IMG/VR virus record: IMGVR_UViG_3300013005_000001 | Location: 62,001 to 126,000 of that record | Reading direction: 5' to 3' (one strand) | DNA: 64,000 nucleotides | Shown here: piece by piece, positions 1 to 64,000 of the stretch | Layout: every line of letters begins with the position of its first letter | Numbering within the stretch: position 1 is the stretch's first letter | The notes under the pieces: generated by a model | What the model saw: only the letters and a program-made list of their open reading frames with translations | Database searches by the model: none | Told to the model about the DNA's origin: nothing | Program-made: the position numbers and the translations under genes

Positions 1-171
1 GCTGGACTATGAGTTGCACTTCCAGTTCTAAAAACTCTAGCTACATCTCCACTAGCAAAAGCATCAGCTACATCTTTAGGTAAGTTTTCCCCAAAACGGG
101 GATCCATCCCTAGTGCAACCTGAAATAGATCTACTGGTTGTTTTGCCATGGTTTAATCCTTTTAATTAAGA

Positions 172-405
172 TTATATTGATGCGGTTTCTTTAGCTGGGA
201 TACAAGTCCTGCAGCAATACATAGAGCTATTGTCTTCATATACTATACCTTTGACTAAACTTCTTTTGCAAGAAGGACAAACGAATGGTCTATCTGGAAC
301 ACCATAATACATTATAGCTTTTCCGGGAAGTTCTTTTTTAACTTCCTTTGTAGTTGTCACATTTCTTTTTGCTGGTTTTTTACCGGCCATAACATACCTC
401 CACAT
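172..405 (-). CDS. small basic protein with CxxC/CCxxC zinc-ribbon
   Basis: CPSC...CCRTC motif, Lys-rich N-terminus. Confidence 0.55.
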   Translation of the reverse strand: MWRYVMAGKKPAKRNVTTTKEVKKELPGKAIMYYGVPDRPFVCPSCKRSLVKGIVYEDNSSMYCCRTCIPAKETASI

Positions 406-466
406 ATTGGTTACTATTAGTATATAGTAAGTAAATTACTGCAAATACCTTCGAATTGGTGGCAAT

Positions 467-1855
467 ATGACGCAAAATAGAACATTTAATGTTGATGATT
501 ATATAAGGGTATCTCCATTTATAGAACAGGGCCCATACCGTGATTCGATACAAAATTTAACTGAACGCCTTAAAAAAGCTAGGCTAGAAAACTCTATAGC
601 AACAATAAGAAATGTTCAATCTACAAGATCATTAAGTCCATCTAGAGCAGCAAAAACTTTTGGGTCTGGAACATTAAGTGTAGGTCAAGTTTTAAACCAA
701 AGTTTTCCATCTTATGGACAGCTATTTGGAAAATCTATCTATGCATTTACAAGCCCGGAAGGATGGGATGATTCCATAGATCAAATTTTTGGAATGTTTG
801 GGTCTCTTAGTACCATGGACACAGCAGCTTTTCAAATGGCTCTTGATCCTAATGAAGTTCCGAAAAACGCCGGCGCTACAACCACGCATCAAGATGTAAT
901 GGAGGCATTAACAGGAGACGTAAGGCAAAAAACTAAACTTTTTTCTGGTGATCCTATTCCAGGAGAAACAGTAGGTGGAAAAGTAAAAATTTCAATTCCT
1001 AACCCTCAAGAAATATTTCATCTTAATATGACAAAACCGCCTGGTGGTGGGATTGGAGGTCCTAAAGCTGGATCAGTTCCAGATATTGAAAGAGAAGTAA
1101 AAATTACTGGACATGAACTAACTCACGTGTTAACAGCAGAGGCCGGAACAAGAAACGAAACACTTAAGCAAAATCTCGAGCAGTCTATTGTATCATTAAT
1201 GACTCCCGATAGAGAATCTCATATTAATAGTATCTTTCGTAAGCGCTTTGCTCTTATGACTAGATACCAAAAATTTTTAAAATCACAAGGATTAACCGAA
1301 GAAGAAATATCTGACAGAACTCCTTACACCTTAAAAGAAGATCGAAGTAAAAAAATAGCACAAAGGCTTTCTACATCTGTCGATCCAAAATTAAAACTGT
1401 CAATTAATTCTCCACAAATTCAAGAAATTTTACAAGGCGCAAGAACTTTTATGCACGAAAAAGTTATCGAAGAAGTAACTGCTGAAGTTGGTGGAAATTT
1501 AATCAGTTTAAGATCTGGAAATGTTGAAGATTTAGTTCAAAATATAAGTAAAATTGCTGGGGTAGGTTATTTTGCACCAAGTGCTTGGACTGGATATTCA
1601 AGTGGTGTGCTTGGTAAAGCTAAATCAACTTTAATTCAATTAGCAGATTCCGGCTTGTTAATGGGCGAAAAAGGAGAATCTATGACTAGTGAGGCAGTAG
1701 AACAATTCTTTGAAGCTTCTAAGCAATCTATTTTAGATTTTAGCGGCGCGGCATTTGCTGTTGGAATGGAAGACTCTATTTTATCGCTTCCCGACAGTAT
1801 GGATGGAAAATCTTTGAAAGAATTCAAACAGGCATATTTACGGAGCAATTCGTAA
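467..1855 (+). CDS. hypothetical protein with HExxH zincin-like motif (possible virion-associated metallopeptidase)
   Basis: 462 aa ORF containing GHELTHVL and a later E (EEVTAE) that could be the third ligand. Confidence 0.5.
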   Translation: MTQNRTFNVDDYIRVSPFIEQGPYRDSIQNLTERLKKARLENSIATIRNVQSTRSLSPSRAAKTFGSGTLSVGQVLNQSFPSYGQLFGKSIYAFTSPEGWDDSIDQIFGMFGSLSTMDTAAFQMALDPNEVPKNAGATTTHQDVMEALTGDVRQKTKLFSGDPIPGETVGGKVKISIPNPQEIFHLNMTKPPGGGIGGPKAGSVPDIEREVKITGHELTHVLTAEAGTRNETLKQNLEQSIVSLMTPDRESHINSIFRKRFALMTRYQKFLKSQGLTEEEISDRTPYTLKEDRSKKIAQRLSTSVDPKLKLSINSPQIQEILQGARTFMHEKVIEEVTAEVGGNLISLRSGNVEDLVQNISKIAGVGYFAPSAWTGYSSGVLGKAKSTLIQLADSGLLMGEKGESMTSEAVEQFFEASKQSILDFSGAAFAVGMEDSILSLPDSMDGKSLKEFKQAYLRSNS

Positions 1856-1900
1856 AAGAGTAAGGGAACAAGAAACTACCACAGAATATGTAAAGCGGAA

Positions 1901-2257
1901 ATGTCCCCGGCTATTCGAGGAGAACAGATTATAAAACTCGGAATAGAAAGTCTAACAAGAAATAAAAGTGCAGTAAAAATACCTAATGTTGGATATCAAA
2001 GAGCTTATATAGAATTAAAAACTGGAACATTAGCACCTGAAATAGATCATTTTGGAAGAGTAATTGATATAGCACCCATGATTGATACACCACCCTCTGG
2101 TCAGGGTGTAAGTGCAGTTGTTTCTAGTGCTACTGCTACTAGTCCATCTAACCAGACTATGAGAATGACGGAATCAATTCTTCGGAACTCCAAGAGTCTC
2201 AAAAAGAGTTCCTCAAAGCACATCTGCAGTATCCGAAGCAGTTGCTGCTGGCACTAA
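1901..2257 (+). CDS. hypothetical protein, probably frameshifted near 2201-2205 with true end at 2330
   Basis: ORF track; the +1 frame after an A5 run reads KRVPQSTSAVSEAVAAGTKASRKLGSSAVQALRGTNFGRLFR*. Confidence 0.5.
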   Translation: MSPAIRGEQIIKLGIESLTRNKSAVKIPNVGYQRAYIELKTGTLAPEIDHFGRVIDIAPMIDTPPSGQGVSAVVSSATATSPSNQTMRMTESILRNSKSLKKSSSKHICSIRSSCCWH

Positions 2258-2326
2258 AGCTTCAAGAAAACTTGGTTCCTCAGCTGTTCAAGCTTTAAGA
2301 GGTACTAATTTTGGTAGACTATTTCG

Positions 2327-3337
2327 TTAATCTCTCCACAGCCATTCAGGATGAGCCTTAGTCCACTCAACTGTAAGCTCTAAAGATCTCTCCAGTGCCA
2401 TTGGAGCAACCCATCCAGCATCAGCAAGCTTCTTTCCGTCAAGGGCATAGCGTAGGTCATGTCCCGGTCTTGTGGTATGGAAGTCCTCGAATATAAAATT
2501 CAATTCCTTGCCCCAGTACTTAGCTACAAGCTGAGCCATCTCAAGGTTATTAATCTCTTTCTCGCCCACAATATGATACTTATCTGGTCGATCTGAGTTT
2601 GGATAATGTGTAGCAGGTAGATTCTTTAGAATAAAGACGAGAGCATCTGCTTGATTTCTTGCGTGTAAATAAAAGCGTGAACCAATATTATCTGGAGTGC
2701 CATGGATTGTCATTGGTACATCTTTTTCAAGACAGTACATGATCTTTGGAATAAACTTCTCAGGATCCTGACGCTCACCAATAATATTCATGGTGTTAGT
2801 TATGACTACTGGAACGTCAAACGTTCTCCAATATGAGATACAAGCAGCTTCCTGTGCAGCTTTAGAGCCTGAGTATGGATTAGATGGCAGGATAGTGTCC
2901 CATTCCTTGTGGGCATATCCCTTGGGAGCAGGACCATAAACCTCATCTGTTGAGACATGTAGAAATACTTCTGGCTTAATCTTGCGTGCAAGCTCTAGCA
3001 TGTTAACGACCAATGCTACATTGTTCATGATGAATGGTGCTGGGTCTGTAATAGATCTATCTACGTGTGAATCAGATGCCATAGAAATAATATAATCAAT
3101 ATGACCCATGTCTTTAATCATTACATCAGAAAATGGAACAGTAAGATCATGAGTAATTAATTTAACTCTGTGCTTGTTTTCTTCCCAAGATTTAATGGAG
3201 GTAATTCTATCTGTTACTCCACGATGACGGAATGAATCGCTAATGACGACATCCCAGTCTGTTGTTTTAAAAATATGTTCTAGAGTGTGGTGTCCTACGA
3301 AACCACCTGCTCCTGTTAAAAATACTCTTTTATTCAC
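2327..3337 (-). CDS. rmlB: dTDP-glucose 4,6-dehydratase-like NAD-dependent epimerase/dehydratase
   Basis: GAGGFVG Rossmann motif, ASDSHVDRSI, STDEVYG, YSGSK (YxxxK), RPGHDLRY. Confidence 0.9.
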   Translation of the reverse strand: MNKRVFLTGAGGFVGHHTLEHIFKTTDWDVVISDSFRHRGVTDRITSIKSWEENKHRVKLITHDLTVPFSDVMIKDMGHIDYIISMASDSHVDRSITDPAPFIMNNVALVVNMLELARKIKPEVFLHVSTDEVYGPAPKGYAHKEWDTILPSNPYSGSKAAQEAACISYWRTFDVPVVITNTMNIIGERQDPEKFIPKIMYCLEKDVPMTIHGTPDNIGSRFYLHARNQADALVFILKNLPATHYPNSDRPDKYHIVGEKEINNLEMAQLVAKYWGKELNFIFEDFHTTRPGHDLRYALDGKKLADAGWVAPMALERSLELTVEWTKAHPEWLWRD

Positions 3338-3362
3338 TGTATTACTTTCTTGATTATTAGAT

Positions 3363-3438
<76 letters not shown>

Positions 3439-3545
3439 ATAGGTGGTACTAGTATACCATGGATATACTGAATATGATTTTCTTTTTGATAGGATTAATG
3501 CAAAGGTGGAGGGTTTATTGGACCCTATTAACTACCCCTGCAAAA

Positions 3546-3773
3546 TTAATTCTTATCATCTAGATCATAACCACCTAGTTTTACTGTAGCAGTAAACTCT
3601 TCTACTATGTCCATTATCTCATCCATTATAAATGGAAATTGCACCTTAGTATAAATGAATATATCATTCATTGCGTCAGCTATACGAAGAGCAGCCTTGT
3701 GAGTTTTTTCGTGTGGTAGATTTGCTTTAGAAATCGCTGCATAAACCTGCTTGTAGTTTTCAGTGTAAGTCAT
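3546..3773 (-). CDS. hypothetical protein
   Basis: ORF overlapping the upstream gene, phage-like composition. Confidence 0.6.
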   Translation of the reverse strand: MTYTENYKQVYAAISKANLPHEKTHKAALRIADAMNDIFIYTKVQFPFIMDEIMDIVEEFTATVKLGGYDLDDKN

Positions 3774-4161
3774 CTATTTCTTCTTTCGTTGGAGATAGCA
3801 TGGTAGCACTGACCAAAAGACTATCTGTAAATTTAAGGTCATATTTTAACCATAAGTCATATGTATTAACTTTAGTGCCAGGGGCATCAGGGTCTAAGTA
3901 TATACCCATGTAAACTTGAATGTGACCATGGTAATATATTTTTTCATAAGTTGATCTTACATCTTCCTCAAAGTCAATAAGATTAGAAGCATATATTCTA
4001 CCAGCATTGTCAATATAATATCGATCCAAGAAACAATCTAAGTCCTTTGTTTGAAACTCATCTTGATTGAAAGCTGCCTGTATATAAGGGACATACTTTT
4101 CAGGTATATAACTTGGAATTGGTAGTGGATAATCTATTTTAAAGTAATCAAACATTCCCAT
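3760..4161 (-). CDS. phage hypothetical protein (MGMFD-start type)
   Basis: MGMFDYFK...FQTKDLDC pattern familiar from phage genomes. Confidence 0.65.
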   Translation of the reverse strand: MGMFDYFKIDYPLPIPSYIPEKYVPYIQAAFNQDEFQTKDLDCFLDRYYIDNAGRIYASNLIDFEEDVRSTYEKIYYHGHIQVYMGIYLDPDAPGTKVNTYDLWLKYDLKFTDSLLVSATMLSPTKEEIDDLH

Positions 4162-4282
4162 TATTTTCCTGCGATTTAAGGTCTAGGCTGCTAACCTGTG
4201 GATATAAAGCAATCAAATTGTATCATAAAAAAAACATAAAAGATGAGTACTATTATAGAATAATAACCCAAAGGGAGAAACT

Positions 4283-5203
4283 ATGGCTAGTGTAAGAGGA
4301 ATTTCTGCAAGCATACTAGCCGGTAGCAGTGTGGGAGCTATGGGTTATGCTTATAATAGGAATAGCCAAGGCGGATATGCAGATGCACTTGGAGCAGGAA
4401 CTATTGGTATTGGCCTCGGAGCTGGAGCTTATAAAATTGCTCGTGGCGGTGGAAAATCTTTATCTAATGCTGAAGTCGCAAGACGTGGGGCCACTGCTAT
4501 AGAAAAAACTAGTGGCAGATTTAAAAAAGGTGGAATTGGTCTTGGTGCAGTAGGTGTAGGTGGAGCAGCTTATAGCTATCAACAGTTTCAACAGGGGGAT
4601 TATGGTCAAGCTGCAATAGGGGCAGGAGTGTCAGCTGTGGGCTTTACTGGAGCCGCAGGGATGCTTGGAGCCATGTCTAAGGGCAATAAGGTCTCTGGTG
4701 CTATCCGTTCTAGTTTAGATAGTGCAGATGAGGCCATGAAAGCCTCTAAAAAACTTGCAAATAGAGCAGACTTATTTAAGAAGCCAAGAAACGTTGGTTA
4801 CGGAACAGTTGCAGCTGGTGCATTAACTATGGTAGGGGGTTTTCAACAGGGTTCTATGGGAGGAATAGCTGCAGGAGCAGGAATCATGGCCTTAGGAGGC
4901 GGCATTGCTGCCATTGGTAGGAGTGGCATTTCTAGGAATATGGGCAAGTCAAACGCAGCAAAAAGAACAGCACTAGACCTAGAAGAAGACGCAGCTAGAG
5001 TAGCTAGAAAAGCTAAAGATTTTGGAACACGTCATCTTTCAACCACAACTGCAGCATCTGGAGCTGCAAGAAGGGCAGACAAAGCCCTATCAGAAAGCGT
5101 TACTCTATTAAGAAAGAGTAAGGCCGGCTATGGAGCTGCTGCTGTTATAGGGCTCGGAGCTGTGTCTGCTGGAGTGCTAGGTCATAGCATGGGATTATTC
5201 TAA
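4283..5203 (+). CDS. Gly/Ala-rich protein with several hydrophobic glycine-zipper segments
   Basis: GGGAG RBS; repeated GxxxG hydrophobic stretches separated by basic linkers. Confidence 0.75.
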   Translation: MASVRGISASILAGSSVGAMGYAYNRNSQGGYADALGAGTIGIGLGAGAYKIARGGGKSLSNAEVARRGATAIEKTSGRFKKGGIGLGAVGVGGAAYSYQQFQQGDYGQAAIGAGVSAVGFTGAAGMLGAMSKGNKVSGAIRSSLDSADEAMKASKKLANRADLFKKPRNVGYGTVAAGALTMVGGFQQGSMGGIAAGAGIMALGGGIAAIGRSGISRNMGKSNAAKRTALDLEEDAARVARKAKDFGTRHLSTTTAASGAARRADKALSESVTLLRKSKAGYGAAAVIGLGAVSAGVLGHSMGLF

Positions 5204-5362
5204 ATGGGCTTCTTTGATAAATTAAAGAAGGGTCTAGGCATAGGTGATCTTGGTCCACTTGGGCTTTCGGGAATGCTAGAGTCTATACATAGTGAATTAC
5301 AAAGTTCACAAACTGCTGTAGAGGCTGCAGCTAGCCGGTGTGTCACAAACATTTACAAATGA
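5204..5362 (+). CDS. probable N-terminal fragment of the 5340-6422 gene (MGFFDKLKKGLG...)
   Basis: ATG abuts the TAA of the previous gene; overlaps the RBS-less GTG at 5340 in the +1 frame. Confidence 0.45.
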   Translation: MGFFDKLKKGLGIGDLGPLGLSGMLESIHSELQSSQTAVEAAASRCVTNIYK

Positions 5363-6422
5363 TGTTGTTTATCCCAACTTAAATCCTCGTGTACCTACAC
5401 CTGTTCCAGAGTTAGATACAAAACCTATAGAAAAATTCTTGCAAGACATTGGTAGAATTTCAAACCCAGATGAGTTTTCTGAAGCTGAAGCCTTGCATCC
5501 GTTACAAAGAGGTAAAAAAGTATTCTTTTATCATGCCTCTACATCTCCAATAGCACCTCATTTAATGATCCATCCTCAAGTCAAGCAGGCTATAGATAAT
5601 TTATTTAATGCAGGAATTATTAAAACAGAAGAATTGGAAGCTGCAAAAAATCCAGAAACACTTTTGAAGATTATTAGTGAAAGGGTTGAAGGTACACCCT
5701 TTGCAGAAAGGCACAGCCTTCATATAAAAAGAGTTACTGATTTTCTAAGCGGAGAATCTCAACAAGACGCTGCCTCAGTCTTTCATGCTGGAACCCTATC
5801 TTCTGCTCGTGAAAGAATGGGAGTTTATCCTTCTGGAACTGAAATTTTCTTACACGCATATGAAGTGGACTCAAGTATGATGGATCCAATAATCCATGAT
5901 GACATAGAGGTAGGTAGCCTAGGATATGGTGGGTCAAAAAATTCTATGTTTCGTCAGAGATTAAATACTAGCCTTCAAAGAGGAGATCGCAATATATCCG
6001 GCAGAAAACCAATTGAAGCATTAGGCGAAGTTGAATCAACCATAACAGATACAATAGCTACGGGAAAAAAGGTTGCACTTTCTGGCCAAGTACACCCCTA
6101 TAGAAATGCTGTGGAAGACGCAGGTAATGTGTCTGTTTCAATACCAAGAACTGCAATAGGTTCTTCAGTTAGATATTCCGGCGCAGTCGATATGACCCCC
6201 GTAGGGAGTGCTGATATCTTTGATGAATTCGTTAGAAAGCCGATCATAGCAGCAAGAACAGCTCTTGGCACGCTTGGTGCAAAAGTATCTTCTGCTGCAG
6301 ATGAGATAACTGAAAGTGCAGGTCCTGTACAAAGGGTGACTAGAAGGATCGGTGTTATGAGCAGGGGTACATTGGCTAAAGTGATTGAGGCAGGAGAAAC
6401 TGCAGCTAGAGTAATGAGATAA
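5340..6422 (+). CDS. hypothetical protein (FYHAST/FHAGT motifs, weakly ADP-ribosyltransferase-like)
   Basis: 360 aa ORF; function uncertain. Confidence 0.6.
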   Translation: MSQTFTNDVVYPNLNPRVPTPVPELDTKPIEKFLQDIGRISNPDEFSEAEALHPLQRGKKVFFYHASTSPIAPHLMIHPQVKQAIDNLFNAGIIKTEELEAAKNPETLLKIISERVEGTPFAERHSLHIKRVTDFLSGESQQDAASVFHAGTLSSARERMGVYPSGTEIFLHAYEVDSSMMDPIIHDDIEVGSLGYGGSKNSMFRQRLNTSLQRGDRNISGRKPIEALGEVESTITDTIATGKKVALSGQVHPYRNAVEDAGNVSVSIPRTAIGSSVRYSGAVDMTPVGSADIFDEFVRKPIIAARTALGTLGAKVSSAADEITESAGPVQRVTRRIGVMSRGTLAKVIEAGETAARVMR

Positions 6423-6491
6423 TTTTCGGCAATTTAAGGGCCTAGAAATAAAAAAATATTACTATATATAATAGTTTAAACAGGAGTCATT

Positions 6492-6827
6492 ATGGGAATT
6501 AAACTATCTAAAAATGATATGAAAATAATTGCTACAAGTGGTGGAATGATAGCTGGAGGACATGTAGCAAGCAGTGCAAGTGGAGATAGTGGACCAGTTG
6601 GAATAGCTGGTACCGCTACAAAAATGACAGGCATGATGGGGCTTAGTTATGTTGGAGCTCATGAAACTCTTCAAATGATGGGCATGGGTAGCAAGATTCA
6701 AATGAAAAAGTATGGACAAGACGCAAAAAGAATGGGTGGAGCAATTAGTTCTTCTGCTAGAAGAGCAGCACCAGGATTAAAACTTCTTGCTGGAAAGATA
6801 GCTCAAGGAGCTAATCAAATAATATAG
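6492..6827 (+). CDS. small Gly/Met-rich hypothetical protein
   Basis: CAGGAG RBS, glycine-zipper-like segment. Confidence 0.7.
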   Translation: MGIKLSKNDMKIIATSGGMIAGGHVASSASGDSGPVGIAGTATKMTGMMGLSYVGAHETLQMMGMGSKIQMKKYGQDAKRMGGAISSSARRAAPGLKLLAGKIAQGANQII

Positions 6828-7119
6828 TTCTATTTTGTACTAGAAAAAAAGATTTAAATTCCCAGGTGCTAAGAAAAACCTAAAAGGGAATTGGGGCTAA
6901 AAATTTTTTTCCAATTTTACCCTATATAGGTATTTTAAAAACTATTTTTATTTATCATCTTTTGGAGATGGACCAAAGTACTTAATTACAATAGCTTCAG
7001 CTTCTTCTTCGGTTCTTCCGTGATCAAGGACTTCGTGTCGCATATAGAAATGCACGTAATTACCTTGCTCGTCTTTATCGGTCCATTTAGGCTGTGTCAT
7101 GATTATTTCCTTTTAAATG

Positions 7120-7344
7120 CTATTCAGCAATTTCTGTATAATTATATTCTTCACGCAAAGTAGCTATTTGAAGCTTAAGTGCTTCGTTTTCTAATTCTAA
7201 TTTTTTAGATTGATCTACCCAGAATTTGATAAGTTGTCTTTGATTAGCTATTGTTTCAGATTGAGTAAGATCAGGTTGATCTTGATTAATAGGATGACGC
7301 TTTAATTTTTTAATTACTTCTGTAATTGGATTATGATGTGTCAT
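7120..7344 (-). CDS. hypothetical coiled-coil protein
   Basis: Tightly packed minus-strand ORF. Confidence 0.6.
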   Translation of the reverse strand: MTHHNPITEVIKKLKRHPINQDQPDLTQSETIANQRQLIKFWVDQSKKLELENEALKLQIATLREEYNYTEIAE

Positions 7345-7544
7345 TTTTTTCCTAAATCTTTTATTATACGGACAAAGAACTCTTCAACGGTAATGTCTGC
7401 AGACATAGCTGCAAGTGTTATTCTTAAAAAGTCTCTATCATTAAACTTAACAGTACAAATCTTCTTATCATTAGACTGAAGTCTAAATACAACTTTGTGT
7501 TTTTTGCGGTTTTTAATCTTTGAAATAATCATCTTCGTCTTCAA
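7341..7544 (-). CDS. hypothetical basic protein
   Basis: Overlapping start/stop with neighbours. Confidence 0.55.
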   Translation of the reverse strand: MKTKMIISKIKNRKKHKVVFRLQSNDKKICTVKFNDRDFLRITLAAMSADITVEEFFVRIIKDLGKK

Positions 7545-7716
7545 CTACTTCAAAGCAATCATCACAATACCATACTTTGTACATTTTATTAACTGTGATA
7601 AGATCGGTGTATCCACCTTGATTTTCATTAAATGGATTCTTGCAGTTATTGCAAAAATCATTGTGTATTTCGTCTAGTGCTCTAATCATGGCATCTCGCA
7701 TTTCTTTATGATCCAT
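7513..7716 (-). CDS. small CxxC zinc-finger protein
   Basis: CNNC...CDDC. Confidence 0.6.
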   Translation of the reverse strand: MDHKEMRDAMIRALDEIHNDFCNNCKNPFNENQGGYTDLITVNKMYKVWYCDDCFEVVEDEDDYFKD

Positions 7717-7903
7717 CAGATGGAACTCCCCATTCTTGGCTTATCACCTGACATCTCTGTTTACATACAGGACAGGATGGGTTTGAATATTGTCCCCACA
7801 TAGAATGTGCTGGTACTTGTCCACAAGAACACTCTAGTATTACTTCAGGGCCCCAAGTTCTAATCAATCTATCTTTAGATTCAGAAGATATATTTCTTCT
7901 CAT
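7706..7903 (-). CDS. small zinc-ribbon protein
   Basis: CSC...CPVC. Confidence 0.6.
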   Translation of the reverse strand: MRRNISSESKDRLIRTWGPEVILECSCGQVPAHSMWGQYSNPSCPVCKQRCQVISQEWGVPSDGS

Positions 7904-7904
7904 A

Positions 7905-8354
7905 TCAAGATAGATCGTGGTTATGTGGAAAGTCCCATATTTCTTTAGAAGAAGGATTAATTCTCTTATTGTACTTATCTTGAATAGATCTTTTTCTTAA
8001 AGAAATAAGCTTATGAATAGGAGCATGCAAAGAAGGCCAATGTGTACTAAGGCTATCCATAACTTTAGTAAAAGCAATATCAGCACTAGTATAATTAGGA
8101 TCTATAGCTTTAGTTGCAAGAGCTTTATAAATATAATAAAGCTGTTCTTTTTCAGCAGGGGTTAAACTAAACCAACCTTCAGTATCTTTAGATGCATACG
8201 AAGAAGTAATGGTAACAGAACCAGTATAAGGATTAGAGGTTGTTGTCTGAGGAGCAGGTTTAGGGATAATAGTTTTTCTACTATCAGCAAGTTTGCTTAT
8301 AGAATTAGCTAAGTTATTTATAGCGTTAACTAAAGATTTCATATTTTTCTCCAT
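7905..8354 (-). CDS. hypothetical protein
   Basis: ORF track, packed operon. Confidence 0.6.
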   Translation of the reverse strand: MEKNMKSLVNAINNLANSISKLADSRKTIIPKPAPQTTTSNPYTGSVTITSSYASKDTEGWFSLTPAEKEQLYYIYKALATKAIDPNYTSADIAFTKVMDSLSTHWPSLHAPIHKLISLRKRSIQDKYNKRINPSSKEIWDFPHNHDLS

Positions 8355-8362
8355 TAAATTAA

Positions 8363-8572
8363 TCAGGTGTAACCGCGAGCTAAAGCATTTTCTAGTCTAT
8401 GGATTTCTTGCTCACGATGAAGAGCAATTAATTTCCATTCATCAAGATCCATTTGAAGAATCTCAATTTTGGCAACAGCGCATTCAGGGCATTTAGTGAC
8501 CCAGGCTAAAAGGTCTTCTTTACTTTGGCTCATAGGGTTTTCTCCACATAGAAGGAGAGTGTGCACTCTCAA
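8363..8572 (-). CDS. hypothetical protein
   Basis: ORF track; true start probably internal (MSQSKE). Confidence 0.5.
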   Translation of the reverse strand: MRVHTLLLCGENPMSQSKEDLLAWVTKCPECAVAKIEILQMDLDEWKLIALHREQEIHRLENALARGYT

Positions 8573-8750
8573 CGTTTAGTTTATGCTCCGTGTCCTCGTA
8601 AAGACGAATCATATGCATACAAGGATCTGATCCTTCAGCAAATTGATTATCTTCTTCTTCGGTCATAGGAAAGCTGTCATGAGTATAGCATACAGCTGGT
8701 CCACACCAATTGTTATCTAAGCCTATTCTAATCCATTCGTCAAAATTCAT
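8520..8750 (-). CDS. phage hypothetical protein
   Basis: W..CGPAVC.THD...DPCMHMIRLYE pattern typical of small phage proteins. Confidence 0.65.
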   Translation of the reverse strand: MNFDEWIRIGLDNNWCGPAVCYTHDSFPMTEEEDNQFAEGSDPCMHMIRLYEDTEHKLNVESAHSPSMWRKPYEPK

Positions 8751-8754
8751 AATA

Positions 8755-9189
8755 TTAAAACGAATCGTCTAAATCAACAGTAGGAATTGACTGTTGCTTA
8801 GGAAAAGGAATTTGACCTTTTGGATTATAATTCAATTGTTGTTGAGATTGGTCAATAAACTGTTCTTGAAAGCCTTGTTGAATAACAGCTAATTCGCTCA
8901 TGTTTTCTAAACTGTCTACGGCAAAACCTATTTGAATGTTTTTATATTTTAATTGATTATGATTAATAAATTTAGCTAAATCATCAAGAGCAGCTTTTAA
9001 TTCATTTTTAATTTTAGGGTCTAAATTACTTTCAACAATAAACTTTTGTTTTGAGGTAATGAAATTTTCAAAATCAGTGTCGTTAGTGATAGAAGAATCT
9101 TGAGTAGATTGAGTAATTTTGACAGCATTAGAGCTTTCATTTTTTGATACCTTTAAATTTTGTGGCATAGGCCAAATGGAACTAATCAT
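8755..9189 (-). CDS. hypothetical protein with acidic C-terminal tail (DLDDSF)
   Basis: ORF track. Confidence 0.6.
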   Translation of the reverse strand: MISSIWPMPQNLKVSKNESSNAVKITQSTQDSSITNDTDFENFITSKQKFIVESNLDPKIKNELKAALDDLAKFINHNQLKYKNIQIGFAVDSLENMSELAVIQQGFQEQFIDQSQQQLNYNPKGQIPFPKQQSIPTVDLDDSF

Positions 9190-9196
9190 TAAAATA

Positions 9197-9505
9197 TTAA
9201 ACTCTTTCTAGAGGGAAAACTTTTTTAAGTCTTTTTTGACACTTGTGTGTTGGCTCATCGTTTATGCCAACGCATACTTTAACAGTTACTTGGCAAGAAC
9301 GGCACAACCATTTTGTGTTAGGAGGGTATTTAGTTTTAGCACGACGGGGTTCTGGAGACAAAGGAATATCTTCTATCGGATCTTCTTCTAGAACTTCTAC
9401 AGACTTAATAATACAGTCTGGGCAGACTTTAGGTTTTCTTCCTCTAGTTTTCTGACGGTTCCATTCGATGCCACATGAAGCGCATGTAAGTTTATCAAAA
9501 TCCAT
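9197..9505 (-). CDS. multi-CxxC zinc-ribbon protein
   Basis: CASC, CPDC, CRSC, HKC motifs. Confidence 0.65.
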   Translation of the reverse strand: MDFDKLTCASCGIEWNRQKTRGRKPKVCPDCIIKSVEVLEEDPIEDIPLSPEPRRAKTKYPPNTKWLCRSCQVTVKVCVGINDEPTHKCQKRLKKVFPLERV

Positions 9506-9517
9506 TATTATTCCGTT

Positions 9518-10129
9518 CTATGTCTCTTCCTGTACATAACAATAGTAAGGGGGACCAGTGTGAGGATCAAATTTTGCAGAAACGGCAATAGCTTTAAGAC
9601 ACAGGCTTTTAGCTTGAGGGATGTTAGGAATGCCCTTTTTAGGAAACAGTATAGACATAGCCCCCAAAGCATAAGAAGCGCCTGTACCGAGCGCATAGAG
9701 GCCACTCACGTCAGATGTCCAGGAGTAATCACCATCTACAACATAGATGGAGCCATTTATTGAACAAATCACCGTAGACCCTTGCTCAGCTATATGGCTT
9801 GATTCATCTCTTTCTGGTGCAGCATAACCTTGAACTTCAAATGTAGCTCTTAGAGATGGTATGAACTTACTAGTAAAAAACTGGTCCAACTTAGAATCTG
9901 TTATGCCCGGTGGTGGTATTGGTGGTTGAAAAACATGATGCAGGATATTTATAGCCCTAACATCTCCAGCAGCACCTAAAAGATATCTACCATTAATAGC
10001 AACTTTAGAAGAATTTTTACCTAAAGTAGTTATTTGAGAAGCGAAACCGCCATCGTCCATAGAGGATATTCTAGAATCTGCACAAATGATACTGAAACCG
10101 TCACCTTGAACTCCAATTATTGTAGTCAT
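9518..10129 (-). CDS. proteasome beta-subunit/HslV-like Ntn threonine protease
   Basis: N-terminal (M)TTIIG nucleophile, ADSR, SSKV, GAAGDV, ALGTG, DPHTG. Confidence 0.85.
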   Translation of the reverse strand: MTTIIGVQGDGFSIICADSRISSMDDGGFASQITTLGKNSSKVAINGRYLLGAAGDVRAINILHHVFQPPIPPPGITDSKLDQFFTSKFIPSLRATFEVQGYAAPERDESSHIAEQGSTVICSINGSIYVVDGDYSWTSDVSGLYALGTGASYALGAMSILFPKKGIPNIPQAKSLCLKAIAVSAKFDPHTGPPYYCYVQEET

Positions 10130-10327
10130 ATAAATCCTTGTTTATAAATACGGGCAAAAGGATTATACTACATATCTTGAACAAAAACAATTTAAATAGA
10201 GTCTTGTTTAGGATTATAATATAAAGAACCAAATACTTTTAAAGCTATTTCTTTAATTTGCCTAGGATCTTTAGTCTGATAGGAATAGTATTTTTGCTGT
10301 TTTTGATAAGTTTTACTTTTGTTTTTT

Positions 10328-10579
10328 CTACGTTTGGACAACTGTAACACCCTCTTTGTACAGGCACAGAGAAGGGTAAGTATCTCTTATGTCTGTATTG
10401 AAAAATTTACCAGAAGAAGAAGAAGTTATAAAGTTCTGATAAATAGTTTCAGGAATTTGGCGATAAAGCCAAACTGCTCTTGATCGAAAAATAACGATAA
10501 GATCTTTTGTCTCAGTATTCCAAGAAGCAGCGTGTAAAACGCTACTATCTTTAAAGTTGTGTAGTCTAAATGTCTCCAT
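10328..10579 (-). CDS. KTSC-domain protein
   Basis: SSVL...WN..TKDLIVIF....Y..IP...Y..F..SSS.GKFFN..IRD.Y. Confidence 0.85.
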   Translation of the reverse strand: METFRLHNFKDSSVLHAASWNTETKDLIVIFRSRAVWLYRQIPETIYQNFITSSSSGKFFNTDIRDTYPSLCLYKEGVTVVQT

Positions 10580-10604
10580 AATACTTTCCGTATAATATGT
10601 GTAG

Positions 10605-10676
10605 CGCCTCCACTAGGAATCGAACCTAGAACGGGGGATTAGAAGTCCCATGTTATATCCATTTAACTACAGAGGC
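10605..10676 (-). tRNA. tRNA-Arg(TCT)
   Basis: GCCTCTG acceptor, CT-TCT-AA loop, GGTTCGATTCC T arm. Confidence 0.9.
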
Positions 10677-10696
10677 ATTAGACAATTATATCACCG

Positions 10697-11122
10697 CTAC
10701 GGGTATCCATAATTGCTATGAGTGTTAGAGTCTATAAATAGTTTAACTTGAAGAATAGTTTTGTCTTCTCTAACAACATAAACAAATCCATTAGTCCAAC
10801 ATGAACCTTCAACAATATAACCAGGGTCAGGGTCAGTAGGATCTACTAGGCCACATTTTAAATTGTCTAATAACTTAAATCTAAAAGAATTTAATGGAAC
10901 TGCACTCCAATATGAATCATTAAGAATATCTTCAGGAAAAGGAATCTTTCCATGAAAGTTCATAAAATTATTTGCTAAAGAAACAACAAGTTCATGAGAT
11001 AGTTCCTTAGAGTCGTATACTAACCATTCTTTATAGAACTGGTAAAATATTAAAAACTCATAAGAATCTTCTTCAAAAAAAGAAGAATCTAAAGACTGCA
11101 GTGCTTCTATAGAAATAGCCAT
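10697..11122 (-). CDS. hypothetical protein
   Basis: ORF track. Confidence 0.6.
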   Translation of the reverse strand: MAISIEALQSLDSSFFEEDSYEFLIFYQFYKEWLVYDSKELSHELVVSLANNFMNFHGKIPFPEDILNDSYWSAVPLNSFRFKLLDNLKCGLVDPTDPDPGYIVEGSCWTNGFVYVVREDKTILQVKLFIDSNTHSNYGYP

Positions 11123-11123
11123 A

Positions 11124-11504
11124 TTATTTATTTTTCAATAACAACTTAACATAAAGGGTTCTTCTTTCAATATTAGAAAGAAACTTTACGGCTGTCATTC
11201 TCCAGTTGTTTTGTTTATTAACATAATCTAAAACTTCAGATTCTGAATATTGTGAATTGTTTTTTCTTAGATTGTTTTTGTGCATTTCAACTTTAGTTTT
11301 TTGGCACGATAATTGAAGTTCAATTTCTCTTCTAACCAATTGAAGGCTGTAGTGCCAAAGTTCAAGGTGAGAGTGAAGATAAGATTTAACTTCATCAGAA
11401 GTTTCAGGAGATTTAATGTCGCTGGCAACGACCTCTTGAAACTTGGACATCTCTTTGTCTGATATAGAATCTATAGTTCTATCATTCAGGTATATGAGCT
11501 CCAT
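11124..11504 (-). CDS. hypothetical helical protein
   Basis: ORF track. Confidence 0.6.
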   Translation of the reverse strand: MELIYLNDRTIDSISDKEMSKFQEVVASDIKSPETSDEVKSYLHSHLELWHYSLQLVRREIELQLSCQKTKVEMHKNNLRKNNSQYSESEVLDYVNKQNNWRMTAVKFLSNIERRTLYVKLLLKNK

Positions 11505-12240
11505 TTTTGTTGCCTTTCTTATATATAAATTGGTACACTTGTAAGATATCTTCCTTAAAGGAAGCTTGAGCAGATTCTCCAGATTTTAAAACATAATTTA
11601 GAGAATACAATGGGTAAATTGGCCAACTACCTAGCCAATTAAGTTTTTGTTTATAATCTTTCATTTTGACATCAGTGCCAAAAAGATTAGATAAAACAGT
11701 ATTTCCTATTGGACATATAATTTTAGGATTCATAATATGAATCTCATTATGAAGATATGGCAAACAGTTGTCTATATACTTTTGATCTACTTCTCTAGTA
11801 GGGCATCTTAACAGATATGTTAAACAAGCTTTATCGGAAGAAAAGCCTACTTCTTTTAAAGAAGATATAAAGAAATCAGAAGAAGCCTGATCTAAATAAG
11901 AAGTTTCAAAAATAAATAAAACGTCAGGGTTATTAACATTCCATTTTGGTAGAACTGGAGTAGAAGAGAATTGACACTTCCTACAATTGTGAGTAACCGT
12001 ATGCAGGTCTGTAATCTTTAAAGAATTTTTTAAAGAATTAGAAGAAACTCTTGCCTCTTTGATAATGTCAGCAACATCTGCATTTGGCAATTTTTTATCA
12101 ATTGCCGAGAATATATTAGAAACTATATCTGTCTCCATAAAGCCGAGTTGACCATAAGATCTTTCGACTGATGGAGATTCAGATAAAGCTTCGTTTATAA
12201 TTTCTTCTACTAAGGAAGCGTCAAATGAATTAGAACTCAT
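11482..12240 (-). CDS. family-4 uracil-DNA glycosylase-like protein with degenerate catalytic motifs
   Basis: CRKC, LRCP, CLPYL..EI...PKII.PIG; start reassigned to the ATG at 12240. Confidence 0.75.
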   Translation of the reverse strand: MSSNSFDASLVEEIINEALSESPSVERSYGQLGFMETDIVSNIFSAIDKKLPNADVADIIKEARVSSNSLKNSLKITDLHTVTHNCRKCQFSSTPVLPKWNVNNPDVLFIFETSYLDQASSDFFISSLKEVGFSSDKACLTYLLRCPTREVDQKYIDNCLPYLHNEIHIMNPKIICPIGNTVLSNLFGTDVKMKDYKQKLNWLGSWPIYPLYSLNYVLKSGESAQASFKEDILQVYQFIYKKGNKNGAHIPE

Positions 12241-12682
12241 CCGGAACAGAGTTAGCAGAACCACCCTGTTTAGCTTGACTGCTTGTAGCGGTTGCAGTGT
12301 CAGACTTCTGGAAAGAAGAACCAACATAAGTTAAAGCTTCTGCAACAATAACAATCTTTGAACGAGCTGAACCTTCTTGCTGCCAACGCTCTTGAACTAA
12401 GCGTCCAACAAGCTGAACTTGTGAACCCTTTTTCATTTTGCCTTCGCTAAGTTGTTTAGAAACAAATGAAGCATTCTTAGTTGCAAAATCTGTTCCATCT
12501 TTAAGATAGTATGTAACATCAAAGTATCCTGAGGTTACGCCTGCACCTTTTTCGCTGCCTGCAAAATCAACGGCAATTCTGAACTTAGCGATATTGCCAT
12601 TAGCAATTACTTCAGGGTCAGACACAATGCCTGCGGTTAATATTACGTTGTTACGTGGATCTATCATTTCTATTGTCTCCAA
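12230..12682 (-). CDS. ssb: single-stranded DNA-binding protein
   Basis: OB-fold pattern FRIAVD...YFDV...KGSQVQLVGRL.QERW; acidic PDEF tail. Confidence 0.85.
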   Translation of the reverse strand: METIEMIDPRNNVILTAGIVSDPEVIANGNIAKFRIAVDFAGSEKGAGVTSGYFDVTYYLKDGTDFATKNASFVSKQLSEGKMKKGSQVQLVGRLVQERWQQEGSARSKIVIVAEALTYVGSSFQKSDTATATSSQAKQGGSANSVPDEF

Positions 12683-12931
12683 TTATTCTTTGTTTAATGT
12701 ATCTTTAAATGTATTAGATATTTGATCTAAAAATCCAGTAGAAATCTTAACAGCTTCTACTGAACCATATTCTACCATAAGGTAGTTCAAAAGATTAAGA
12801 TATAAATTATATATTCCCATCTTAAGATCTGTAACCACATCAGTGGTAGTGCCTTCGGGAATATCCTCAAGGAGTTTAAACCCTTCGGCATATTCTTGTT
12901 CTTGCTGGTCTTTATTATCTTCTGTTGACAT
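12683..12931 (-). CDS. hypothetical acidic protein
   Basis: ORF track. Confidence 0.6.
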   Translation of the reverse strand: MSTEDNKDQQEQEYAEGFKLLEDIPEGTTTDVVTDLKMGIYNLYLNLLNYLMVEYGSVEAVKISTGFLDQISNTFKDTLNKE

Positions 12932-13229
12932 TAGTAGTCACCCTATTCGATAAAGCTTCGTCAATTATCTGACCAAGATATTTAGTATCTTTGTAACCTT
13001 TGTCATACAAAACAGATATAATTGGCTTTGGATCAACGTGATTATAAGTTACCAGTTGAAGATTTAAAACATCGTTTATAGTATAAATTCTATAATTATT
13101 TAAATCTCTTCTAGGATTGGGATACTTCTTGTTTTTTTCTCGGTTAGCAATAGTCAATGTGGAAACATTGAGAATTTTAGCTACTTCAGATCTATTAAAA
13201 GAAGGCTGAGATGATTTGTTTTTACTCAT
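12915..13229 (-). CDS. MerR-type helix-turn-helix DNA-binding protein
   Basis: SEVAKILNVSTLTI..RE...Y..PRRD.NNYRIYT..DV. Confidence 0.85.
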   Translation of the reverse strand: MSKNKSSQPSFNRSEVAKILNVSTLTIANREKNKKYPNPRRDLNNYRIYTINDVLNLQLVTYNHVDPKPIISVLYDKGYKDTKYLGQIIDEALSNRVTTNVNRR

Positions 13230-13284
13230 TTAAATTACCTTTTCAAGTTTAGATTATATATAATAGCAAAAAGGTATATAAAAG

Positions 13285-14523
13285 TCAAGACGTAACAAGA
13301 GAATTTTGAAGAATATTAGAAAACATTCTTTTGCATTGAACATAAGAATTTGGTTTTACATTTATTCTATTGGTTTTTAAAAACTTAACAGAAGCTTCTA
13401 AGGCTTTTAGTAGAGTTCGGTCTTCTAAAGAAAGACGCTTAGAAACAAAGGTTAAATAAGCTTGTGATTCGTGAATTTCATGAACATAACTACAGTTATC
13501 TGGGCAATAGTCATTGTGATCTTCGTCTTCGGTATGGTCTTCATGAATTACAATATCAAAGTTATTGCAAAAATCATTAATTAAATGTTCTCTAACATTC
13601 ATTAAATGTTGGTAATAAAAATCTGTATCAGTAAAAGGATTCCAAGTTAATGAAGAAACTTCAGAAAGAGGAATTTCTTCCCAACATTTAAAAAAGGGAA
13701 CATGCCATTGAATAGGAAGATTAGAAGGAAGGTTTTGCAAGGGATGATTTTGCAACCATGTTAAATTTGCTTTAGTTTCTGGTTTTAAATATTTTTCGAA
13801 TTGTTCATACTTGTTAGTATGCAAGAAGAAAGATATACCCTCGGTAATGTCAAAGTTAAAACCACTGTTCCAAATCCAATCGTAAGCAGAAGCCATAACT
13901 CCAGAAAGATCTTTAGGATATTTTTCAATATCTTCCATACTACTAAAGAAAGGTCTGCACAATGTGCCGTTAGAATAAAAGTTATACAATGGTGGAGAAT
14001 ATATAGTTTGATCTAATGAAGACAAAGAATTAGATGCAAAAAACATTTTAACAGAAACTAGTCTCATATCTTCTGGATTGTACATAGCAATATATACCTG
14101 CCAAGGAATAGGTAGGTAGTATTCAGATGTGCCAGTTTGAGTACTTATTTGATCTCTGTAATCGTTGTATGCTGAAACAACTTTATAAGTTGGAGGGCGT
14201 TCAAACAATATAATTCCAGGAGACAAATGTCTTACACCGGGAAATAAAAGAGATTCATCTTCATCAACAGAACGTGAAGCAGTAGCTAAATTAAGTTGTT
14301 CTATTGCATTTTCAGCAAAAGATATATTTTGAAATTCAGTATCAATAATAGGAGAAGTGGTTATTTTTTTAGAAGAAATTCCTGATTCATTAGATACTTT
14401 TAATAAGTAATCACAAACAGCATAAGAAGCGTATCGATCAGGAAAAGCTAAAATATTATAATTAAGCTCAATGTAAGAAGAAGAATAATCTTCATTAAAT
14501 ATAAAATCAGCAGGAGTTAACAT
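13285..14523 (-). CDS. prokaryotic E2 family D-like protein (paralog 3)
   Basis: LPIPWQVYI...KMFF...YSPPLYNFYSNGTLC with putative catalytic Cys. Confidence 0.7.
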   Translation of the reverse strand: MLTPADFIFNEDYSSSYIELNYNILAFPDRYASYAVCDYLLKVSNESGISSKKITTSPIIDTEFQNISFAENAIEQLNLATASRSVDEDESLLFPGVRHLSPGIILFERPPTYKVVSAYNDYRDQISTQTGTSEYYLPIPWQVYIAMYNPEDMRLVSVKMFFASNSLSSLDQTIYSPPLYNFYSNGTLCRPFFSSMEDIEKYPKDLSGVMASAYDWIWNSGFNFDITEGISFFLHTNKYEQFEKYLKPETKANLTWLQNHPLQNLPSNLPIQWHVPFFKCWEEIPLSEVSSLTWNPFTDTDFYYQHLMNVREHLINDFCNNFDIVIHEDHTEDEDHNDYCPDNCSYVHEIHESQAYLTFVSKRLSLEDRTLLKALEASVKFLKTNRINVKPNSYVQCKRMFSNILQNSLVTS

Positions 14524-14526
14524 AAT

Positions 14527-15708
14527 TTAAACAATCTCCGATTGTTGGATATAGGAAGCAACTTCATCATGTTGAAATTCACTAAAGAAATCTTTATTAG
14601 GATCTTCATAATTAAGAAGTACAGACTTATATATAGAAGAAATAATATATGGATTAGAAATATAATTAGCAATAGAAGAAGGTTGATAATTTTTAACTAC
14701 TACTCTATAATTTGTTTCTAAAGAACAAGAAGGATAATGAGAATACACTGCAGATAAAACTTTTGCTATTTTAGCCCAAGGAGTTACTGCATTTGAATAA
14801 GTTTGAGGTATTAAGGAAGAAGAAGAAGAATTAGAATTAGACTTTTTTAAATGGTGTTTTAAAGTTGGATAATGAGAAGTGTTTTGTTTAGTATAAGTAA
14901 TATAACCAATATGTTCTTCTAAAGAAGTATTGGACAAAAGAAACAATAAGCTTTTAAAATACTTTGCTGTGTTGTATCTATAGCCCATATTAGCAAGAAT
15001 AGCAGCATTTTTTTTAGAAGAAGCAGATATTCTATCAATTATAGGAGCAAAGTATTCTTGATTAAACATATGAGGAGATAAATCACAATTCCATCCACCA
15101 AAATAAGAATTAAAAATATGATTATAAACGTCGGTAATAGAAGAACCGTTTTGAATAAGTTGAGTAGCTATAAGAGAATCTTGACCCATGCAAATATTTC
15201 CACCACTAGAATTTGGAAGGTAGCAAGGAACCAACACATCATCAAGAGACTGAAGAGGCTTATCATTAAAATATAAATGAAAACCAAAAGTGCTGCTAAA
15301 TGAATGAGATTGATAATTGGTAGATATAACAGAAACTGTCCATGGAATCCAAATTTTCACAGATTGTAAAAACTTAGGAGAAATTCTAGGACGATAAGAA
15401 GTTGAGGTAGAAAAGTCTACTTCTATTTCAAATGGAGGACGTTCTATGACGTGCATTTTTCCATCTGGAGATGAGTACCTAACAGCTAGGGGAAGCAAGG
15501 AATAATCTGTAGTAGAAGTAGTTTCATAATGTTGATTTATAAGTTTGTAAGTATCTAAAAAGTTAACGTGATAGTTAATCCAAAGATCGTTTTCAACTAC
15601 TCTAGGAGTTGCTTGGTGAGTAAGATTAAAAATATTTTCAGGGATATATAATGAATAATTATAGTCGTAAAAATCAATAGAGTTCATGGCATTATTCCTT
15701 AGAAACAA
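14527..15708 (-). CDS. prokaryotic E2 family D-like protein (paralog 2)
   Basis: IWIPWTV...LYF...LVPCYLPNSSGGNICMG. Confidence 0.7.
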   Translation of the reverse strand: MFLRNNAMNSIDFYDYNYSLYIPENIFNLTHQATPRVVENDLWINYHVNFLDTYKLINQHYETTSTTDYSLLPLAVRYSSPDGKMHVIERPPFEIEVDFSTSTSYRPRISPKFLQSVKIWIPWTVSVISTNYQSHSFSSTFGFHLYFNDKPLQSLDDVLVPCYLPNSSGGNICMGQDSLIATQLIQNGSSITDVYNHIFNSYFGGWNCDLSPHMFNQEYFAPIIDRISASSKKNAAILANMGYRYNTAKYFKSLLFLLSNTSLEEHIGYITYTKQNTSHYPTLKHHLKKSNSNSSSSSLIPQTYSNAVTPWAKIAKVLSAVYSHYPSCSLETNYRVVVKNYQPSSIANYISNPYIISSIYKSVLLNYEDPNKDFFSEFQHDEVASYIQQSEIV

Positions 15709-16303
15709 GAGTCTTTAAATAAGAGTTTGTTTCTTTCTGAACAGGAATAAACATAGCATCTTGCGCAATTTCTTCTTCGGTAAATTGTATGGAAAGATCA
15801 ATCAAAAACCTGTTGAAGAGAGCATTAGCTTCTATGTTTAAGTTATCGTTTTCAATTTGAATTTGAGAATATTTAAGTTCAGAATAAACATTTAAATTAT
15901 TATCGTAGATTTTATAATAATAAGTTCCATCATAAGAACGAAATCTAGAAAGATAATAATCAGTATCTACATCTACAGCATTTCTTACTTTGCGAATAAC
16001 AGAAAAGTCTGGTTTGTAGAGAGGGCAGTTGTTTTGCTCCATTGGATAAACGCAAGATAAAGGACGTGAATCATCATTATTTTTACGAGAAGGGACTGAG
16101 CAAGAAAATATACCAGGGTTGTTAGCATAAGCGTAAGAAGTGGCTGGATTGATATTAGAAGGTGAAGTGTAATGAGAACAAGAAGTTAAAAGAGTTTTAG
16201 AAATCTCATTGGCAAATTCGTAGTCGTTGCTTTTGGGATCTTTTATACTTTTTAAAAGAAGATCTATTGCTGATGTTGTAGTTGTCATATTAATTATCTC
16301 CAA
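15692..16303 (-). CDS. hypothetical protein (Cys-containing)
   Basis: ORF track. Confidence 0.6.
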   Translation of the reverse strand: MEIINMTTTTSAIDLLLKSIKDPKSNDYEFANEISKTLLTSCSHYTSPSNINPATSYAYANNPGIFSCSVPSRKNNDDSRPLSCVYPMEQNNCPLYKPDFSVIRKVRNAVDVDTDYYLSRFRSYDGTYYYKIYDNNLNVYSELKYSQIQIENDNLNIEANALFNRFLIDLSIQFTEEEIAQDAMFIPVQKETNSYLKTLVSKE

Positions 16304-16938
16304 GTCATTTGAGAAACTTGATAATTCTCTGTTTTAAGTCTTTGAATTTCTTCAAGAAGAGAATTTATATATATATCTTTTTCAGATAAAAGATTTGAAA
16401 GGTACTGATTATCAAGTTTAGTTAGATTAAAAGAATCAATAAAAGAAGATATAGAAGAATGAAAAGAATCAGAATTATTAAAAGAATGAACAACAAAAGG
16501 TTGGTCTAATTTATGTGTATTCAAAAGAACAACAGAGCCAGATCCTTGGCCAACTATTTTGATATAGTTGTTAGCAGTTAACTCTGCAATTATAGTGTTG
16601 TAATCACTAGGCAGAAATGAGTTAAAAGCTAATGTTTTAAATAATTTCTTTGATCCAATGAAAGCATAAGAGATATGCTGAGTGTTAAAAAGATCATTAG
16701 CAAAAGCGCGTGCAATAACTGTTTGACTTAGTGTCAATTCAGAAGTTAATTGAGCATACCGTTCTACGCTTATTTCAGAACTTTTAGGCAAAGTCTTAAG
16801 ATAAGAATAATTCTTGTTAAGAAGATGATAAGCAATAAAAGTATTTACTGGATACAAATAATCATCAATAGAATCAAGAATATCATCTAGATGTTCATTA
16901 GCAAATCCAGTAGAAGGCATTTGGTATATAGGTAACAT
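16294..16938 (-). CDS. hypothetical protein with C-terminal coiled coil
   Basis: LLSEKDIYINSLLEEIQRLKTEN heptads. Confidence 0.6.
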   Translation of the reverse strand: MLPIYQMPSTGFANEHLDDILDSIDDYLYPVNTFIAYHLLNKNYSYLKTLPKSSEISVERYAQLTSELTLSQTVIARAFANDLFNTQHISYAFIGSKKLFKTLAFNSFLPSDYNTIIAELTANNYIKIVGQGSGSVVLLNTHKLDQPFVVHSFNNSDSFHSSISSFIDSFNLTKLDNQYLSNLLSEKDIYINSLLEEIQRLKTENYQVSQMTWR

Positions 16939-17216
16939 TAAGTCTCCGTAAGTATAGATTCAAAAGATAAGGTATTATTTTGTAATGAATCAAGAAGTGG
17001 CAAAGATGACAAATGCAACGAATGTATTTCGTCATGCACTTGTTTTGCAATTGGATATATTTTGTGTAAAAAATAAAAATTGTTTAATATATTAAAGTTT
17101 TCAGATTCTACAAATAAAACAGAAACGTTATTGATCGGTTCCGTCAGATAACTTTTCGTCAGCCAGGCTCTCAATGGCTGAGGCAACTCCTGGACTTTCT
17201 GCAGCCAATAGACCAC
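16938..17216 (-). CDS. hypothetical protein, start uncertain
   Basis: Fills the gap in the operon; no clear RBS. Confidence 0.3.
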   Translation of the reverse strand: MVYWLQKVQELPQPLRAWLTKSYLTEPINNVSVLFVESENFNILNNFYFLHKIYPIAKQVHDEIHSLHLSSLPLLDSLQNNTLSFESILTET

Positions 17217-17517
17217 CGGCTCCTTCTTTCATGGCTTCAAGCATTTGTTTTCTGCTTTGAGCTATAGTGTCCATAAATATTTTTTGAGATTCAGGAGAAG
17301 CAAATTTAATTTGGGCTATAAGGCCTTCCATATTAACTGCTTGCTCACCAAAACCAAGAATTAAAGTAGCAATCTGCTTTTCTAAGTTCTCGATAGACTC
17401 ATCAAATTCTTTAAATCTTTCATCTATTTTAGCAGACATAGATATAATAAGTTGCTGAGTTTGTTCTCTAAGCAAATCTATATCGTTTATTCCTTCAAAT
17501 AATGAATCATCTGACAT
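17128..17517 (-). CDS. hypothetical coiled-coil protein
   Basis: ORF track, translational coupling. Confidence 0.65.
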   Translation of the reverse strand: MSDDSLFEGINDIDLLREQTQQLIISMSAKIDERFKEFDESIENLEKQIATLILGFGEQAVNMEGLIAQIKFASPESQKIFMDTIAQSRKQMLEAMKEGAGGLLAAESPGVASAIESLADEKLSDGTDQ

Positions 17518-18134
17518 TACGCATCATACCATTCTGTGTTGTTGGTAACGTGAGAAACCAAAGAAAGATCTAGTAAATAAGAAATACTTACAACATCTTG
17601 ACGAGTTACTTTAATAGAGTCAACAGATAAAGGTGATTTCATATCAGGTATGAATGCACCACTGTCAGACTTGCGAGCTTTAAAATGACCGGCTTTCCAG
17701 ATGAATGCAGAAGTATCTACATTGTCACCTGATTGCCAATACTGGCATTTAAAGATTCTACTAATTGATTGACCAGCAGCAGTCATTGTTCCACCGTAAG
17801 AAACATATGCTTCAGGTGTAGCAAGGCCAAGTCGCTCATTGGCAGGAAAGTTAAGAGCAGCAGTTCCATTAGTTATTGCTTTAAGATAGGCTGCAAAGTC
17901 AATGGCATCAACAAAACAATTAGTGTTACTTTCAAGTTTTCCAGAAGCATTGGTCTTGCCAATGTCAATGGAGAATTTCATACCTTGAAACCAAGGTCGA
18001 ATAGAAACAAAACCACTTTGAGATTTAGATTTAAACCACTTTTTATAAAGTGTGTTAGTGTATTTTGGTTTATCATCTTGGTTATCAGAATCTAGTGATT
18101 CTAAAAACTCTTCTACATTTTCTTCAATTGACAT
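17517..18134 (-). CDS. hypothetical beta-rich protein directly downstream of the AAA ATPase
   Basis: GAGG RBS, 205 aa. Confidence 0.7.
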   Translation of the reverse strand: MSIEENVEEFLESLDSDNQDDKPKYTNTLYKKWFKSKSQSGFVSIRPWFQGMKFSIDIGKTNASGKLESNTNCFVDAIDFAAYLKAITNGTAALNFPANERLGLATPEAYVSYGGTMTAAGQSISRIFKCQYWQSGDNVDTSAFIWKAGHFKARKSDSGAFIPDMKSPLSVDSIKVTRQDVVSISYLLDLSLVSHVTNNTEWYDA

Positions 18135-18156
18135 AATTACCTCTTGTTTAAGATTG

Positions 18157-19755
18157 TTAAACTTTCAAGTCCCATGAAGGGGCTTGAGAAGATTTTTGTT
18201 TACCAAGTATATCATCTATATCATTGTACTGGAAGCTAGAAGCCCAGTCCCAGTTTTCATAAGCATAGCGATATAAGTCTTTAATCATTTCGCGTTCTTT
18301 ATTCCAAAGAATATTGCGCATAAATGGAGCAGCTTTTACTACGTCAGCAGTATTTAGCATGCGGTGTTCAGCAGAAACAACATTAAATTTTGTTTCTTTA
18401 ACAAGTGATTTAATTTCTGCACCAGTAAAATACTTAGTTGCATGAGCTATAGCAGAATAATCATACGTATCTTCAGGAAGATAAATCTTAATAATTTCAA
18501 TTCGTTCTTCAAATGATGGCAAGCCAACAAAGAAGATCTTATCGAATCGTTCTGCACGAAGCATTTCTGGCTTAAGATGATTAAGCTGGTTAGCAGCACA
18601 CATTAAGAATACGTCATTAGGAAGTTCTTGAAGACCAGTAAGAAATTCGCCATGAACACGATCGGTAGTGCCACCGTCTACTTGAGATGAGCTTTGACCA
18701 CCAGACATGTCTCGACCGAACTCGTCAATCCAAACACAAAGAGGAGCCATGACTTTAATCTGTTGAAAGACTGTACGCATGTTTTGTTCTGATTGACCAA
18801 TGAAGGAATTCATTACTTGACTTACACCAGTTCGAGCAAGATCAAGACCAAGTGCACTAGCAGTTGCTTCACAAATAGCAGATTTACCAGTGCCCGGAAT
18901 ACCAACAGTTAGCATGCGACGAATAGGCTGAATGCCAAACTTCTGAGCTTCTTGAGGATTATTCCAAAAATAAAGATTGCGCATAATAACATCTTTAATA
19001 TTATCAAGGCCACCAATTTGATCAAAAGTAATCTTAGGTTTGATTATTTCAAGAATTCCATTTTTCTTAACATTAGCCATTTTAGCTTCGTAAATATAAG
19101 AAGAGCTAATTGTCCCATGCTCAAGAACTGACATAAGACAGAGGTTGATGAACTTAGATTCTGTAAGGCCAAGTCCAGCATTAGAAATTTCTTTAGCCTT
19201 AGCAGCATCTAACACTTCGCCATTAGTTGAAGTGTGTATGTGATTAAGAATTTCGTTTAGTTCTTGAAGAGTAGGGTACATATCTTCATGAACATAAAAT
19301 AGATGAGCAATTTCCTCTGGAACATCAGATGCGCTCAACACTATTAGCTGAAGTGGCATCAGAGAAATGTCATCAGATTTAAAAGATTTTCTGTAGTCAG
19401 AATGAAGAGAAGAAACTAAACCTGAGAATTCGTTAGCAAATGCTTTGGGGTCTCCAATTAAATTGTAAATAAAAGACTTAGGAAGATCTTTAACATCAGG
19501 AGAATTAAACATGTAATCAAATGATAATGAAAGATCTGTAGTTGTTTTCACCATGGGTGGAGCGCCTTCTTCAGGCGCAGGTATAGAAACAAGAACTGGT
19601 TTCCACTGAAAGTTTACGTTTTGAGAAAATCCATCTTTTGAAATCGTAAAATAAGTACGCTTATCAAAAGATATAATGTTTTCTTCAAGTCTGTAGGGGT
19701 CGGTTGTTTTAATCCATATGGCAGGAATGCCAAGTTGAATTTGCTGAAAGAGCAT
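18157..19755 (-). CDS. AAA+ ATPase (Ycf46/Cdc48-like, with degenerate N-terminal AAA module)
   Basis: Walker A GIPGTGKS, Walker B CVWIDE, sensor-1 AAN, Arg finger LRAERFD; GGAG RBS before ATG 19755. Confidence 0.9.
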   Translation of the reverse strand: MLFQQIQLGIPAIWIKTTDPYRLEENIISFDKRTYFTISKDGFSQNVNFQWKPVLVSIPAPEEGAPPMVKTTTDLSLSFDYMFNSPDVKDLPKSFIYNLIGDPKAFANEFSGLVSSLHSDYRKSFKSDDISLMPLQLIVLSASDVPEEIAHLFYVHEDMYPTLQELNEILNHIHTSTNGEVLDAAKAKEISNAGLGLTESKFINLCLMSVLEHGTISSSYIYEAKMANVKKNGILEIIKPKITFDQIGGLDNIKDVIMRNLYFWNNPQEAQKFGIQPIRRMLTVGIPGTGKSAICEATASALGLDLARTGVSQVMNSFIGQSEQNMRTVFQQIKVMAPLCVWIDEFGRDMSGGQSSSQVDGGTTDRVHGEFLTGLQELPNDVFLMCAANQLNHLKPEMLRAERFDKIFFVGLPSFEERIEIIKIYLPEDTYDYSAIAHATKYFTGAEIKSLVKETKFNVVSAEHRMLNTADVVKAAPFMRNILWNKEREMIKDLYRYAYENWDWASSFQYNDIDDILGKQKSSQAPSWDLKV

Positions 19756-19795
19756 GTGTACTCCGAATATCAAAATAATAATCTAAGGGCTTTAT

Positions 19796-19865
19796 AAAAA
19801 ATGATGGGGGGGACCACTCTATTAAGAGTTTAATAAACTATCAAGTAGTTTAATAGCCCCCCCCA
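19796..19865 (-). terminator. branched G7/C8-closed hairpin plus U tract between the Ubl and AAA genes
   Basis: G run 19806-19812 pairs with C run 19857-19864, two internal hairpins, followed by a T5 tract on the minus strand. Confidence 0.55.
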
Positions 19866-19885
19866 CGATCATAGTAGGAAAGGTA

Positions 19886-20137
19886 TTAGCCCTTTTCGCC
19901 TGCACGGCGATGGAACTCAACGTTGTCGTTTGGCTGAATGACATAGTTCTCGTCGAGCTTGTCTTTACCCTTGTAAGCAATAGCGTCTGAGCTAATGCCC
20001 CAGAGCTTGCTGAACTGCTCACGAACTTGTCCAACAGTCTTTCCTGAGACTGGTGCTGGCTGATTGTATACACCGTAACGAACGTTGGCTACGCCTTCGC
20101 TTGAGCTGGTGCTTGTTTGGTTGGAATTCATTTCCAT
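19886..20137 (-). CDS. ubiquitin-like (beta-grasp) modifier protein
   Basis: 83 aa, GKTVGQVR...AY.G...DENYVIQPND.VEF, C-terminal RRAGEKG, adjacent to E1. Confidence 0.85.
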   Translation of the reverse strand: MEMNSNQTSTSSSEGVANVRYGVYNQPAPVSGKTVGQVREQFSKLWGISSDAIAYKGKDKLDENYVIQPNDNVEFHRRAGEKG

Positions 20138-20158
20138 GTTATTATCTCCGTTTATTAG

Positions 20159-20908
20159 TTATAGGTAAGCGGGTTGCTGTTGATTAACCATACGATTGTA
20201 TGGCTGGGACATGCCAAGACCTAAATCAAAGTAGATCTCTGACTGTTCTGGATTTTGTTCGGAAACAATAGTATATTGAATACGACCAAGAATCATTGCA
20301 GCAACAGCCATGTTGGTGGCAAGTATTTGTGTACCACCTTCTACTTCGGCTCGTTCTTGACAAGACATTTCACCTGGATTGCGATCAGGTGGATTTTGGT
20401 ATTCTGGGTGTGTTTCTACCGGATGAGCAGTAACGTCTACGCCATCGCGACGACGATAATGATAGATGCTACCAAAAAGGTTATCATCATTTCCACCAGT
20501 AAAAACATCTACGTTGTTAAGCTTTGAAGCTGCGTCAAATAAAATTTTACGAGCAGCAAAGTTGTCAACAACAGCAAGAACAATATCGCCTTCAGTAATT
20601 AACTGAGTAGCTCTGATCTTGCTAGATTCTTCATCTGTTTCAGGATGTTCATCTGAAACAACCCACTTAGGAATAGGTATAACAAGAGTCTGATTAAACT
20701 GCTTAGTTAGCTCAAGAGCTTTAACTGAAGCCTTGTTTCCTACTTGAGTAAATGATTGACGCTCTAAGTTTCTTTGCTCATAACTGTCACCATCAACAAT
20801 TATTAAAGCAGATCCAGGATATTTCCATTCAAGAAGTCTTACGACTCCTTCTGCTAACCAGGTGCCAATGCCACCGGCACCAACTAGAACTACTCTTTTG
20901 GGGTCCAT
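20159..20908 (-). CDS. ThiF/E1-like Ubl-activating enzyme
   Basis: VGAGGIG, VDGD..E.RNL.RQ, VDNFAAR, PGEMSC putative catalytic Cys. Confidence 0.9.
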   Translation of the reverse strand: MDPKRVVLVGAGGIGTWLAEGVVRLLEWKYPGSALIIVDGDSYEQRNLERQSFTQVGNKASVKALELTKQFNQTLVIPIPKWVVSDEHPETDEESSKIRATQLITEGDIVLAVVDNFAARKILFDAASKLNNVDVFTGGNDDNLFGSIYHYRRRDGVDVTAHPVETHPEYQNPPDRNPGEMSCQERAEVEGGTQILATNMAVAAMILGRIQYTIVSEQNPEQSEIYFDLGLGMSQPYNRMVNQQQPAYL

Positions 20909-20918
20909 AAATTATTCC

Positions 20919-22571
20919 TTAATCGTAATAAGCCAAGCTATTAGTATGCTCATAAGCAACATAATCTTGACATTGAGTAATAGGGTTTTCAATTTTTCTT
21001 TTACTTATAGCAAAATCAAGAATTGAAGTTAAATAAGGTTTGCAATTGCGAGAATAATAAAATTCACAATCAACGCAACTTGACTGATTATCATACACGT
21101 TGTATGGATGAGTGTGATCAAATTCAATTACATCATCATAATATACAGTCTTCTCACAGGTGCATTGTTCAATTAAAGATAAAGGAATGTCACAGCAAAC
21201 TGTTCTAGTCTGATCAAATCCTTCATAGAAATAATCATCAAGAACTTCTACAGTTGTTCCTTCGTTACTAGAAAGTAATGAAGTATGCAAAGAACTGTCA
21301 TCATCGTTATAATCAACTTCTTTAATTCGCATAAGCAAATCTTGATCTTTGCCATCTTTAGTCCAAAGGTAATAAGTTACATTAGGATCTAAATTTCTGT
21401 CAGTTAAATACTTTTTAGCGTTATCGATTATCTCAGCATAAGAATCTGATATAAGAGCAAAGCACAAATCGCAAGTGTCACAATAGAAATTCTTTGCGTA
21501 ATAAGCAAGTACTTCAGTTTGACATGATGGGCATTCAGATCCAGCAGAATCTACTTCACCTATAACGAGATATGGTTCATCGTCTTTTGGATCTGGATAC
21601 TCTTGAAGTCGAGGATCTCCGTTACGAATACCAGGATGAGTAGAGGCCTGCGGAAGACTCTGTGCCTGCGTTGTAGCCTGCGTTGTAGACGCCTGCGCCA
21701 CCCGAGTAACCGAACCCCCCGCTATAGGGGGGAGTGCTTTTTTTACTTTAGAAGTCCATTCTACTACTTGAGGATCGGGTTCTTTAAGAAAAATATAATC
21801 TTCAAATACATCTTCTGGCTTAAGGGTATAAGTATGACCGGCCATTTGCATTTCAATATGATATTGAGTTGCGCCATTATTGACAGATTTTTGCCATCCA
21901 TAAGTAATATGGATACCATCAAAATCAGCTTGGTCTGCATGATCTGTGCCAGATGCATATGCAGCCATATCGGGATGGCTATGAACAGAACCAACAATTA
22001 AAACATCTTCTGGTTTTTGATCTACGATACTGTCCGCATCGTACTTACAGTGAACAGAAGTGTTTACTTGGTCTGGAACAAGAACGCCCCAGCCTTGAGA
22101 AGTGCCTTCATACTGAGGATCAAATGTCAAAAGAACAATTGACTCAGTGCCGTGCTGAGCATGAACCAATCTAAAGAACTCGTCTAGCTTGTCAATAATA
22201 ACACGAGGAATGGCAGGAAGACTGTATTCAGCTGTTTCACGAGTAACGTCAAAGTCAAAGAGGTCTTCGTCAACTATTTCAGAAACAGTTCTTCCAACAA
22301 AGTTGTTAACAACCTTAACAATCTTAGTAGAAAGATCAGTTACGTAAGAAACATTCTTAGTTGTAATGCCCTTATCGTAAACGTTTGTTTCAACTTTGCG
22401 GTCAGTAGCAACATTGCAAATTAGATAATAAATATTGAAACCAAGAAATTCAATTTCTTCTTCAATGTTATCTCTGTTTGCCATAAAGCATGGGACTCCG
22501 GATTTAGTCCAGAAGTAATTTAAGTCTTCTAACTTAACATCCATATAAGTAATATTATCTATTTGGTCCAT
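20919..22571 (-). CDS. JAB/MPN+ (JAMM) isopeptidase with C-terminal Cys-rich zinc-binding regions
   Basis: TESIVLL...GSVHSHPDMAAYASGTD (E-HxH-x7-S-x2-D); CPSC/CDTC and further Cys clusters. Confidence 0.88.
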   Translation of the reverse strand: MDQIDNITYMDVKLEDLNYFWTKSGVPCFMANRDNIEEEIEFLGFNIYYLICNVATDRKVETNVYDKGITTKNVSYVTDLSTKIVKVVNNFVGRTVSEIVDEDLFDFDVTRETAEYSLPAIPRVIIDKLDEFFRLVHAQHGTESIVLLTFDPQYEGTSQGWGVLVPDQVNTSVHCKYDADSIVDQKPEDVLIVGSVHSHPDMAAYASGTDHADQADFDGIHITYGWQKSVNNGATQYHIEMQMAGHTYTLKPEDVFEDYIFLKEPDPQVVEWTSKVKKALPPIAGGSVTRVAQASTTQATTQAQSLPQASTHPGIRNGDPRLQEYPDPKDDEPYLVIGEVDSAGSECPSCQTEVLAYYAKNFYCDTCDLCFALISDSYAEIIDNAKKYLTDRNLDPNVTYYLWTKDGKDQDLLMRIKEVDYNDDDSSLHTSLLSSNEGTTVEVLDDYFYEGFDQTRTVCCDIPLSLIEQCTCEKTVYYDDVIEFDHTHPYNVYDNQSSCVDCEFYYSRNCKPYLTSILDFAISKRKIENPITQCQDYVAYEHTNSLAYYD

Positions 22572-22603
22572 AAAATCTCCAGATTTAGGGTTTCTTTATT
22601 TTG

Positions 22604-24472
22604 TTAAAAAGGGTCAGTGAAAGATTGATTGTTAGCTTGTAAAAAGTTTTGATGTTTTTTAATTCCAACAGATTTGGATAAAGTGTGTACAGATTGCTGA
22701 ATAGCAACTTGAACATACTGTTCTTGGAATGGCTGATAATAAGCTACCATTTCTCCTTCAGGAGATTCTGTAACATTACCAAGGCATTCTGCACAACACT
22801 GAGTTACAGTAAGAGAAGTGTCTTCAGGTAAAATAGTGGGAGTACAAGGTCCAAATTGAGAATTATTATTCTTCAACAATCCGCAAGGGCAAGTAAAATG
22901 CTGAGCATTGCATGATTGACAAAGGGTAATAACTTTAGGAGCTAAGATTAAATCAGGTGAAACAACCATGGCCTTAGACTGAGGATAACTTTCTTGCCAA
23001 CCATTAGTTTCAATAGCAACAGCTGCACATACATAACAGTTAGTAGGAGTTAATTCATTATCTGCTATATAACCAGGTTGGCAGTTAGAACATACCACTT
23101 CTTCAGATTCAGGAATGTGTAGAAGTTGTTTAGCTAAAGCAGTTTTTGCATTTTCAGAATTTCCTATAACGCCTATCCAACTTGAGCAAATATGGCATTC
23201 TGCTACAGTATCATGTTGGGTATGATAGTATTCACAGTCTGATTCAGAAAAAACTATATTAGGATCTTCGTTATTATAGTATTTATCAACAGACTCAATA
23301 AAAGAGTAATGATCATTTATGCATGAGTTGCATACATCATTGCCGTAAGCATCGCAAATTGGTTCTTCATCGCTCATATGATGAATGTCTTCACAGCATG
23401 AGCAAACCCAATCGTTTTCATTATCTTCGTCTTGAGAAAATAAGTTTGGCTGGATTAAAACTGCAGAACCGTTTTTCTCTCTGTTAGCAACAGTAAAATC
23501 ATAAGGGTTATCTTTAGCAGTATGAGTATAATTTACTGGAGAAGAAGCAAAAGCTTTTTTAAACATATCAGCAATGTTTAGATCGGTAAAAGATAAATCA
23601 GGACGAGATACAATATTATACATCTTAGGAATGTTAGTATCAGAATAGTATGCTTGGTAGTTACCTAACATAGCCATAGCAAGAGTTAGCTCTTGTCCGT
23701 TGTAATCATGTTGAGCTTGATTATCCATGTCTTTAACTTTAACAGGGATCCAAAGGTTTTCATCTAGAGTCCAATTAAAACCTTCTTCATCAGACTTTTG
23801 CTGCCAAAGCTTTGGATTTGTAATATATTCAGGCTTTCCGTTAGCAGCATAAAAACGAGGACCATCAGTCTCTGACATGTTGGCATCATTATAAGTCTCT
23901 ACTCCTGAGCAGCGCTCAATGAAACGAGAAACTTTTTCATTAAAAGGAAAAGAAGACCAATCATCTTTATGATACAAGCAAATCCAACCTACGGCATTGC
24001 CTCGATAGCCTTTGCAGTTAATGTTAGGAAGGTTAACGTGATAAAGAACGTTATTAGGAGAAGTGATTGGATATGGAGAATAAAACATTTTAGCACCTAG
24101 AAGGTTGCCGTTTTCAAAGTCTCCAATAACAATGCGATAGGGCTGAGCTACATAGTAAGTTTTAGCGTGTATATCGCCCTCGTGAGAGCCCCAGTTGAGG
24201 TGATACATGCCGGGGGCGTGTTGGGTCACAACTTGGGTATGAGGACCCGCAGAACGGATTGCAAGCACTCCTGTGCCATTCAAGGGAAGTAAGCCTGTAT
24301 CAAAGGATGCAAACTGAGAAAAGTTACTGTAAAAAGATACGATATCTTTATCAGTTACATGGTCTAAGTTAAAAGATTTAACAGAAGACCGGACGGCATA
24401 AGTGCCTTGATCGTTTTTAACGAGAGAGTAGTTATATGAGTCAGTCATTGTATTTTCCATTCGCAATGTCAT
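22604..24472 (-). CDS. prokaryotic E2 family D-like protein (paralog 1) with C-terminal CxxC repeats
   Basis: YVAQPYRIVIG...KMFYSPYP...LYHVNLPNIN...GWICL; roughly ten CxxC-type pairs after residue 350. Confidence 0.75.
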   Translation of the reverse strand: MTLRMENTMTDSYNYSLVKNDQGTYAVRSSVKSFNLDHVTDKDIVSFYSNFSQFASFDTGLLPLNGTGVLAIRSAGPHTQVVTQHAPGMYHLNWGSHEGDIHAKTYYVAQPYRIVIGDFENGNLLGAKMFYSPYPITSPNNVLYHVNLPNINCKGYRGNAVGWICLYHKDDWSSFPFNEKVSRFIERCSGVETYNDANMSETDGPRFYAANGKPEYITNPKLWQQKSDEEGFNWTLDENLWIPVKVKDMDNQAQHDYNGQELTLAMAMLGNYQAYYSDTNIPKMYNIVSRPDLSFTDLNIADMFKKAFASSPVNYTHTAKDNPYDFTVANREKNGSAVLIQPNLFSQDEDNENDWVCSCCEDIHHMSDEEPICDAYGNDVCNSCINDHYSFIESVDKYYNNEDPNIVFSESDCEYYHTQHDTVAECHICSSWIGVIGNSENAKTALAKQLLHIPESEEVVCSNCQPGYIADNELTPTNCYVCAAVAIETNGWQESYPQSKAMVVSPDLILAPKVITLCQSCNAQHFTCPCGLLKNNNSQFGPCTPTILPEDTSLTVTQCCAECLGNVTESPEGEMVAYYQPFQEQYVQVAIQQSVHTLSKSVGIKKHQNFLQANNQSFTDPF

Positions 24473-24845
24473 CTAGTTCCAAATCTACGTCCATAGAAAA
24501 GTCACCAAAGGCCATAGCCAGCCAGTTGGGATCTTGTTCAGCAGTCGTAATTAATTGAAGCTTAGGTAGTATTTTGTTTTTAGCATCAATAAGATCGGCA
24601 ACGCGATCTAAGGCTTTAGCAACTTTTTTTATCTCTTCTTTATCTTCACTAATGTTTAAAATAAACCTTATAATAGGCATATCAGATAAAGTAAAATGAT
24701 CAACAATTTTATCTATTCTTTCATCAATATGAGAAAGATCAGACTGAAGCTGTTTTTTAACACCTTTAGCTGCGTCAAGTCTAAAGTAAAAATTATCTAT
24801 AGGACCGTTAGCACTGGTGGGAATTTTTTCTGGATAAGAAGACAT
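24441..24845 (-). CDS. hypothetical protein
   Basis: AAGGA RBS before ATG 24845 (MSSYPEK). Confidence 0.6.
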   Translation of the reverse strand: MSSYPEKIPTSANGPIDNFYFRLDAAKGVKKQLQSDLSHIDERIDKIVDHFTLSDMPIIRFILNISEDKEEIKKVAKALDRVADLIDAKNKILPKLQLITTAEQDPNWLAMAFGDFSMDVDLELDDIANGKYND

Positions 24846-24855
24846 ATGATCCTTG

Positions 24856-25527
24856 TTAATAAACCTTAAAGCCAAGAGATTCTCTAATGGACTGAAAGGA
24901 TTGATTGATATAAGCGTTAGAAGAGAAAGATCTGACATCAAGATTAGAATAGTCTCTATCTACAATGGCTTTCATCGGAACTCTATTGATTTGTTCACAC
25001 AACTTTTGATAAATATCAATGTTGCGATTTATGGCATGATTTAAAATTTTATGCATAGACCCAAAGTATACGCGAATAAAAGAATCATCTAAAGTAATAT
25101 TTAAATGTTTAGCAGCAAGTTCAAAAGATTTTGTATTGTCTGCTTGCATTATTGCATTTAAAAATTCAATGATAGAAAATCGCTTTGCAATTGATTCTTC
25201 CAATGTATCTGCATACAAATCTTTAGAATATTTGCCATCAGATAAAGTATTTAAAGCATTAAAAATAGAGCGACTTAGGGAATCAGTTTCAAAAACAAAA
25301 CGATTTGTAACTTCATAAAAAGAAGTTATTATGCCAGTTCTAAGCATAAAGCCACCGGAACCGACTCCTTTATTTTTAGCATAGTCTTTAGTAGACTCAA
25401 TAAGGGATTCTAATTCTTCGTCTTTTGTAAATGTTGAATTTGAAAATACGTTATGAAAAGAAGGGGACTGAGTTTGAGGTGATGGCTCTTGAAAAAGATC
25501 ATCATCGTTATCAGAAAAATGAGACAT
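24856..25527 (-). CDS. hypothetical protein
   Basis: ORF track. Confidence 0.65.
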   Translation of the reverse strand: MSHFSDNDDDLFQEPSPQTQSPSFHNVFSNSTFTKDEELESLIESTKDYAKNKGVGSGGFMLRTGIITSFYEVTNRFVFETDSLSRSIFNALNTLSDGKYSKDLYADTLEESIAKRFSIIEFLNAIMQADNTKSFELAAKHLNITLDDSFIRVYFGSMHKILNHAINRNIDIYQKLCEQINRVPMKAIVDRDYSNLDVRSFSSNAYINQSFQSIRESLGFKVY

Positions 25528-25575
25528 TAAATATCCAAACTGTAAGTGGTCTATTTTTTTGTGTAAGATTAAAGA

Positions 25576-25833
25576 CTAATCATAATACTGATTGTCTTCT
25601 TCTTTAGGCATAAAGGAGCGCCTACTTAAATATCGTTGCTTTAACCATGGATTGTATTTTTTGTAAAGTCCAATCATAGTATTATTGTATAAAACAAAAG
25701 CATCGATGTAACACATTAAATCATCATGATGTGATTCGTTAATCTTTTTTTGATACATTTGAAAGACTTTAGTTCTTGCAGAAAGAGGAGGATGCCTAAA
25801 GGGTTGCTTAACCCATTGGTCATTATAAGCCAT
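25576..25833 (-). CDS. hypothetical protein
   Basis: ORF track. Confidence 0.5.
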   Translation of the reverse strand: MAYNDQWVKQPFRHPPLSARTKVFQMYQKKINESHHDDLMCYIDAFVLYNNTMIGLYKKYNPWLKQRYLSRRSFMPKEEDNQYYD

Positions 25834-25859
25834 GTAAAAAAATCCTTTTTAGAATAAGT

Positions 25860-25939
25860 TGGTACGGGCGACGGGACTTGAACCCGCGTGCCACCAACTA
25901 CCCTTTCTACACTTTATAAGAGTGAGGGGATACGCCCGT
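25860..25939 (-). tRNA. non-canonical tRNA-like RNA with TAT (Ile) anticodon-like loop and no standard D arm
   Basis: ACGGGCG/CGCCCGT acceptor, A73, CCA, GCGGG-TTCAAGT-CCCGT T arm, CACT-CTTATAA-AGTG hairpin. Confidence 0.65.
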
Positions 25940-25983
25940 GTGTAAAAACAGAGATGTATCCAAGCATATTCGAAAATCTAATC

Positions 25984-26253
25984 TCATTGTGCGTTCTCTT
26001 TACGGGGTTGTTCTTTGACCATTTGATATAAAGCTTTTATTCCAAGCGGAGTTATAGTATAACCTTTGTTGGATTTGATTGCAAATCGTTGACGGACAAG
26101 AATGTCTAGTGAGCGGGTAGCAGTACTAATTCTTTTATTATACTTTGTAGGAGATAAAGCCATAAGATCATTAACAGTAGACCATTTCTGGCCTCTGGTC
26201 TTAAGATAGTATAACGCTACATGAGTAGGGGAATTACGCTTAATGTTAATCAT
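25984..26253 (-). CDS. winged-HTH-like DNA-binding protein
   Basis: RSLDILVRQRFA...GYTITPLG wing pattern; GGAGG RBS. Confidence 0.55.
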   Translation of the reverse strand: MINIKRNSPTHVALYYLKTRGQKWSTVNDLMALSPTKYNKRISTATRSLDILVRQRFAIKSNKGYTITPLGIKALYQMVKEQPRKENAQ

Positions 26254-26536
26254 GATTCCTCCGATATATAATATAAATAAATTGATAGCAGGCAATGGAG
26301 CGATATGGGGCCACTAGTGTCATTGCTTTTTCGTTAGCAATTCAGTCGGCTTATTTCTGTGTTTTATCACGTAGTAAGTTTGAATTTACTAGCTGCTATC
26401 AAAACTAATGATGGTGAACGCTCACGTCCACAAACGTCCACCATCAAACTAATTAACTAGCATTTACAACGGGAGATATGTGCCCACCCTAAAATGTTGT
26501 AATTCCGTATCCACTACAAAGGCTACTAGTTAAATC

Positions 26537-27007
26537 TTAATGGATATTAAATCCACCACAGTTTTCAAGAAAGACTTGAAATTCTTTCATAACTTCTAAA
26601 TCCATATGGTACCAAGTTGAAAAAGATTTAACTTTTAAAGTACCTTGACAATTATTACATTGTTCAGTTTTAACAGTTCCATCTTCTTGATCCCAATCTC
26701 GAGTTCCTTGACTATTACAAAGTTTGCAATCTTCTAACGGAAGAGAATCCATATGTGCGTAGTATTGAGAAATGTATTCTTCAATAATTCCTTTTTCTAA
26801 ATCTTTTTTTAAAAGCTTAGACAAGGCTAAAGAGTCTCTAGCATTTAAACCATCGCCAGAGTTATCATGTGGAGATTCACATTTGTCACAAATAACAGGA
26901 TGAAGCTGATGTAGGCAGTCCCATAAAGGGTGCCAGTACCAAACATTGGCGCGAAAGTATTCGCCCTGTTCGTTCTTTGGCTTTCTGCCATAAACGTCCA
27001 TTCCCAT
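26537..27007 (-). CDS. phage hypothetical protein with DnaJ-like CxxC insert
   Basis: MGMDVYG...YFRANVWYWHPLW, CKLC/CNNC, FLENCGGF. Confidence 0.7.
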   Translation of the reverse strand: MGMDVYGRKPKNEQGEYFRANVWYWHPLWDCLHQLHPVICDKCESPHDNSGDGLNARDSLALSKLLKKDLEKGIIEEYISQYYAHMDSLPLEDCKLCNSQGTRDWDQEDGTVKTEQCNNCQGTLKVKSFSTWYHMDLEVMKEFQVFLENCGGFNIH

Positions 27008-27009
27008 GT

Positions 27010-27273
27010 TTAATCTCCTACTAGCTTAGTGTACACTTCACCATTCTCTTGTATTTTTGTGTCTTCATACGGTGCTGCAATACGACGATAGAGTTCTAGT
27101 TTTGCGCACTCTAAAGCTCCAATAACTTCGTTAATGGTAGAGTATGATTTACCCTTCTTATCAATAAAATGATTAATAAGGGTAGAGATGTAATAATTTA
27201 ATTCGCCGGCATTGACAATAGCTTCAGGGCTAAACAATATCTCGGCTCGTATTTCTGGTTTAATGTAGGGCAT
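27010..27273 (-). CDS. conserved phage protein (MPYI...GELNY...ECAKLELYRR...YE..KI.ENG type)
   Basis: Recognisable phage family pattern. Confidence 0.7.
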   Translation of the reverse strand: MPYIKPEIRAEILFSPEAIVNAGELNYYISTLINHFIDKKGKSYSTINEVIGALECAKLELYRRIAAPYEDTKIQENGEVYTKLVGD

Positions 27274-27275
27274 AA

Positions 27276-27533
27276 TTAATAATCTTCTTCTTCGCCAAAT
27301 ACTTGTTTCCAACAAGCTGGATGAGTTCCAGAGATCATCCATTCTCTAATATCTTTATCAAGATTAGGGAATACGTCTTGGATGTAAAGTCCACGAACTT
27401 TCCATTTGTTGTATTGTTCTTTGGTCATTAAAAAGAATGTTTCACCTTCACAGTGAATACATTCTGTATGAACATTGTCTGGACAATAAGCGTTTTCATC
27501 TCCTGCAACACGATAATAAATAACGTTAGTCAT
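27276..27533 (-). CDS. small zinc-binding phage protein
   Basis: CIHC...IQDVFP...RE.MISGTHP.CW. Confidence 0.65.
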   Translation of the reverse strand: MTNVIYYRVAGDENAYCPDNVHTECIHCEGETFFLMTKEQYNKWKVRGLYIQDVFPNLDKDIREWMISGTHPACWKQVFGEEEDY

Positions 27534-27690
27534 AGGTTTTCCTCTTCGGTATAATACCAATTTTTTGTAGGAGCATAAACAATTTTAGAAGCAATATAAA
27601 AAATAAATATTGCAAGCAATTGAATAAATAAAGATTGAGTTAATCCTATATAGATTAACCAAATGTAGGTAAACATAAGATTTAGCATAG

Positions 27691-27764
27691 TGGGCCCTCT
27701 GGGGCTCGAACCCAGGACACACGGATTATGAGTCCGATGCTCTAACCGACTGAGCTAAGGGCCC
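27691..27764 (-). tRNA. tRNA-Ile2/Met(CAT)
   Basis: GGGCCCT acceptor, CT-CAT-AA loop, canonical arms. Confidence 0.9.
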
Positions 27765-28054
27765 GTAGAACAGTTGTGACCATCTGGTCTGGGGGGCAGA
27801 TGAATTGGTATATTCACTTTGTGGACGGGCCAGTCGTAAACGAGTGGGACTCCGTAACAATGGGGACTGTTAACTCCCAAAATCAATATGATTGCATGTC
27901 ACTGCATAACATTAATCAGATAAAACAGGAACTAATAAACTAAAAGTAGAAAAAGATATTTTATAGTTATTAATATATTTATCTACAGATTTTTGTTCTT
28001 CTAATTCCCGTTCCAATTGATCAAGATCATGTTGTTCGATTGAACCTGAGCACA

Positions 28055-28255
28055 TTACAGTTTACCTGCTCCAGGAATATACATTTTAATCTGAGCTGAT
28101 TCAAACATAACTGAAGGTTGATCTTCTTTTTCGTATTCATAACCGATTTCGAAGCGTTCGTTTATTTCTTCTTGAAGTAATTGAACTGCATCTGCGTCGT
28201 CTTGGAATTCGCCAGGAATATCGGCGTGAATTTCAACGTTAATTTTAACTTTCAT
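28055..28255 (-). CDS. hypothetical acidic protein
   Basis: ORF track. Confidence 0.55.
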   Translation of the reverse strand: MKVKINVEIHADIPGEFQDDADAVQLLQEEINERFEIGYEYEKEDQPSVMFESAQIKMYIPGAGKL

Positions 28256-28408
28256 GAGTAGGTGTAGCCTCTTCTGTGAGTAGTAGGTATAAACGAATGT
28301 CTAATAACAAGTCTGTCATTTCAGATGACGAGACAAGCTGTTGGCCAGAAATGTCTCCAATGGCTTTGTCGACCATTTGGATTGCATTAGTTTTTGGATT
28401 AATAGTCA

Positions 28409-28687
28409 TTACGCTTTCCCTCCACGTTTTTTGTATATAGTAACTGCTTTTTCTAAGGTGGTGCAGTAATCACCATTTGATGCTTCAAAACCTTGAGGTC
28501 TTGCTGTTACGCTCCATACTACGTATGGATGAAGTTCATTTTCTCCAGAACAGATAGTTATCCAATAGGCATAACTATCTCCAGGAATTCTGTTTGCCAT
28601 TTTAGTAGAAGCAATGACCATACGGTTAGTGGTGCCAACTAAGTCACCAATACGTAGTTCATTGTCTAGGTTTAATTCATTTGTCAT
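28409..28687 (-). CDS. phage hypothetical protein
   Basis: Start reassigned downstream of tRNA-Lys; HPYVVW...GDYC pattern. Confidence 0.6.
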   Translation of the reverse strand: MTNELNLDNELRIGDLVGTTNRMVIASTKMANRIPGDSYAYWITICSGENELHPYVVWSVTARPQGFEASNGDYCTTLEKAVTIYKKRGGKA

Positions 28688-28689
28688 AG

Positions 28690-28762
28690 TACGCCCTCCG
28701 GGGCTCGAACCCGGGACACACGGATTAAAAGTCCGATGCTCTACCAACTGAGCTAAAGGCGC
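28690..28762 (-). tRNA. tRNA-Lys(TTT)
   Basis: Canonical cloverleaf, CT-TTT-AA loop. Confidence 0.92.
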
Positions 28763-29115
28763 GTATTGCTATCTATTAGCTTGCCACCATCGATCTTCTA
28801 GATCTTGGTCGGGTAAATTTGATTTTTGAGAATGCTTGCGAGCAGACTCAACCATTTCCTTAATTTCTTTATCTTCTTCACGAATAGCAATAAAAGTAAA
28901 GATGCCCCATAAAGTGCCCAGTGCAATGATTACATAAGTTAACATTAGAAGTATCTTTTCTTTATAAATTCAAAAATATAGACAACAAAAAAAGCAATCA
29001 ATATATTATAAATAATCATTTTAAATCCTTCTGAGTTAAAGATCAGTATTTTCTAAAATCCAGATAGCAGAACCAATAATAGAATAAAATATCACTAAAG
29101 TTATTAATACTTTAA

Positions 29116-29334
29116 TCATTGAGGATAGATATCGTCAATAGTAGTAGGTTCAATTATTTCTACTTGTTGTAGAATTTTCTTGAACTTCTTACGTTTTTTA
29201 ATCTTGTATCCGTTAATTTCAAGTTCTGAAACTATTTGTTCCGGTATACCATACCAAACAGTAATGCCATTACGAGTTAATACATGAGCTATAATGTCCA
29301 GTTTATTTTTAACGTGCATTTTAACGTATGTCAT
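29116..29334 (-). CDS. hypothetical basic protein
   Basis: ORF track. Confidence 0.5.
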   Translation of the reverse strand: MTYVKMHVKNKLDIIAHVLTRNGITVWYGIPEQIVSELEINGYKIKKRKKFKKILQQVEIIEPTTIDDIYPQ

Positions 29335-29343
29335 TGATCGGAC

Positions 29344-29544
29344 CTATACTGTGCGAACGTTGATTGCTTCAGGACCTTTACGTCCTTCGCCAATATCGAA
29401 TTGAACATTCTGGCCTGTAGTCAATGCAGGTTGAGCAGCTTGTTCAACATTTGAAGTATGAACAAAGATGTCTCCATCTGTGTCTGTAGAAATAAAGCCA
29501 AAGCCTTTTTCTTCATTGAAAAATTTTACAATACCTGTAGGCAT
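29344..29544 (-). CDS. cspA: cold-shock protein
   Basis: GIVKFFNEEKGFGFI (RNP1), DIFVHTS (RNP2), GRKGPEA. Confidence 0.95.
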   Translation of the reverse strand: MPTGIVKFFNEEKGFGFISTDTDGDIFVHTSNVEQAAQPALTTGQNVQFDIGEGRKGPEAINVRTV

Positions 29545-29600
29545 TAGTACTCATTTCTATTATATTATTTGTTTTATTGATTCCATAATAAATTATGGTT

Positions 29601-29888
29601 TCATATTCCATCTTTGTTGATAGTTCTTCTAGGCTTTCTTTTAGCATTACCATAAGGTAAATAGCCAAGAGATACACGTTGTTCTTCTGTTTCGCCACCC
29701 CATATGCCATATTCAAGATTGTTGCGAGCATAAGCTCTACATTGAGTGACTACTGGACATTGGGCGCAAATAGTTAAAGCTTTTGCTTCTCGTTTTACTC
29801 TAGCTTGAGGGCGTTCGTTATAAAGCGGAAAGAATAAATCAGTTTGATTTTTACATGCCGCTGCATCGAACCATGAAGGGTGATACAT
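29601..29888 (-). CDS. whiB: WhiB-family Fe-S transcriptional regulator
   Basis: AAC...LFFP...ICAQCPV...C...GIWGG. Confidence 0.93.
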   Translation of the reverse strand: MYHPSWFDAAACKNQTDLFFPLYNERPQARVKREAKALTICAQCPVVTQCRAYARNNLEYGIWGGETEEQRVSLGYLPYGNAKRKPRRTINKDGI

Positions 29889-29931
29889 TTAAATCCTTAA
29901 AAGATACTAATTTGATATAAAGGTTACTTAA

Positions 29932-30222
29932 TTAAAGTGGCCAATGTTTTGAATCTGCCTTAGGATCTAAAGCAGGAATTATATTACATGATATATTAAA
30001 TTTTTCTTGAGTTGATTCAACCCAAGCTTTTGCCTGCTCCAATGTAGGAAAGGGTCCCCATGATACCACATGGGTATAGCCATGATACTGAGCAAAGTAA
30101 CTATACTTGGGAATATCTTCTGTTGTTAAAACAGAATTGTACCAATCAATTTTAGACATATTAACATCTATATCTTCTAACATAGATATAGTTTTAAGGG
30201 TATTCTTAATTTTTTTAAACAT
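29932..30222 (-). CDS. hypothetical protein
   Basis: ORF track. Confidence 0.55.
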   Translation of the reverse strand: MFKKIKNTLKTISMLEDIDVNMSKIDWYNSVLTTEDIPKYSYFAQYHGYTHVVSWGPFPTLEQAKAWVESTQEKFNISCNIIPALDPKADSKHWPL

Positions 30223-30225
30223 GTC

Positions 30226-30534
30226 TTAGTCCTGACCGAAGTTAACGTGAACGACATTAGTGGTGTCAGTAGATTTAGGATTGTACATAAGTACTTTGGC
30301 TAAAGCCTGAGAATAATTTTTAAATGCTGGGTGATTAATTTTCTCTTCAGGAATTTCATCTCCGTATTCTGCGCGATGGATATAAAGAACACGTCCATCT
30401 TCAAAGTGGAAATCTAAACGATATCCAGAATCAGCAGTAAAAGCTTCTAAAGCATGTTCAATATTTAAATGATCAGCAGTTAAGCCGTCATTTGAACGAG
30501 TTGAGTAAGTAATAAACATTATAGGTACTTCCAT
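30226..30534 (-). CDS. hypothetical protein
   Basis: ORF track. Confidence 0.6.
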   Translation of the reverse strand: MEVPIMFITYSTRSNDGLTADHLNIEHALEAFTADSGYRLDFHFEDGRVLYIHRAEYGDEIPEEKINHPAFKNYSQALAKVLMYNPKSTDTTNVVHVNFGQD

Positions 30535-30731
30535 TTATCAATTCCAGGGATAAGGCCTAATGTAGAACCAGTATCCCAATTTACAAAAACTGTACCATTA
30601 TCATCTACATAGTTGATAACACCCTGAATACCAGGGGTTAAAGCTGTAAATTCATCTGTACAGAGAATCAATTCGATTCTTTTTCCGATAAGAGTTTTGC
30701 CATAATTGGCATACAGTGGATTTTTTTTCAT
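30519..30731 (-). CDS. DUF4314-like small beta protein
   Basis: G.RIELI..TD....PG..G.I.YVDD.G..FV.WD.GS.LGLI. Confidence 0.7.
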   Translation of the reverse strand: MKKNPLYANYGKTLIGKRIELILCTDEFTALTPGIQGVINYVDDNGTVFVNWDTGSTLGLIPGIDKWKYL

Positions 30732-30733
30732 AG

Positions 30734-30806
30734 CTCCCAGAGTAGGGCTCGAACCTACGACCAACGGATTAACAGTCCGTAGCTCTGCCAACTGAGCTAT
30801 CTGGGA
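30734..30806 (-). tRNA. tRNA-Asn(GTT)
   Basis: TCCCAGA acceptor, CT-GTT-AA loop. Confidence 0.93.
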
Positions 30807-30813
30807 TAAATTT

Positions 30814-31074
30814 TTAAATTATTACTTCAGTTGAAGGATCATAATTTTGCAACTGAGGATTATCAAGAAGTTGAATAGCAAATAACGGAGTAACGTCGTG
30901 ACTATCAAAATCTGTTTCAGTGTTGGCAAATGACAAAGTCAAATTAGATTCATGAAGAGATAATAAAAGCTCTCTAAGGTCAAGACCTATAGGTCTAAGA
31001 TTATCAATTAAGCGATGAGCTAAAAGAATAAGATCTTGTGCTTCTTGACGGGTTGGTTGTAATTTGGTTTTCAT
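30814..31074 (-). CDS. hypothetical protein
   Basis: ORF track with RBS. Confidence 0.55.
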   Translation of the reverse strand: MKTKLQPTRQEAQDLILLAHRLIDNLRPIGLDLRELLLSLHESNLTLSFANTETDFDSHDVTPLFAIQLLDNPQLQNYDPSTEVII

Positions 31075-31095
31075 ATTTTTCCTTTATTGTAGTTG

Positions 31096-31320
31096 CTACC
31101 ATGTAAACATGAATAACAAAGTAGTAAAAATTAAAACAATAAGAGCTAATATTTCATTTCTATATTGCATATACTTACGGGCATATTTTATACCGTTACG
31201 ATATATAGGGCTTAATTTGTTATCACCAAAATAAGTAAAAAAATGTTTATCTTCTATTGTTTTGTAGTGTTTGACTCCATAATCAAAACCACAAAAAAAA
31301 GTCTTAATGTTTTGCCACAT
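31096..31320 (-). CDS. small protein with C-terminal TM helix
   Basis: ILALIVLIFTTLLFMF. Confidence 0.55.
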   Translation of the reverse strand: MWQNIKTFFCGFDYGVKHYKTIEDKHFFTYFGDNKLSPIYRNGIKYARKYMQYRNEILALIVLIFTTLLFMFTW

Positions 31321-31368
31321 GTTTATTTCCTTGTAAGTATTGTTGCATTGTTTAATATAAACATACAG

Positions 31369-31452
31369 TACCCGAGACCGGACTTGAACCGGTAAGAGGT
31401 TGCCCTCCGGGGGGTTTAAGCCCCCTGCGTCTGCCTATTCCGCCACTCGGGC
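31369..31452 (-). tRNA. tRNA-Leu(TAA)
   Basis: GCCCGAG acceptor, GGCAGACG D arm, long variable arm, CT-TAA-AC loop. Confidence 0.93.
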
Positions 31453-31598
31453 TAGTGATAAATTAGCTATCTTGAGTTTTTCCAATGATAGCATTTTTAA
31501 GGCAGGTTATACAGAGTAGTTTATTTAAAAGAACAGATTTGTTAACATCATTGGAAGTAACTCCACAAGATGAACATTTCTTTTTAGAAGTAAAATTT

Positions 31599-31877
31599 CT
31601 ATTTAATGAATTGTTCTGAGGGTTCTTCATTTTTTAGATAATCTTGATATTCATCATTTTCTTGTTCTGTCATACCAGGATTAGTAAGGATATAATGCAT
31701 TCCAGCAAAGTACCCTGAAATATGTTCTATTTCAGGTTTGCTAATTTTTGCATCACCATACTCTACATAAGTAGCGTGTTCTCCGAGCATATTTTCAACT
31801 AACTTAATAATTTTAATAGTTGTAGTAAGATTAGATAAATCTTCGGGAGAAGACGTTATCATCATTGCCATTGTCAT
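31599..31877 (-). CDS. hypothetical protein
   Basis: ORF track with RBS. Confidence 0.55.
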   Translation of the reverse strand: MTMAMMITSSPEDLSNLTTTIKIIKLVENMLGEHATYVEYGDAKISKPEIEHISGYFAGMHYILTNPGMTEQENDEYQDYLKNEEPSEQFIK

Positions 31878-31916
31878 AATATCTTCCTTTCTTGGGTAAG
31901 ATTGTTATTATTTTTA

Positions 31917-32267
31917 TTATCTATAAAATATATTTAATATAGAATCAATTACTTGTTGAGACACAGATTGTGAATCATCGCCTACAATTAAAGCATCACC
32001 ATAAATTGTAGAGTTTTGATATATATTAGTATATGTTCTATAGAGAACGGTTGCATCATGATTAACTTTAGAATAAACTCCAAAGTCATTATATGATAAA
32101 ATCATATGTACTTGATCAGTAATCTTTATTTTGTATGTGGATTGATTATCGAAAACGTAATCGATAACTTTATCGTATTCTTCTAAGAGAATACATGCAC
32201 GTCCCTCATAAGGAACGAACAAAGTTTCAATTTTATTTTCAAGATCAATTTGTTTTAAAAGAGTCAA
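31917..32267 (-). CDS. DUF3846-like hypothetical protein
   Basis: VNHDAT.L....IYGDALIVG. Confidence 0.5.
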   Translation of the reverse strand: MTLLKQIDLENKIETLFVPYEGRACILLEEYDKVIDYVFDNQSTYKIKITDQVHMILSYNDFGVYSKVNHDATVLYRTYTNIYQNSTIYGDALIVGDDSQSVSQQVIDSILNIFYR

Positions 32268-32268
32268 A

Positions 32269-33795
32269 TTATTTTCCTTTAGATTTAATACTTAAAGAAG
32301 AACTTTTGTTTTTAGGATATATGTTTTGATTAGAAGTGTAAGATGATGTAGAACCATCATAAGATACGGATCTCATAGCACAGTATGAAATATTCTTAGC
32401 TGGAACTTTTAATCTATAAACGTTCCATCCATAAGAAGCGCTACGAGGAATCATATATTCAGTAGATCCATTGCACTTTAATGTATAATAAGAAACATTT
32501 TTAAAGTTTACATATGGATCTCTATAATAAATTTGAACATAGGTTTTAAATTTACCATCAACTTCATGTAAGTTGGGTGTAGATACTCGTCTAGGTGTAG
32601 TTCCAGGAATTGTTGTAGTGACTACAGGAAGTGTAGTGGTAGTAACAATTGGGACTACAGTAGTGGTAGTAACAGGTGCTGGAACAGTAGTTGAAACAAC
32701 TGGAACTGTAGTAGTTGTAACTATTACAGGAACAGTAGTAGTGGTTAGTGGAAGTGTTGTACTGGTTGTAGTAGTAGGAGTATCTGTTGCAAATATATGA
32801 GCAAAGTCTAAACGAGGAATTGTTATGCGAGCATAAGAATCATAAGCAGTTTTAGTTGTAGATTTAAAATCAGAAACAACTTTAGAAACAGATTGAATTC
32901 CAAACTTAGATCTGTAAACAGCAAATGCTCCAACTACAAATGGTGTTGCCATTGAAGTTCCAGAAGCTGTTCCATAAGTAGATCCAGTTTTTGAAGAGTT
33001 AATAGCATAACCTGGAGCAGCTATTGTAGTGTACTTGCTAATATTTGAAAAATTAGTGATAGTACTTGTACCAGTATACATGGCAGCTACAGAGACTGAG
33101 GAAGAAATGCATGCAGGAGCACTCATTCCGTGAGAATAGTTATTACCAGCAGCAATTACTGTAGCTATGTTCTTAGCTCTAAGATTTTCAATAGCTTTTG
33201 TCATTGATGGAATATAATCGTCACAGGTAGTTAGATATGTAATGTTTCCACCAAGAGACATATTAATTGCAGCAATATTATAAGTATCTGAAATTGATAA
33301 AACCCAATTTAAAGCACGAGTAATATCATCATCGTATGCTGCTCCGGTAGCGTCAAATACATTGATAGCAATGATATTAGCTTCAGGGGCTACGCCATAA
33401 AAAGAAGAATTGTATCCGGCTGCAATTCCGGCAACATGAGTTCCATGCCAGTGAATTGGCTTAGCTGCTCCTGAGCCGATCTGTTGATTCTTGCCATTAG
33501 GACATACAGCAGCAAAACAGGCTTCTAAAGCAACTCTGTTTTGAAAGAAGGGATGAGACACTTCTACACCAGTATCTATGATAACAGTATAGACTCCTTG
33601 ACCACGATACTGTGATTCAAAAGGAATGTTACCAGAGATAAAAGGTATTGAAGTGTTTAATGCATATTTGAATTTAACACGAGAAGTTGCAGGAGCAACA
33701 TCGTATGTATTGTATTGGGCTTTTGCTGGACTGTATATGAATATACTAGAAATTAAAGCAGCAGAAAGCACGAGGTGCTTGAGCTTAAAGGACAT
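32269..33795 (-). CDS. secreted S8 subtilisin-family serine protease with Thr/Val/Pro-rich linker
   Basis: Signal peptide; triad IDTG, HGTHVAG, GTSMATP; INMSLG, AAGN. Confidence 0.93.
   Translation of the reverse strand: MSFKLKHLVLSAALISSIFIYSPAKAQYNTYDVAPATSRVKFKYALNTSIPFISGNIPFESQYRGQGVYTVIIDTGVEVSHPFFQNRVALEACFAAVCPNGKNQQIGSGAAKPIHWHGTHVAGIAAGYNSSFYGVAPEANIIAINVFDATGAAYDDDITRALNWVLSISDTYNIAAINMSLGGNITYLTTCDDYIPSMTKAIENLRAKNIATVIAAGNNYSHGMSAPACISSSVSVAAMYTGTSTITNFSNISKYTTIAAPGYAINSSKTGSTYGTASGTSMATPFVVGAFAVYRSKFGIQSVSKVVSDFKSTTKTAYDSYARITIPRLDFAHIFATDTPTTTTSTTLPLTTTTVPVIVTTTTVPVVSTTVPAPVTTTTVVPIVTTTTLPVVTTTIPGTTPRRVSTPNLHEVDGKFKTYVQIYYRDPYVNFKNVSYYTLKCNGSTEYMIPRSASYGWNVYRLKVPAKNISYCAMRSVSYDGSTSSYTSNQNIYPKNKSSSLSIKSKGK
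32590..32780 (-). repeat. in-frame TTTxP repeats (protease stalk)
   Basis: About seven imperfect (V)xTTTVP units. Confidence 0.75.
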
Positions 33796-33869
33796 GATTT
33801 TTCCGTTTCATATAATATATATAAATAGATAATAATTAATAAATATTTTTTTTTTGTATTTACTAAATA

Positions 33870-35543
33870 TTAAAAGTTTTTTTTATTAGATATTTTGTTT
33901 TGTAGCCATTTAGGCTTAGGATTATTTTCGTAATAACGAGATATGATTTGACTGGCCATTCCCTTGGTCATATCAGAAGTAATAGGAACGCCTATACGCT
34001 TTAAAAGCTTTTGCTGAGAATCGGTTGGAGCATCTGCTCTCCATGTAGCTGATGAATCAAGCAAGGAAACAGATGATGCTCTATTAGATTGTATCCATCT
34101 ATCTGAACGAGCAAATGCTTCACGCATATCAGGAGTGATACCTAAAACTCTAGTAGATTTTTGGTGATTGTCATGTATGGTAACATTCCAACGACCAAGA
34201 GTATCACATTTAATGCGCATAGATTCAGTATTATTTAATCCAAGATGGAATTCATCTTCTGCTATCTCAGCCCAAACTAGCTTAGAATACTCTAATACTA
34301 CAGGGTTTGGTGGAGGTGGCATAAATAAATTAATACGAGTATATGCTACATCGATGTCATCTGGATTGAGAACACGAACGGCTTCACCTGGACAATAAGA
34401 TTCAAGTTCTTTAAACTTGTTAGCAACGTCTGTTAGAGACTGACCTTGTAAATCGAAGTCTGGTGGCATTCCCAATAGAGTAGGAAGGCCAATAGGCTTT
34501 TTGCCTTTAGTAGTATCAGAGATGTCTATAATTATACAATTTTCTTTACCTTCAAATAAACGAGTTCCTCGTCCAACTATTTGGGTATAGAGAAGTGTAC
34601 TTCGTGTTGGTTTGGCCAATATGATGGCTTCTAACGATGGCTCGTCAAAGCCTTCAGTCAAAACGCCAACATTTACAATAACGGAAATCTGGCCACTTGC
34701 AAACTGAGCAAGGATTTTTTCTCGTTCTTCTCGTGGGGTTGAACCCACGATTACTGCTGTTTCTACCGACGCTTGTCTAAAGGATAAGGCCAGGTTTTCG
34801 GCGTGTCTGACGCCGGATGCGAATACAAGGGCTTTTTTAGCCATTGCCAAATTGCGATAGGCAGCGACAACATGAGCATTACGCTCAGGGTTATCAATTT
34901 TTTCTTCCAATTGCGATTGACTATATTCGCCATTTTGGATCTCCACTTCTGAAATGTCGGTACTTGTTTTTACTCTATATCCAACGAGTGGAGCTAACCA
35001 TCCGTCTTGAATAAGATCTTGTATAGTTCTATAGTAGACTATTTCGTCAAAGACATCAATTAGTCTAGTAGAATCTGATCTTTGAGGTGTAGCTGTAACA
35101 CCCAATAAAAAATCAGGAGAAAAATAATCAATGATTCTTTTATAAGACGGAGCAGCAGCATGATGAGCTTCGTCTATAACAATTGATTTAAAATAATCTT
35201 TAGGATATTCTTCAATACGAGGAGTATTGTTTCTACCTAAAGTAGCAACGCTAGCAACGACTACGTCTACTTTGCCAGCTTTACGATCAGCTTGTTCAAT
35301 CTCTACGGTGAGACTAGGGTTTGATGCTAGGATTTTAGACCTAGCTTGTTCTAATAATTCAGATCTATGAGCCAATACTAACATTGGCAAAGTATCTGGT
35401 TTAATTATAGGAAGCTGTGAAAATATAACAGTTTTTCCTGCACCGGTAGGAAGTACGACTAGTTGTTTAGAAATACCATTATTAGCATTTAAAACAACAG
35501 CGTCGAGAGCTTCTTGTTGATATGGTCGCAGTATGAGAGTCAT
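33870..35543 (-). CDS. SF2 DEAH helicase (Irc3/type III Res-like)
   Basis: LPTGAGKT, DEAHH, TAT, LTEGFD, QIVGRGTR. Confidence 0.93.
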   Translation of the reverse strand: MTLILRPYQQEALDAVVLNANNGISKQLVVLPTGAGKTVIFSQLPIIKPDTLPMLVLAHRSELLEQARSKILASNPSLTVEIEQADRKAGKVDVVVASVATLGRNNTPRIEEYPKDYFKSIVIDEAHHAAAPSYKRIIDYFSPDFLLGVTATPQRSDSTRLIDVFDEIVYYRTIQDLIQDGWLAPLVGYRVKTSTDISEVEIQNGEYSQSQLEEKIDNPERNAHVVAAYRNLAMAKKALVFASGVRHAENLALSFRQASVETAVIVGSTPREEREKILAQFASGQISVIVNVGVLTEGFDEPSLEAIILAKPTRSTLLYTQIVGRGTRLFEGKENCIIIDISDTTKGKKPIGLPTLLGMPPDFDLQGQSLTDVANKFKELESYCPGEAVRVLNPDDIDVAYTRINLFMPPPPNPVVLEYSKLVWAEIAEDEFHLGLNNTESMRIKCDTLGRWNVTIHDNHQKSTRVLGITPDMREAFARSDRWIQSNRASSVSLLDSSATWRADAPTDSQQKLLKRIGVPITSDMTKGMASQIISRYYENNPKPKWLQNKISNKKNF

Positions 35544-35734
35544 ATTTTAAAATCCAAACAGGTCACATTCTCCGAAGAATGGTTCGAAGGTAAATTTATC
35601 TTCTAGTTCTTTGTAATCAAACAATTCTAGTTTACCACAGACAAGAGTGTCTGCGTCTTTAATACATACTAAAGATTCAGTAAAATGAAAATGTTCTTTA
35701 TCTAGAACATTAATAGGTGGTTTCATATTTTTCC

Positions 35735-36391
35735 TTAAGCTAAAAACGAAGCAGGTCGTTTTTGTAGATTTTCTTTGTTAACAATTTCATATATCATGTC
35801 ATTGTCATCGAAATAAGCAAGAACATCGTCAATGTGAAAAGGACCAGTATTTTCTACGTGAGAGAAAATATAAAAAAGTTCTAACATATCGCCAGCAGCA
35901 GCAGCAGCAGCTTCGTCTTCTTTGATAACAGATATCATATGAGATTGATCATAATCAAATATTACTTCATTGGCATCTTCAATTTTATATGGAAGAGTAT
36001 ATATAAAGCAAAAATCAGGAGATACAAAAGTCATATTCATAGCATCTTGTTTAGAATTATCATCTTCAGGATCTCTTATTACAGTATCTGTAATAACAAT
36101 AAATAATTCAGAACGAATAGATACAGGAAGAAATAATATTTCACAAAGAGATTGATATAGATCTTCTTTACCAGAAACTGGTCGAGAAGTAACAATTGCT
36201 GAAAGTTCTTTGTCGCAATTAAATACTACAACAGTAGCAGAAAATGTATTTGGACCATTTGCTTTAATTACTTGAGCAAAAAATTTAGTAGATTTAGTTA
36301 CTTGAGCCCAAGCATCAGAAAGAATAGGGGAAGTCTTTTCATTAAAGTCTTCTGGGTTAGTGAATTTAAAGTTATTGTCTTTATCAGACAT
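35735..36391 (-). CDS. hypothetical protein
   Basis: GGAG RBS, 218 aa. Confidence 0.7.
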   Translation of the reverse strand: MSDKDNNFKFTNPEDFNEKTSPILSDAWAQVTKSTKFFAQVIKANGPNTFSATVVVFNCDKELSAIVTSRPVSGKEDLYQSLCEILFLPVSIRSELFIVITDTVIRDPEDDNSKQDAMNMTFVSPDFCFIYTLPYKIEDANEVIFDYDQSHMISVIKEDEAAAAAAGDMLELFYIFSHVENTGPFHIDDVLAYFDDNDMIYEIVNKENLQKRPASFLA

Positions 36392-36478
36392 AAGGTCTCC
36401 AATTTAAAATATTAAACTAAAATACAAAAGAAGAGTCTGGGGATATTGCTATCCCCAGACACTCCAATTTTATATTTA

Positions 36479-39019
36479 CTAGAACTCAGCTTTGAGTCTA
36501 CGTGCAGGAGCAAGTGCTTCATTGTTAGTAAACACAATAGGTGAAAAGGTTGCATGATGCTTCTGGTATTCGAGCACATCGTTAAAGACGTGTTCTGTAC
36601 CATCAGGATCAGTGTAGACCCACTTATTGTGTCTAAAAGTTTTGATCTTATACTCATTGTCTTCGTATTGCATGATTACACGCTTACCAATACCGTAGTG
36701 AATGAGAGCTTTCTCAAGATACGGATATACAGTGCGGTTCATAACAATTTGGTCAGACAACTTACCTGAACTAGTAGGCTCTTTAATGCTTGAGCAATAC
36801 AAAGCAAGTACAAAGTCATGTTGATCCTCGACGCGTTCAAATGAATTGATTGCATCGACAACAAACTTGTACAAGTAATCCCATTCTTCACGCTTTATAG
36901 AACCAACAGTTTGAACGAATTCGTTGCTGTTAGTATTATAAATGTTCATACGGAACTTACGTAGTATGGGGCCAGCGTGAAAGTACAAGCGTTCAGCAAG
37001 AGCTTGAATAGTCGGAGACAATTCAATATTTTCTTGTGAATACTTGGTTACACGCTCTACATACAATGCATTGTAGTGCTTGCAGAGATTATTCAAATGA
37101 GTAAGTGTACCTTCGTAGGTTTCTACTTCAGGATGCTTACGAGCAAGATTCTTAAAGCGACCAAACCATAGATCATGATCTATTGGACGGCCGGAATTAA
37201 GAACCTCTTGAATAATAGTTTCTGCTTCAGCATCGATAGCTTGACGATCACGAGGATCTGAAGTCTGAGTACATCCGTCAATAGCAGATTCTAAAGAACA
37301 TACTTGAACTGGACGATGTTTTCCTAAAGTGGAAGAGTGAAGCATTGATCCGTTTACAAAACGACCAACGTTACCACCCATCATCGCAGTATCAATGTCT
37401 GCCATAACATCTGCTACAGAATAATTTTGCTCAGTCTTACGGACAGGCAAAGGGTTGTGATCACTTGGCAAACCAAGATACTTAACCTGATCGTTACGAA
37501 TTGCATAAGACAATCGAACTGGCCAGTTACGACCATTTACTTCAGGAAAGCTAATCACTTCGCCATTAGCTTTAGACCAAGTAGGATACCACTCGTCTTC
37601 AACATAGCTAAGAATGGTGTATTCACCATAGCCATTAGGAGAACGAGCGATAATAACTACTTTTTGACCGTCTTGAGTACCACCGGTAAGTGTACGATAG
37701 AATAACTTAAAGAAGTCGTCTTGATCATGACCGCCATGGCTCTCGTACATCTCAAGCCAGTCAAAGTCATTGACAACGTGAACACCGATATCATTGAGTC
37801 GACGAATTGTACCTTCTTCAACTTCAATATCCCATCCGCCCATACGTGCTAACGATTCAGGAATAACCTGCTCGTAAACACTGCACGGGATAGGGATACG
37901 GTTTTCAAGTGGCTTTGCGTGTGAGATAGCAAGAGTCTTAAACAACCACGGAGAATCCGTAATTGATAGTCCCATACTAGCCCAACGATAACCAACGTAT
38001 CCGATGCGAGCTTGAGCTTCTACATCTTCGACTTCTTTATTGTCACGTGAGAACTGACGAACAAAGTATGACTTCCAGTTGGTGAGAAGACGTCCATTGA
38101 CTGCGTCTTGGAACATCTTTTCATAGTCTTCTTTAAGCCACATTTCCATGTCAGCTTTGCGGAACAACTTTGGAAAGTTGATTACTGTTTGATCGTCAGT
38201 AACTACACGGGATTTAGGTCCTTGAGGTTCTGCGATAAGACGGAATCCACTAGAATAAGCAAGTTCTTTCTTAACGTTTTCACGAGTTGAAAGAATGTCA
38301 ACTCCTTCTGGAAGATTATCGGAAACAATGAAGTTGCCTTTAATCATGCCGTCTTCAAATAGAAGTCGACCATTGAATACGCGAGATTCAATTAGAAATC
38401 TGCGAAGGTCTGCTTGAATCTTTGGATCATAGTATACATCGTTTTGATCTTCTGAGTTGTTAGAGTCATAGATAGGCATTGCTTCTACAGCCTTACGAAT
38501 AAGACGTGAAGAAACAATGAAGCCACCATCGAGAAGTCGAGGTGTAGCTTGTTCTACCCATTCTGCCCAACCAGATTCAAAATTGAAACGTGTATAGTCA
38601 GTAGGATTAACCCATTGAATATTGACATCATCAAAATGAGCATTGATAAGTGCAGCACGGTGTACGGTTTTAAGACGCTTAGAGGTCTTGCCACCACCTT
38701 TGACTTTATATCCAGACTTAGTAAGTGCTGAAAGCCATCCGTTAGATCCCTTAAGGGATACAGCAACAATCTTGTTCTTGTCAACCAAAGCGTATTCGAC
38801 TGAAGGATGAGAAATAATCTTTTCAACTTCTGCACGGTCAAATACATTGGTGGGAATAGGCATTGTTGCTACACGAAACTCGGAAGCATCAACATTTTCC
38901 ATAAGCTCACGCATGATGCCTATGTCATAGAATCCAATTTGGTAGTCGTTAGTAGAACGCAATGGAGCATCCTTAAATGCTTTCATGCGTACTGTTGGTC
39001 GGTATGTATTAAAGTTCAT
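36479..39019 (-). CDS. putative single-subunit two-barrel RNA polymerase (RdRP/YonO-like), paralog 1
   Basis: SKRL, DGGFIVS, NGRLLFEDGMIKG, NVKKE, DDQT, GGHDQDD, ARSPN; AGGAGG RBS. Confidence 0.6.
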   Translation of the reverse strand: MNFNTYRPTVRMKAFKDAPLRSTNDYQIGFYDIGIMRELMENVDASEFRVATMPIPTNVFDRAEVEKIISHPSVEYALVDKNKIVAVSLKGSNGWLSALTKSGYKVKGGGKTSKRLKTVHRAALINAHFDDVNIQWVNPTDYTRFNFESGWAEWVEQATPRLLDGGFIVSSRLIRKAVEAMPIYDSNNSEDQNDVYYDPKIQADLRRFLIESRVFNGRLLFEDGMIKGNFIVSDNLPEGVDILSTRENVKKELAYSSGFRLIAEPQGPKSRVVTDDQTVINFPKLFRKADMEMWLKEDYEKMFQDAVNGRLLTNWKSYFVRQFSRDNKEVEDVEAQARIGYVGYRWASMGLSITDSPWLFKTLAISHAKPLENRIPIPCSVYEQVIPESLARMGGWDIEVEEGTIRRLNDIGVHVVNDFDWLEMYESHGGHDQDDFFKLFYRTLTGGTQDGQKVVIIARSPNGYGEYTILSYVEDEWYPTWSKANGEVISFPEVNGRNWPVRLSYAIRNDQVKYLGLPSDHNPLPVRKTEQNYSVADVMADIDTAMMGGNVGRFVNGSMLHSSTLGKHRPVQVCSLESAIDGCTQTSDPRDRQAIDAEAETIIQEVLNSGRPIDHDLWFGRFKNLARKHPEVETYEGTLTHLNNLCKHYNALYVERVTKYSQENIELSPTIQALAERLYFHAGPILRKFRMNIYNTNSNEFVQTVGSIKREEWDYLYKFVVDAINSFERVEDQHDFVLALYCSSIKEPTSSGKLSDQIVMNRTVYPYLEKALIHYGIGKRVIMQYEDNEYKIKTFRHNKWVYTDPDGTEHVFNDVLEYQKHHATFSPIVFTNNEALAPARRLKAEF

Positions 39020-39213
39020 AATCCCTCCTTAGGATTAGTCATTGGTCCCTTCTTTTTGTATAAACTATTCCCTTATTAAAAAATAATTTACACAATTAGA
39101 ATATTTGATACTTGTATGTGTGAGTGCCAGCTGTTATATTTTCGAAGCCAGGCTGGCGCTGGTTCTTTTCAGGTATATAACTAAACCTGTTCTTAGTTAG
39201 CTTTGGAGCATTG

Positions 39214-39411
39214 CTAAGAAACTTTACGAGGGACAGAGTAACCCAACTTAGGGCCAGGAGCCTTAGTTAATGTTGCCTTGCCACTGATAAGTATGTTGTA
39301 ATCATTTAAAGCGTCACAAATTCGCAAGCAAATATTGTGAAGCTCATGGTGGTTGATTTGGTTTGTTTGCAGACTTTCGTAGATGTCTGAATACATTTGT
39401 GTATAATTCAC
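39214..39411 (-). CDS. hypothetical protein
   Basis: GGAG RBS. Confidence 0.5.
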   Translation of the reverse strand: MNYTQMYSDIYESLQTNQINHHELHNICLRICDALNDYNILISGKATLTKAPGPKLGYSVPRKVS

Positions 39412-39499
39412 AAATATCTCCTTTTATAGACATGAACTACTCATCTACAGCATAAAGTTAATAAGCTGTTGAAGAATGTTCAAGTATTTTAACTTGTCA

Positions 39500-40081
39500 T
39501 TATTTTGCAGGTACCAGAAGGCCGTTAGTAAAGTTTTCAAACTTAGGACGACCCTTAGTAGAGATTCGCCATAAGTTGAAAGCCCAACGGTCTGGATCTA
39601 CATCTTCTGTCCAATGCAAATTCTTGCAATTGAACTCGAAGACTTCTCCACCAGTCATTTCAATCTTAGTGATTTCAGGTGGATTAATTTGATGTTCTTC
39701 AGGTACCCATTTATACATTGGGTACGCTTTAGAATAGCACCATGTAACTCTACCAAGATTAATTCCGATAGAACGGAAGTCAGCATAAGCTGCATCTCGG
39801 TGAGGACTAATGCTGCCACCTTTGGAAACCAGACCTAACTCTGGTTCCCATTCAAATGTTGAACAAATGTTTTTAACAAATGTCCAGATCTTATCATCTT
39901 GACAAGCAAGTTGATAGTCTCTGGCTTCACTTAGTGGAGCTTCGTATGGAAACCATACTCGACTTCGACCAGGTGCATAGTTAGAAACGTCAGTGCCAAG
40001 TTGAGGTACAATATTCTCTTCGAGGTATTGAACTGCTTTAGCAACACGTTCTGGACTTATTGTTGTAATAATATTAAGCAT
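39500..40081 (-). CDS. 2OG-Fe(II) dioxygenase (AlkB-like)
   Basis: ISPHRD (HxD), INLG, NLHW (distal His), RWAFNLWR. Confidence 0.75.
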   Translation of the reverse strand: MLNIITTISPERVAKAVQYLEENIVPQLGTDVSNYAPGRSRVWFPYEAPLSEARDYQLACQDDKIWTFVKNICSTFEWEPELGLVSKGGSISPHRDAAYADFRSIGINLGRVTWCYSKAYPMYKWVPEEHQINPPEITKIEMTGGEVFEFNCKNLHWTEDVDPDRWAFNLWRISTKGRPKFENFTNGLLVPAK

Positions 40082-40089
40082 TGTGTTCC

Positions 40090-40530
40090 TTATGGCTTGA
40101 ATGGGTCGTTAAAAATTGAATTTAAATCAAATTTTGGTTTTGAAGTTTTGCGAGGAGTAACAGGTAAAGCTGATACTGCAAAAAACAAATTAACTTGTGA
40201 GCGTCGAACTGTAACCATTCTTCCATCAGAAAGTTGAACTTTAGATTTTGTAACAGGTTCAGGAATATCACCGCTTGCAAGAGTATTTAACTCTCCATTG
40301 ACACTATAGACAAGAGCCCATCCAGTAGCACCAGGAGGAATTCTTGTTCCATACTTAGATGCACGAATTCCGTAGAAGTCAAATGATTCAGTGTTGTTCT
40401 TTTTTCTGCGATAGCCTAGAAGAGCACGAGCAAACAATGAGTCTGCGTAGCCTTCTTCGTCTTTAGTAGCATGCAAAACAAAATAGCAGTCAGCAAAGTC
40501 TGTAGGGATTGTTAATTCATTAGTATTCAT
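40090..40530 (-). CDS. hypothetical protein
   Basis: ORF track. Confidence 0.6.
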   Translation of the reverse strand: MNTNELTIPTDFADCYFVLHATKDEEGYADSLFARALLGYRRKKNNTESFDFYGIRASKYGTRIPPGATGWALVYSVNGELNTLASGDIPEPVTKSKVQLSDGRMVTVRRSQVNLFFAVSALPVTPRKTSKPKFDLNSIFNDPFKP

Positions 40531-40539
40531 TTTAATTTT

Positions 40540-41286
40540 TTATTCTTTAAATGGGTTGTTAGGGATTGGGACTTCTTGCTTTTCACCATCAATATAAATA
40601 AAAGATGGACGATCAGGAACAACATTGTAATGTGCCTGGTAAGCAACAGCGTGGTAATGGCTCAAAAAGATCTTGACAGCAAACCTACGTGCTTGAGCAT
40701 CTATCTGTTCTTGGGGAAGTTTTCCCAGAGATAGAGTATCAAGGTTCAGTTTATTTTTTGAACTTGCATTGTCAAGAAGTTCATAAGCTTTATCAGCATA
40801 CATTAAACTGTTGTTATTGTCAGTTCGTCTTGCGCGATCTTGCAAATATAGGTGTCCATAAAAACACTTGGAACGATTAGCATACTTTGAAAAATTTAAA
40901 CCAATTTTCCAACAAATGTTTTTAAGTTCACCATTGTATGCTGCTTTGCCACTGTCTTGTGCAGATGGATCAAAACCAGCATAACGCCAGAGAGCACCAG
41001 CTGTGTTGGCTTTGGTGATATCAATATGGGACATAATGCCCGCAGTAAGTACTGGGCCAAGACCATATTGGTTAATACACCATTCGCCAACAACTGAAGC
41101 TGTTGAATAGTTAGTAAGTGGACGCTTAATGAGAGCGTCTACCGAATCAAGCGAGTCAAGCATAAGCTCGACAAGTTCGATGTCATCTTCGTCTTTAAGA
41201 AGATGTTCGATAGATGCTTTAGCCTCTTGAATTTTGTAATAAGAAGCTACAATTTTGCGGACAGAATTGTTATCTAAATTGGACAT
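40540..41286 (-). CDS. stand-alone IS110 C-terminal/Nop-like RNA-binding protein (TasA-like), no RuvC domain
   Basis: YYKIQ coiled coil, GLGPVLTAGIMS.ID, ALWRYAG.DP, YN.ELK, ARRFAVKIFL. Confidence 0.65.
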   Translation of the reverse strand: MSNLDNNSVRKIVASYYKIQEAKASIEHLLKDEDDIELVELMLDSLDSVDALIKRPLTNYSTASVVGEWCINQYGLGPVLTAGIMSHIDITKANTAGALWRYAGFDPSAQDSGKAAYNGELKNICWKIGLNFSKYANRSKCFYGHLYLQDRARRTDNNNSLMYADKAYELLDNASSKNKLNLDTLSLGKLPQEQIDAQARRFAVKIFLSHYHAVAYQAHYNVVPDRPSFIYIDGEKQEVPIPNNPFKE

Positions 41287-41312
41287 GATACTATTCCTTT
41301 ATGTAATATAAA

Positions 41313-41756
41313 TTATGAAGCTTTTTTATAAGCCTTGTACTTGGTAGTTGCCTTACGGCTAATCCAAATGGGTGCAGTAATAACTTTACCGGTACCGTAT
41401 GCAACTTTAGCCAAATCACCGGCAAGTTCTTTGCCTTTATCTGATTTGTCTTTTACCACGGTTTTAATATGAACAGTACGAGGAGTCCCAAGAGTCTGAG
41501 CTTTAGGACTATCGTAGTTCCAATGCAAGAATGCATAACCGGGAATTGACAATACGGTCGATATCATAGCTGCACCAAGGGCAATTAAGCCTTGAGCACC
41601 AAATGCAAGACCCAAGATAAATGAGATTAGCACGGATACAACCATGTTAAACCATTTGTACTTGTGAGCATTGACTCGCCAACCAGCAAAGTTGGCAGCA
41701 AACATCATTTCGACAATAGTCGAAGAGATTGCTAGCATTATCATCATCATAAACAT
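41313..41756 (-). CDS. membrane protein (about 3 TM helices)
   Basis: Hydrophobic N-terminal segments. Confidence 0.65.
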   Translation of the reverse strand: MFMMMIMLAISSTIVEMMFAANFAGWRVNAHKYKWFNMVVSVLISFILGLAFGAQGLIALGAAMISTVLSIPGYAFLHWNYDSPKAQTLGTPRTVHIKTVVKDKSDKGKELAGDLAKVAYGTGKVITAPIWISRKATTKYKAYKKAS

Positions 41757-41801
41757 TGTATATTCTCCTATGTAATTATATAGTCTTTAGTTTTGTAGAT
41801 A

Positions 41802-41942
41802 CTATAGTTTTTTTTTCTTGTCAATTTTCTCCTGTTCACGCTTAGATCTGTATTCAGGATCTCCTTTTAGAAAGAAGACTAATAAGACTATGAAGCATAT
41901 TGGAAAGAATATAATAGTTATAAGATCTATGTATACTGGCAT
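41802..41942 (-). CDS. small membrane protein
   Basis: MPVYIDLITIIFFP... TM helix plus basic tail. Confidence 0.45.
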   Translation of the reverse strand: MPVYIDLITIIFFPICFIVLLVFFLKGDPEYRSKREQEKIDKKKKL

Positions 41943-42063
41943 AAAATTACCTTCTGTGTAGTGTTCCCTTCTTTTTTGTACGAACAAAAAAAGTGGATAC
42001 ATAGCAAAGGGGCCGGACTCTTGCGAGCCCGACCCCTAAATGCCGTGTCTTTTGTTGCTTATC

Positions 42064-42426
42064 CTAGCGGCTAAGTTCTACCCAAAGATTCCAAGCGTTG
42101 GCTTTGGTTTGATCTTGTACGATACAACGACTTAGTCTAAGGCCGTCTTGATTGGCTTTAGCGTACATGGTAGCTGCAAAGTTGTTTGCTTCTTTTTGAG
42201 TAGCAAACGGGATATTGATATGGAATGATTGGTTCATGTTTTCCAGAAGATGTGCGTACATCTGTGTGGTAATAGCATTACGCTTACGTCCACGGCCAGC
42301 TCCTATTGGAAAGCTAGCTACTGGTGTCATGAGTGAGGTTACATCAGTTATACCAAATCGCTCTGGGCGTTTGATCAACTGAGTAGCAGTGGACATGTCT
42401 GACAGGTTACGAATCCGTGTGGTCAT
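42064..42426 (-). CDS. hypothetical protein
   Basis: AAGGAG RBS, followed by a hairpin terminator. Confidence 0.65.
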   Translation of the reverse strand: MTTRIRNLSDMSTATQLIKRPERFGITDVTSLMTPVASFPIGAGRGRKRNAITTQMYAHLLENMNQSFHINIPFATQKEANNFAATMYAKANQDGLRLSRCIVQDQTKANAWNLWVELSR

Positions 42427-42487
42427 CGTATTCTCCTTATATTAATAATGAAAGTTTGGTATATTTCTGTACATACAGCTGTACATA

Positions 42488-43363
42488 CTATTGTCTAGCT
42501 TTTATATTCCAATTGGATAATCTTCCACTTGAAAAGTGTAAGATCCAGCTGGCAAACAAAGCGTTGACTTTTGGATTCATTAAATCTTCAGGACTATATC
42601 CAAATTGTTCTCTTAATGTTTTAAACCATGAAGAGTTAATTTGTAATAGACCTGAATCATATGATCCATTGCTGTTAAGTGTCCAAACTAATTTGCCATT
42701 TTCCCATTTAGCATTGACGGCTCCAGGATTACACCTAGATTCACGCCAAGCAATATAGGAAAAGACTTTAGGTGGCATAGCATACTGTTTAAAAGTAGGT
42801 TCATATTGAGGACAATAGAACTGATCACCTATAGGTAACTTAGCTTTTAGTACAGTGTCTTTTTTAGCTTTTAGATAGGCGTTGTTTTTAATACAACCCC
42901 ATCCATTGAATCCTACTGCTGGACGATAGAAAGGCTTATTAGCCAATTTATCTTCTAGAGTTAGGAATTCTTTTGTTTGGTAACCGAGTACAGCTATTCT
43001 GTTAGCTACAACAATTTGTTCTAGCACAGTCGCTTTGGAAGGGTGAGAAGCAAATTCTTTGCCTCCGTAACCCTCCCAGGTAGATCTGGCTATGCCAAGT
43101 CCACCTCCCCAGTTACCACCATCTTGCCAGTTTTGGGCAGTTTCACATTGTGCCACTTTAGTCCAATACTTTATGGAAGGTCCCATCTTAAATGTGACGT
43201 ATTTCCATTTGGTTGGAACACTAGGCAGGTTTGTACTTCGGGGTTCGGAAGATGACTCCGAAACACCTCCGACATCCTGGGCAGATGCTGATGTTGTTGT
43301 TGCTGGTAATACTCCAGCTATTGCCACTATAAGTGACAATAATATATTTCGTATGTTGCGCAT
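42488..43363 (-). CDS. secreted Rpf-like transglycosylase fused to a second lysozyme-like (SLT) domain
   Basis: Signal peptide; W.KVAQCET..NW...GGGL.I..STW..YGG...EQI.VA; IAWRES...N...DSGLLQIN. Confidence 0.85.
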   Translation of the reverse strand: MRNIRNILLSLIVAIAGVLPATTTSASAQDVGGVSESSSEPRSTNLPSVPTKWKYVTFKMGPSIKYWTKVAQCETAQNWQDGGNWGGGLGIARSTWEGYGGKEFASHPSKATVLEQIVVANRIAVLGYQTKEFLTLEDKLANKPFYRPAVGFNGWGCIKNNAYLKAKKDTVLKAKLPIGDQFYCPQYEPTFKQYAMPPKVFSYIAWRESRCNPGAVNAKWENGKLVWTLNSNGSYDSGLLQINSSWFKTLREQFGYSPEDLMNPKVNALFASWILHFSSGRLSNWNIKARQ

Positions 43364-43548
43364 GGTATCGCTCCTTTCGTGTGGGTCTGAGACTTACGTC
43401 TCATTAGCAAACGCGCAGGTTGCGAAACCGAAGATGCACGGACACAACGAATTGTCCGTAGCAGTGGCAGGATTGCCTCTCCGACTTCGTAGATATAACT
43501 ATCTATTTGGGTTGGGGATGTTACCCCTGCCCGTTGCAAGCGGGCATC
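43364..43548 (-). ncRNA. highly structured 5' leader (candidate cis-regulatory RNA) of the Rpf gene
   Basis: Six hairpins including TACGGACA/TGTCCGTG and TGAGAC-GTAA-GTCTCA. Confidence 0.45.
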
Positions 43549-43841
43549 ATATATTGTATCACATAGTTGATAGTGTTGGTAGTTTTTAAACTAAACAGTT
43601 TGTTCCTCCAGTGTTTTACCATACAGGATATTATTTAATATAATATTTTCCTGTTTTAATTTCATTTGAAATTATGGTATAAACGGAAAAAGGAATACAT
43701 TACTTAAAAGTAGATATCCCGAGAAACTGTTGGGACAATTTCCCGGGATATTACAAAGACATTGTATTCCTGCGCTTCGCAATAATTTAATTGCGTTCTA
43801 TAAATAGTAACGGTTTTTAAAGTATTACTAAGCTTTGGTGT

Positions 43842-44096
43842 TTACATTTCCGTAGATGCGTCAATTGTCATGCTGCCACTGCTGCTGCTGTTAACAGCGT
43901 TAGTGCCAGATGGATTAACTTTATATACGCCTCTACGAACTTGAGAGAATCTAGAAGAATTCTTTCGCATGTAGATGTAAACGTTTTGAACAGTGCAGCC
44001 AATTTCTGTTGCAAGTTGAGCAACAGTGATTTCAGTTCCGTTGCTGTACTTGGTATTGATGAGCTGTTCAATAGCATTTGTTTTTCCTCTTGGCAT
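43842..44096 (-). CDS. HTH DNA-binding protein
   Basis: ITVAQLATEIGCTVQNVY...RRGVY. Confidence 0.7.
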   Translation of the reverse strand: MPRGKTNAIEQLINTKYSNGTEITVAQLATEIGCTVQNVYIYMRKNSSRFSQVRRGVYKVNPSGTNAVNSSSSGSMTIDASTEM

Positions 44097-44285
44097 TTTG
44101 GTACTCCTCTATGAGGTTGTTGATGTTAATAAGATATATAAAGATATATAGCTACAGGTGTTAAATGTAGATGATATCAGAAATATCTAAAGTTTTTCAG
44201 ATACCATCATTACAAGTCATATATATTATATAGTATTAAAAACCTCAAAGGTGTATAAAATAGGAGGTTTAACAAAAAATACGAT

Positions 44286-44468
44286 TTAGAAGACAATTCC
44301 CTTAGCTTCGCACAAGGCTGGAAGAGACTGAGACATGTTACTAAAAGCTTGAGACAGAGTGTCAAATCCTTCAGTTAAAGATCTTAAGTCCTTCACGTTT
44401 TCTTGTACGATAGGAACTGTAATTAAACAATCATAATATTTTGTATAGGTTTCGTGAAAGACTCTCAA
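44286..44468 (-). CDS. hypothetical protein (start likely further upstream)
   Basis: ORF track. Confidence 0.4.
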   Translation of the reverse strand: MRVFHETYTKYYDCLITVPIVQENVKDLRSLTEGFDTLSQAFSNMSQSLPALCEAKGIVF

Positions 44469-44679
44469 GTTCTCAAAGAACTGAGCCTCTAGTTCACCTA
44501 GTGATGTTTTTGGATTTTGTTTAGGAAGAATAATCTTACCCCTTTTTAAAATAAAATTGGTGGAAGACCAGCCCCCAGTAGCACAAAGGATTAGACTACT
44601 GAGGACTGGACTGAGTTAGCTGTAGACCAAGCTTGACTACCTAGTGGGAGCTAAATGTAAAGGAGGGTATATATCCAGC

Positions 44680-44970
44680 TCAGCTTGGATCTTGAAGCGT
44701 AACTTTTTCCACTTTTTTTAACTTACTATAATTTTCAATCATATCTAGGATATCATCAATTCTTTGAATGGACGATTGAATTCTAGTATGATCTTCTTTA
44801 GTTATAGTGTTGGTCAAATCAAGGTTTAGATAATTTCTTAGTGTAGACTGTTGAGATAACAGTGATTTGTTGAGAATTTCTAAGTTAGATTCATCGTCAA
44901 AAATCTCGCTAATTAGATTGTTCATTATATCTCTTTTCATGCCAAATCCGGCGATTAATTTTTTTTTCAA
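44680..44970 (-). CDS. hypothetical protein
   Basis: ORF track. Confidence 0.5.
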   Translation of the reverse strand: MKKKLIAGFGMKRDIMNNLISEIFDDESNLEILNKSLLSQQSTLRNYLNLDLTNTITKEDHTRIQSSIQRIDDILDMIENYSKLKKVEKVTLQDPS

Positions 44971-45414
44971 TTAGAACGGATCATCTGAATCATCAGTGAT
45001 AGTGGGAAAAGCTAGGATAGTCTTGTTAAGGTTATCCTTAGCTGGCTTTAACCGTGTGCTGTACCAGTCTAACTCGTGATCTAGGTAATTAGACAGGTTG
45101 TCACCTGATTGTAAGATCCAGTCTGCTGGAGCAAATGAGTTTGCAGCGTATAGAATATCTAACGCTAGGGCTCGCCAGTCTACGGCTGGCTCGCCGGCAA
45201 AATCATTAGTAAAGTCTTTTGATGAGGATGATGAAGATATATCTGGAGAAGTATAATACTTGTCATGCCAGGCTTCTATCTGTGAGTTTAGTTCTGGATT
45301 GCTAGTACGCAAGGGTGCGTGTTCGCAATGGCCGGAACAAAAACCATCTGAATAGAATCCTATAGCTACAAGTAGCTCATGAACATCATTAGGGGGATAA
45401 GGTTTATTGGACAT
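44971..45414 (-). CDS. hypothetical protein, acidic DDPF tail
   Basis: ORF track. Confidence 0.55.
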   Translation of the reverse strand: MSNKPYPPNDVHELLVAIGFYSDGFCSGHCEHAPLRTSNPELNSQIEAWHDKYYTSPDISSSSSSKDFTNDFAGEPAVDWRALALDILYAANSFAPADWILQSGDNLSNYLDHELDWYSTRLKPAKDNLNKTILAFPTITDDSDDPF

Positions 45415-45655
45415 GTTGGTAAGTTTCTGTGTGTAGTACGCCACGGATGGCGTAGGTGAATAGTGCTATTAGTGCTAGGGCTATAGAGGCTTGAATATAC
45501 ATGCCAGCTATCATAAGAGATATGACAAGGCCGGCAGAATAAAAGCTCTCTAATGCCCAATAGGATACTAATACTTTTCTAGGAGTATCTTTAGACTTAA
45601 TACGGTTAATAACCTTGGCTGTAGTACGGCCTATGTGCTTAAGTAGTCGTTTCAT
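45404..45655 (-). CDS. small membrane protein
   Basis: Two hydrophobic helices; GGAG RBS. Confidence 0.6.
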   Translation of the reverse strand: MKRLLKHIGRTTAKVINRIKSKDTPRKVLVSYWALESFYSAGLVISLMIAGMYIQASIALALIALFTYAIRGVLHTETYQHVQ

Positions 45656-46070
45656 AGATAGCTCCTATATCAGTGTTTTATCACATTGTATTCATAGCTT
45701 GATTAAGCATTTATAATACTTGTGTAGAGAGGGATTGTAGTGGTGGGTGGTGGGGACTAGTGGGGGATAGAGGGTAGGACTCATTTATAGGGTTGTATAG
45801 TTTATACAGGTTATATATGGGTACCCCTGCGCGAGGGTCTACCTTATGGGGTTTTATTAACAAAAAGGTTCAAGGATTGATCCTGTAGTTACCCTAAAGG
45901 TATACTGTCGCTATCCTATTTATGTATATACCATAGGTAAGTAAAGCATTATTTGATTGCGGCGATTCTCGCCCTAGAATTAAAAAATATAATATTTTAA
46001 CTAGGGACATACGAAAAGCCGGCGTAGGTAACCACTATACCTACAACCGGCTTCTCAGTCCGCATATGAC

Positions 46071-46286
46071 TCAAACAGGGAGATTTACATTGTACAATCT
46101 TTTAAAGTCTCGACGCATGGGATGCAGGGCTGATTCTGTTCCATGTGTCGTGTACATAGGGCCTTGGATTGTAGAGGGGGGAACAATCTTGTATACGCCC
46201 GACTTAGCTCTTTCAACTTGGAATCCTAACCGGATTAGCTCCGATAGGACTTTTTTCATCGTGGATGATTGGTGTTGCCGAGGCAT
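46071..46286 (-). CDS. HicA-like (dsRBD-fold) protein
   Basis: L..LGF.VE..KSG.YK...H pattern; GGAG RBS. Confidence 0.5.
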   Translation of the reverse strand: MPRQHQSSTMKKVLSELIRLGFQVERAKSGVYKIVPPSTIQGPMYTTHGTESALHPMRRDFKRLYNVNLPV

Positions 46287-46515
46287 GTCTATTATTTCTC
46301 CTTATATGAGTTGTCTGCTTAGACGATATAACTATATCAGTTGTATTCCTTGCGAGCAACTCGTAGGACAAATAATGACGGCTCGAATACCGCTTTTAAA
46401 ACAAGGTTTAAATTGCGGCGATTCTCGCCTTATAGAAAAAAATAAAAAGGCATGTTATATACCACAGGGGATACATAACAATGCCTAATTAGATTTTTGT
46501 AGATACGGTTAATTA

Positions 46516-46758
46516 TTAGTCTCCAAAAGGAGAATGTTCTTTAACGAAGAGGACTCGATTGCGTTGAATTGCTTTATCGAGACAATCGTCACAGATGATT
46601 GCTTGGTATTGATTACAGTCAAATACAGAACCATAACTACCATAGATGATTACATCTGATGCACTATCAAGGTTTGATGATTCACCTGCTAGTTCTTCTG
46701 GCCATAGGTGTATGACTGCTTTTTCACATATAAGGCATGGTGTGAGTTCTTGTCTCAT
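46516..46758 (-). CDS. small zinc-finger protein
   Basis: CLIC...ICDDC. Confidence 0.65.
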   Translation of the reverse strand: MRQELTPCLICEKAVIHLWPEELAGESSNLDSASDVIIYGSYGSVFDCNQYQAIICDDCLDKAIQRNRVLFVKEHSPFGD

Positions 46759-46958
46759 TGTTTTGCCTTTGCTGCGAGCTTACCAAGATGATCTATTGCT
46801 ACTTCTTTAGATGCTGGATCATTGGTAAGTAGGAGCTTGTGGATTTGATTGATGTACTGGTATAGTTTCTCTTGTGCTTCGCCATGAGTTTTGACTACTA
46901 GCCTGTATTGTTCAATTAATTCTTGTTGTTGTTGGATGATTTCTTCTAGTGTGGTCAT
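46755..46958 (-). CDS. hypothetical coiled-coil protein
   Basis: AAGGAG RBS. Confidence 0.6.
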   Translation of the reverse strand: MTTLEEIIQQQQELIEQYRLVVKTHGEAQEKLYQYINQIHKLLLTNDPASKEVAIDHLGKLAAKAKQ

Positions 46959-47415
46959 TAATATTCTCCTTTGTACGAATAAAAAATGTATTTTTATATA
47001 TGTTTATGCGACTTGGGACCATTTTTAGATCATGTCCAGGATCATTGCCAATTGCAACACTAAATTTAGTATATTGATAGAACATTCGTCAATGCATATA
47101 CTAGGCATGATAATTTTACGCAGGTTTTCTATCAATCCCGACACGTCACTTTACTTATAATTAAGAAGGACACGTGCAGCCCTTAGTACGCCTAAATGGA
47201 TTCGAACCATTATAATATTAAGTCTTTACTTTAACCAAGGTTCTTTTCGAGAACATTAATACCGATTACCTATCGACGTCTAGCCTTTTATATTGTCAAT
47301 GCTAAGGACAAGCTTTAAAAAAATACTAAGATTGTTTACAAACATCTTATGTAATTATAATAAATGTGCGTTTATTATACTGTATGCGCACCCCACAGTT
47401 GGTGGTTACCGAAGT

Positions 47416-48426
47416 TTAGAAGGGATCTTCTTCGGTTTCTGTTGCTCCAACGACAACTGAAGTCTGCTCAGCACGTGCCGAGTTACTCCAGAGATCGCAT
47501 GAAACGATTTCGCCTTGTACTGCAAGTGAGAAACGACCACAAGGGGCGTTTACTGGGTCATAGACATTCTGAGGTGTCTTTGAACCGTTCTTCTCAACCT
47601 TGATACGCTGTTGTGAGCCAGACCAGTTGGTGACCCATTGACGTGACAAGGCAAGAAGTTCCTTGCGCTTTTCTTCTGCTTCTTTGACTTTAGCTTGAGG
47701 AAGATCAGAAATCTTCTGGCCAAGTACATGTGCTTCAAGGCGAAGACCATAGACACGTTGGAACGTTTGAACAGAAGCGTCAACAAGGTTTAAGAAACCC
47801 TGATTGGTACGCGACTTTTCACGATCGGTTGTGCCAAGCTCGAAGCTGGTCATTGGAACACCTGTTTGATGTTGGTATGCAGCAACAATGCGACCAGGAT
47901 TCTCGATAGAACCTGTTACATCGATTGCACCAGCAGCTTTGAAAGCGTTGATGGCATGCTTGATACCTTCTTCGTTAGCACCGAACTGTTGGAAGAACAA
48001 CGGCATACCAGCAGAGTAGTTCATACCCATTGCTGTAAGGCTGTCTTCAAACTTCTGACGCTCAATGACGTTACCGCCATCTTGTGCAAATGCATGCAAA
48101 AGATCTACGATGCTCATTGAGTTACCGTCGATGTTGACGTTCAAATCAAGCTTGACTGGGTTCATTACACCAGTAACAAGCAGGTATTCCTTACCAGTGT
48201 ACGGTGACGACTGGCGAAGAACTGAAAGTCGGGACAAGTTAGCTTCACGAAGAGTAACTTCTGCAGGAACTTCAACGCCGTTAATCGAGCCAGTGAACTT
48301 GACTGTCTTGCCAACTACGAGGCTCTGTGTACGAGCAGTAGATTGCAAGTTGTCAATGTTCTCTGCGATTGCCGAGAAGAGGTCACCTGAGAGACCGAAC
48401 TTGTTGAGGATGGATGGATTGGACAT
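47416..48426 (-). CDS. hypothetical protein, apparently highly expressed, EEDPF tail
   Basis: Strong RBS, C-ending codon bias. Confidence 0.75.
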   Translation of the reverse strand: MSNPSILNKFGLSGDLFSAIAENIDNLQSTARTQSLVVGKTVKFTGSINGVEVPAEVTLREANLSRLSVLRQSSPYTGKEYLLVTGVMNPVKLDLNVNIDGNSMSIVDLLHAFAQDGGNVIERQKFEDSLTAMGMNYSAGMPLFFQQFGANEEGIKHAINAFKAAGAIDVTGSIENPGRIVAAYQHQTGVPMTSFELGTTDREKSRTNQGFLNLVDASVQTFQRVYGLRLEAHVLGQKISDLPQAKVKEAEEKRKELLALSRQWVTNWSGSQQRIKVEKNGSKTPQNVYDPVNAPCGRFSLAVQGEIVSCDLWSNSARAEQTSVVVGATETEEDPF

Positions 48427-48522
48427 GGATATCTCCTATGTGTTATAATTGTGATTAATTGTGAATAATTTTGAAAAAAGGTATATCTGAGGTATACCCT
48501 TCTTTTTGCTTATACCGCAGTG

Positions 48523-48765
48523 TTAGGCTGTGGCTGTATCTGAGTCAGAAGTATCTTCAACTTCAGCAGGACGAACCTCGCGATAACCTTCTGCAATTGC
48601 ACCGGTGATGCTACGTGTGAGATCACTGGTTTTAGAAGGTGTTACTTTGATTGCGTCTACCGTTTTACCGGTAATGCTGCTAGTTGCAGAGATAGTTTTT
48701 GCGGTTAATTTACCGAAAAGCTTAGCTGTTTTTTCTGCCATGGGTGTTTTTTCTGTTGTGAACAT
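48523..48765 (-). CDS. hypothetical protein
   Basis: AAGGA RBS. Confidence 0.6.
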   Translation of the reverse strand: MFTTEKTPMAEKTAKLFGKLTAKTISATSSITGKTVDAIKVTPSKTSDLTRSITGAIAEGYREVRPAEVEDTSDSDTATA

Positions 48766-49067
48766 GATTTTCCTTTTGTGTTTGTGATTATTGGGTGTCT
48801 GTGTTTGTTCCTGGAATTATGAATTCTAGGATGTCTGTGATGAAATCGAGTAACCAATCAAGCATTTGTTTTCTCCTTTCCCTTCTTTTTTGTGGTTGCT
48901 GTCTGAGGAAGCATTTTAGAAGCTAGAAAGAAAAAACAAATACAACGGTCAATCACGCCACCTTTGAGGTGTGTAATTGCCGTTGTTATTGCTCTTTTGA
49001 TTAACGATTATATAAATGGTTGCTAAGAATGCGTAATTGCATACAAAGCCAAGCATAAACATTGCCA

Positions 49068-49370
49068 TTATACTAAGTCCAACTCTACAAGTTGAGTATT
49101 TTTCTGGTACCATTCTACTAAAGTAGCAGATTGTCCGCGAAGACGACTGCTGTGTTCGTAGTTATAGCCGGCGTACTCCTTGAAGTACTCGGTTCCGTCC
49201 ATAAGTTGAATGCTTGTTTTATTGTTGAGCGTATGATCAATAATCATAAGCACTGGACAACCTACAAACATTCTGATATATGCTTGTCCACCATTATAAT
49301 GGTAGAGTCTGTCTTCTTTGGCAGCGATATCTATCATTTCTAACGATTGGATGTATGTAACTTTTTCCAT
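49068..49370 (-). CDS. hypothetical protein
   Basis: AAGGAG RBS before MEKVTY. Confidence 0.6.
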   Translation of the reverse strand: MEKVTYIQSLEMIDIAAKEDRLYHYNGGQAYIRMFVGCPVLMIIDHTLNNKTSIQLMDGTEYFKEYAGYNYEHSSRLRGQSATLVEWYQKNTQLVELDLV

Positions 49371-49465
49371 TTTATTTGCTCCTTGAGTTGTAAAGTGTTC
49401 GTGCTTTGTCGCCGGCGTATAGTCCGATGACAAAACACATTGTGGTGAATGCTACTGCAAGATGC

Positions 49466-49672
49466 TTACGCATTGGTTGCCTTCCTTTTTTGTTGTGCTA
49501 ATTTGTACAGATCATTCATTGCTTGACCGTTATTGTACGTATCACGCAGTTTTTCTTCTGCAGGTGTTAGCTTTTTGCTTTTTTCTTCTTCGCCTTTGAT
49601 CCAAATGACGAAGGCTATTCCGAGGTATACGCCAGCTGAAAGCCAACGCATACGATTGATTATTGTGGACAT
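49466..49672 (-). CDS. small membrane protein
   Basis: AAGGAGG RBS, TM helix. Confidence 0.6.
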   Translation of the reverse strand: MSTIINRMRWLSAGVYLGIAFVIWIKGEEEKSKKLTPAEEKLRDTYNNGQAMNDLYKLAQQKRKATNA

Positions 49673-50245
49673 GGTATTCTCCTCCTTATAAAGAGATTTA
49701 GTGGTTAGGGATAAAAATAATAACAAGACACACCAGTGTGGATAGCCGGTCTAACTTAAGGGAAAGAACCGACTATCCACAACCTGGGAGGTGTCATGCA
49801 GAGATAGAGAGCAGTTATTTGCAGTGTCGTACTCAGGACACTCTATGTAAGTCTGACAGAAGACTCAGTTTCGACTGTCAGCTAGGGACATAATCAATCC
49901 CTAAGACCTATCGCCAAGAACCAGTCTCGATGATTTCGAGAATGATTCCACGTGGCTCAATGAACAAGTCACCGGCCGGAGAAATCCAGCGAATGATATC
50001 TAAGTTAGAAACAATGCTATCTGCTTCTGCGAGACGGGTAACAGTGTCATTGATAAGTCGCTCAAGTTTGGTAATGGACATGGTATTCCTCCTTGGAATG
50101 TTTTGGGCTTACACCCTTCTTTTTTGATAGAATTCTCTTTTGTATGCACTAATTGAAGGACTAGTGAGAAAAAAGGGGAAAGTCCCAACAGACCCGCACT
50201 TGTGGTACGGATCTGCTGGGACAAGGAACAAGGGACAAGAGGCGG

Positions 50246-50665
50246 TTAGGCCAAGACGTCATCTCCGTCGTCGTCACCGAGAAGAGCACGAAGCTCATCA
50301 GAGATAGACATTGTTGACTTGATGATTGTCAACTCGGACATTCCGTCAGCCCAACACGAGGCTTGCATCTCTTCGATCTTTTCGCCATCGTTGTTGATGT
50401 ACGAGTTGAGCTTTGGTTCTGTGATGATGATGTCGTCACAGGACAAGGCCAACTTAGATCCGTTCCGCTTAGCCAAGTTGAACGCCTTGGTGACCGCTTC
50501 GAGTTGATTTTCGAAGATTGTCATCGTGAGCTTGTTCACGTTGGACGCGTTCTTCTCGTCGAGGATGTTCTTTGACAAGCCGACCAAGACGGTGTAGAAC
50601 TGAGTTCCGTCCTTCTTGGTGTTGACTTTGGGTTGAGTGTTGATGAAGATAAGCTTCTTGGACAT
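50246..50665 (-). CDS. paralog family A protein (possible OB-fold/SSB-like), copy 1
   Basis: INTQP..KKDGT.FYTVLVGL...MTIF...ASCWADG, acidic tail. Confidence 0.7.
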   Translation of the reverse strand: MSKKLIFINTQPKVNTKKDGTQFYTVLVGLSKNILDEKNASNVNKLTMTIFENQLEAVTKAFNLAKRNGSKLALSCDDIIITEPKLNSYINNDGEKIEEMQASCWADGMSELTIIKSTMSISDELRALLGDDDGDDVLA

Positions 50666-50817
50666 GATTGAGACCTCCTAATGGTCGTTATGGATGAGGT
50701 AATCACCCTTCTTTTTAGACAGAAAGTCCTAGTTTAGAAGGGTATCTTGGGCATGTTATAGATTAAACACGCACTAAAGAGGCTTTAGAAGCAATATAAT
50801 ATTTGCTCCTATCATCT

Positions 50818-53196
50818 CTAGATTGAGTTAAGTGCTCGGATAAGCCAATCAATTGGTTGATTAGGGCTCTTTGCACTGAACGTGTACAACCACTGGTCGT
50901 GATTGGCCTTTGGATACTGACGCTTGGCAATATACGAGTGATAAGCCAGTGACAGTATCTTACGGTTCATGTAGTCGACACCCTTGTCTGGGTTGTTGTC
51001 GATACGAGTGAACAGATCGCACAAGTAATCTACCCATGCTTCTGCGGTCATGATGCTACGCTTGACAGTGAGCTTTTGGTGTTCTTGAGCTGCCTTAAGC
51101 AATTCTTCTTCTGTCCATTCGATATTGAACAGCACCTCTGGCTCAACAAGAGTTGTATTGAGATGGTCTGACATTTGAGAAACAGTGGTCCGCACCAGCA
51201 TTTCTCGCATTATGTGCATCTGACACCAAGGTGACTCTTCAACTGTAGTAGTCTCAAGGTCCTTAGCATGTGCTTCTGGCATACGAGTTACCATCCAGAA
51301 CATATCCATCTTGGTACCGTTAAGCCCATTTGTTTCACGGATTTGGCGATACAGTTCACCAACCCATTGTGCAATGAGCTTTACGTCAGCAACAGTAGCG
51401 AGTCCCTGTTCGATGCCATCAATGATCTCTTCGTTGCGAGCGACAGGATTCTTGATGTATTCGTTGATCAGAGCATGCCAAAGAATCTTAGGCAATACTG
51501 CAGAACCAACTCCACCAGGGAATGCAAGTGCTACAAGTCGGCTACGTCCTTCATCACCCAGAGAATACTCAGGATTGATCTTTAGAGTAGAACTACCAGG
51601 AAGGGTTCCGGGAACAACCAAATTGTTCTCTTCCAAGTACGAAGATTGAGGAACAGCCATAAACAGCTCCTCATAATCGATGACAGGTGGAAATGCAGTA
51701 TACCGATGGAATACTGGACCATAGTTCTCGATTGGAATCATAGACCATTCACCAAAGTCATTTGGGTTACGGAGGATGAACGCCATGAGCTTGATGTCTC
51801 CATCAGCAAAACGCACTAGTCGAACATGGATCTTCCATGTATCGTCTAAGTCATCTCCACCATGGTTGATGTGATTCTTCTCGAAGTACTTACCAGGTAC
51901 CGCAAAGCAATGTGTCTTCTTGTGGTAGTAGCCACAGTCATTATACACATTCTTGAAACCAAAGATCTCAAGAGCTTCTTGTGTCATCACGTGAGTTGCA
52001 TAGGCCCATTCAACTGGAAACCAATGATACTGCTTATGACGCCATACATTACCAATGCCTTCGCCTTCTTCGTAAGCACCAAGGAATGACCTCTTTAAGC
52101 CATTGACCGTTAACCAGCGAAGAGTCTGAGTTGCATCAAATGGTATTCCAGCCTGATCAAGATCACGAACAGCCTTCTGCACAATCTCAAGCGTAGACAC
52201 AGGTCGACGGAATTCATCTTCCTCGTTATCTTGATACTGGGCAACTGCATTATTATTATCCACCAGGGTAGTCATGAACTTGAATTGCTTACCTTCTGCA
52301 AGGTCAACTTTTGCTTGTTCAAGGGCACCTACTAGACCACGAATGACATCTTCTTGAGTATACAGACCATTTACCTTCTGGTAGATGGCCATAGTAAGGT
52401 CATCACTCTTGACAGGAATAGCCGAATACGACGGTTCGATTGTAGCAAACTGCCAACCCTTAGTGCTGATCTCAGGCTTGATGTTGGGACCAAAGGTCTT
52501 GATATCGTACCCATCCATCATCTTATCTGGGAGGATTAGAGCATTGCCCTTGATCAACCCATCTTTCATGAGGACTCGGATCTGAACTACTGATGTTTGA
52601 CCATCAAGGATTAGTGCAATCTGTTTGTTGATCCATTCACGTGATGCACGATGGTTACTTACAACACAGCGTATAGCAAAGCTTTGGCTGATTGCGGAGA
52701 TTCCATCTACATCACTATCGATGTACCCAAGATCTAGGTGGTCGATAGTTTGAACCTTGATGTTGCCATCCGGATCATATGTCCACATGCATGACATGCG
52801 AACAATTTCTGCCAATCGCTTGCTCATCTTCTTTGAGTTCTTGATCACAAGACCAACCTCATCGAGTCCAGCAAGCCACGTTGTCGTACGTCCACGATGG
52901 GGCTTCACACCTTTAATCCGTACTGTGTACTGATCTGATGAGTTGCTCCAACGCAGGATTTCTGAATTGGCTAAAACTGGCAGTGCTGTAGGATCCTGTG
53001 AAGGAACCCCAGTGTGCCAGCTCTTGTTTATCTTTCGCACTTCGATCCGGTAATGATCCGGAAAGAATTGCTCCAGAAAGGCGGGCCAATAAGGACCACC
53101 ATCAAACTCCTCAAGAACTTTATCGTTCTCAAGGAGAGGGAGTGCAGTGATAAGCCGGAACCAGCCATCATTGCGTTTGACAATACCATGAAACAT
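50818..53196 (-). CDS. putative single-subunit two-barrel RNA polymerase (RdRP/YonO-like), paralog 2
   Basis: SKRL, DGISAIS, QIRVLMKDGLIKG, NIKPE, SDDLT, GGDDLDD, LRNPN. Confidence 0.62.
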   Translation of the reverse strand: MFHGIVKRNDGWFRLITALPLLENDKVLEEFDGGPYWPAFLEQFFPDHYRIEVRKINKSWHTGVPSQDPTALPVLANSEILRWSNSSDQYTVRIKGVKPHRGRTTTWLAGLDEVGLVIKNSKKMSKRLAEIVRMSCMWTYDPDGNIKVQTIDHLDLGYIDSDVDGISAISQSFAIRCVVSNHRASREWINKQIALILDGQTSVVQIRVLMKDGLIKGNALILPDKMMDGYDIKTFGPNIKPEISTKGWQFATIEPSYSAIPVKSDDLTMAIYQKVNGLYTQEDVIRGLVGALEQAKVDLAEGKQFKFMTTLVDNNNAVAQYQDNEEDEFRRPVSTLEIVQKAVRDLDQAGIPFDATQTLRWLTVNGLKRSFLGAYEEGEGIGNVWRHKQYHWFPVEWAYATHVMTQEALEIFGFKNVYNDCGYYHKKTHCFAVPGKYFEKNHINHGGDDLDDTWKIHVRLVRFADGDIKLMAFILRNPNDFGEWSMIPIENYGPVFHRYTAFPPVIDYEELFMAVPQSSYLEENNLVVPGTLPGSSTLKINPEYSLGDEGRSRLVALAFPGGVGSAVLPKILWHALINEYIKNPVARNEEIIDGIEQGLATVADVKLIAQWVGELYRQIRETNGLNGTKMDMFWMVTRMPEAHAKDLETTTVEESPWCQMHIMREMLVRTTVSQMSDHLNTTLVEPEVLFNIEWTEEELLKAAQEHQKLTVKRSIMTAEAWVDYLCDLFTRIDNNPDKGVDYMNRKILSLAYHSYIAKRQYPKANHDQWLYTFSAKSPNQPIDWLIRALNSI

Positions 53197-53364
53197 GATA
53201 TCCTCGCTTTCTGTTGAATTGGAGGCTTCAACATAGCCTTTTGTTTTAGTGGATAGGTTCTAGGTTTATGGCCTGTAGTCTATCCATAAAGAGAAAACCC
53301 CTTTCGGGGTCTCCTCCTTCTTCTAACAGAATGCTGTTAGGTATAGTCCCGTTGGATCCAACGA

Positions 53365-53808
53365 CTAGAGGATGTCTCCATCTTCTTCGCCGTTGAACTC
53401 TTCGAGGAGCTTCCGCAGTTCCTCTGAGATGCCCATCGATGATCCGATGACGTCCAGAGTTCCTCCGTTAGCCCAGCATGAAGCCTTGAAGCCTGTAACG
53501 GCGACACCATCTTTGGTGACGAAGTTATTTGGCTTGATGTCGGTCAATGTGAACTCGTCACACTTTACGACCAGCTTCAACCCAGCTGCCTTTGCTGCTG
53601 CAAAAGACGCTGCCACGGTTGCAACCTTTTCAGGGAAGATTGTCATCTCCACTTTGAGGTTGGCCAACATGTCCGCAGAGACTCCCTTTGCAGAGAGTAC
53701 ATCCTTGGCAATCCCAATCAAGACGGTCCAGAACATAGTTCCGTCCTTCTTTGAGTAGGCACGTGGTGCTGTGTTGACGTACAAGTACGCCTGCTTTTCT
53801 ACTGACAT
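53365..53808 (-). CDS. paralog family A protein, copy 2
   Basis: VNTAP...KKDGTMFWTVLIG...EEDGDIL. Confidence 0.75.
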   Translation of the reverse strand: MSVEKQAYLYVNTAPRAYSKKDGTMFWTVLIGIAKDVLSAKGVSADMLANLKVEMTIFPEKVATVAASFAAAKAAGLKLVVKCDEFTLTDIKPNNFVTKDGVAVTGFKASCWANGGTLDVIGSSMGISEELRKLLEEFNGEEDGDIL

Positions 53809-54058
53809 GACAACCTCCAAGTTGTATGTAGAGGTGAATATTATTGTTTTAACACGATGTACTCACATCACCGTGCCCACACTTTAGTTATCACATCTCT
53901 CAATATGATCTGGTAGTAAGCACCAGGTTCCTCCTGTAGTTTCGGCTCAGGCCCCTAGGGTATGATCTAGGATCTACCCATAAAAGAAAAACCCCCCGAA
54001 GGGAGTTCTTCTTCTCTTCCAACAGAACGCTGCTGGGCATGGTCAGGTCGAATACCGA

Positions 54059-54325
54059 CTAGTGGCGGATAAGCACCACGTATGTCATCATCTTTGTGTT
54101 AACCCACTTGCCGTCGGTCCACGCAGAGGTGTATTTAACCCTGGTTGGTCGCTTTTCAGCAATGTTTCTGTTGTTCACAAGGAACAATTCTGCATCTGCT
54201 TGCTGGCTGAACCAGTAGATGGTGTATCCCTCATAGGACCTTGCGGTTGCGAAACCACCAGTGCCTGTCAGGAAAATGTCAGAGTTAAGGAACTCCGACC
54301 CATCATTTTTACTGAATTGGGGCAT
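54059..54325 (-). CDS. hypothetical protein
   Basis: AGGAGGAG RBS. Confidence 0.6.
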   Translation of the reverse strand: MPQFSKNDGSEFLNSDIFLTGTGGFATARSYEGYTIYWFSQQADAELFLVNNRNIAEKRPTRVKYTSAWTDGKWVNTKMMTYVVLIRH

Positions 54326-54566
54326 GACTCCTCCTAAAGTGTCATGTTGCATATGCACACCACGTGCATACGACTAACTATTTACTCGTTGACCTGGAGC
54401 TGCTAAGCCACAGGACCAGCATTAAATACTGGGTGGATATAGATCTAGGACCTACCCATAAAAAAAAGATTTAAGCCCTAGGTATAGGGTCACGTCCCAA
54501 TGTTTTAGAGATAGTTGTACTAGTGGTAGTTTTATTATTTAATAATATGATCCATGTCATGACGCA

Positions 54567-54812
54567 TCACTCCTCGATCTGATCGAAGAGACTTGGCTGG
54601 TGGAACCATGGGCAGACAGGAGTTGGCTGACCTTTTCTGTCATGCATATAGATGAACTGATGACACGCCCGGCACAAAACCATCTTATAAGGATGCCTTG
54701 ATGTGAACGTGTCATACTGGTAATCATCCAGTCCATGGGTACGACATTCATCGCATTGTTTGTAACCGCTGTATTCCCAACGACGGTTGCTTTTCTTTTT
54801 GTTGTATGACAT
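54567..54812 (-). CDS. small zinc-finger protein
   Basis: CDEC...CRAC; AAGGAG RBS. Confidence 0.55.
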   Translation of the reverse strand: MSYNKKKSNRRWEYSGYKQCDECRTHGLDDYQYDTFTSRHPYKMVLCRACHQFIYMHDRKGQPTPVCPWFHQPSLFDQIEE

Positions 54813-54850
54813 TTCTGTCTCCTTTTTGTTGTTGTTGTTTTTCATGTTAA

Positions 54851-56707
54851 TTACGCCCACCCTGCAATTTCTACGCTGAGTTTATCTTTCAAGAACTTAA
54901 TGATTGGCTTGCGTGTTTCCTCGGCAAGAGGCTGATTGTGCTTACCAAGAAGCTGAGTCATTGTGCCTTGAACCTCACCATTAAGTATTTGTAATGGCGT
55001 AGAACTCCTTCTTACTTCTGCGTGCCCAATCCAATTGCCTTCAACATCTTTGAAACCAATGATGATTGTCTGACCGTCGTAAACACGATCTGCGTAAGAG
55101 CCAATGCAATTGTTTTGAGTAGCTCCCCATTCAACAAGGTCATGCGTCATCTTAGGAACAATCATTTGAATCCCTTCTGCAATCCACTTTCCATCAAATT
55201 CTGCAAATGCTCTTAGGTAAGGAGTGTTTCGCAGCTTCTTGTTTTCTGTCTTGATCTTGTTGTACTCTGCAGTAACAAAGTCATGGATTTGTTCAACATT
55301 CATCCTTGATCGTGCTACGTGCTGCTTAATTGCAGTTCTGTGGTTACGGCCCTTGATTTGTGTAAACATGTGTGCTGCATCAACAGCGTGCTGCCCATTT
55401 AAATACAAATGACCAGGATCTTTGTCAGATGTAAACATTTGCAAGAGATATTCATCCTTATAACCAAAGTCCCGAAAGAATGCCTTAAAACGTTTTCTCA
55501 TTAAAGGACTTGAGTTATAGCGCATGTAGTGACACACTACGTCAAGATCTAACTTCTCTAGCACTTGAGGATTGAACCCACGGGCAATGATCAACAGGTT
55601 AATAGCTCCACGAAGATGATGGAGCGTATTGATCTTGTTTATGTCACCAAAGATCTTCTTAGTTACTCCGTGCGGATGCATGAAAGCCTTATTCAAGATT
55701 TTCTTAGTTGATGTCTCTCCACCAATCCAATAGATGTCAGATTGAGTAATTCCATTTGGGTACAGCCCTGCACACGTACCACCATACTCAGTTGGCATGT
55801 ACTTGAGGATTTTCAATACATCCTCTTCCTTAATCAACTGATCACGCAAACCAAGCACTGTCAGTTCGATTGTGTCATCCAGTGGAACCAATTTCTTTCT
55901 TGCCATCTGGCCGTAAATAAGACCCCAGATCGGTGTGCCTGTCTTTTTGTTCTTCCACATGAGACGGTACCCATTGTTGGTTTTGTTCATGAATAGAACT
56001 CCAGGCCACTTCTTTTGGTAGTGCTGACCCCTGGTGTTAATAGTTGCTGTTTTGAATTCAACAATCCAACCAGCTTTTTCACCAGGCATTTCCGAAACGT
56101 ACATCTCATTGATAGAGACGTAATCAAACAACTTGTGTTCCTCATATTCATCTCCATATGTTTGTTCAAATTTCAAGGCTCGTTTGGTGCGTTCCCCTTT
56201 GTTAACAACTCGAGTTGAGTATGCGCACAATGGAGAGAAGTTGTCTTCGCCGGAACCCAACAGTCCCAACTTTTCTACCTTCTCATTGAACTTTTTAATG
56301 GCATTTCTTGCATCCAAGTAGTTGTCATTAATAAGAGCCAATGACTCTATTACTTCAATCTTGGATTGGAACTCTTGCATTGAACTACCAGCTCGTGGGA
56401 AGGAACGATCATTGCCCACCATGGTCATAACACTTAAATGATGATCAATCTCAGCTCTACTCATTACTTGTTGGATCTGAGTGATATCAAGTATGGCTTT
56501 TGCCAAGTCCATTGAATTCATTTCTGCTGGATCCATGTTTGCAAACCAGATGTTATATTGCTCTAGCGTGCCTTTCTTTGTTTGAATTGTGAGCTTCATG
56601 GGCTCTACCTCTTTCTGTATAGGGAATGGGTTTTTCTCCTGCGGAAGCAGGATTGGTGGTTGTGGATAGTGGGTGGATGGGACATCAGTTTGCTCGAAAC
56701 TGCTCAT
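54851..56707 (-). CDS. PcfJ-like domain protein
   Basis: C-terminal VPK...DLVEWG..QNNCIGSY...V..G...I...Q..G.HN; alternative start at 56599. Confidence 0.8.
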   Translation of the reverse strand: MSSFEQTDVPSTHYPQPPILLPQEKNPFPIQKEVEPMKLTIQTKKGTLEQYNIWFANMDPAEMNSMDLAKAILDITQIQQVMSRAEIDHHLSVMTMVGNDRSFPRAGSSMQEFQSKIEVIESLALINDNYLDARNAIKKFNEKVEKLGLLGSGEDNFSPLCAYSTRVVNKGERTKRALKFEQTYGDEYEEHKLFDYVSINEMYVSEMPGEKAGWIVEFKTATINTRGQHYQKKWPGVLFMNKTNNGYRLMWKNKKTGTPIWGLIYGQMARKKLVPLDDTIELTVLGLRDQLIKEEDVLKILKYMPTEYGGTCAGLYPNGITQSDIYWIGGETSTKKILNKAFMHPHGVTKKIFGDINKINTLHHLRGAINLLIIARGFNPQVLEKLDLDVVCHYMRYNSSPLMRKRFKAFFRDFGYKDEYLLQMFTSDKDPGHLYLNGQHAVDAAHMFTQIKGRNHRTAIKQHVARSRMNVEQIHDFVTAEYNKIKTENKKLRNTPYLRAFAEFDGKWIAEGIQMIVPKMTHDLVEWGATQNNCIGSYADRVYDGQTIIIGFKDVEGNWIGHAEVRRSSTPLQILNGEVQGTMTQLLGKHNQPLAEETRKPIIKFLKDKLSVEIAGWA

Positions 56708-56829
56708 GGTTACCTCCATGTTGGGACCTGGCGAAGGTCTTGGTTCTAGCCATAAAAGAAAAACCCCCCGAAGGGAGTTCTTCTTCTCTTCCAACAGAAC
56801 GCTGCTGGGATGGTCAGGTTAAATACCGA

Positions 56830-57276
56830 CTAGAGGATGTCACCATCTTCTTCGTCATTGTACTCATCAAGAAGCTTCCGGAGCTCCTCTGAAACGCCCA
56901 TGGATGAACCAAGAACGTCAAGAGTCTTTTCTCCATTAGCCCAGCACGAAGCTGCAAAGCCATTAACCGCAACACCATTGTTATTGGTGTAGTTGTTTGG
57001 CTTTACTTCTGTAAGAGTGAAATCTTCACACTTCAGAACCAGCTTCAACCCAGCTGCTTTTGCCTTAGCAAATGCATTAGCCATCAATTCGAGCTTGTCG
57101 GGAAAGACTGTCATCTTTACCTTGAGCGTCTTGGCTTGTGCCTCGGAAACTCCCTTTGCAGAGAGCAAGTCCGGGGTAAGCCCAATGAGGACAGTCCAGA
57201 AAACTGTTCCATCCCCCTTGTTGTTAGGCGCTGGTGCTGTGTTGACGTACAGGTACGTCTTTTTTGTTTCTGACAT
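56830..57276 (-). CDS. paralog family A protein, copy 3
   Basis: Clearly similar to copy 2, same upstream TTGGAGGTTGTC RBS. Confidence 0.75.
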   Translation of the reverse strand: MSETKKTYLYVNTAPAPNNKGDGTVFWTVLIGLTPDLLSAKGVSEAQAKTLKVKMTVFPDKLELMANAFAKAKAAGLKLVLKCEDFTLTEVKPNNYTNNNGVAVNGFAASCWANGEKTLDVLGSSMGVSEELRKLLDEYNDEEDGDIL

Positions 57277-57493
57277 GACAACCTCCAAGTTGTATGTAAG
57301 ATGCGGATGTACAGAATGCACATACGACTACTATTTACTCGTTACAGGAGCTGTTAAGCCACTGTTGACCACACCAAAAGGTGCTGAGGTTGTAATCTAG
57401 TTACTACCCATAAAAGAAAAACCACACTGGATGTGTGGCTCTTCTTGACCGTTATAAATGCATAGGTGGTCAACCTTGGTCATGAGTTAAAAC

Positions 57494-57706
57494 TCAATTG
57501 TTTTGCAAGTCTGCAATCTGCTCACGGGTGAATGTGTCAAACACCCACCGGATTGCCTTGCGGGAACATTTTTCATAGCTCCACTTGTGCTTGGGGTCAC
57601 TTTGGATTTTGTCTGCAATCTTGATGATTGCCAAGCCGAGCTCAAGCCCGTATTGACGACAAATCCTTTCTTGTACTTGAGTTTCCTCAAATTGGGACTG
57701 GGACAT
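57494..57706 (-). CDS. hypothetical protein
   Basis: AAGGAG RBS in cassette. Confidence 0.6.
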   Translation of the reverse strand: MSQSQFEETQVQERICRQYGLELGLAIIKIADKIQSDPKHKWSYEKCSRKAIRWVFDTFTREQIADLQNN

Positions 57707-57819
57707 GGATTTCTCCTTTTGTTGGGCCCAAGCTTCATGCCTGGGGACTACCCATAAAAAAAAGATTTTGATATTATAGATATAGTTATAGGATTAAAGG
57801 CTAGTGTCACCCACATCAC

Positions 57820-58251
57820 CTACTGCCAAACCTTTGCATCGATTACATTCAACCCAAGGCTTTTCATCATCTCCAGGTTAGGATCTTCGTCATCCATAGC
57901 CCATTGCAGGTCATATTTCTTCAAAAGCATCTTGATCATGTGCTCTTTGTATTTCCTGCTACTAATTCCATTCCACTTATTAGGCCTGTGCCAGATCGAA
58001 TCAACCAAATGGTCAATCTCTAATTCCCGCAACTTCTTCCAAGTATTTGCCTTGCAACTTTGCCCTCTTGCAGTTAAGAACACAAGTTCATAACCCATCA
58101 ATTTAAAGGCTTTAAGCATAGCTATACCTCCATCTAGACCATTTGCATTTAGCGTTTCTTGAACCCACTGGTCATCACGCTCTGGTGACCAGTTTGGTGT
58201 GACACTCACAAGAGTGCCGTCGATGTCCACAAGGACAGCTTTTGGTTTCAT
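57820..58251 (-). CDS. HAD-family phosphatase (polynucleotide 3'-phosphatase-like)
   Basis: DIDGTL, LTARG, K, MDDED motifs. Confidence 0.8.
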   Translation of the reverse strand: MKPKAVLVDIDGTLVSVTPNWSPERDDQWVQETLNANGLDGGIAMLKAFKLMGYELVFLTARGQSCKANTWKKLRELEIDHLVDSIWHRPNKWNGISSRKYKEHMIKMLLKKYDLQWAMDDEDPNLEMMKSLGLNVIDAKVWQ

Positions 58252-58375
58252 GATTTTCTCCAATCACTAGGGTCTAGACTTGGTGCCTAGAAACTACCCA
58301 TAAAAGAAAAACTCCCCTAAGGGAGTCCTTCTTCTCTTCTAACAGAACGCTGTTAGGTATTGTCAATCAGTTGGA

Positions 58376-58702
58376 TTAGCTGTTAGGGCACTTACCCTCT
58401 ATGAGGAAGCGTTTGCTCCTCATGCATCCGTATTCCTCAACACGAGCCACTACCTTGTTGTAGTGAATCTTGTCTCCCGGCACACGTATGTATGCCTTGT
58501 TCATCAGTGCTCCAATGAGACGACCAACACCCCATGCGATGTCGCTCGCTTCATCTTTGAACTCTGCCATGCTCTTTGCTTCAAAAAGTTCGTAGATTTC
58601 TCCACGACGCTTTCCTTCCACAAGATCACGACTGAACAAGTCAGCAATGCCCTCCTTGAACGTGTGCACTTTCATGCATCCGCACCAATTTGTTGTTTCC
58701 AT
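58376..58702 (-). CDS. hypothetical protein, weak MazG-like acidic motif
   Basis: E..E...DEASD. Confidence 0.5.
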   Translation of the reverse strand: METTNWCGCMKVHTFKEGIADLFSRDLVEGKRRGEIYELFEAKSMAEFKDEASDIAWGVGRLIGALMNKAYIRVPGDKIHYNKVVARVEEYGCMRSKRFLIEGKCPNS

Positions 58703-58790
58703 TGTTACCTTTCTAAGCAGGGATCTCAACCCTACTCATAAAAAGAAAACGGCCCTATCTCCCGACAGTACCGTTCCCTTTTCCAACCAC

Positions 58791-59141
58791 TTAGTAGTCG
58801 CGCTGGTTGAAGACGCAATCTCCAGTAAATGGCCTATCACCGGTATTGTATTTACCATCTCGATGTTCAGTCATTACTAAAGGTTTTGTACCTTCAGACA
58901 GAATTTCCTTAATGTACTTTTCTAGCTGTTGGTACTGCTTCTCGTAGGATTGCTCATTACCAACCTGACTGTGACACTCAATGTTCTCAAGCATGTTGAC
59001 AATGGTCTTTTCAACATCTGCATAAACATCGGTGATGTCATAGCCCCAGAAAGCCCAGTAATTGACGTATGCACGCCCCTCACTGGTGTGACCCAGTATG
59101 ATGTTGATCATCGTAATGATGATTTCCTTTGGAATGAACAT
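58791..59141 (-). CDS. hypothetical protein
   Basis: GGAGG RBS in cassette. Confidence 0.6.
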   Translation of the reverse strand: MFIPKEIIITMINIILGHTSEGRAYVNYWAFWGYDITDVYADVEKTIVNMLENIECHSQVGNEQSYEKQYQQLEKYIKEILSEGTKPLVMTEHRDGKYNTGDRPFTGDCVFNQRDY

Positions 59142-59277
59142 GTTTTACCTCCATGTTCTAATGCCCACACCACGTTGGTGTAGGACTTGGTAGCTTTCAG
59201 ACTACCCATAAAGGAAAAACCACCCTGGATGGGTGGTATCCTTCAGGTTTACTTGATTCAACCTTGTTGCTACAGTT

Positions 59278-59769
59278 TTACTTGTGAGCTTTGTGTGCCT
59301 TTGCTGGGTAACTACCCCAGTTTGCGTTGCGGACGTGATCCCAGGTGCAGTGACGAGAACTGCAGACGCTGCACTTTGGATGCGTTGCGCCGTTTCTCAC
59401 TTTCTTCACTTGGACTCTTTTTGCGTCCGCCTTTTCCATTTCTTCCTGAAGAAGATACATCTCATCGAGCTTGGTGTTTGCTTCGATGTACTCTTTGCGG
59501 GCAGTGCCCAGAGAGATGTAGTAGTCCAGTTTGTCTGAGCAGAACCAGCAGTAGCCCTCGTTGTGACCACTTGTGTCCCACTCAGTGCTTCCGCACGCTT
59601 TGCACGGTGAGCATTCCTGAACTTCTTCTTCCTTGACACTCTTCAGTTCGTTGATGGTTTCCTTGATGGATTCCTTGACGAAGTGCTTGATTGCCCTTTG
59701 CTGGAAGTTGATCACCAGATTGGAGACGAAGATCGCCACCAGACTGAGAATCAAGAAAAGATCTGCCAT
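59278..59769 (-). CDS. membrane-anchored protein with CxxC zinc fingers
   Basis: N-terminal TM, CKAC, CWFC, CSVC. Confidence 0.6.
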   Translation of the reverse strand: MADLFLILSLVAIFVSNLVINFQQRAIKHFVKESIKETINELKSVKEEEVQECSPCKACGSTEWDTSGHNEGYCWFCSDKLDYYISLGTARKEYIEANTKLDEMYLLQEEMEKADAKRVQVKKVRNGATHPKCSVCSSRHCTWDHVRNANWGSYPAKAHKAHK

Positions 59770-59924
59770 AACAGATTCCTCCTTTTTTTGTGCCCACACC
59801 CCAATGGTGTAGGACTTGGCAGCTTTCAAACTACCCATAAAAGAAAAACTACACTGGATGTGTAGCATTCTTTTGAACCGTTATAATAATATGTATAGGT
59901 GGTTAACCTTGGTCATACTTCTCG

Positions 59925-60245
59925 TTAAGGAAAGAAAGAGTCTCCTATTTCTTCACATGGATCACACCACATACCGTAACGATCTACGGGTGTAGTGTGA
60001 CACTTGTGGCATTTTGCAATGCAGCCGACATGTGCAGAAAGAAACTGATTCCTCTCCTCTTCTGAAACCAGGACGTAGTAACTGTCGTCGTTTTCCCATT
60101 CCAACCTTTCAGTTGGGAAATGGTAACCACAGTTACATACCCATGTCACCGGTGCAAGCCTGCCATCAATGTCATACTCACTTTCCGGATAGTATCCAAA
60201 GCGAAGAGCCCAGATACCTTCTGGTAACTTGAAGTTCAAAGGCAT
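59925..60245 (-). CDS. Cys-rich zinc-finger protein
   Basis: CNC, CHKC, CDPC; AAGGAGG RBS. Confidence 0.6.
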   Translation of the reverse strand: MPLNFKLPEGIWALRFGYYPESEYDIDGRLAPVTWVCNCGYHFPTERLEWENDDSYYVLVSEEERNQFLSAHVGCIAKCHKCHTTPVDRYGMWCDPCEEIGDSFFP

Positions 60246-60351
60246 TTCTGCCTCCTTTCAGTTTTGCCCACATCGGAGTGATGCAGGACTTGGCAATCGT
60301 CAGACTACCCATAAAAGAAAAACCACACTGGCTGTGTGGCATTCTTTTGCA

Positions 60352-60624
60352 TCAAACTTCAACAATTTCCAATATGGATTGTGAATCCAACATGGTCAAG
60401 AGTCCGTCTGCTGCGTCGATGTATACAACTGTTCCAGCCAGAACTTGATGACACTCTGTGCCAAAATGTTCTTGATAGAATTCCATTGCTACATCGTTGG
60501 ATGGAATGATGAATTCGTCAATCACTTCTTCCTGATCGAAATCAGACCAGATATGAACGTAACGAATGTACACCCTTTTTCCTGCTTCCATTTTGCCTCC
60601 TTTCTCATTCGGTAATATGGACAT
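60352..60624 (-). CDS. hypothetical protein
   Basis: AGGAGG RBS. Confidence 0.55.
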   Translation of the reverse strand: MSILPNEKGGKMEAGKRVYIRYVHIWSDFDQEEVIDEFIIPSNDVAMEFYQEHFGTECHQVLAGTVVYIDAADGLLTMLDSQSILEIVEV

Positions 60625-60703
60625 GGACCTTCCTCCTTGAGTAATCGTCAGACTACCCATAAAAGAGAAACCTCAGGAACTAACCCTGAGGCTCTCTATC
60701 ATG

Positions 60704-60994
60704 TCACTTACTTATTGGAATCTGGATTGTTTGTCCAGGCCGCAAAGATGTGCCATTATGCACAACCAGGTAATCGGTTAGTGGTTGATATCCACTGCAA
60801 TTACCTGACTGCACTTGTTCTGATGCAATCCCTGTGATGGTGTCTCCCGACTTTACCACAACCTGGATTGCTTGTTTACAAAGGAACTTCTCTTGTAAAG
60901 AGTTCCCCAAAAATGAAATGACGTTAATCATTCCAATGATTGCAAGAACCAAGACAACAAGTGCCATGATTCTCCTGTACCAGTAGATGCTCAT
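60704..60994 (-). CDS. membrane-anchored LysM-domain protein
   Basis: TM helix then VVVKSGDTITGIA...N...LRPGQTIQIP. Confidence 0.8.
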   Translation of the reverse strand: MSIYWYRRIMALVVLVLAIIGMINVISFLGNSLQEKFLCKQAIQVVVKSGDTITGIASEQVQSGNCSGYQPLTDYLVVHNGTSLRPGQTIQIPISK

Positions 60995-61141
60995 CACATC
61001 TCCTTTCAGTTTTGCCCACACGGTTATGCAGGACTTGGTGGTCGTCAGACTACCCATAAAAGAAAAACACCATACTGGATGTATAGTGTTTCTCTATTAG
61101 TGATTGTTCTGTTGCCAGGCGTCACTACTGCCCCGTACTAA

Positions 61142-61318
61142 TTACAGATCCTGCCTGGTATTCAAATACTCTTTAAGCTGTTTAAGCTTCAAGTGCATTT
61201 CTTCCTTGCATTCATCTATATTTAGGTGATGGTTCTCATCGTGCATATACATGACTGACTGTTGCCATTCACATGTTGCACCATAAGCATCACTTAACAA
61301 GTCTGCTAGATTGTTCAT
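61142..61318 (-). CDS. 58 aa protein, tandem copy 1
   Basis: AGGAGG RBS; MNNLADLLSDAYGATCEWQ... Confidence 0.7.
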   Translation of the reverse strand: MNNLADLLSDAYGATCEWQQSVMYMHDENHHLNIDECKEEMHLKLKQLKEYLNTRQDL

Positions 61319-61450
61319 CTTGCTTCCTCCTTTCTGAATAGATGGCCTACCAAGCCTAGAATCTACCCATAAAAGAAAAACTACACTGGATGTGTAGTTC
61401 TTCTTCGTGATTGTTCTGTTGCCAGGCGTCACTACTGCCCCGTAGTCTAA

Positions 61451-61627
61451 TTACAGATCCTGCATGTTATCCAAATACTCTTTCAGGTTTTTAAGCCTCA
61501 AGCGCATTTCTTTATCACACTGGTCTATATTTAGGCGATGGTTCTCATCATGCATCCACATAACTGAATGTTGCCATTCACATGTTGCATTAAGAGCATC
61601 GCTTAACAAGGATGCTAGATTTTTCAT
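61451..61627 (-). CDS. 58 aa protein, tandem copy 2 (absent from the ORF track)
   Basis: MKNLASLLSDALNATCEWQHSVMWMHDENHRLNIDQCDKEMRLRLKNLKEYLDNMQDL. Confidence 0.7.
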   Translation of the reverse strand: MKNLASLLSDALNATCEWQHSVMWMHDENHRLNIDQCDKEMRLRLKNLKEYLDNMQDL

Positions 61628-61752
61628 CTTGCTTCCTCCTTTCTAGATAGATGGCCTACCAAGCCTAGAATCTATCCACAAAAAGAAAACCCCTTTCGGA
61701 GTCTTCTTAATCACCAATTATAATAATATTTATAGGATGGTGAATCCTTGGT

Positions 61753-62172
61753 CTAACCCTTCGTGAAGCCCTCGCTTGCGTTGAAGACATTGATTTCCAT
61801 CTTCGTGATGTGTTCTTCGTTATACATAACGACGATGTCATCACGCTGGATTTCTTTCTTCAGCCAAGCTTGCAGACATTCAGTCACAACATGATGACTG
61901 ATTTCTTTTGTTGGGCTCAGAAGACAAAACGGGTTGGTCTTTTCCCATTCGGAGTCATACTTGCTGACTACGGTAAACATCCAATTGAAGCCCTTTTCAA
62001 GGCCAATCAGCTCGACATCAACCCAGTTGGCAATGGGAACTACCTTTCCGTTGATGTATCGGCCCGGAGACACAATTTCATCAAGAGTCAGGTCGTAGCT
62101 TGCCCACAGAAGCAGTGCTCCAATAGGAAGATTCATGAGAGCTTCGACAAGCTCCCAATCCTTCTCGTCCAT
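61753..62172 (-). CDS. hypothetical protein
   Basis: AAGGA RBS in cassette. Confidence 0.6.
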   Translation of the reverse strand: MDEKDWELVEALMNLPIGALLLWASYDLTLDEIVSPGRYINGKVVPIANWVDVELIGLEKGFNWMFTVVSKYDSEWEKTNPFCLLSPTKEISHHVVTECLQAWLKKEIQRDDIVVMYNEEHITKMEINVFNASEGFTKG

Positions 62173-62542
62173 GGTTTCCTTTCGGGTGGCCCCAACCAAG
62201 GGACTCTTAGTCTACCCATAAAAGAAAAACCCAGGAACTGACCCTGGGTTATCTTTATTGTCTAGTTTTCGAGTAGCTTCGCCAATACATCTAGCACTAA
62301 ATCCCATTCTCCCCATTCTTGGTCTGCAACGGTCTTACGGTTAATTGCATCGGCTAACTTAGTTTTCGCTGATTCGATATCGGCTAGAACTTCTTTTGGC
62401 AATGACATGGATTTCTCCTCTGTTAGATTAGGCTTTCATACCTAATGACTATTCATAAAAGAAAAACCCCAGGGGATTGCCCTGAGGTTCTTCTTGACAG
62501 AGTATTTATTACACACCCCTGACTGGTGTGGGCACAAGTGGC

Positions 62543-62833
62543 CTACCGACTCAAGTCCGAAGGGCAGTCTCCAGAATGGCTAACCACTCTGTAGAGCTGC
62601 TCTCCGGTTGGTCCGAACTCCCTCTGAGGGTGGAAATTGCTCGGCTTCCGAAGAAGCTCAAGCAATCCTACCTTCTTATGGCAGAACAGACAACACTTCT
62701 CTGGTGAAAAGAGTCGAATTGTCATCAAATAACTCAAGGTTATCTGATTAAATTCGCTCTTCACCAAAGAAGACCGAAGTCGGTTGTGGAGAATGATCAT
62801 AAACCAGTAGACTCGAAAGTCTTCTGGTACCAT
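62543..62833 (-). CDS. hypothetical protein
   Basis: RBS before MVPEDF. Confidence 0.5.
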   Translation of the reverse strand: MVPEDFRVYWFMIILHNRLRSSLVKSEFNQITLSYLMTIRLFSPEKCCLFCHKKVGLLELLRKPSNFHPQREFGPTGEQLYRVVSHSGDCPSDLSR

Positions 62834-62970
62834 GATGATACCCCCTTTCTCCATGGTTTCACCCATGGGTAAAGGCGCACACCGGGTTGGTGCACGACTT
62901 GGCAACCTTGCGGCTACCCATAAAAGAAAAACCCAGGAACTGACCCTGGGTTATCTTTACGAGTTTTACA

Positions 62971-63291
62971 TCAAGCATCGTAGAAAAGCTTAATAAAGCC
63001 TTCTTCGATATCCTTTGTAGGAAGAACTTTAATTGAATAAAGATCATCTGCAAAGAGACTGATGTATCCACCTTCTTGGGCAACGGCCTGCAAATCATGC
63101 ACCCCCATAGGGACACAGACATACATGTCGTTTGGCAACGATACCAATGGATGCTTCTGGTTGTCCAGATAGCACCCGTCTAGCACTCGGCTGTGCGCCT
63201 GTGTGCATGACATGTGTACCTCCATAAGGGTGTCGCCCTCAAAGAAGAACACGTGGTACGTATTCCTAGAGTAAATGGTTACCTCTTCCAT
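62971..63291 (-). CDS. hypothetical protein
   Basis: AAGGAG RBS in cassette. Confidence 0.6.
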   Translation of the reverse strand: MEEVTIYSRNTYHVFFFEGDTLMEVHMSCTQAHSRVLDGCYLDNQKHPLVSLPNDMYVCVPMGVHDLQAVAQEGGYISLFADDLYSIKVLPTKDIEEGFIKLFYDA

Positions 63292-63502
63292 AATTGCTCC
63301 TTTCAGTTAGCAAGTAGGGGTTGCGTACACCGGTTGGTGCACGACTAAGTAGCTGTTGGACTACCTATAAAAGAAAAACGGACGCATACGAGACGCCCGC
63401 TTTCCTTACCTGTGATCATTCGGCTTCTTTTTTCTCACTTACTAGATCTTCTGTTGCCAGGCCAAAGATATGGCCCCGAATCAAATTCAATTAGCGATCA
63501 AC

Positions 63503-63688
63503 TCAGATGTGCTTCTTGATGGTCCTTGCTCCGAAGAACGAGGCAACCACAAGAACGCCCAACCAGTTAACCAAGCCAAGAACGATTGCAACAACCGTCC
63601 AAGCCCAGCTCACTGCAGGAGTCACCAAGAGAACAACCACAAGGATTGCAAACCTGTGCTCCCGGAGGAACGCTTTGATTTTGTTCAT
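63503..63688 (-). CDS. small membrane protein
   Basis: AAGGAGGT RBS, two TM helices. Confidence 0.6.
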   Translation of the reverse strand: MNKIKAFLREHRFAILVVVLLVTPAVSWAWTVVAIVLGLVNWLGVLVVASFFGARTIKKHI

Positions 63689-64000
63689 TTCACCTCCTTT
63701 CACAAAGATGAACGAGCGCATGCCGGAGTGGCACACGACTTAGCAACCTCTCGGCTACTCATAAAAGAAAAACACCACACTGGCTGTGTGGTGCCTCTTT
63801 ATCAGTGATTGTGATTAACAGAGCGTCACTACTGCTCCGGCTTAATACATGCAACTAACCGTTATATGAACGATCGCAGCTAGGGCAACGTGTTTCTCCA
63901 TTATCTGGGAACTCGTGTCCACACCACCTGCACTTAAGCTTGAGTAAAAGGCGCATCTAACCTCCTTTCTTTGGGCTCAGGCTTCCATACCTGATAACTA

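What the first reader, a model, noticed from the sequence alone, without database searches (positions are those of the whole stretch)
18157..20137. AAA+ ATPase placed directly downstream of the Ubl gene: candidate Ubl-selective unfoldase
Seen: a Ycf46/Cdc48-like ATPase with intact Walker A/B, sensor-1 and Arg finger, plus a long degenerate N-terminal module, is the gene right after Ubl. Known: p97/Cdc48 and Mpa/ARC link protein tags to unfolding. Inference: the N-module may be the Ubl receptor.
Basis: partly seen in the sequence, partly recalled or inferred. Interest (0 to 1): 0.75.

Follow-up and report, generated by a model that had tools for sequence, protein, structure and literature searches.

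The report
Phage Ycf46-type unfoldase beside Ubl cassette
A 210-kb lake phage carries a protein-unfolding ATPase next to a complete ubiquitin-like tagging kit and near a proteasome-type protease, but only gene position links them so far, and its N-terminal part is a generic dead ATPase module, not a tag receptor.

Summary
18157-19755(-) encodes a 532-aa classical-clade AAA+ ATPase with intact Walker A/B, pore loop, sensor-1 and Arg fingers. The rest of the flagged span is a 130-nt spacer and the 83-aa Ubl gene (19886-20137).

The N-terminal 226 residues model confidently as an AAA-like fold without a P-loop. The whole model matches plastid Ycf46 best, so "Ycf46-like with a degenerate N-module" is right.

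- For: in every relative with enough flank (AAA identity 98% to 32%) the order E2-like, JAB, E1, Ubl, AAA, Whirly-fold protein, then E2-like genes (two here) is kept. This subclade also has a proteasome/HslV-type peptidase 8 kb downstream.
- Against: a hairpin follows the Ubl stop in 47 of 47 distinct relatives, with a T-run in 26, so the AAA probably starts its own unit. Up to 2.3 kb of other genes can sit between Ubl and AAA. The strict partner of the AAA is the Whirly-fold gene. E2-JAB-E1-Ubl cassettes occur in other viruses with no AAA within 9 kb. About 36 more distant AAA homologues, four of them in complete genomes, lack any E1 or Ubl.
- The N-module is a family-wide feature, not a Ubl-specific receptor.

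Coupling of the AAA to the Ubl pathway is plausible (about 0.4) and untested.

The parts
18157..19755 (-). AAA+ ATPase gene, 532 aa, Ycf46-type
   Evidence: Pfam AAA E 1e-22 plus AAA_lid_3. PHROG 8638 E 7e-67. Best PDB sequence hits are Cdc48/VAT/p97 D2, E 5e-53. Foldseek against AFDB Swiss-Prot: the top 5 hits are Ycf46 over full length, E 5e-21 to 1e-16.
19078..19755 (-). N-module, residues 1-226: degenerate AAA-like domain (alpha/beta plus helical lid) with no P-loop
   Evidence: pLDDT about 88. VIA-align aligns residues 1..226 to the AAA modules of Vps4, spastin, p97 D1, NSF D2 and ATAD1, Z 9 to 9.6 over 175-190 aa. No sequence-level match.
18328..19077 (-). Active AAA module plus lid, residues 227-476. 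Walker A at 18880-18903, pore loop 1 F-I-G at 18796-18804, Walker B at 18721-18726, Arg fingers at 18547-18558.
   Evidence: Invariant columns in alignments A1 and A2. Coordinates derived from the ATG at 19755.
18160..18327 (-). C-terminal extension, residues 477-532. It ends in a variable linker and a tail with a conserved aromatic residue (here SWDLKV).
   Evidence: The tail pattern does not track presence or absence of the peptidase.
19796..19866 (-). Terminator-like element between Ubl and AAA: G8/C7-closed branched hairpin followed by a T6 run
   Evidence: RNA fold -37 kcal/mol, z -3.3. A GC hairpin follows the Ubl stop in 47 of 47 distinct relatives, 26 with a T-run. After E1, AAA or p205 the T-run count is 0-1, and after JAB it is 6.
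19886..20137 (-). Ubl gene, 83 aa, ThiS/MoaD-like, C-terminus GEKG
   Evidence: No Pfam hit. Atlas feature hits to ThiS-family clusters. Invariant terminal G-x-K-G in 21 homologues.
20159..20908 (-). E1-like adenylyltransferase, 249 aa
   Evidence: Pfam ThiF E 1.5e-13. Best NCBIfam match is PRTRC_ThiF over full length. Invariant GAGGxG and C183.
20919..22571 (-). JAB/JAMM peptidase, 550 aa, with a Cys-rich C-terminal half
   Evidence: Pfam Prok-JAB E 2.7e-6. The HSHPx7SGTD motif is visible in the translation.
22604..24472 (-). p622: E2-like N-terminal domain plus Cys-rich C-terminal half
   Evidence: hhalign against the p412/p393 family: probability 95.7%, E 1e-8. Invariant LPNxxC.
17517..18134 (-). 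p205: Whirly-fold protein, always the gene directly after the AAA
   Evidence: Model pLDDT 87.7. VIA Z 12.7 (StWhy2), 12.4 (PBF-2) and 11.1 (MRP1/2), well above the next hits. Foldseek hits PurA, Whirly and MRP. Adjacent to the AAA gene in all clade loci.
16938..17517 (-). p129 and p92: two small conserved genes, overlapping and packed behind p205. No family found.
13285..15708 (-). Two tandem E2-like genes: p393 (14527-15708) and p412 (13285-14523)
   Evidence: 10 of 26 family members hit Pfam Prok-E2_D, best E 9e-9. Consensus PLPNxYxxGxxC.
9518..10129 (-). Proteasome-beta/HslV/BPH-like Ntn peptidase, 203 aa, starting MTTIIG
   Evidence: All 13 family members hit Pfam Proteasome, best E 4e-9. 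PDB hits to BPH and HslV. Invariant T2, D18, K42, GAAGD and GxG.

Best explanation
Shown:
- The gene encodes a Ycf46-type AAA+ protein: a catalytically dead AAA-like N-terminal module stacked on one active classical-clade AAA module with an aromatic pore loop.
- The gene follows a conserved terminator-like hairpin that closes the E2-like/JAB/E1/Ubl cassette.
- It is packed tightly against a Whirly-fold gene and two small genes.
- The same gene string runs on to two more E2-like genes and, in this subclade, a proteasome-type peptidase.

Inferred from the fold and motifs:
- It is very probably a hexameric motor that threads and unfolds proteins.
- From the terminator-like hairpin upstream and the tight packing downstream, it heads its own transcription unit.

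Inferred from context (about 0.4):
- The motor is the ATP-driven arm of this extended Ubl locus. It would pull Ubl-marked proteins out of complexes or unfold them, possibly for the peptidase.
- The tag or substrate would be recognised through a partner such as the Whirly-fold protein or through ring surfaces, not through a dedicated Ubl-receptor N-domain.
For: Identity and mechanics:
- Motifs and family assignment.
- Tandem-AAA and Ycf46 architecture.

Context:
- The block p166, E2-like, JAB, E1, Ubl, AAA, Whirly, p129, then one to three E2-like genes is kept in about 60 IMG/VR contigs and four MAG contigs, with AAA identity from 98% down to 32%.
- Ubl-pathway genes lie on both sides of the AAA block.
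- A T1 peptidase with an intact Thr1/Asp/Lys set lies 8 kb downstream. It is in this genome and in 13 of 19 related records, at a downstream position in the loci that reach it.
- The genome has no ClpP.
- One independent virus (L136) has a PRTRC-like ThiF and ParB just upstream of a 32%-identical AAA.
- The region is present in four lake metatranscriptome libraries. One contig bridges Ubl and AAA.
Against: - A terminator-like hairpin follows Ubl in 47 of 47 relatives.
- One to three genes (0.9 to 2.3 kb) are inserted between Ubl and AAA in divergent members.
- The modules are separable. Nine loci carry E2-JAB-E1-Ubl with no AAA within 9 kb.
- About 36 distant AAA loci have no Ubl system, and four complete genomes have no E1.
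- The peptidase is missing from two clade genomes that are 92% complete and from the divergent subclade. Its nearest deposited relative sits in a phage where the flanking 28 kb show neither a Ubl cassette nor a Ycf46-size AAA.
- SSB and UDG keep the same synteny, so collinearity alone cannot separate function from inheritance.
- No Ubl-binding domain was recognised.
- DNA carry-over in the RNA libraries is not excluded.
Confidence: 0.4

Rival explanations
1. Independent remodeller. The AAA works with its co-transcribed Whirly-fold partner, a single-strand nucleic-acid binder by fold, in the phage's early DNA-metabolism region. It would load, recycle or strip DNA-bound protein complexes. Its place next to the Ubl cassette would be inherited gene order only.
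For: - AAA and p205 are adjacent (gap about 10-25 nt) in all clade loci, down to 32% identity.
- p205 has the Whirly fold.
- SSB and UDG lie downstream.
- Distant family members sit beside ParB, RecA, RNase H/DnaB and Ku genes and lack Ubl genes.
- A terminator-like hairpin follows Ubl.
Against: - Classical-clade AAA proteins with Ar-Phi-Gly pore loops act on proteins, and no Whirly partnership is known.
- E2-like genes lie at the far end of the same gene string.
- A shared fold does not show that p205 binds nucleic acid.
Confidence: 0.35
2. Cap for the phage's proteasome-type peptidase. The AAA would dock on the HslV/BPH-like ring and feed it unfolded proteins, forming an ATP-dependent protease with or without the Ubl tag.
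For: - The T1 peptidase has intact catalytic residues and lies on the same strand, 8 kb downstream.
- No ClpP is encoded in the genome.
- The AAA belongs to the same clade as the proteasomal ATPases.
- The AAA has a C-terminal tail with a conserved aromatic residue.
Against: - The peptidase is absent from clade genomes that keep the AAA.
- The tail is neither HbYX nor GQYL, and it does not track the presence of the peptidase.
- The two genes are 13 genes apart.
- Fuchs et al. (PMC8665760) found no AAA+ partner for any group I proteasome homologue except HslV.
- In phage DSL-LC01 the peptidase homologue has no annotated Ycf46-size AAA in the 28 kb around it.
Confidence: 0.15
3. One reading: the N-terminal module is the Ubl receptor that makes the motor Ubl-selective.
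For: Only position. The N-module is the one part of the protein without an assigned activity, and the gene follows Ubl.
Against: - The N-module is an AAA-like fold shared over its full length with Ycf46, and from about residue 135 onward with phage homologues that have no Ubl system.
- In type II AAA proteins, degenerate rings usually serve assembly.
- No known ubiquitin-binding fold was found.
Confidence: 0.08

Closest known systems
Ycf46 (plastid and cyanobacterial AAA protein; COG0464 'SpoVK/Ycf46/Vps4')
   Same: Same two-module build over the full length. Five Swiss-Prot Ycf46 models are the top Foldseek hits (query 2-500 against 7-484, E 5e-21 to 1e-16, 23-25% identity). Similar length, about 500 aa.
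   Different: This one is phage-encoded. Only 23-25% identical in that structural alignment; sequence-level relatedness to Ycf46 was not tested. Its gene context differs. From my own knowledge, the function of Ycf46 is itself poorly defined, so the match gives architecture and not a role.
Uncharacterised phage 'AAA-ATPase' family, PHROG 8638 (Mycobacterium phage Corndog gp96, Rhodobacter phage RcTiptonus gp60, Agrobacterium phage JP1_048)
   Same: Homologous from about residue 122-137 to the end, 26-32% identity. Also found in early or DNA-metabolism regions.
   Different: Those phages have no E1, Ubl, JAB, E2-like or Whirly-type p205 homologues nearby. The first 130 or so residues do not align.
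Cdc48/p97/VAT with Ufd1-Npl4 or UBX cofactors
   Same: Best solved sequence relatives, through the D2 domain (E 5e-53). Tandem-AAA arrangement. Works like: a threading segregase that can act on ubiquitin-marked proteins.
   Different: No double-psi-barrel N domain. The first ring lacks a P-loop. No Npl4 or UBX cofactor was found. The weak zf-NPL4 hit of p141 is spurious: the protein has too few cysteines and histidines for such a zinc site.
Mpa/ARC-Pup and PAN-SAMP systems
   Same: Same idea: a small protein tag plus a classical AAA unfoldase plus a T1 peptidase.
   Different: No coiled-coil/OB N-domain. No HbYX or GQYL tail. The pup_AAA score is low (E 1.5e-13 against 1e-31 for PAN). The peptidase is HslV/BPH-like and has no alpha ring.
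PRTRC cassette (ParB-related, ThiF-related) of plasmids and ICEs, with the Prok-E2/JAB/E1/Ubl operons of Iyer, Burroughs and Aravind (PMC1779556)
   Same: The best NCBIfam match for the E1 is PRTRC_ThiF. The JAB weakly hits PRTRC_A. The E2-like genes hit Prok-E2_D.
   Different: No ParB is encoded in this genome. All scores fall below the curated cut-offs. To my knowledge an AAA gene is not part of the described PRTRC cassette.
Phage proteasome homologues PPH, AAH and CPH (Fuchs et al. 2021, PMC8665760)
   Same: The 203-aa peptidase is a compact group-I-like T1 peptidase in a phage.
   Different: That survey found no co-occurring AAA+ partner. Here a classical AAA and a Ubl system lie within 15 kb.

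Membership tests
Classical-clade AAA (PF00004) | Walker A and B, sensor-1, SRH Arg fingers, Ar-Phi-Gly pore loop | tested here: met
   Pfam E 1e-22. Invariant G285-S292, D344-E345, N389, R400, R403 and F318-I-G320.
Ycf46-type AAA proteins | About 500 aa, with an N-terminal non-catalytic module followed by a single C-terminal AAA plus lid | tested here: met
   Full-length Foldseek alignment to five Ycf46 models, E 5e-21 to 1e-16, about seven orders of magnitude better than Cdc48, Pex6 or AFG2.
Ycf46-type AAA proteins | Orthology to plastid and cyanobacterial Ycf46 at the sequence level | not tested
   No Ycf46 HMM appeared among the Pfam or NCBIfam matches. Identity in the structural alignment is only 23-25%.
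Cdc48/p97/VAT | N-terminal double-psi barrel domain and a nucleotide-binding D1 | tested here: not met
   The protein starts directly with the AAA-like module. There is no P-loop in residues 1-226. TIGR01243 scores 106 bits against a cut-off of 803.
Proteasomal ATPases that read a tag (Mpa/ARC, PAN) | Coiled-coil plus OB N-domain, and a C-terminal HbYX or GQYL docking motif | tested here: not met
   The N-module is alpha/beta. The C-terminus is ...SWDLKV. Scores are far below the cut-offs.
Ubl-linked unfoldase (functional class) | Conserved linkage to a Ubl system across independent lineages | tested here: inconclusive
   Linked throughout one wide phage clade. Unlinked in about 36 distant loci and four complete genomes. 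One possible independent case, L136.
Ubl-linked unfoldase (functional class) | Direct binding of the Ubl, or processing of Ubl conjugates | not testable with these tools
   No multimer prediction or experiment was available.
PRTRC system (for the neighbouring cassette) | A ParB-family gene together with ThiF and PRTRC proteins A to F | tested here: not met
   No ParB_N anywhere in the 210-kb genome. ThiF and JAB hits are below the cut-offs.
IetAS anti-phage system | IetA ATPase adjacent to an IetS protease | tested here: not met
   IetA models match only the generic AAA domain, E 3e-26, no better than PAN. The nearest subtilase is 12 kb away.
T1 (proteasome/HslV) peptidases (for ORF 9518-10129) | N-terminal Thr nucleophile after Met, Asp17 and Lys33 equivalents, GxxxD and GSG motifs | tested here: met
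   MTT start, D18, K42, GAAGD and GTG are invariant. All 13 members hit PF00227. BPH and HslV are the best PDB matches. No structure model was made.

The most novel reading that the evidence does not exclude
A group of about 200-kb lake phages encodes a minimal ubiquitin-proteasome-like pathway of its own, inside 15 kb on one strand. The parts are a Ubl, an E1, three E2-like proteins, a JAMM isopeptidase, a Ycf46-type classical AAA unfoldase with a Whirly-fold adaptor, and a BPH/HslV-like peptidase. The AAA would couple Ubl-marked host or phage proteins to extraction or degradation. If so, this would give Ycf46-type ATPases their first defined role, and give a group I proteasome homologue other than HslV its first AAA partner.
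Probability: 0.2. Interest if true: 0.9.

Novelty: new variant of a known kind. Interest (0 to 1): 0.68.

Why it matters
Bacterial Ubl-conjugation systems (Bil, CBASS Cap2/3) are known as host defences. Here a phage carries a full E1/E2/JAB/Ubl set. My searches of the held papers found no description of such a phage set, nor of one placed next to a classical AAA unfoldase and a proteasome-type peptidase.

The published survey of proteasome homologues found no AAA+ partner for any of the new homologue families it described, the phage ones among them (PMC8665760). Ycf46-type ATPases still lack a clear function.

If the parts work together, this locus would be a compact, expressible model of tag-dependent unfolding and degradation. 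It would also show how a phage might rewrite the host proteome. If they do not, the result still corrects the reading of the N-module and defines a conserved AAA plus Whirly-fold gene pair.

Tried and rejected
1. Nucleotide search of the phage collection with the locus found nothing. p205 has no protein match there either.

2. The genes after the AAA in JP1, RcTiptonus and Corndog (about 230-266 aa) are not detectably related to p205 or to each other.

3. Profile-profile comparison of the N-module with the active AAA module found no similarity. A PDB profile search with the N-module found only noise. The AAA-like nature of the N-module therefore rests on the predicted fold alone.

4. The AF2 model of the active AAA half came out poor (pLDDT 30-60). 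No structural claim is made about it.

5. The weak zf-NPL4 hit of p141 is rejected, because the protein has too few cysteines and histidines for such a zinc site.

6. The C-terminal tail of the AAA was tested as a docking motif that might co-vary with the peptidase. No clear correlation was found.

7. The motif TTTATAAAGCC after the terminator is not a repeated promoter element: it occurs once in the window.

8. PADLOC gave only generic hits, IetA for the AAA and CBASS E1-E2 for the E1.

9. Metatranscriptome contigs are too shallow (word depth 2-6) to show termination or read-through.

It was rerun without them.

11. A profile of the E2-like family found no solved structure. The atlas search for p129 gave no usable lead.
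Full report
**What is at the coordinates.** The window is bases 62001-126000 of a 210,302-bp IMG/VR virus record with direct terminal repeats, rated 100% complete. Near-identical DNA is found in lake-water metagenomes. The flagged span 18157-20137 on the minus strand holds two genes.
- The candidate Ubl gene is 19886-20137, 83 aa, ending RRAGEKG.
- The AAA gene is 18157-19755, 532 aa.
- A 130-nt spacer lies between them.

I take the AAA start as the ATG at 19755. It has GGAG 8 nt upstream, and all homologues begin ML(F/Y)QQ(I/M)QLG.

**The ATPase.** Pfam AAA matches residues 281-411 (E 1e-22) and AAA_lid_3 matches 432-471. The best solved sequence relatives are the D2 domains of Cdc48, VAT and p97 (E about 5e-53, query 228-476). 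NCBIfam gives PAN, CDC48 and FtsH at about 1e-30, all far below their family cut-offs.

In alignments of 24 to 27 homologues the following positions are invariant:
- Walker A, G285-IPGTGKS
- Walker B, D344-E345
- pore loop 1, F318-I-G320
- sensor-1, N389
- Arg fingers, R400 and R403
- the lid motif T444-G-A-E

This is the full equipment of a substrate-threading classical AAA motor. That it forms a hexameric unfoldase is inferred from what is known of this clade. It was not shown here.

**The N-module.** Residues 1-226 match no Pfam, NCBIfam or PDB sequence, alone or as a profile. They show no profile similarity to the active module.

The AlphaFold model has high confidence there (pLDDT about 88) and low confidence in the active half. 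VIA-align places residues 1..226 on the AAA modules of Vps4, spastin, i-AAA, p97 D1, NSF D2 and ATAD1 (Z 9 to 9.6, 175-190 residues). It places the whole model on tandem-AAA proteins such as Pex1/6, 55LCC, p97, VAT and Rix7. Foldseek against the PDB aligns the full length to Cdc48 D1-D2.

Against Swiss-Prot AlphaFold models, the five best hits are all plastid Ycf46. They align from residue 2 to about 500 at 23-25% identity, E 5e-21 to 1e-16. Cdc48, Pex6 and AFG2 follow at about 1e-13.

The N-module is a P-loop-less AAA-like domain shared by the whole Ycf46 type. It is not a specialised add-on. The Z scores are only moderately above background, and the AAA-like reading rests on a predicted fold.

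**The neighbours upstream.** On the same strand, in order:
- p622 (22604-24472).
- A 550-aa JAB/JAMM protein (Prok-JAB E 2.7e-6; HSHPx7SGTD motif).
- A 249-aa E1 (ThiF E 1.5e-13). Its best NCBIfam match is the PRTRC-system ThiF, over its full length.
- The Ubl.

The Ubl has no Pfam match. Its language-model features point to ThiS-family clusters. Its C-terminus G-(E/K/R)-K-G is invariant in 21 homologues, two of which carry two extra residues after the final Gly.

The N-terminal domain of p622 is homologous to the E2-like family described below (hhalign probability 95.7%, E 1e-8).

**The neighbours downstream.** The AAA gene is followed, after 22 nt, by p205. Next come p129 and p92, which overlap, then p214 and p203.

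After these lie two tandem genes, p393 and p412. Ten of 26 members of their family hit Pfam Prok-E2_D (best E 9e-9), and their consensus PLPNxYxxGxxC resembles the E2 active-site signature.

Further on are a MerR-like gene, an SSB and a UDG-family gene. At 9518-10129 there is a 203-aa protein that starts MTTIIGVQGDG. All 13 members of its family hit Pfam Proteasome (best E 4e-9). A family profile finds BPH and HslV in the PDB. T2, D18, K42, GAAGD and GxG are invariant. The genome has no ClpP.

p205 models at pLDDT 87.7 as a repeated beta4-alpha unit. Its structural matches are StWhy2 (Z 12.7), PBF-2 (12.4) and MRP1/2 (11.1), well above everything else. That is the Whirly/PUR fold of single-strand nucleic-acid binders.

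**The junction between Ubl and AAA.** The spacer folds into a G8/C7-closed branched hairpin followed by a T6 run (-37 kcal/mol, z -3.3). In 47 of 47 distinct relatives, a GC-rich hairpin of different sequence follows the Ubl stop. In 26 of them a T-run follows the hairpin. The same test after E1, AAA or p205 gives 0-1 cases with a T-run, and after JAB it gives 6.

I read this as an intrinsic terminator or attenuator. The Ubl would close one transcription unit and the AAA would open the next.

Lake metatranscriptome contigs cover the region thinly, and the Ubl is covered best. One contig bridges Ubl and AAA, and two contigs end at or just past the hairpin. Depth is too low, and DNA carry-over too possible, to decide.

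**Comparative genomics.**
- In about 60 IMG/VR contigs and four MAG contigs, the order p166, E2-like, JAB, E1, Ubl, AAA, p205, p129, then one to three E2-like genes, SSB, UDG is kept. AAA identity falls from 98% to 32% across them.
- The gap between Ubl and AAA is usually under 200 nt. It reaches 0.9 to 2.3 kb, with inserted genes, in divergent members. AAA and p205 are always adjacent.
- Nine loci of another viral group carry a large E2-like gene, then JAB, E1 and Ubl. There the Ubl is fused to an N-terminal extension whose sequence resembles a Rho_N/HeH helix-hairpin motif (not scanned). They have no AAA or p205 within 9 kb, nor anywhere in three of those contigs (36-63 kb, 12-20% complete).
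- Thirty distant AAA loci (28-36% identity), three cultured phages and three MAG loci assigned to bacteria have no Ubl, JAB or E2-like gene. Four complete genomes among them have no E1 at all.
- The one exception is L136. A PRTRC-like ThiF lies 3.2 kb upstream of the AAA, a ParB gene lies directly before it, and a RecA-like gene follows it.
- The peptidase is found in 13 of 19 clade records besides this genome, at a downstream position in the loci that reach it. It is missing from two records that are 92% complete, from the divergent subclade, and from all distant AAA phages.
- The peptidase's closest deposited relative (46% identity) is in lake Actinomycetia phage DSL-LC01. The annotation of the 28 kb around it shows neither a Ubl cassette nor a Ycf46-size AAA.

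**Interpretation.** Three things are well supported.
- The protein is a Ycf46-type threading ATPase.
- Its constant partner is a Whirly-fold protein.
- It lies inside a long, deeply conserved gene string with Ubl-pathway genes on both sides and, here, a proteasome-type peptidase.

Ubl selectivity is not shown. The two modules are separable in evolution. A terminator-like element lies between them. The wider family is unlinked to Ubl systems. The synteny also extends to SSB and UDG, so it may be plain inheritance.

My estimates:
- Functional coupling of the AAA to the Ubl pathway: about 0.4.
- An independent role with the Whirly-fold partner in early DNA-related functions: about 0.35. The two readings are not exclusive, because a segregase could strip Ubl-marked proteins from DNA.
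- A direct partnership with the peptidase: about 0.15.

**Comparison and novelty.** The closest known kinds are:
- Ycf46, for architecture.
- The uncharacterised phage AAA-ATPases of PHROG 8638, by homology.
- Cdc48/p97, for the motor domain and as the functional analogy.

It is not a member of the Cdc48, PAN or Mpa families. It has no N-terminal barrel or coiled-coil/OB domain, no HbYX or GQYL tail, and scores far below their cut-offs.

The neighbouring cassette resembles PRTRC and the Prok-E2/JAB/E1/Ubl operons (PMC1779556), but the genome has no ParB.

The survey of proteasome homologues reports phage homologues and no co-occurring AAA+ partner (PMC8665760). A review of jumbo-phage genomics has no hit for 'JAB' or 'ThiF', and its two mentions of ubiquitin do not concern a phage Ubl system (PMC7824862). 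Searches for PRTRC and for phage Ubl systems found no functional study. These searches cover only the held library.

I rate the gene as a new member of a known family. I rate the locus as a new variant of a known kind.

Noticed in passing
window 9518-10129 (-): A 203-aa proteasome-beta/HslV/BPH-like Ntn peptidase (MTTIIG... start, intact Thr/Asp/Lys) lies 8 kb downstream of the AAA on the same strand. It is conserved in 13 of 19 related records.
   Followed up: yes
window 13285-15708 (-) and 22604-24472 (-): Three paralogous E2-like genes (Prok-E2_D type, PLPNxYxxGxxC). Two are in tandem downstream of the AAA block. The third, p622, is fused to a Cys-rich half and lies upstream of JAB.
   Followed up: partly
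window 17517-18134 (-): p205 is a confident Whirly/PUR-fold protein and always the gene directly after the AAA. I know of no described AAA plus Whirly pairing.
   Followed up: yes
window 19796-19866 (-): A terminator-like G8/C7 branched hairpin with a T-run follows the Ubl stop. A hairpin of different sequence sits at the same place in 47 of 47 relatives. It is followed here by TTTATAAAGCC, a motif also seen in several relatives.
   Followed up: yes
L069-L077 (for example L069:9723-10196): A second viral group has a large E2-like gene, then JAB, E1 and a 155-aa Ubl. This Ubl carries an N-terminal extension whose sequence resembles a Rho_N/HeH helix-hairpin motif (not scanned against Pfam). A weak second E1-like gene follows. 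No AAA lies within 9 kb.
   Followed up: partly
L136:4724-11096: In a 155-kb virus, a PRTRC-like ThiF, a ParB-family gene, a 32%-identical Ycf46-type AAA and a RecA-like gene lie in a row. This may be an independent ThiF-AAA association.
   Followed up: partly
L181:7838-10732: In one divergent lineage the AAA ORF is about 965 aa. A long, different N-terminal region stands in place of the usual N-module. Compare P0142 and P0147, at 967-977 aa.
   Followed up: no
IMGVR_UViG_3300042868_009074 (L094 and L096; L165 and L176): This 267,766-bp record holds two different copies of the whole block: AAA at 61% and 59% identity, peptidase at 67% and 64%. It is possibly a chimeric assembly of two related phages.
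   Followed up: no
window 11482-13229 (-): UDG-family (281 aa), SSB (150 aa) and MerR-like (104 aa) genes lie between the E2-like pair and the peptidase. The region mixes DNA-metabolism and protein-modification genes.
   Followed up: partly
window 32269-35543 (-) and 54851-56794 (-): A subtilase S8 peptidase (508 aa), a ResIII/SNF2-type helicase (557 aa) and a PcfJ-like protein (647 aa) are also encoded in the window.
   Followed up: no
window 48000-64000: G+C rises from about 0.30-0.39 to 0.42-0.47 in the last quarter of the window, and the GC skew changes sign.
   Followed up: no
window 17100-22600: Four lake-water metatranscriptome runs hold 38-46% of the sampled words of this stretch, in contigs 99-100% identical to it. 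This suggests the phage was active in sampled lakes, although DNA carry-over is not excluded.
   Followed up: partly

Follow-up and report, generated by a model that had tools for sequence, protein, structure and literature searches.

A probable tRNA-Ile(UAU) with a rewired core in a phage genome, and its family of Ile- and Arg-type relatives

The stretch of phage DNA analysed here, referred to as the window, comprises 64,000 nt (positions 62,001 to 126,000 of IMG/VR record IMGVR_UViG_3300013005_000001). Its minus strand carries, at 25863-25939, a 77-nt element that is probably a functional elongator tRNA-Ile(UAU), reading AUA and built around a rewired core, from a phage family with Ile and Arg members. 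The gene runs from the first acceptor base (nt 1) to A73 (nt 77), with boundaries given by a covariance model and by conservation: family model R1 scores it at 93.9 bits (E 1.5e-24) over its full length, and conservation among relatives halts exactly at the acceptor ends. It is the single copy in the 210-kb genome. A sequence-only reading of this DNA had proposed a rearranged, non-canonical Ile tRNA, and this proposal gains support from covariation, from A73, from U at the analog of position 20, from location in tRNA arrays and from complementarity with standard tRNA genes.

The acceptor stem of the element is ACGGGCG/CGCCCGU, formed by nt 1-7 (25933-25939) and nt 70-76 (25864-25870), which covary; it is followed by the discriminator A73 (nt 77, 25863), which is A in 231/231 Ile-type members among the matches listed, and by an encoded 3' CCA (nt 78-80, 25860-25862) read directly from the sequence. 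The T arm (nt 53-69, 25871-25887), delineated by covariation, is standard, with a 5-bp stem and a UUCAAGU loop (GCGGG-UUCAAGU-CCCGU) that matches the TTCRANY consensus. The anticodon hairpin is CACU-CUUAUAA-AGUG. Its 5' strand (nt 15-19, 25921-25925) places U15 opposite U31 and contributes to four Watson-Crick pairs with the 3' strand (nt 27-31, 25909-25913), both strands being assigned by covariation, and its loop (CUUAUAA, 25914-25920) has 7 nt, U33, A37 and, at 25916-25918, the anticodon UAU. The acceptor stem, A73, CCA, T arm and UAU anticodon had all been recognised in the sequence-only reading, and all are present on the minus strand within 25860-25939.

What departs from a standard tRNA is the core. 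No D hairpin lies 5' of the anticodon hairpin. The acceptor stem is instead followed by a junction, U8 A9 (25931-25932; UA in 220/220 distinct members), by nt 10-13 (UCCC, 25927-25930), which covariation places in the role of the D-stem 3' strand (standard 22-25), and by C14 (25926), a putative analog of position 26 acting as a spacer between two stacked helices, which is invariant in the alignment, though fixed by most search patterns. On the 3' side, a linker of A32 plus G33 A34 A35 A36 (25904-25908) joins the anticodon stem to nt 37-40 (GGGU, 25900-25903), the partner of nt 10-13 and the replacement for the D-stem 5' strand (standard 10-13). In sequence terms, UAUCCCCU lies opposite AGGGUA across the anticodon hairpin, and AGUUGGU sits in the "variable" region. 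The relocated D loop and its connector (nt 41-52, 25888-25899), assigned by covariation and by the position-20 analog, can be aligned with the standard numbering as A41 = A14, G42 = R15, UU, G45 G46 = G18 G19, U47 = U20, GG, C50 A51 and C52 = Y48.

The fold energy of the window element as a single sequence is no better than chance (z = -0.95), so the structural evidence was taken from relatives. When the structure was tested on 131 diverse relatives, paired cells made up 97.1%, compared with 64.3% in shuffles, and covariation scored 0.844, whereas slid registers reached no more than 0.155. Double-sided changes occur at 18 of the 20 pairs. The acceptor stem has double-sided changes at 7/7 pairs (96.7% of cells paired), 4/5 pairs of the T stem covary (96.9% paired), and the anticodon stem pairs 16:30, 17:29, 18:28 and 19:27 all covary (99.2% paired). 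Position 15:31, the analog of 27:43, is U.U in 209/220 members; some Arg-type members seem to carry U-A or U.G there, as judged from single sequences. The anticodon stem is thus short, with four Watson-Crick pairs plus U.U, and this was counted against tRNA function.

Evidence for the long-range helix came from scans that forced variation on one side and left the partner free. The partner strand followed in all four Watson-Crick types. Pair 11:39 is CG in 99 relatives, AU in 24, UA in 5, GC in 2 and UG in 1; pair 12:38 is CG in 91, UA in 25, and AU, GC and UG in 5 each; pair 13:37 is an invariant C-G, and the D-like helix as a whole is 100% paired. RNAalifold, run without a supplied structure, predicts the same fold, including the helix of nt 10-13 with nt 37-40. 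The covariation shows that a long-range helix, nt 11-13 with nt 37-39, encloses the anticodon arm and replaces the D stem, with the D-loop-like ARYYGGN immediately on its 3' side. The minimum-free-energy register (U8-A41, A9-U40, U10.G39, C11-G38, C12-G37) was rejected, being without compensatory changes; 11:39, 12:38 and 13:37 were chosen as the sole register that such changes maintain. In that register U10 faces U40 at the end of the helix. The long-range pairing suggested earlier is therefore real as a helix, with its register shifted to C11-G39, C12-G38 and C13-G37. The earlier observations that a D hairpin is missing before the anticodon arm and that a D-loop-like motif lies in the variable region agree with both sequence and covariation, and a standard cloverleaf fold is not borne out, since covariation puts the D-like stem around the anticodon arm.

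Covariation also extends to tertiary pairs. Position 42:52, the analog of the 15:48 pair, is A:U in 56 of the 131 relatives, G:C in 50, G:U in 4 and something else in 21. The analog of 19:56 is G:C in 318 and A:U in 6 of the matches listed, with zero discordant cases. U8 likely pairs with A41, the A14 analog, which is invariant, though fixed by most search patterns; A9 is a possible analog of A21. The invariance of U8 A9 is not independent evidence, because the dinucleotide was fixed in every search pattern or extraction filter. The linker, by contrast, was left free in the pattern, and nt 31-36 are NNGAAA, always 6 nt long, in 103/103 distinct matches listed. GAAA is proposed to fill the D-stem groove as nucleotides 44, 45 and 9 do in standard tRNA.

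These data support the following path. After U8-A9, the chain descends one D-like strand (nt 10-13) straight into the anticodon arm and comes back, via the invariant GAAA linker, into the second D-like strand (nt 37-40). The D loop (A14 R15 YY G18 G19 N20) comes last and leads into the T stem via CA-Y48. The net effect is that segments 10-21 and 22-45 of a standard tRNA trade places. The three swapped chain junctions lie near each other in the standard tRNA core, and the same L shape, elbow and synthetase contacts could therefore form. An L shape for the rewired tRNA is what the covariation would predict.

Evidence on amino-acid identity comes from the anticodons and two further positions. Among the matches listed, anticodons are confined to the Ile and Arg classes: UAU in 177, GAU in 54, CAU in 3 (perhaps also of Ile type) and five Arg anticodons in a total of 84. 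Each of the eight distinct anticodons sits in a proper 7-nt loop with U33 and a purine at 37, and the loop is CUACGAA in 31/31 ACG members. Among the same matches, U occupies the position-20 analog in 228/231 Ile members, and 84/84 Arg members have A there; discriminator 73 is A in all Ile members (231/231), whereas Arg members mostly have G or A. The identity set for bacterial tRNA-Ile is A73, U20, A35, U36, A37 and A38, and that for bacterial tRNA-Arg is A/G73, A20, C35 and U/G36 (PMC9976931, Table 1). Position 20 and discriminator 73 of the family thus match the IleRS and ArgRS identity rules of PMC9976931, and the window element has the Ile set, with A73, UAU, A37, A38 and U at the position-20 analog. 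The minor Ile elements U12-A23, C29-G41 and C4-G69 are variable in the family. An encoded CCA is found in 32/231 Ile-type and 49/84 Arg-type members listed, with C74 near-universal. If unmodified, the UAU anticodon could also read AUG.

Seven scans of viral contigs yielded more than 500 copies and at least 326 distinct sequences of the rewired tRNA. The full-length copies come from unrelated phages of soil, gut, lake and sea. Carriers include viral contigs and cultured phages of Streptomyces (Jay2Jay, EGole), Microbacterium (A3Wally) and Bacteroides, one of them crAss-like; Kehishuvirus tikkala, which grows on Bacteroides cellulosilyticus, is also among the cultured carriers, as is Streptomyces phage Braelyn. 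The copies are of GAU-Ile type near 75 kb in Jay2Jay or EGole and at 95.58 kb in Kehishuvirus tikkala, and of ACG-Arg type near 95.8 kb in Braelyn and near 93.6 kb in A3Wally. The family was gathered by sequence patterns, so the sample is skewed to the clade with the GAAA linker; two divergent relatives carry a different linker, and L504:14212-14288 and L024:5487-5565 are examples of linker variants. A scan of genome contigs gave 47 matches, of which 11 were real, with acceptor stem and T arm, and the others were chance matches to the 18-base pattern. Occasional copies are broken, such as a 5'-truncated copy in L497. No GenBank phage matched the surrounding 3 kb in a megablast search, and the best named tblastn match of the helicase, at 36% identity, is to a Tunturiibacter phage.

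Nearly all copies among the matches listed lack annotation, and at least one copy carries a wrong label in its GenBank record. ARAGORN is blind to the element even with relaxed settings: lowered thresholds, intron mode and metazoan-mitochondrial mode called nothing at the element and gave spurious calls beside it. The Rfam tRNA model (RF00005) misses it in a default scan of the whole window. A sensitive scan of 401 nt did give 31.7 bits, above the gathering score of 29, but only in an alignment with the D arm deleted and an 18-nt insertion, with 4 nt placed where a D hairpin expects 15. Across 15 carrier loci, 5/18 located members scored 29-33 bits with this model. The family model, in contrast, gives members at least 63 bits and ordinary tRNAs about 20. 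The checks called for by the sequence-only reading, with ARAGORN, a homolog search and covariation analysis, thus gave a tRNA finder that misses the element and a family that is conserved and covaries. The literature searched, mostly open-access, yielded no description of the rewired architecture, which is likewise absent from a 2026 paper on 4-bp anticodon stems.

The genomic context is that of tRNA genes. Standard tRNAs are present in 354/391 carrier loci, at a median distance of 99 nt, and in 464/466 cases the closest of them shares the strand of the rewired gene. In Kehishuvirus tikkala, tRNA-Trp and tRNA-Met are separated by 90 nt that lack annotation, and the rewired gene occupies this gap. 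Rewired UAU genes co-occur with standard GAU genes 23 times and with standard UAU once, and for rewired GAU genes the counts are 10 with standard UAU and 2 with standard GAU; Fisher's test for this Ile complementarity gives p 2.7e-6, in a calculation that treats related loci as independent and uses partial contig stretches. An Arg-type anticodon is duplicated by a standard Arg gene in 2/31 loci. Rewired genes fill anticodon slots left empty by standard genes. UAU tRNAs had been described as rare, which does not hold for phages: the carrier loci alone hold 29 such genes of standard form, tRNA-Ile(UAU), called by ARAGORN. Codon usage in the source phage points the same way, with ATA as its commonest Ile codon (44% of Ile codons, 29.4 per 1000), and its other tRNAs, UCU, UCC, UUU and UAA, likewise suit preferred A-ending codons.

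Comparison of neighbouring and large ORFs with PHROGs and Pfam found no tRNA-related or otherwise informative partner; the matches were to an AAA ATPase, a JAB-domain protein, a subtilase, a helicase and a PcfJ-like protein. Neighbouring genes vary between carriers, with no conserved partner adjoining the element. The sole RNA-library coverage is from metatranscriptome contig X16 (window 25825-26033), which spans the gene with zero mismatches at a depth of 2.3, no deeper than the flanks. This is weak evidence of expression, as the coverage could come from a read-through transcript or contaminating DNA.

As an elongator tRNA, the transcript would presumably be processed by RNase P and the CCA-enzyme, charged by host IleRS, and delivered by EF-Tu to decode AUA on the ribosome. 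The simplest origin would be one ancient rearrangement that left function intact, for instance a partial duplication with later deletions, after which the rewired form spread through phage tRNA arrays. The Arg members could be derived from Ile members by a change of UAU to UCU, a single base, plus U20 to A20.

Three other explanations deserve consideration. The silence of ARAGORN, the marginal Rfam score, the ordinary fold energy and the occasional broken copies might suggest an element without function, either a tRNA pseudogene in decay or a sequence that resembles a tRNA by chance. There are, however, hundreds of full-length copies with compensatory changes in every helix and two tertiary pairs, and the family model separates members, at 63 bits or more, from ordinary tRNAs; judged by the covariation data, this explanation is already refuted, and we give it almost no weight. 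The element might instead be a tRNA mimic or decoy, as the sequence-only reading suggested with anticodon nucleases in mind: an RNA that takes no part in translation and diverts a host nuclease or toxin aimed at Ile or Arg tRNAs, sparing the real ones. Phage tRNAs are known to counter tRNA-targeting defences, which favours this idea, as do the well-conserved anticodon stem-loop and the odd core, which might alter recognition by other enzymes. Yet a decoy needs only the part that the nuclease recognises, while U20 with A73 tracks Ile anticodons and A20 with G or A73 tracks Arg, and the elbow and Levitt pairs are maintained through compensatory change. Nor do the rewired genes tend to repeat an anticodon that a standard tRNA already supplies, whereas a decoy for those tRNAs would predict the reverse. 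Identity nucleotides, elbow contacts and non-redundancy are all needless for a decoy, and the analysis produced no positive evidence for one. We regard this as improbable as the main role; decoy action might still bring an extra benefit beside a tRNA role.

It is very improbable, in our estimate, that the element serves as a dedicated carrier for a non-ribosomal reaction, receiving its amino acid from IleRS or ArgRS and passing it to a phage enzyme and not to the ribosome. Precedents exist: special tRNA-Gly species serve cell-wall synthesis, and Gly-tRNA serves phage Mu Mom. A phage enzyme that uses a charged tRNA has been described, with glycine, not Ile or Arg, as its substrate (PMC13219725). 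The conserved synthetase identity elements are consistent with such a carrier, as is the alteration of a core that ribosomes and some factors contact. No conserved partner gene adjoins the element, however; its neighbours here are without known function and differ among carriers. The T arm, which binds EF-Tu, is standard, and eight anticodons are kept in proper loops and complement the standard sets, which is sensible only if the anticodon is read.

While the reading as a functional elongator tRNA-Ile(UAU) is well supported, a selective reason for its topology is a more tentative matter. One possibility, which we consider rather unlikely, is that the topology was selected because functional elongator tRNAs of this form escape, or withstand, an attack on tRNAs to which the standard Ile and Arg species fall victim. 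The attacker might come from the host, as a defence nuclease or toxin, or from the phage itself, as an enzyme that depletes host tRNAs. If so, the phage would still decode AUA, AUY and Arg codons while standard tRNAs vanish.

If the elongator reading is correct, the family would be the first class of functional elongator tRNAs with a non-cloverleaf topology outside organelles, and a worked example of intramolecular segment swapping for tRNA evolution. Phage tRNA repertoires would be under-counted, especially for decoders of the rare codons AUA, AGA and AGG, since ARAGORN does not see these genes and Rfam scores them marginally. The presence of the family in cultured phages of Streptomyces, Microbacterium and Bacteroides makes the question directly testable, and a scaffold with altered connectivity may interest engineers of orthogonal tRNAs.

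Comparison with standard tRNA-Ile and tRNA-Arg (RF00005) shows how much is retained. The rewired form shares the 7-bp acceptor stem, discriminator, 5-bp T stem, TTCRANY loop and 7-nt anticodon loop; A14, R15, G18 and G19, with covariation at 15:48 and 19:56 and identity at position 20; and overall length and location in tRNA arrays. Unlike a standard tRNA, it has no D hairpin, its D-stem strands are split by the anticodon arm, its D loop lies 3' of that arm at the site of the variable loop, and it carries an invariant GAAA bulge. Its junction is three-way, not four-way, and its anticodon stem has four Watson-Crick pairs plus U.U.

Structural parallels exist in organelles, where mammalian mitochondrial tRNA-Ser(AGY) and nematode mitochondrial tRNAs lack a D arm (PMC4394434, PMC12013499). 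These share the three-way junction and an elongated helix to the anticodon loop; they have simply lost the D arm, in whose place a short loop precedes the anticodon stem on its 5' side, and they usually lack the elbow consensus of G18G19 and the T loop. The rewired tRNA, in contrast, relocates its D stem and loop, its elbow pair covaries, and its carriers are phages of bacteria; 5' of its D-like helix there are only U8 and A9, and no replacement loop of the mitochondrial type. Tertiary structure is reached by a non-cloverleaf path in the 3' tRNA-like structure of TYMV as well, one of the viral tRNA-like structures to which PMC9976931 refers; it stands at the end of an RNA-virus genome, with a pseudoknotted acceptor and no decoding. 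That structure likewise has a tRNA-like L shape and is recognised by a synthetase, as is predicted for the rewired tRNA. The rewired tRNA differs in being a free-standing 77-nt gene in the tRNA arrays of DNA phages, one whose acceptor stem is standard and whose anticodon carries meaning, and a mimic free of decoding is a poor description of a family in which two anticodon classes have matching identity nucleotides and complement standard genes.

Segments are also reordered in the permuted and split tRNA genes of Cyanidioschyzon merolae and Nanoarchaeum, where processing restores a standard cloverleaf. The rewired gene, however, is contiguous over 77 nt with normal acceptor ends, no splicing motif was seen in it, and its internal rearrangement should persist in the mature RNA. 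To our knowledge, cloverleaf arm order is held to be universal for cytosolic-type tRNAs, the exceptions being organellar losses and gene permutations that processing undoes. The allo-tRNAs, with 8/4 or 9/3 acceptor/T lengths (Mukai et al. 2017, PMC5389517), are likewise non-canonical; they occur in bacteria, in phages and in metagenomes, and standard tRNA finders overlook them. They alter helix lengths and keep arm order, whereas the rewired family keeps 7/5 and alters the order. If the elongator reading of the rewired family is right, the L shape, and not the cloverleaf, would be what synthetases, EF-Tu and the ribosome require.

The element is encoded on the minus strand (window 25860-25939). 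Counted downwards from 25939 as nt 1-80, it consists of the 5' strand of an acceptor stem (nt 1-7), U8 A9 (nt 8-9), a UCCC block (nt 10-13), C14 (nt 14), an anticodon hairpin with the loop CUUAUAA (nt 15-31), A32 and a GAAA linker (nt 32 and nt 33-36), a GGGU block (nt 37-40), the segment AGUUGGUGGCAC (nt 41-52), a T arm of standard form (nt 53-69), the 3' strand of the acceptor stem (nt 70-76), and the discriminator A77 followed by CCA at the 3' end. The sequence-only reading had described a tRNA-like RNA with no D hairpin before the anticodon arm and with a D-loop-like sequence in the variable region, and direct inspection of the locus showed this description to be accurate. ARAGORN detects six standard tRNAs in the window, each encoded on the element's strand, but does not call the element itself, in the window or at the locus, even with relaxed thresholds or in mitochondrial mode. 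The element is also absent from a default Rfam scan of the window. In a sensitive Rfam scan of 401 nt, the tRNA model scored 31.7 bits on the element (gathering score 29), in an alignment with the D arm deleted and 18 nt inserted in the variable region. The single-sequence fold energy is not better than that of shuffles (z = −0.95). The meaning of the layout cannot be shown from one sequence.

Relatives were collected by scanning IMG/VR contigs with patterns that captured the element's unusual segments, with a filter requiring the acceptor, anticodon and T stems all to be paired. These scans yielded at least 520 elements and at least 318 distinct sequences, or at least 326 with a relaxed T-loop filter. 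Conservation runs exactly from one acceptor end to the other and no further, the flanks being unrelated. A covariance model trained on 131 diverse members (R1) gave 93.9 bits for the element, at least 63 bits for members in 100 further loci, and at most 19.5 bits for the phage's standard tRNAs. A weak R1 match in an AT-rich stretch elsewhere in the window (47187-47279, minus strand; 14.8 bits, E 0.09) is probably noise. ARAGORN calls overlap 8 of 520 family elements; the five overlapping calls inspected among the first 404 elements are artefactual (94-96 nt). Default Rfam reports 5 of 18 family members located in 15 carrier loci, at 29.3-33.1 bits; scores of 40-79 bits are usual for the standard tRNAs of these loci.

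Among cultured phages, the carriers include about 45 that infect Streptomyces (Samistivirus; two loci), the Microbacterium phages A3Wally and Zooman, and the crAss-like Kehishuvirus tikkala, a phage of Bacteroides cellulosilyticus; a Rhodococcus phage is a candidate from a BLAST match only. Among uncultured GenBank entries, bajarodcaudo virus 1 is a carrier and phage cr130_1 a candidate, again from a BLAST match only. The element is unannotated in the GenBank records inspected, with the exception of Streptomyces phage EGole (L261, MK494112.1; 1499-1575), where it is labelled tRNA-Leu(UUA); this is a misannotation, since the loop CUGAUAA reads GAU (Ile). A nucleotidyltransferase gene lies immediately upstream of the EGole element. 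The carrier array of Streptomyces phage Braelyn includes a tmRNA (L585, 2423-2689), and an RNA ligase gene adjoins the tRNA block of A3Wally (L586, 2719-3060); these two phages are heavily equipped for translation and RNA repair. One Arg(ACG) member (L497:1888-1959) is truncated at its 5' end and lacks the acceptor 5' strand, making it an apparent pseudogene and showing that family members also decay. Among cellular genomes (one for each of 185,579 species), the commonest subtype has 11 real copies, mostly on contigs of metagenome-assembled genomes. One cellular copy, a rewired tRNA-Arg(CCG) at L231 6534-6610, comes from the isolate Achromobacter anxifer LMG 26857 (NZ_CAHLAR010000005.1, L231), where it is part of a dense tRNA island. 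This 8-kb island (L231 1-8000), probably a prophage or another kind of mobile element, has 15 ARAGORN tRNAs, a permuted tmRNA (RF04321; L231 4262-4597) and a GOLLD RNA (RF02032, 165 bits; L231 7191-7667). Two odd ARAGORN calls there, an 86-nt “Arg-ccg” (L231:4845-4930) and a “tRNA-???” (L231:7903-7976), have apparent 8-nt anticodon loops and fall outside the rewired family.

The family is large, and its helices are kept by compensatory change. In an alignment of the 131 diverse members, standard pairs occupy 97.1% of cells, compared with 64.3% in shuffles, and the covariation score is 0.844, whereas sliding the partners by 1-3 columns leaves 0.155 at most. Double-sided changes are found in 18 of 20 pairs, and RNAalifold gives the same structure without being supplied it. 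The key helix pairs nt 11-13 with nt 37-39 and encloses the anticodon arm. For an unbiased test of this helix, scans were run with position 11 or 12 forced off C and the opposite side left free. Among the distinct sequences listed, the 3' block (nt 36-40) changed to match the 5' block (nt 10-14): UCCCC occurs with AGGGU (at least 105 sequences), UCUCC with AGAGU (at least 57), UACCC with AGGUU (at least 33), UUCCC with AGGAU (at least 6), UCGCC with AGCGU (at least 5), UCACC with AGUGU (at least 5) and UGCCC with AGGCU (at least 2). Apart from six U.G wobbles and a single sequence whose only change is at nt 10, the matches listed show no exception. Since the partner blocks change together, the register is fixed at 11:39, 12:38 and 13:37, with U10 facing U40; the different register of the single-sequence minimum free energy fold is ruled out by the same changes.

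Anticodons, counted over at least 318 distinct members, specify Ile (UAU in at least 177, GAU in at least 54), Met or Ile2 (CAU, at least 3) and Arg (UCU in at least 35, ACG in at least 31, CCU in at least 10, UCG in at least 6, CCG in at least 2). A scan barring A at position 35 returned only Arg anticodons among the matches listed. For bacterial ArgRS, A20 is the main determinant, together with C35, U/G36 and A/G73, while the Ile identity set includes A73, A35, U36, A37, A38 and U20 (Giege and Eriani, PMC9976931, Table 1 and text). Among the matches listed, all 84 Arg members have A directly after the GG doublet, where 228 of 231 Ile members have U; the discriminator is invariably A in the 231 Ile members, and Arg members mostly carry G or A there. 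The identity nucleotides that lie outside the anticodon thus track it, and the position-20 nucleotide is situated in the relocated loop. This tracking is strong indirect evidence that synthetases would meet the relocated loop as a D loop and that the RNAs would be charged. All 31 ACG members listed have the loop CUACGAA, the one carried by the A34 deaminase's standard substrate. Ile UAU and Arg UCU are one mutation apart and all invariant core nucleotides are common to both classes, making it plausible that the classes had a common origin followed by a switch of anticodon and position 20.

Of 391 carrier stretches, 354 also have standard tRNAs, whose median distance from the element is 99 nt; the nearest is on the element's strand in 464 of 466 cases. 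In K. tikkala, the element occupies a 90-nt gap between an annotated tRNA-Trp and tRNA-Met. Rearranged UAU genes co-occur with standard GAU in 23 cases and with standard UAU in one; rearranged GAU genes co-occur with standard UAU in 10 and with standard GAU in two (Fisher p 2.7e-6 for complementarity, treating related loci as independent and including partial contigs). A standard Arg gene duplicates the Arg-type anticodon in 2 of 31 stretches. Because loci are related and contigs partial, these statistics are supportive rather than decisive for non-redundancy with standard tRNAs.

The source virus record is complete (210,302 bp with direct terminal repeats; 37.5% GC), and the phage DNA occurs in metagenomes from lakes and fresh water. 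No cultured phage proved closely related, and helicase identity reached 36% at best. The element is single-copy in the genome; its neighbours are small ORFs with no recognized function, and the larger genes of the window are ordinary replication and accessory genes. ATA is the top Ile codon of the phage (44% of Ile codons, 29.4 per 1000), which also favours AGA, GGA, AAA and UUA, in agreement with its tRNAs UCU, UCC, UUU and UAA. The phage “tRNA-Met(CAT)” (window 27690-27764, minus strand; acceptor stem GGGCCCU with C4-G69 and C5-G68) resembles a lysidine-type tRNA-Ile2, so the phage may have both a standard and a rewired decoder of AUA. Six metatranscriptome runs contain parts of the 1.4-kb stretch around the element, and one contig of 209 nt from run X16 covers the element, matching window 25825-26033 with no mismatches; the depth of this contig, 2.3, is similar to patchy coverage nearby, and the contig says nothing on RNA ends, so it lends weak support to expression.

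The phage family to which the element belongs covers Ile and Arg, and the element itself is very probably a functional tRNA-Ile(UAU) with a rewired core. That the RNA is instead a decoy, an alternative that the sequence-only reading had raised with anticodon nucleases as the target, or that it carries its amino acid to a non-ribosomal use, or that the gene is a pseudogene, is in each case judged less probable than decoding. The simplest view of the topology is a frozen accident spread through tRNA arrays; the more interesting possibility, a speculative one, is that it was selected for escape from a tRNA-directed activity.

The family sample was drawn with patterns centred on the GAAA-linker clade. 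Two divergent Arg relatives (L504:14212-14288, UCU, and L024:5487-5565, UCG) share the rewired layout and have a relocated AAUYGGAG loop, but their linker is not GAAA and their 5' block differs; R1 gives them only 47 and 39 bits, respectively. The true family is therefore wider than the sample, and these two tRNAs point to a more divergent clade beyond the patterns used. No earlier description of the architecture was found in searches of mostly open-access literature, including by conserved sequence strings; a prior description is possible.

The polarity of the key helix relative to the anticodon stem is that of a standard D stem. As in standard tRNA, nt 37-40 run outwards from the anticodon side like positions 10-13 and lead into A-R-Y-Y-G-G-N (D-loop consensus A14 R15 Y16 Y17 G18 G19 N20), and nt 10-13 run inwards like positions 22-25 to C14 (the position-26 analog) and the anticodon stem. 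U8, A9 and A41 are invariant and compatible with a U8:A14 pair, but invariant positions provide no covariation evidence, and U8 A9 were fixed by every search pattern or extraction filter and A41 by most. At the Levitt pair analog (42:52), 56 of the 131 aligned sequences have A:U and 50 have G:C; of the 220 distinct sequences then collected, 109 have A:U and 82 have G:C. The elbow analog, between the second G of the GG doublet and the third T-loop base, is G:C in at least 318 and A:U in at least 6 distinct sequences, with no G:U or A:C among the scored matches listed; this count leaves out two sequences without the GG-plus-A/U motif. All six A:U cases are Arg-type and so may stem from only a few independent changes. 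When the pattern placed no constraint on the linker, nt 31-36 read NNGAAA in all 103 distinct sequences listed, and by analogy the linker purines might, tentatively, fill the D-stem groove as nucleotides 44, 45 and 9 do in standard tRNA. It is the connectivity that differs from standard tRNA: U8, with A9, leads into the “22-25” strand, the anticodon stem exits through N-GAAA into the “10-13” strand, and the D loop ends in CA-Y, which leads into the T stem, as though segments 10-21 and 22-45 had been swapped. In solved tRNA structures, the nucleotides at the three junctions (8/14/21, 9/45/10 and 15/48) touch one another, so the rewiring would be sterically plausible. The family departs from the one feature of tRNA usually taken as universal, the order of the cloverleaf arms.

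Follow-up and report, generated by a model that had tools for sequence, protein, structure and literature searches.

In all cells, genes are transcribed by two-barrel RNA polymerases (RNAPs), whose DxDxD loop, preceded by an R-x-P motif, is treated as universal. The two-barrel superfamily holds the cellular RNAPs, QDE-1 and the RNA-dependent RNA polymerases (RdRPs) of eukaryotes, YonO, crAss gp66, which transcribes DNA, and gp64 and gp96 of P23-45. The locus described here raises the question of whether a phage protein in which both motif rules are broken can belong to this superfamily, and what such a protein would do. The window is a 64-kb stretch of IMG/VR record UViG_3300013005_000001 (210,302 bp), to which it aligns at 100% identity. 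Our analysis, based on alignments and structure predictions, indicates that this 210-kb freshwater phage carries two distant copies of a hitherto undescribed RNA-polymerase-like enzyme, with the predicted fold of cellular RNAPs and altered motifs in reversed order.

The gene and its conserved motifs

A sequence-only reading of this DNA had proposed a gene at 36,479–39,019 encoding a series of polymerase-like motifs. The open reading frame (ORF) is real, and every motif listed in that reading was found, in the order given. It is the sole long ORF in the interval, and has an ATG start with AGGAGG located 5 nt 5' of it. The features of this gene are as follows, with percentages giving residue conservation.

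36,479–39,019, minus strand: paralogue 1, a single-chain two-barrel RNA-polymerase-like protein of 846 amino acids
38,675–38,689, minus strand: K111-T-S-K114-R115, basic motif opening helix 112–120 of the model (DSSP), ahead of the first barrel (K114 100%, R115 97%, K111 90%)
38,525–38,530, minus strand: D164-G165, at a strand start in the first (beta-like, DPBB-B) barrel (D164 98%, G165 100%)
38,336–38,368, minus strand: R218...G224..K227-G228, beta-hairpin of the first barrel, modelled as strands 214–221 and 224–233 (R218 87%, K227 100%, G228 89%)
38,270–38,272, minus strand: K250, an additional conserved basic residue of the first barrel (98%)
37,715–37,735, minus strand: G429-G430-H-D432-Q-D434-D435, putative metal-binding loop of the second (beta'-like, DPBB-A) barrel (D432, D434 and D435 100%, G429 98%)
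37,637–37,645, minus strand: R459-S-P461, at the end of strand 453–459, 24 residues after the aspartates (R459 and P461 100%)
37,277–37,366, minus strand: G552...N556 helix and E577..D581 (ESAIDG), after the second barrel (G552 94%, N556 85%, E577 85%, D581 95%)

The basic motif reads GGGKTSKRLK and the DG motif LLDGGFIVSS (D164-G165...S170), followed by R218-LLFED-G224-MI-K227-G228, K250 and T274-DDQT. The acidic loop is H428-GG-H-D432-Q-D434-D435 and the R-x-P motif A458-R459-S-P461.

All of the listed motif residues are invariant in 32 homologues of 50–72% identity. In an alignment of 123 sequences, reaching down to ~20% identity, K114, G165, K227, D432, D434, D435, R459 and P461 are still 100% conserved, with D164, R115, K250, K111 and R218 at the values given above, and the conservation also holds in a 48-sequence alignment and in the clade of the second copy, paralogue 2. 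The loop takes the form xGGxDxDD, mostly HGG, in nearly all full-length members. To judge from these alignments, the motifs are conserved far above chance and are not chance strings. Across more than 120 highly diverged sequences, and in the two paralogues alike, the three acidic residues, the R-x-P and the first-barrel basic residues show absolute conservation, the signature of a maintained active site. The conserved residues match, in class and order, the invariant set of two-barrel RNAPs (D, R/K, K in one barrel and R.P, D.D.D in the other), except for the spacing of the loop and the position of the R.P.

The family comprises at least 407 cluster representatives (clusters at 50% identity), and all are annotated as hypothetical protein. 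Paralogue 1 has no Pfam match at E values up to 1; PHROGs and NCBIfam for paralogue 1, and Pfam and NCBIfam for paralogue 2, also gave no match. These negatives are uninformative because the controls YonO and P23-45 gp64 were matchless as well. Neither tblastn nor megablast found a match among 50,697 phage records, and a profile search of PDB sequences returned only p300 at chance level (E 1.3), with no polymerase and no PolD. No significant similarity to any known RNAP was detected at the sequence or profile level, either against PDB sequences or by hhalign against gp64 and the YonO family. Published surveys of viral RNAPs filter on the pattern of DxDxD preceded by R-x-P (PMC10770324), and the family has been missed by motif-based surveys because its catalytic motifs are altered and in reversed order.

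Predicted fold

The structures discussed here are AlphaFold2 (AF2) predictions searched with Foldseek against the PDB, and thus provide evidence at the level of fold, as distinct from experimental structure. They cover both members of the family in this genome, the second of which is:

50,818–53,196, minus strand: paralogue 2, a second member of the same family, 792 amino acids

The two paralogues align by hhalign with a probability of 96.4% (E 1.1e-9; 25% identity over 499 columns). The model of paralogue 1 (pLDDT 84.9, pTM 0.80, with residues 371–520 at 88–94) has as its only significant PDB matches QDE-1 (7y7q_A; E 1.4e-8, probability 1.0, TM 0.43), gp64 (8f72_A; 2.6e-5) and gp62 (8f5m_A; 4.3e-5), and 8f72 was confirmed to be P23-45 gp64. 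A weak tail of matches consists of isolated domains with a double-psi beta-barrel (DPBB) fold (FMDH-D, p97-N). For paralogue 2 (pLDDT 89.2) the matches were four QDE-1 entries at ~3e-6 and gp64 (8e-3); designed DPBBs, VCP/p97-N, expansin and the RNAPs of poxvirus and B. subtilis came next. TM-scores to QDE-1 are moderate (0.39–0.43) and the rmsd is high, which is expected for multi-domain models. A further, independent model, taken from a database and representing a relative of 17% identity (A0A6J5M9G6), superposes at TM 0.62.

Membership of the two-barrel (DPBB) nucleotide polymerase superfamily is therefore supported by predicted fold. The sequence-only reading had proposed a two-barrel RNAP and a structural search for the DPBB fold. 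That fold was recovered, and the proposal is supported by the models, as the significant matches of paralogue 1 are all two-barrel RNAPs and its 25%-identical paralogue behaves alike.

In the model D164, R218, K227 and K250 sit on strands of the first barrel, and are conserved candidates for the one Asp and two basic residues of a beta-like barrel. D164 is a candidate counterpart of QDE-1 D709 and Rpb2 D837, and R218 and K227 are candidate counterparts of QDE-1 R738 and K743 (Rpb2 K979 and K987). The helix carrying K111, K114 and R115 is a candidate for binding a nucleic-acid duplex, on the analogy of the duplex-binding helix described by Chaban et al. (2024). G552...N556 and E577..D581 may form the bridge-helix region; they lie opposite the NIGEYSN and ID.AKT motifs of YonO in a non-significant alignment.

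A shortened putative metal-binding loop followed by R-x-P

The metal-loop motifs tabulated by Chaban et al. are all DxDxD, and R-x-P lies 20–100 residues before the aspartates in all known families (PMC10770324). The present family departs from both rules. Each of the 123 aligned members, and paralogue 2 as well, has GGxDxDD as its loop, with three invariant carboxylates at spacing i, i+2, i+3; the missing glycine pointed out in the sequence-only reading is genuine and family-wide. Neither the 123- nor the 48-sequence alignment shows a conserved R/K-x-P ahead of the aspartate loop; the invariant R459-S-P461 follows D435 instead, with R459 placed 24 residues past it, close to the ~25 first estimated. 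YonO (RSP at 492, DNDGD at 535) and gp64 (RRP at 288, DYDGD at 326) exemplify the canonical order. In the model the D432–D435 loop lies between helix 418–427 and strand 436–445, the same helix-loop-strand position as that of the canonical D-loop.

Circular permutation had been suggested as an explanation of this order. In its simple, whole-domain form it does not fit the order of secondary-structure elements in the models, unusual though that order is. At the level of structure there is something near an even chance that the topology of the second barrel is the ordinary double-psi one and that its canonical R-x-P is lost, a substitute arginine coming from an additional C-terminal hairpin (453–472), with nothing permuted. 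Besides the misfit of whole-domain permutation, an ordinary mapping of strand 376–387, helix 388–393, hairpin 404–408/413–416, helix 418–427, D-loop and strand 436–445 is plausible. However, in both models there are two strands between the two helices where the canonical barrel has three, and three strands after the D-loop where it has one. An in silico column-swap test against the YonO family, run with controls, scored 16.6–17.7 for the native order, 20.1 with the RSP hairpin moved ahead of the D-loop and 14.0 with the hairpin deleted; all probabilities were ≤2% and none was significant, so no significant gain speaks against ordinary topology. The RSP hairpin does anchor the best local alignment to the RSP hairpin of YonO, at a level lacking significance, which argues in the other direction. 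Mean-field direct coupling analysis of residues 370–500 (Neff 148) was noisy and dominated by gappy loops, and its hints of coupling, for Y441–V455 and for G395 and I398 with I457 and L444, are too weak to establish a topology.

The second copy and its repeated element

Paralogue 2 has the same arrangement of loop and R-x-P:

51,841–51,861, minus strand: G446-G447-D-D449-L-D451-D452, putative metal-binding loop of paralogue 2, invariant in the paralogue-2 clade
51,763–51,771, minus strand: R476-N-P478, after the aspartates as in paralogue 1 (from alignments of the paralogue-2 clade)

The signature common to both paralogues is HGGxDxDD...RxPN, on a predicted QDE-1-like fold. The pairing is conserved: in 13 viral contigs paralogue 2 lies 12–14 kb upstream of paralogue 1 on the same strand, and this synteny persists down to 51% identity for paralogue 1 and 45% for paralogue 2. 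Paralogue 2 is the last gene of a cluster of small genes with a repeated element:

53,974–63,773, minus strand: small-gene cluster with 18 copies of GTTTTTCTTTTATGGGTAG (0.06 expected; every copy on the gene strand)
53,280–53,298, minus strand: degenerate copy of the motif, GTTTTCTCTTTATGGATAG, with a GC hairpin before it and its end 84 nt upstream of the start codon of paralogue 2

Each cassette comprises a variable GC hairpin, then GTTTTTCTTTTATGGGTAG, a leader of ~55–75 nt, a Shine-Dalgarno site and a small gene. Terminator-like sites in the region number 32 against 9.5 expected, and sigma-70-like sites are not enriched (14 against 16.7 expected). In relatives an exact TTTATGGGTAG occurs at the corresponding distance, and the exact core is conserved 85–95 nt upstream of paralogue 2; the core is absent from all of the paralogue-1-centred loci examined. 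The repeated-motif region gave no Rfam match. GTTTTTCTTTTATGGGTAG is a candidate phage-specific promoter, and the hairpin-plus-motif units are candidate terminator-plus-promoter cassettes of an early-gene array. The element could also be read by the host RNAP together with a phage factor, or act mainly as a terminator. The ATG within the motif was considered as a start codon and rejected, as several copies run into a stop within 4–5 codons and the true genes begin ~55–75 nt downstream behind a Shine-Dalgarno site.

Relation to known polymerases

QDE-1 (Neurospora/Thielavia) and the eukaryotic cellular RdRPs (PDB 2J7N, 7Y7Q, 5FSW) are the best structural match of both paralogues. Shared features are one polypeptide in which the beta-like barrel comes before the beta'-like barrel, D-G and an R...K-G hairpin in the first barrel, R-S-P on a strand-turn-strand, and GG ahead of the acidic loop. 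In contrast, sequence homology is undetectable, the D-to-R spacing of the first barrel is 54 residues in paralogue 1 and 29 in QDE-1, and the order RSP...(~45 aa)...GGDYDGD of QDE-1 is replaced by GGxDxDD...(24 aa)...RSP in the paralogue 1 family. QDE-1 is also a eukaryotic silencing enzyme, whereas the protein here is encoded by a phage.

YonO, the single-chain DNA-dependent RNAP of the Bacillus prophage SPbeta, is of similar size (839 against 846 aa), phage-encoded and built of two barrels per chain. A greedy alignment places its DG, R..KG, RSP, G...N and ID motifs in a similar order, and many members of the present family share a Cys-rich C-terminal tail with it. The label 'YonO-like' given in the sequence-only reading suits the fold and motif class, but fails at the sequence level, where hhalign against the 79-sequence YonO family gave a probability of ≤2%; the canonical motif order of YonO is a further difference. 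Pfam PF05183 is matched by some YonO relatives and by no member of this family, a negative that is weak on its own because YonO itself misses PF05183 here.

The second-best structural matches are the non-virion RNAPs of Thermus phages, P23-45 gp64 and P74-26 gp62. P23-45 likewise has two very divergent paralogous two-barrel RNAPs, with one of the genes placed in the early region behind a repeated short promoter that is phage-specific (Chaban et al., 2024; PMC10770324), and paralogue 2 also stands behind a short repeated element. However, gp64 is smaller (616 aa) and canonical in its motifs, and has no sequence similarity to the family (hhalign probability 0.3%). The virion RNAP of P23-45, gp96, is fused to the tape-measure protein (PMC10770324). 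The jumbo phages phiKZ and AR9, with their pairs of virion and non-virion RNAPs (vRNAP and nvRNAP), resemble this phage in jumbo-size genome, two sets of two-barrel RNAP genes and possible independence of the host RNAP. They differ in that their RNAPs are split beta/beta' homologues with DxDxD loops that are found by sequence search, compared with single chains of QDE-1/YonO structural type here.

Likely function

We consider it fairly probable that the product of the ORF is a single-chain nucleotide polymerase belonging to the two-barrel (DPBB) superfamily, most likely a DNA-dependent RNAP of this ~210-kb freshwater phage. The template (DNA or RNA), the product (RNA or DNA) and the early or late roles of the paralogues are suggested by analogy, and also by gene position. 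The active site would lie between the two barrels, with eight conserved residues presumably clustered around the metal site. In the first barrel (~residues 125–265), D164 and the basic R218, K227 and K250 would hold the phosphates of the NTP and the 3' end of the RNA. In the second (~residues 376–472), D432, D434 and D435 would bind the catalytic Mg ions through a loop that is shortened by one residue (DxDD), and the hairpin 436–445/453–459 would return R459-x-P461 to the side of the loop, where it may serve as a canonical R-x-P does, in positioning the ribose and NTP, despite its later position in the sequence. The two paralogues may share the work as do the virion and non-virion RNAP pairs of P23-45, phiKZ and AR9. 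Paralogue 2 would be early because it stands at the end of the small-gene array with the TTTTATGGGTAG element, and paralogue 1 would come with or after the replication genes because it is found among helicase and nucleotide-metabolism genes. Together they could free much of phage transcription from the host enzyme.

A role in replication is an unlikely reading, with the protein acting as a primase-like RNA synthase on ssDNA or as a PolD-like DNA polymerase partnered with the adjacent helicase. The paralogue 1 gene is two ORFs upstream of an SF2 (DEAD/ResIII) helicase, a dCMP deaminase gene is near it in relatives, and no DNA polymerase or primase was recognised within the 64-kb window. PolD shows that the two-barrel fold is capable of DNA synthesis, and the best structural match, QDE-1, makes RNA on ssDNA (PMC9508822). 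Yet the structural matches include RNAPs, and no PolD chain is among the best 50 Foldseek matches of either paralogue's model. A pair of diverged paralogues, together with a promoter-like element that is repeated, suits the pattern of transcription in phages that encode RNAPs of their own, and the replication genes may sit elsewhere, as 64 of ~210 kb were examined. QDE-1 as top match of both paralogues could point to an RdRP like the eukaryotic silencing enzymes, amplifying or converting phage or host RNAs, e.g. in regulation or counter-defence; the first-barrel DG...S and R...KG are also closer to the RdRP/YonO type than to the multisubunit type. This we regard as improbable, since YonO has the same motif type and is experimentally a DNA-dependent RNAP (PMC5467207), the phage members of known function gp64 and gp96 transcribe DNA, and no RNA-based system is evident nearby. 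It is very improbable that the protein is a catalytically dead relic whose RNAP fold is kept for DNA binding or as a virion or ejection protein. The non-canonical metal-binding loop would suit such a role, as would the fusion of some phage RNAP-fold proteins to structural proteins (e.g. gp96), but the absolute conservation of the acidic triad, R.P and first-barrel basic residues described above argues against it.

Within the preferred reading of a DNA-dependent RNAP, we put forward as a tentative and somewhat doubtful proposal that the family is a deep, hitherto unrecognised two-barrel branch. Its beta'-like barrel would have been rewired, the R-x-P hairpin having moved behind a shortened DxDD loop, and the enzyme duplicated into an early/late (or virion/non-virion) pair reading its own promoter (core TTTTATGGGTAG), making the transcription of widespread freshwater jumbo phages host-independent. 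If such rewiring is true, a change of chain topology is tolerated by biology's most conserved active site.

On the predicted structures, a large, globally distributed phage family has kept the RNAP fold while breaking both motif rules, and bears on the evolution of the RdRP/YonO/phage branch of the superfamily. If the enzymes are active, what is known of the catalytic centre widens in sequence space and in geometry, more phages than thought have their own transcription machinery, and an RNAP pair with a sharply defined candidate promoter becomes open to direct in vitro testing.

Host and source

Among 185,579 species genomes searched, the family occurs only in three metagenome-assembled genome (MAG) contigs, assigned to Cyclobacteriaceae, Acidibacter and Limnohabitans. 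As this taxonomy is inconsistent and the contigs are probably mis-binned phage DNA, no host assignment is drawn from them. An actinobacterium is the probable host. Relatives encode WhiB, an Rpf-like transglycosylase and DUF732, and the 64-kb window has six tRNAs. 'NCgl1702-like' RNAPs of actinobacterial mobile elements are mentioned in PMC7824862.

A conserved family of predicted polymerases

A single long ORF encodes the protein under study:

36479-39019, minus strand: paralogue 1, 846 aa, putative two-barrel RNA polymerase

It has an ATG start with AGGAGG 5 nt upstream, and its translation contains, in order, GGGKTSKRLK, LLDGGFIVSS, R218-x5-G-x2-K227-G, K250, TDDQT, HGGHD432-Q-D434-D435 and A-R459-S-P461, so that the RSP follows the aspartates at a D435 to R459 spacing of 24 residues. 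The motifs listed in the sequence-only reading, and their order, were all confirmed in this translation.

Paralogue 1 had no match in Pfam, PHROG or NCBIfam, nor by tblastn and megablast against 50,697 phage records. The family profile matched no PDB sequence, and profile-profile comparisons with gp64 of phage P23-45 and with a 79-sequence YonO family gave no significant match (probability 2% or less). Little can be read into these negatives, because the controls YonO and gp64 were likewise without a Pfam or NCBIfam match in the same searches. The searchable literature yielded no account of a two-barrel polymerase with DxDD, or of an enzyme of this phage family.

Paralogue 1 has hundreds of metagenomic homologues, every one unnamed or 'hypothetical'; of the candidates that were scored, 235 had E up to 1e-3. 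When 1.84 billion cluster representatives were searched with a profile, 407 clusters matched, 113 of them at E up to 1e-30, with members of ~700-1800 aa. Few residues survive in an alignment of 123 full-length members, with identity down to ~20%, and the survivors are the motifs picked out in the sequence-only reading. They include K111 (90%), K114 (100%) and R115 (97%) of the lysine/arginine motif, the first-barrel residues D164 (98%), G165 (100%), R218 (87%), K227 (100%) and K250 (98%), Q277 (92%), and D432, D434, D435, R459 and P461 (each 100%), with G429/G430 likewise retained; G552 and D581 are also among the conserved positions. In nearly every member the acidic loop is xGGxDxDD, mostly with HGG, and in none is it DxDxD.

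Many superfamily members end in W...C...G......C, which in the family alignment (A2) is aligned with the Cys-rich, zinc-ribbon-like tail of YonO (YonO itself at 21357-23876 of locus L004). Unlike many family members, paralogue 1 in the window has lost these C-terminal cysteines.

Predicted fold and putative active site

The AlphaFold2 model of paralogue 1, built from a 32-sequence alignment, is confident (pLDDT 84.9, pTM 0.80), and residues 371-520, comprising the acidic loop and RSP hairpin, score 88-94. In the PDB, Foldseek found three significant matches and no others: QDE-1 (7y7q_A; E 1.4e-8, probability 1.0, TM 0.43/0.39), 8f72_A (E 2.6e-5) and 8f5m_A (E 4.3e-5). The latter two are gp64 of phage P23-45 and gp62 of P74-26, both non-virion RNA polymerases (Chaban et al., 2024, PMC10770324). 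The next, non-significant matches were isolated double-psi barrels (formylmethanofuran dehydrogenase subunit D, p97-N). In a viral structure library paralogue 1 matched two uncharacterised 'uncultured Caudovirales phage' proteins, one of them only 17% identical (TM 0.62). The double-psi beta-barrel (DPBB) fold, on which the earlier proposal had been made to depend, is thus predicted by the model and supported by its matches to QDE-1, gp64 and gp62.

Eight residues are invariant in all two-barrel RNA polymerases, in QDE-1 D709, R738 and K743 of the first barrel and R962, P964, D1007, D1009 and D1011 of the second (Ruprich-Robert and Thuriaux, PMC2919709). By the secondary structure of our model, D164 opens a first-barrel strand, and R218 and K227 lie on a hairpin (214-221/224-233) followed by K250. 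D432, D434 and D435 lie in a second-barrel loop between helix 418-427 and strand 436-445, a position we infer to be that of the canonical metal loop, and R459-S-P461 ends strand 453-459. As D164, R218/K227/K250, the D-loop and the R-x-P are absolutely or almost absolutely conserved, every invariant class appears to have a counterpart in the family, together forming a putative active site.

The family differs from all described two-barrel families in that its loop is one residue shorter (DxDD) and its R-x-P follows the loop, whereas theirs precedes it. In YonO, RSP at 492 is followed by DNDGD at 535, and in P23-45 gp64 RRP at 288 is followed by DYDGD at 326, the reverse of paralogue 1. Chaban et al. 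selected candidates by the pattern [RK]xPx{20,100}DxDxD, and their tabulated catalytic motifs are DxDxD without exception (PMC10770324); the present family would therefore have dropped out of that survey.

In the model, the second barrel runs strand 376-387, helix, hairpin 404-408/413-416, helix, D-loop and strands 436-445, 453-459 and 467-472. Paralogue 1 thus has two strands between the helices and three after the D-loop; in a canonical barrel these numbers are three and one. The sequence-only reading had proposed a divergent, possibly circularly permuted DPBB polymerase; the fold is supported, and circular permutation of the whole domain does not fit this element order. The predicted order would fit either a segment swap that relocated the R-x-P hairpin, or a barrel of ordinary type that has lost its R-x-P and acquired an accessory hairpin. 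In local profile alignments with YonO, none significant, it is the RSP hairpin that lines up with its YonO counterpart; the score rose slightly, from 17.7 to 20.1, when this hairpin was moved before the D-loop segment, and fell to 14.0 when it was deleted. A small DCA analysis of barrel topology was too noisy to inform.

A second paralogue in the same phages

A signature scan of all ORFs found a second family member (HGGDDLDD...ILRNPNDFGE):

50818-53196, minus strand: paralogue 2, 792 aa

By hhalign it matches the paralogue 1 family with probability 96.4% (E 1.1e-9, 25% identity over 499 columns), and all key residues align. Its own AlphaFold2 model (pLDDT 89.2, pTM 0.86) has the same second-barrel pattern and matches QDE-1 (four entries, ~3e-6) and gp64 (8e-3), with DPBB domains, both designed and natural, and the RNAPs of poxvirus and B. 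subtilis further down the list; this second model confirms the fold independently.

The window matches IMG/VR UViG_3300013005_000001 (210,302 bp) at 100% identity. Paralogue 1 has relatives on 46 viral contigs, many of them 170-268 kb long. Both paralogues are present on 13 contigs, paralogue 2 always 12-14 kb upstream on the same strand, and the order is kept even where identity falls to 51% for paralogue 1 and 45% for paralogue 2. As just three MAG contigs, of inconsistent taxonomy, matched among 185,579 species genomes, the family looks confined to uncultured, probably lytic phages. A WhiB-family gene lies immediately upstream of paralogue 1 in relatives (9351-9602 in locus L001 and 4360-4611 in L002, both with a 66%-identical paralogue 1), and WhiB, an Rpf-type transglycosylase and DUF732 suggest an actinobacterial host.

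In the window, the WhiB slot holds a 65-aa ORF (39214-39411) that is not recognisably WhiB. On one 268-kb contig (IMGVR_UViG_3300042868_009074) there are two paralogue-1-type genes ~210 kb apart, with 56% and 49% identity to the query; the assembly could be chimeric or concatenated, or the gene could have been duplicated once more.

A repeated element upstream of paralogue 2

In the 10 kb upstream of paralogue 2 (53974-63773), GTTTTTCTTTTATGGGTAG occurs 18 times on the minus (gene) strand, where 0.06 would be expected. Ahead of each copy lies a GC hairpin, whose stem varies in sequence yet still pairs; after the copy come a leader of ~55-75 nt, a Shine-Dalgarno site and a small gene. The array region has an excess of terminator-like sites (32 versus 9.5 expected) and no excess of sigma-70-like promoters (14 versus 16.7). 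The element is a candidate promoter and looks like a terminator-plus-promoter cassette, and its 'TAT-GGG' is reminiscent of T7-type start sites. A degenerate copy (53280-53298, minus strand) ends 84 nt before the paralogue 2 start codon, and relatives with a paralogue 2 of just 47-59% identity have the exact core, TTTATGGGTAG, at the same distance. None of the 46 paralogue-1-centred loci contains the motif, and no other over-represented motif was found in the window.

A leader segment of ~55 nt between motif and Shine-Dalgarno site is conserved in 6-7 cassettes:

59151-59221: conserved leader copy
59780-59850: conserved leader copy
60254-60324: conserved leader copy
60999-61069: conserved leader copy
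62863-62933: conserved leader copy
63310-63380: conserved leader copy

It has no match in Rfam and can form a hairpin (e.g. CCTACACCA-ACG-TGGTGTGGG), which may be a 5'-UTR regulatory structure. Gene segments within the array are duplicated at 72-86% identity (53362-53830 and 56827-57298; 61138-61381 and 61447-61690), and there are therefore paralogous small genes within this early-like region. The array also contains a member of a family known from conjugative plasmids:

54851-56794, minus strand: PcfJ-like domain protein, 647 aa

Possible roles of the two enzymes

The best-supported reading is that the paralogues are single-chain two-barrel RNA polymerases of a new family, a pair that arose by an ancient duplication and is carried by a lineage of freshwater jumbo phages. 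The novelty lies in the architecture of the catalytic motifs, the family and its organisation as a pair; the fold and likely chemistry are already known. A replicative role (primase or PolD-like) fits less well, as does an RNA-dependent one, both being poorer matches to the paired genes and promoter-like array. The analogy with P23-45, phiKZ and AR9 suggests that, as transcribing enzymes, the two would probably act on different temporal classes of genes. Paralogue 2 is probably made early, because it belongs to the repeated-element regulon; paralogue 1 lies among helicase and nucleotide-metabolism genes. The repeated element could be read by an injected phage enzyme, a host enzyme, or paralogue 1 or 2.

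Other features of the window

Most other ORFs have no family match at all. The recognisable neighbours, among 32269-35543, 42488-43363, 40540-41286, 11482-12327 and 2327-3337, are an S8 subtilase, an SF2 DEAD/ResIII helicase, an Rpf-like plus SLT transglycosylase, a weak IS110-type transposase-like protein, a UDG-superfamily protein and an NAD-dependent sugar epimerase. Further features are:

18157-19773, minus strand: AAA+ ATPase
20159-20908, minus strand: ThiF/E1-like protein
20919-22571, minus strand: 550-aa protein with prokaryotic JAB domain
3363-3438, 10604-10676, 27690-27764, 28689-28762, 30733-30806, 31368-31452, all minus strand: six tRNA genes (Gly-TCC, Arg-TCT, Met, Lys-TTT, Asn, Leu-TAA)

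Together the first three (18157-22571) would make up a phage-borne set for ubiquitin-like conjugation and deconjugation. A weak match to a proteasome subunit at 9518-10129 (E 0.008, below cut-off) may be unrelated to it. G+C is 0.42-0.47 in 50001-64000, which holds paralogue 2 and the motif array, against 0.30-0.41 in 1-50000, and GC skew changes sign near 52 kb.
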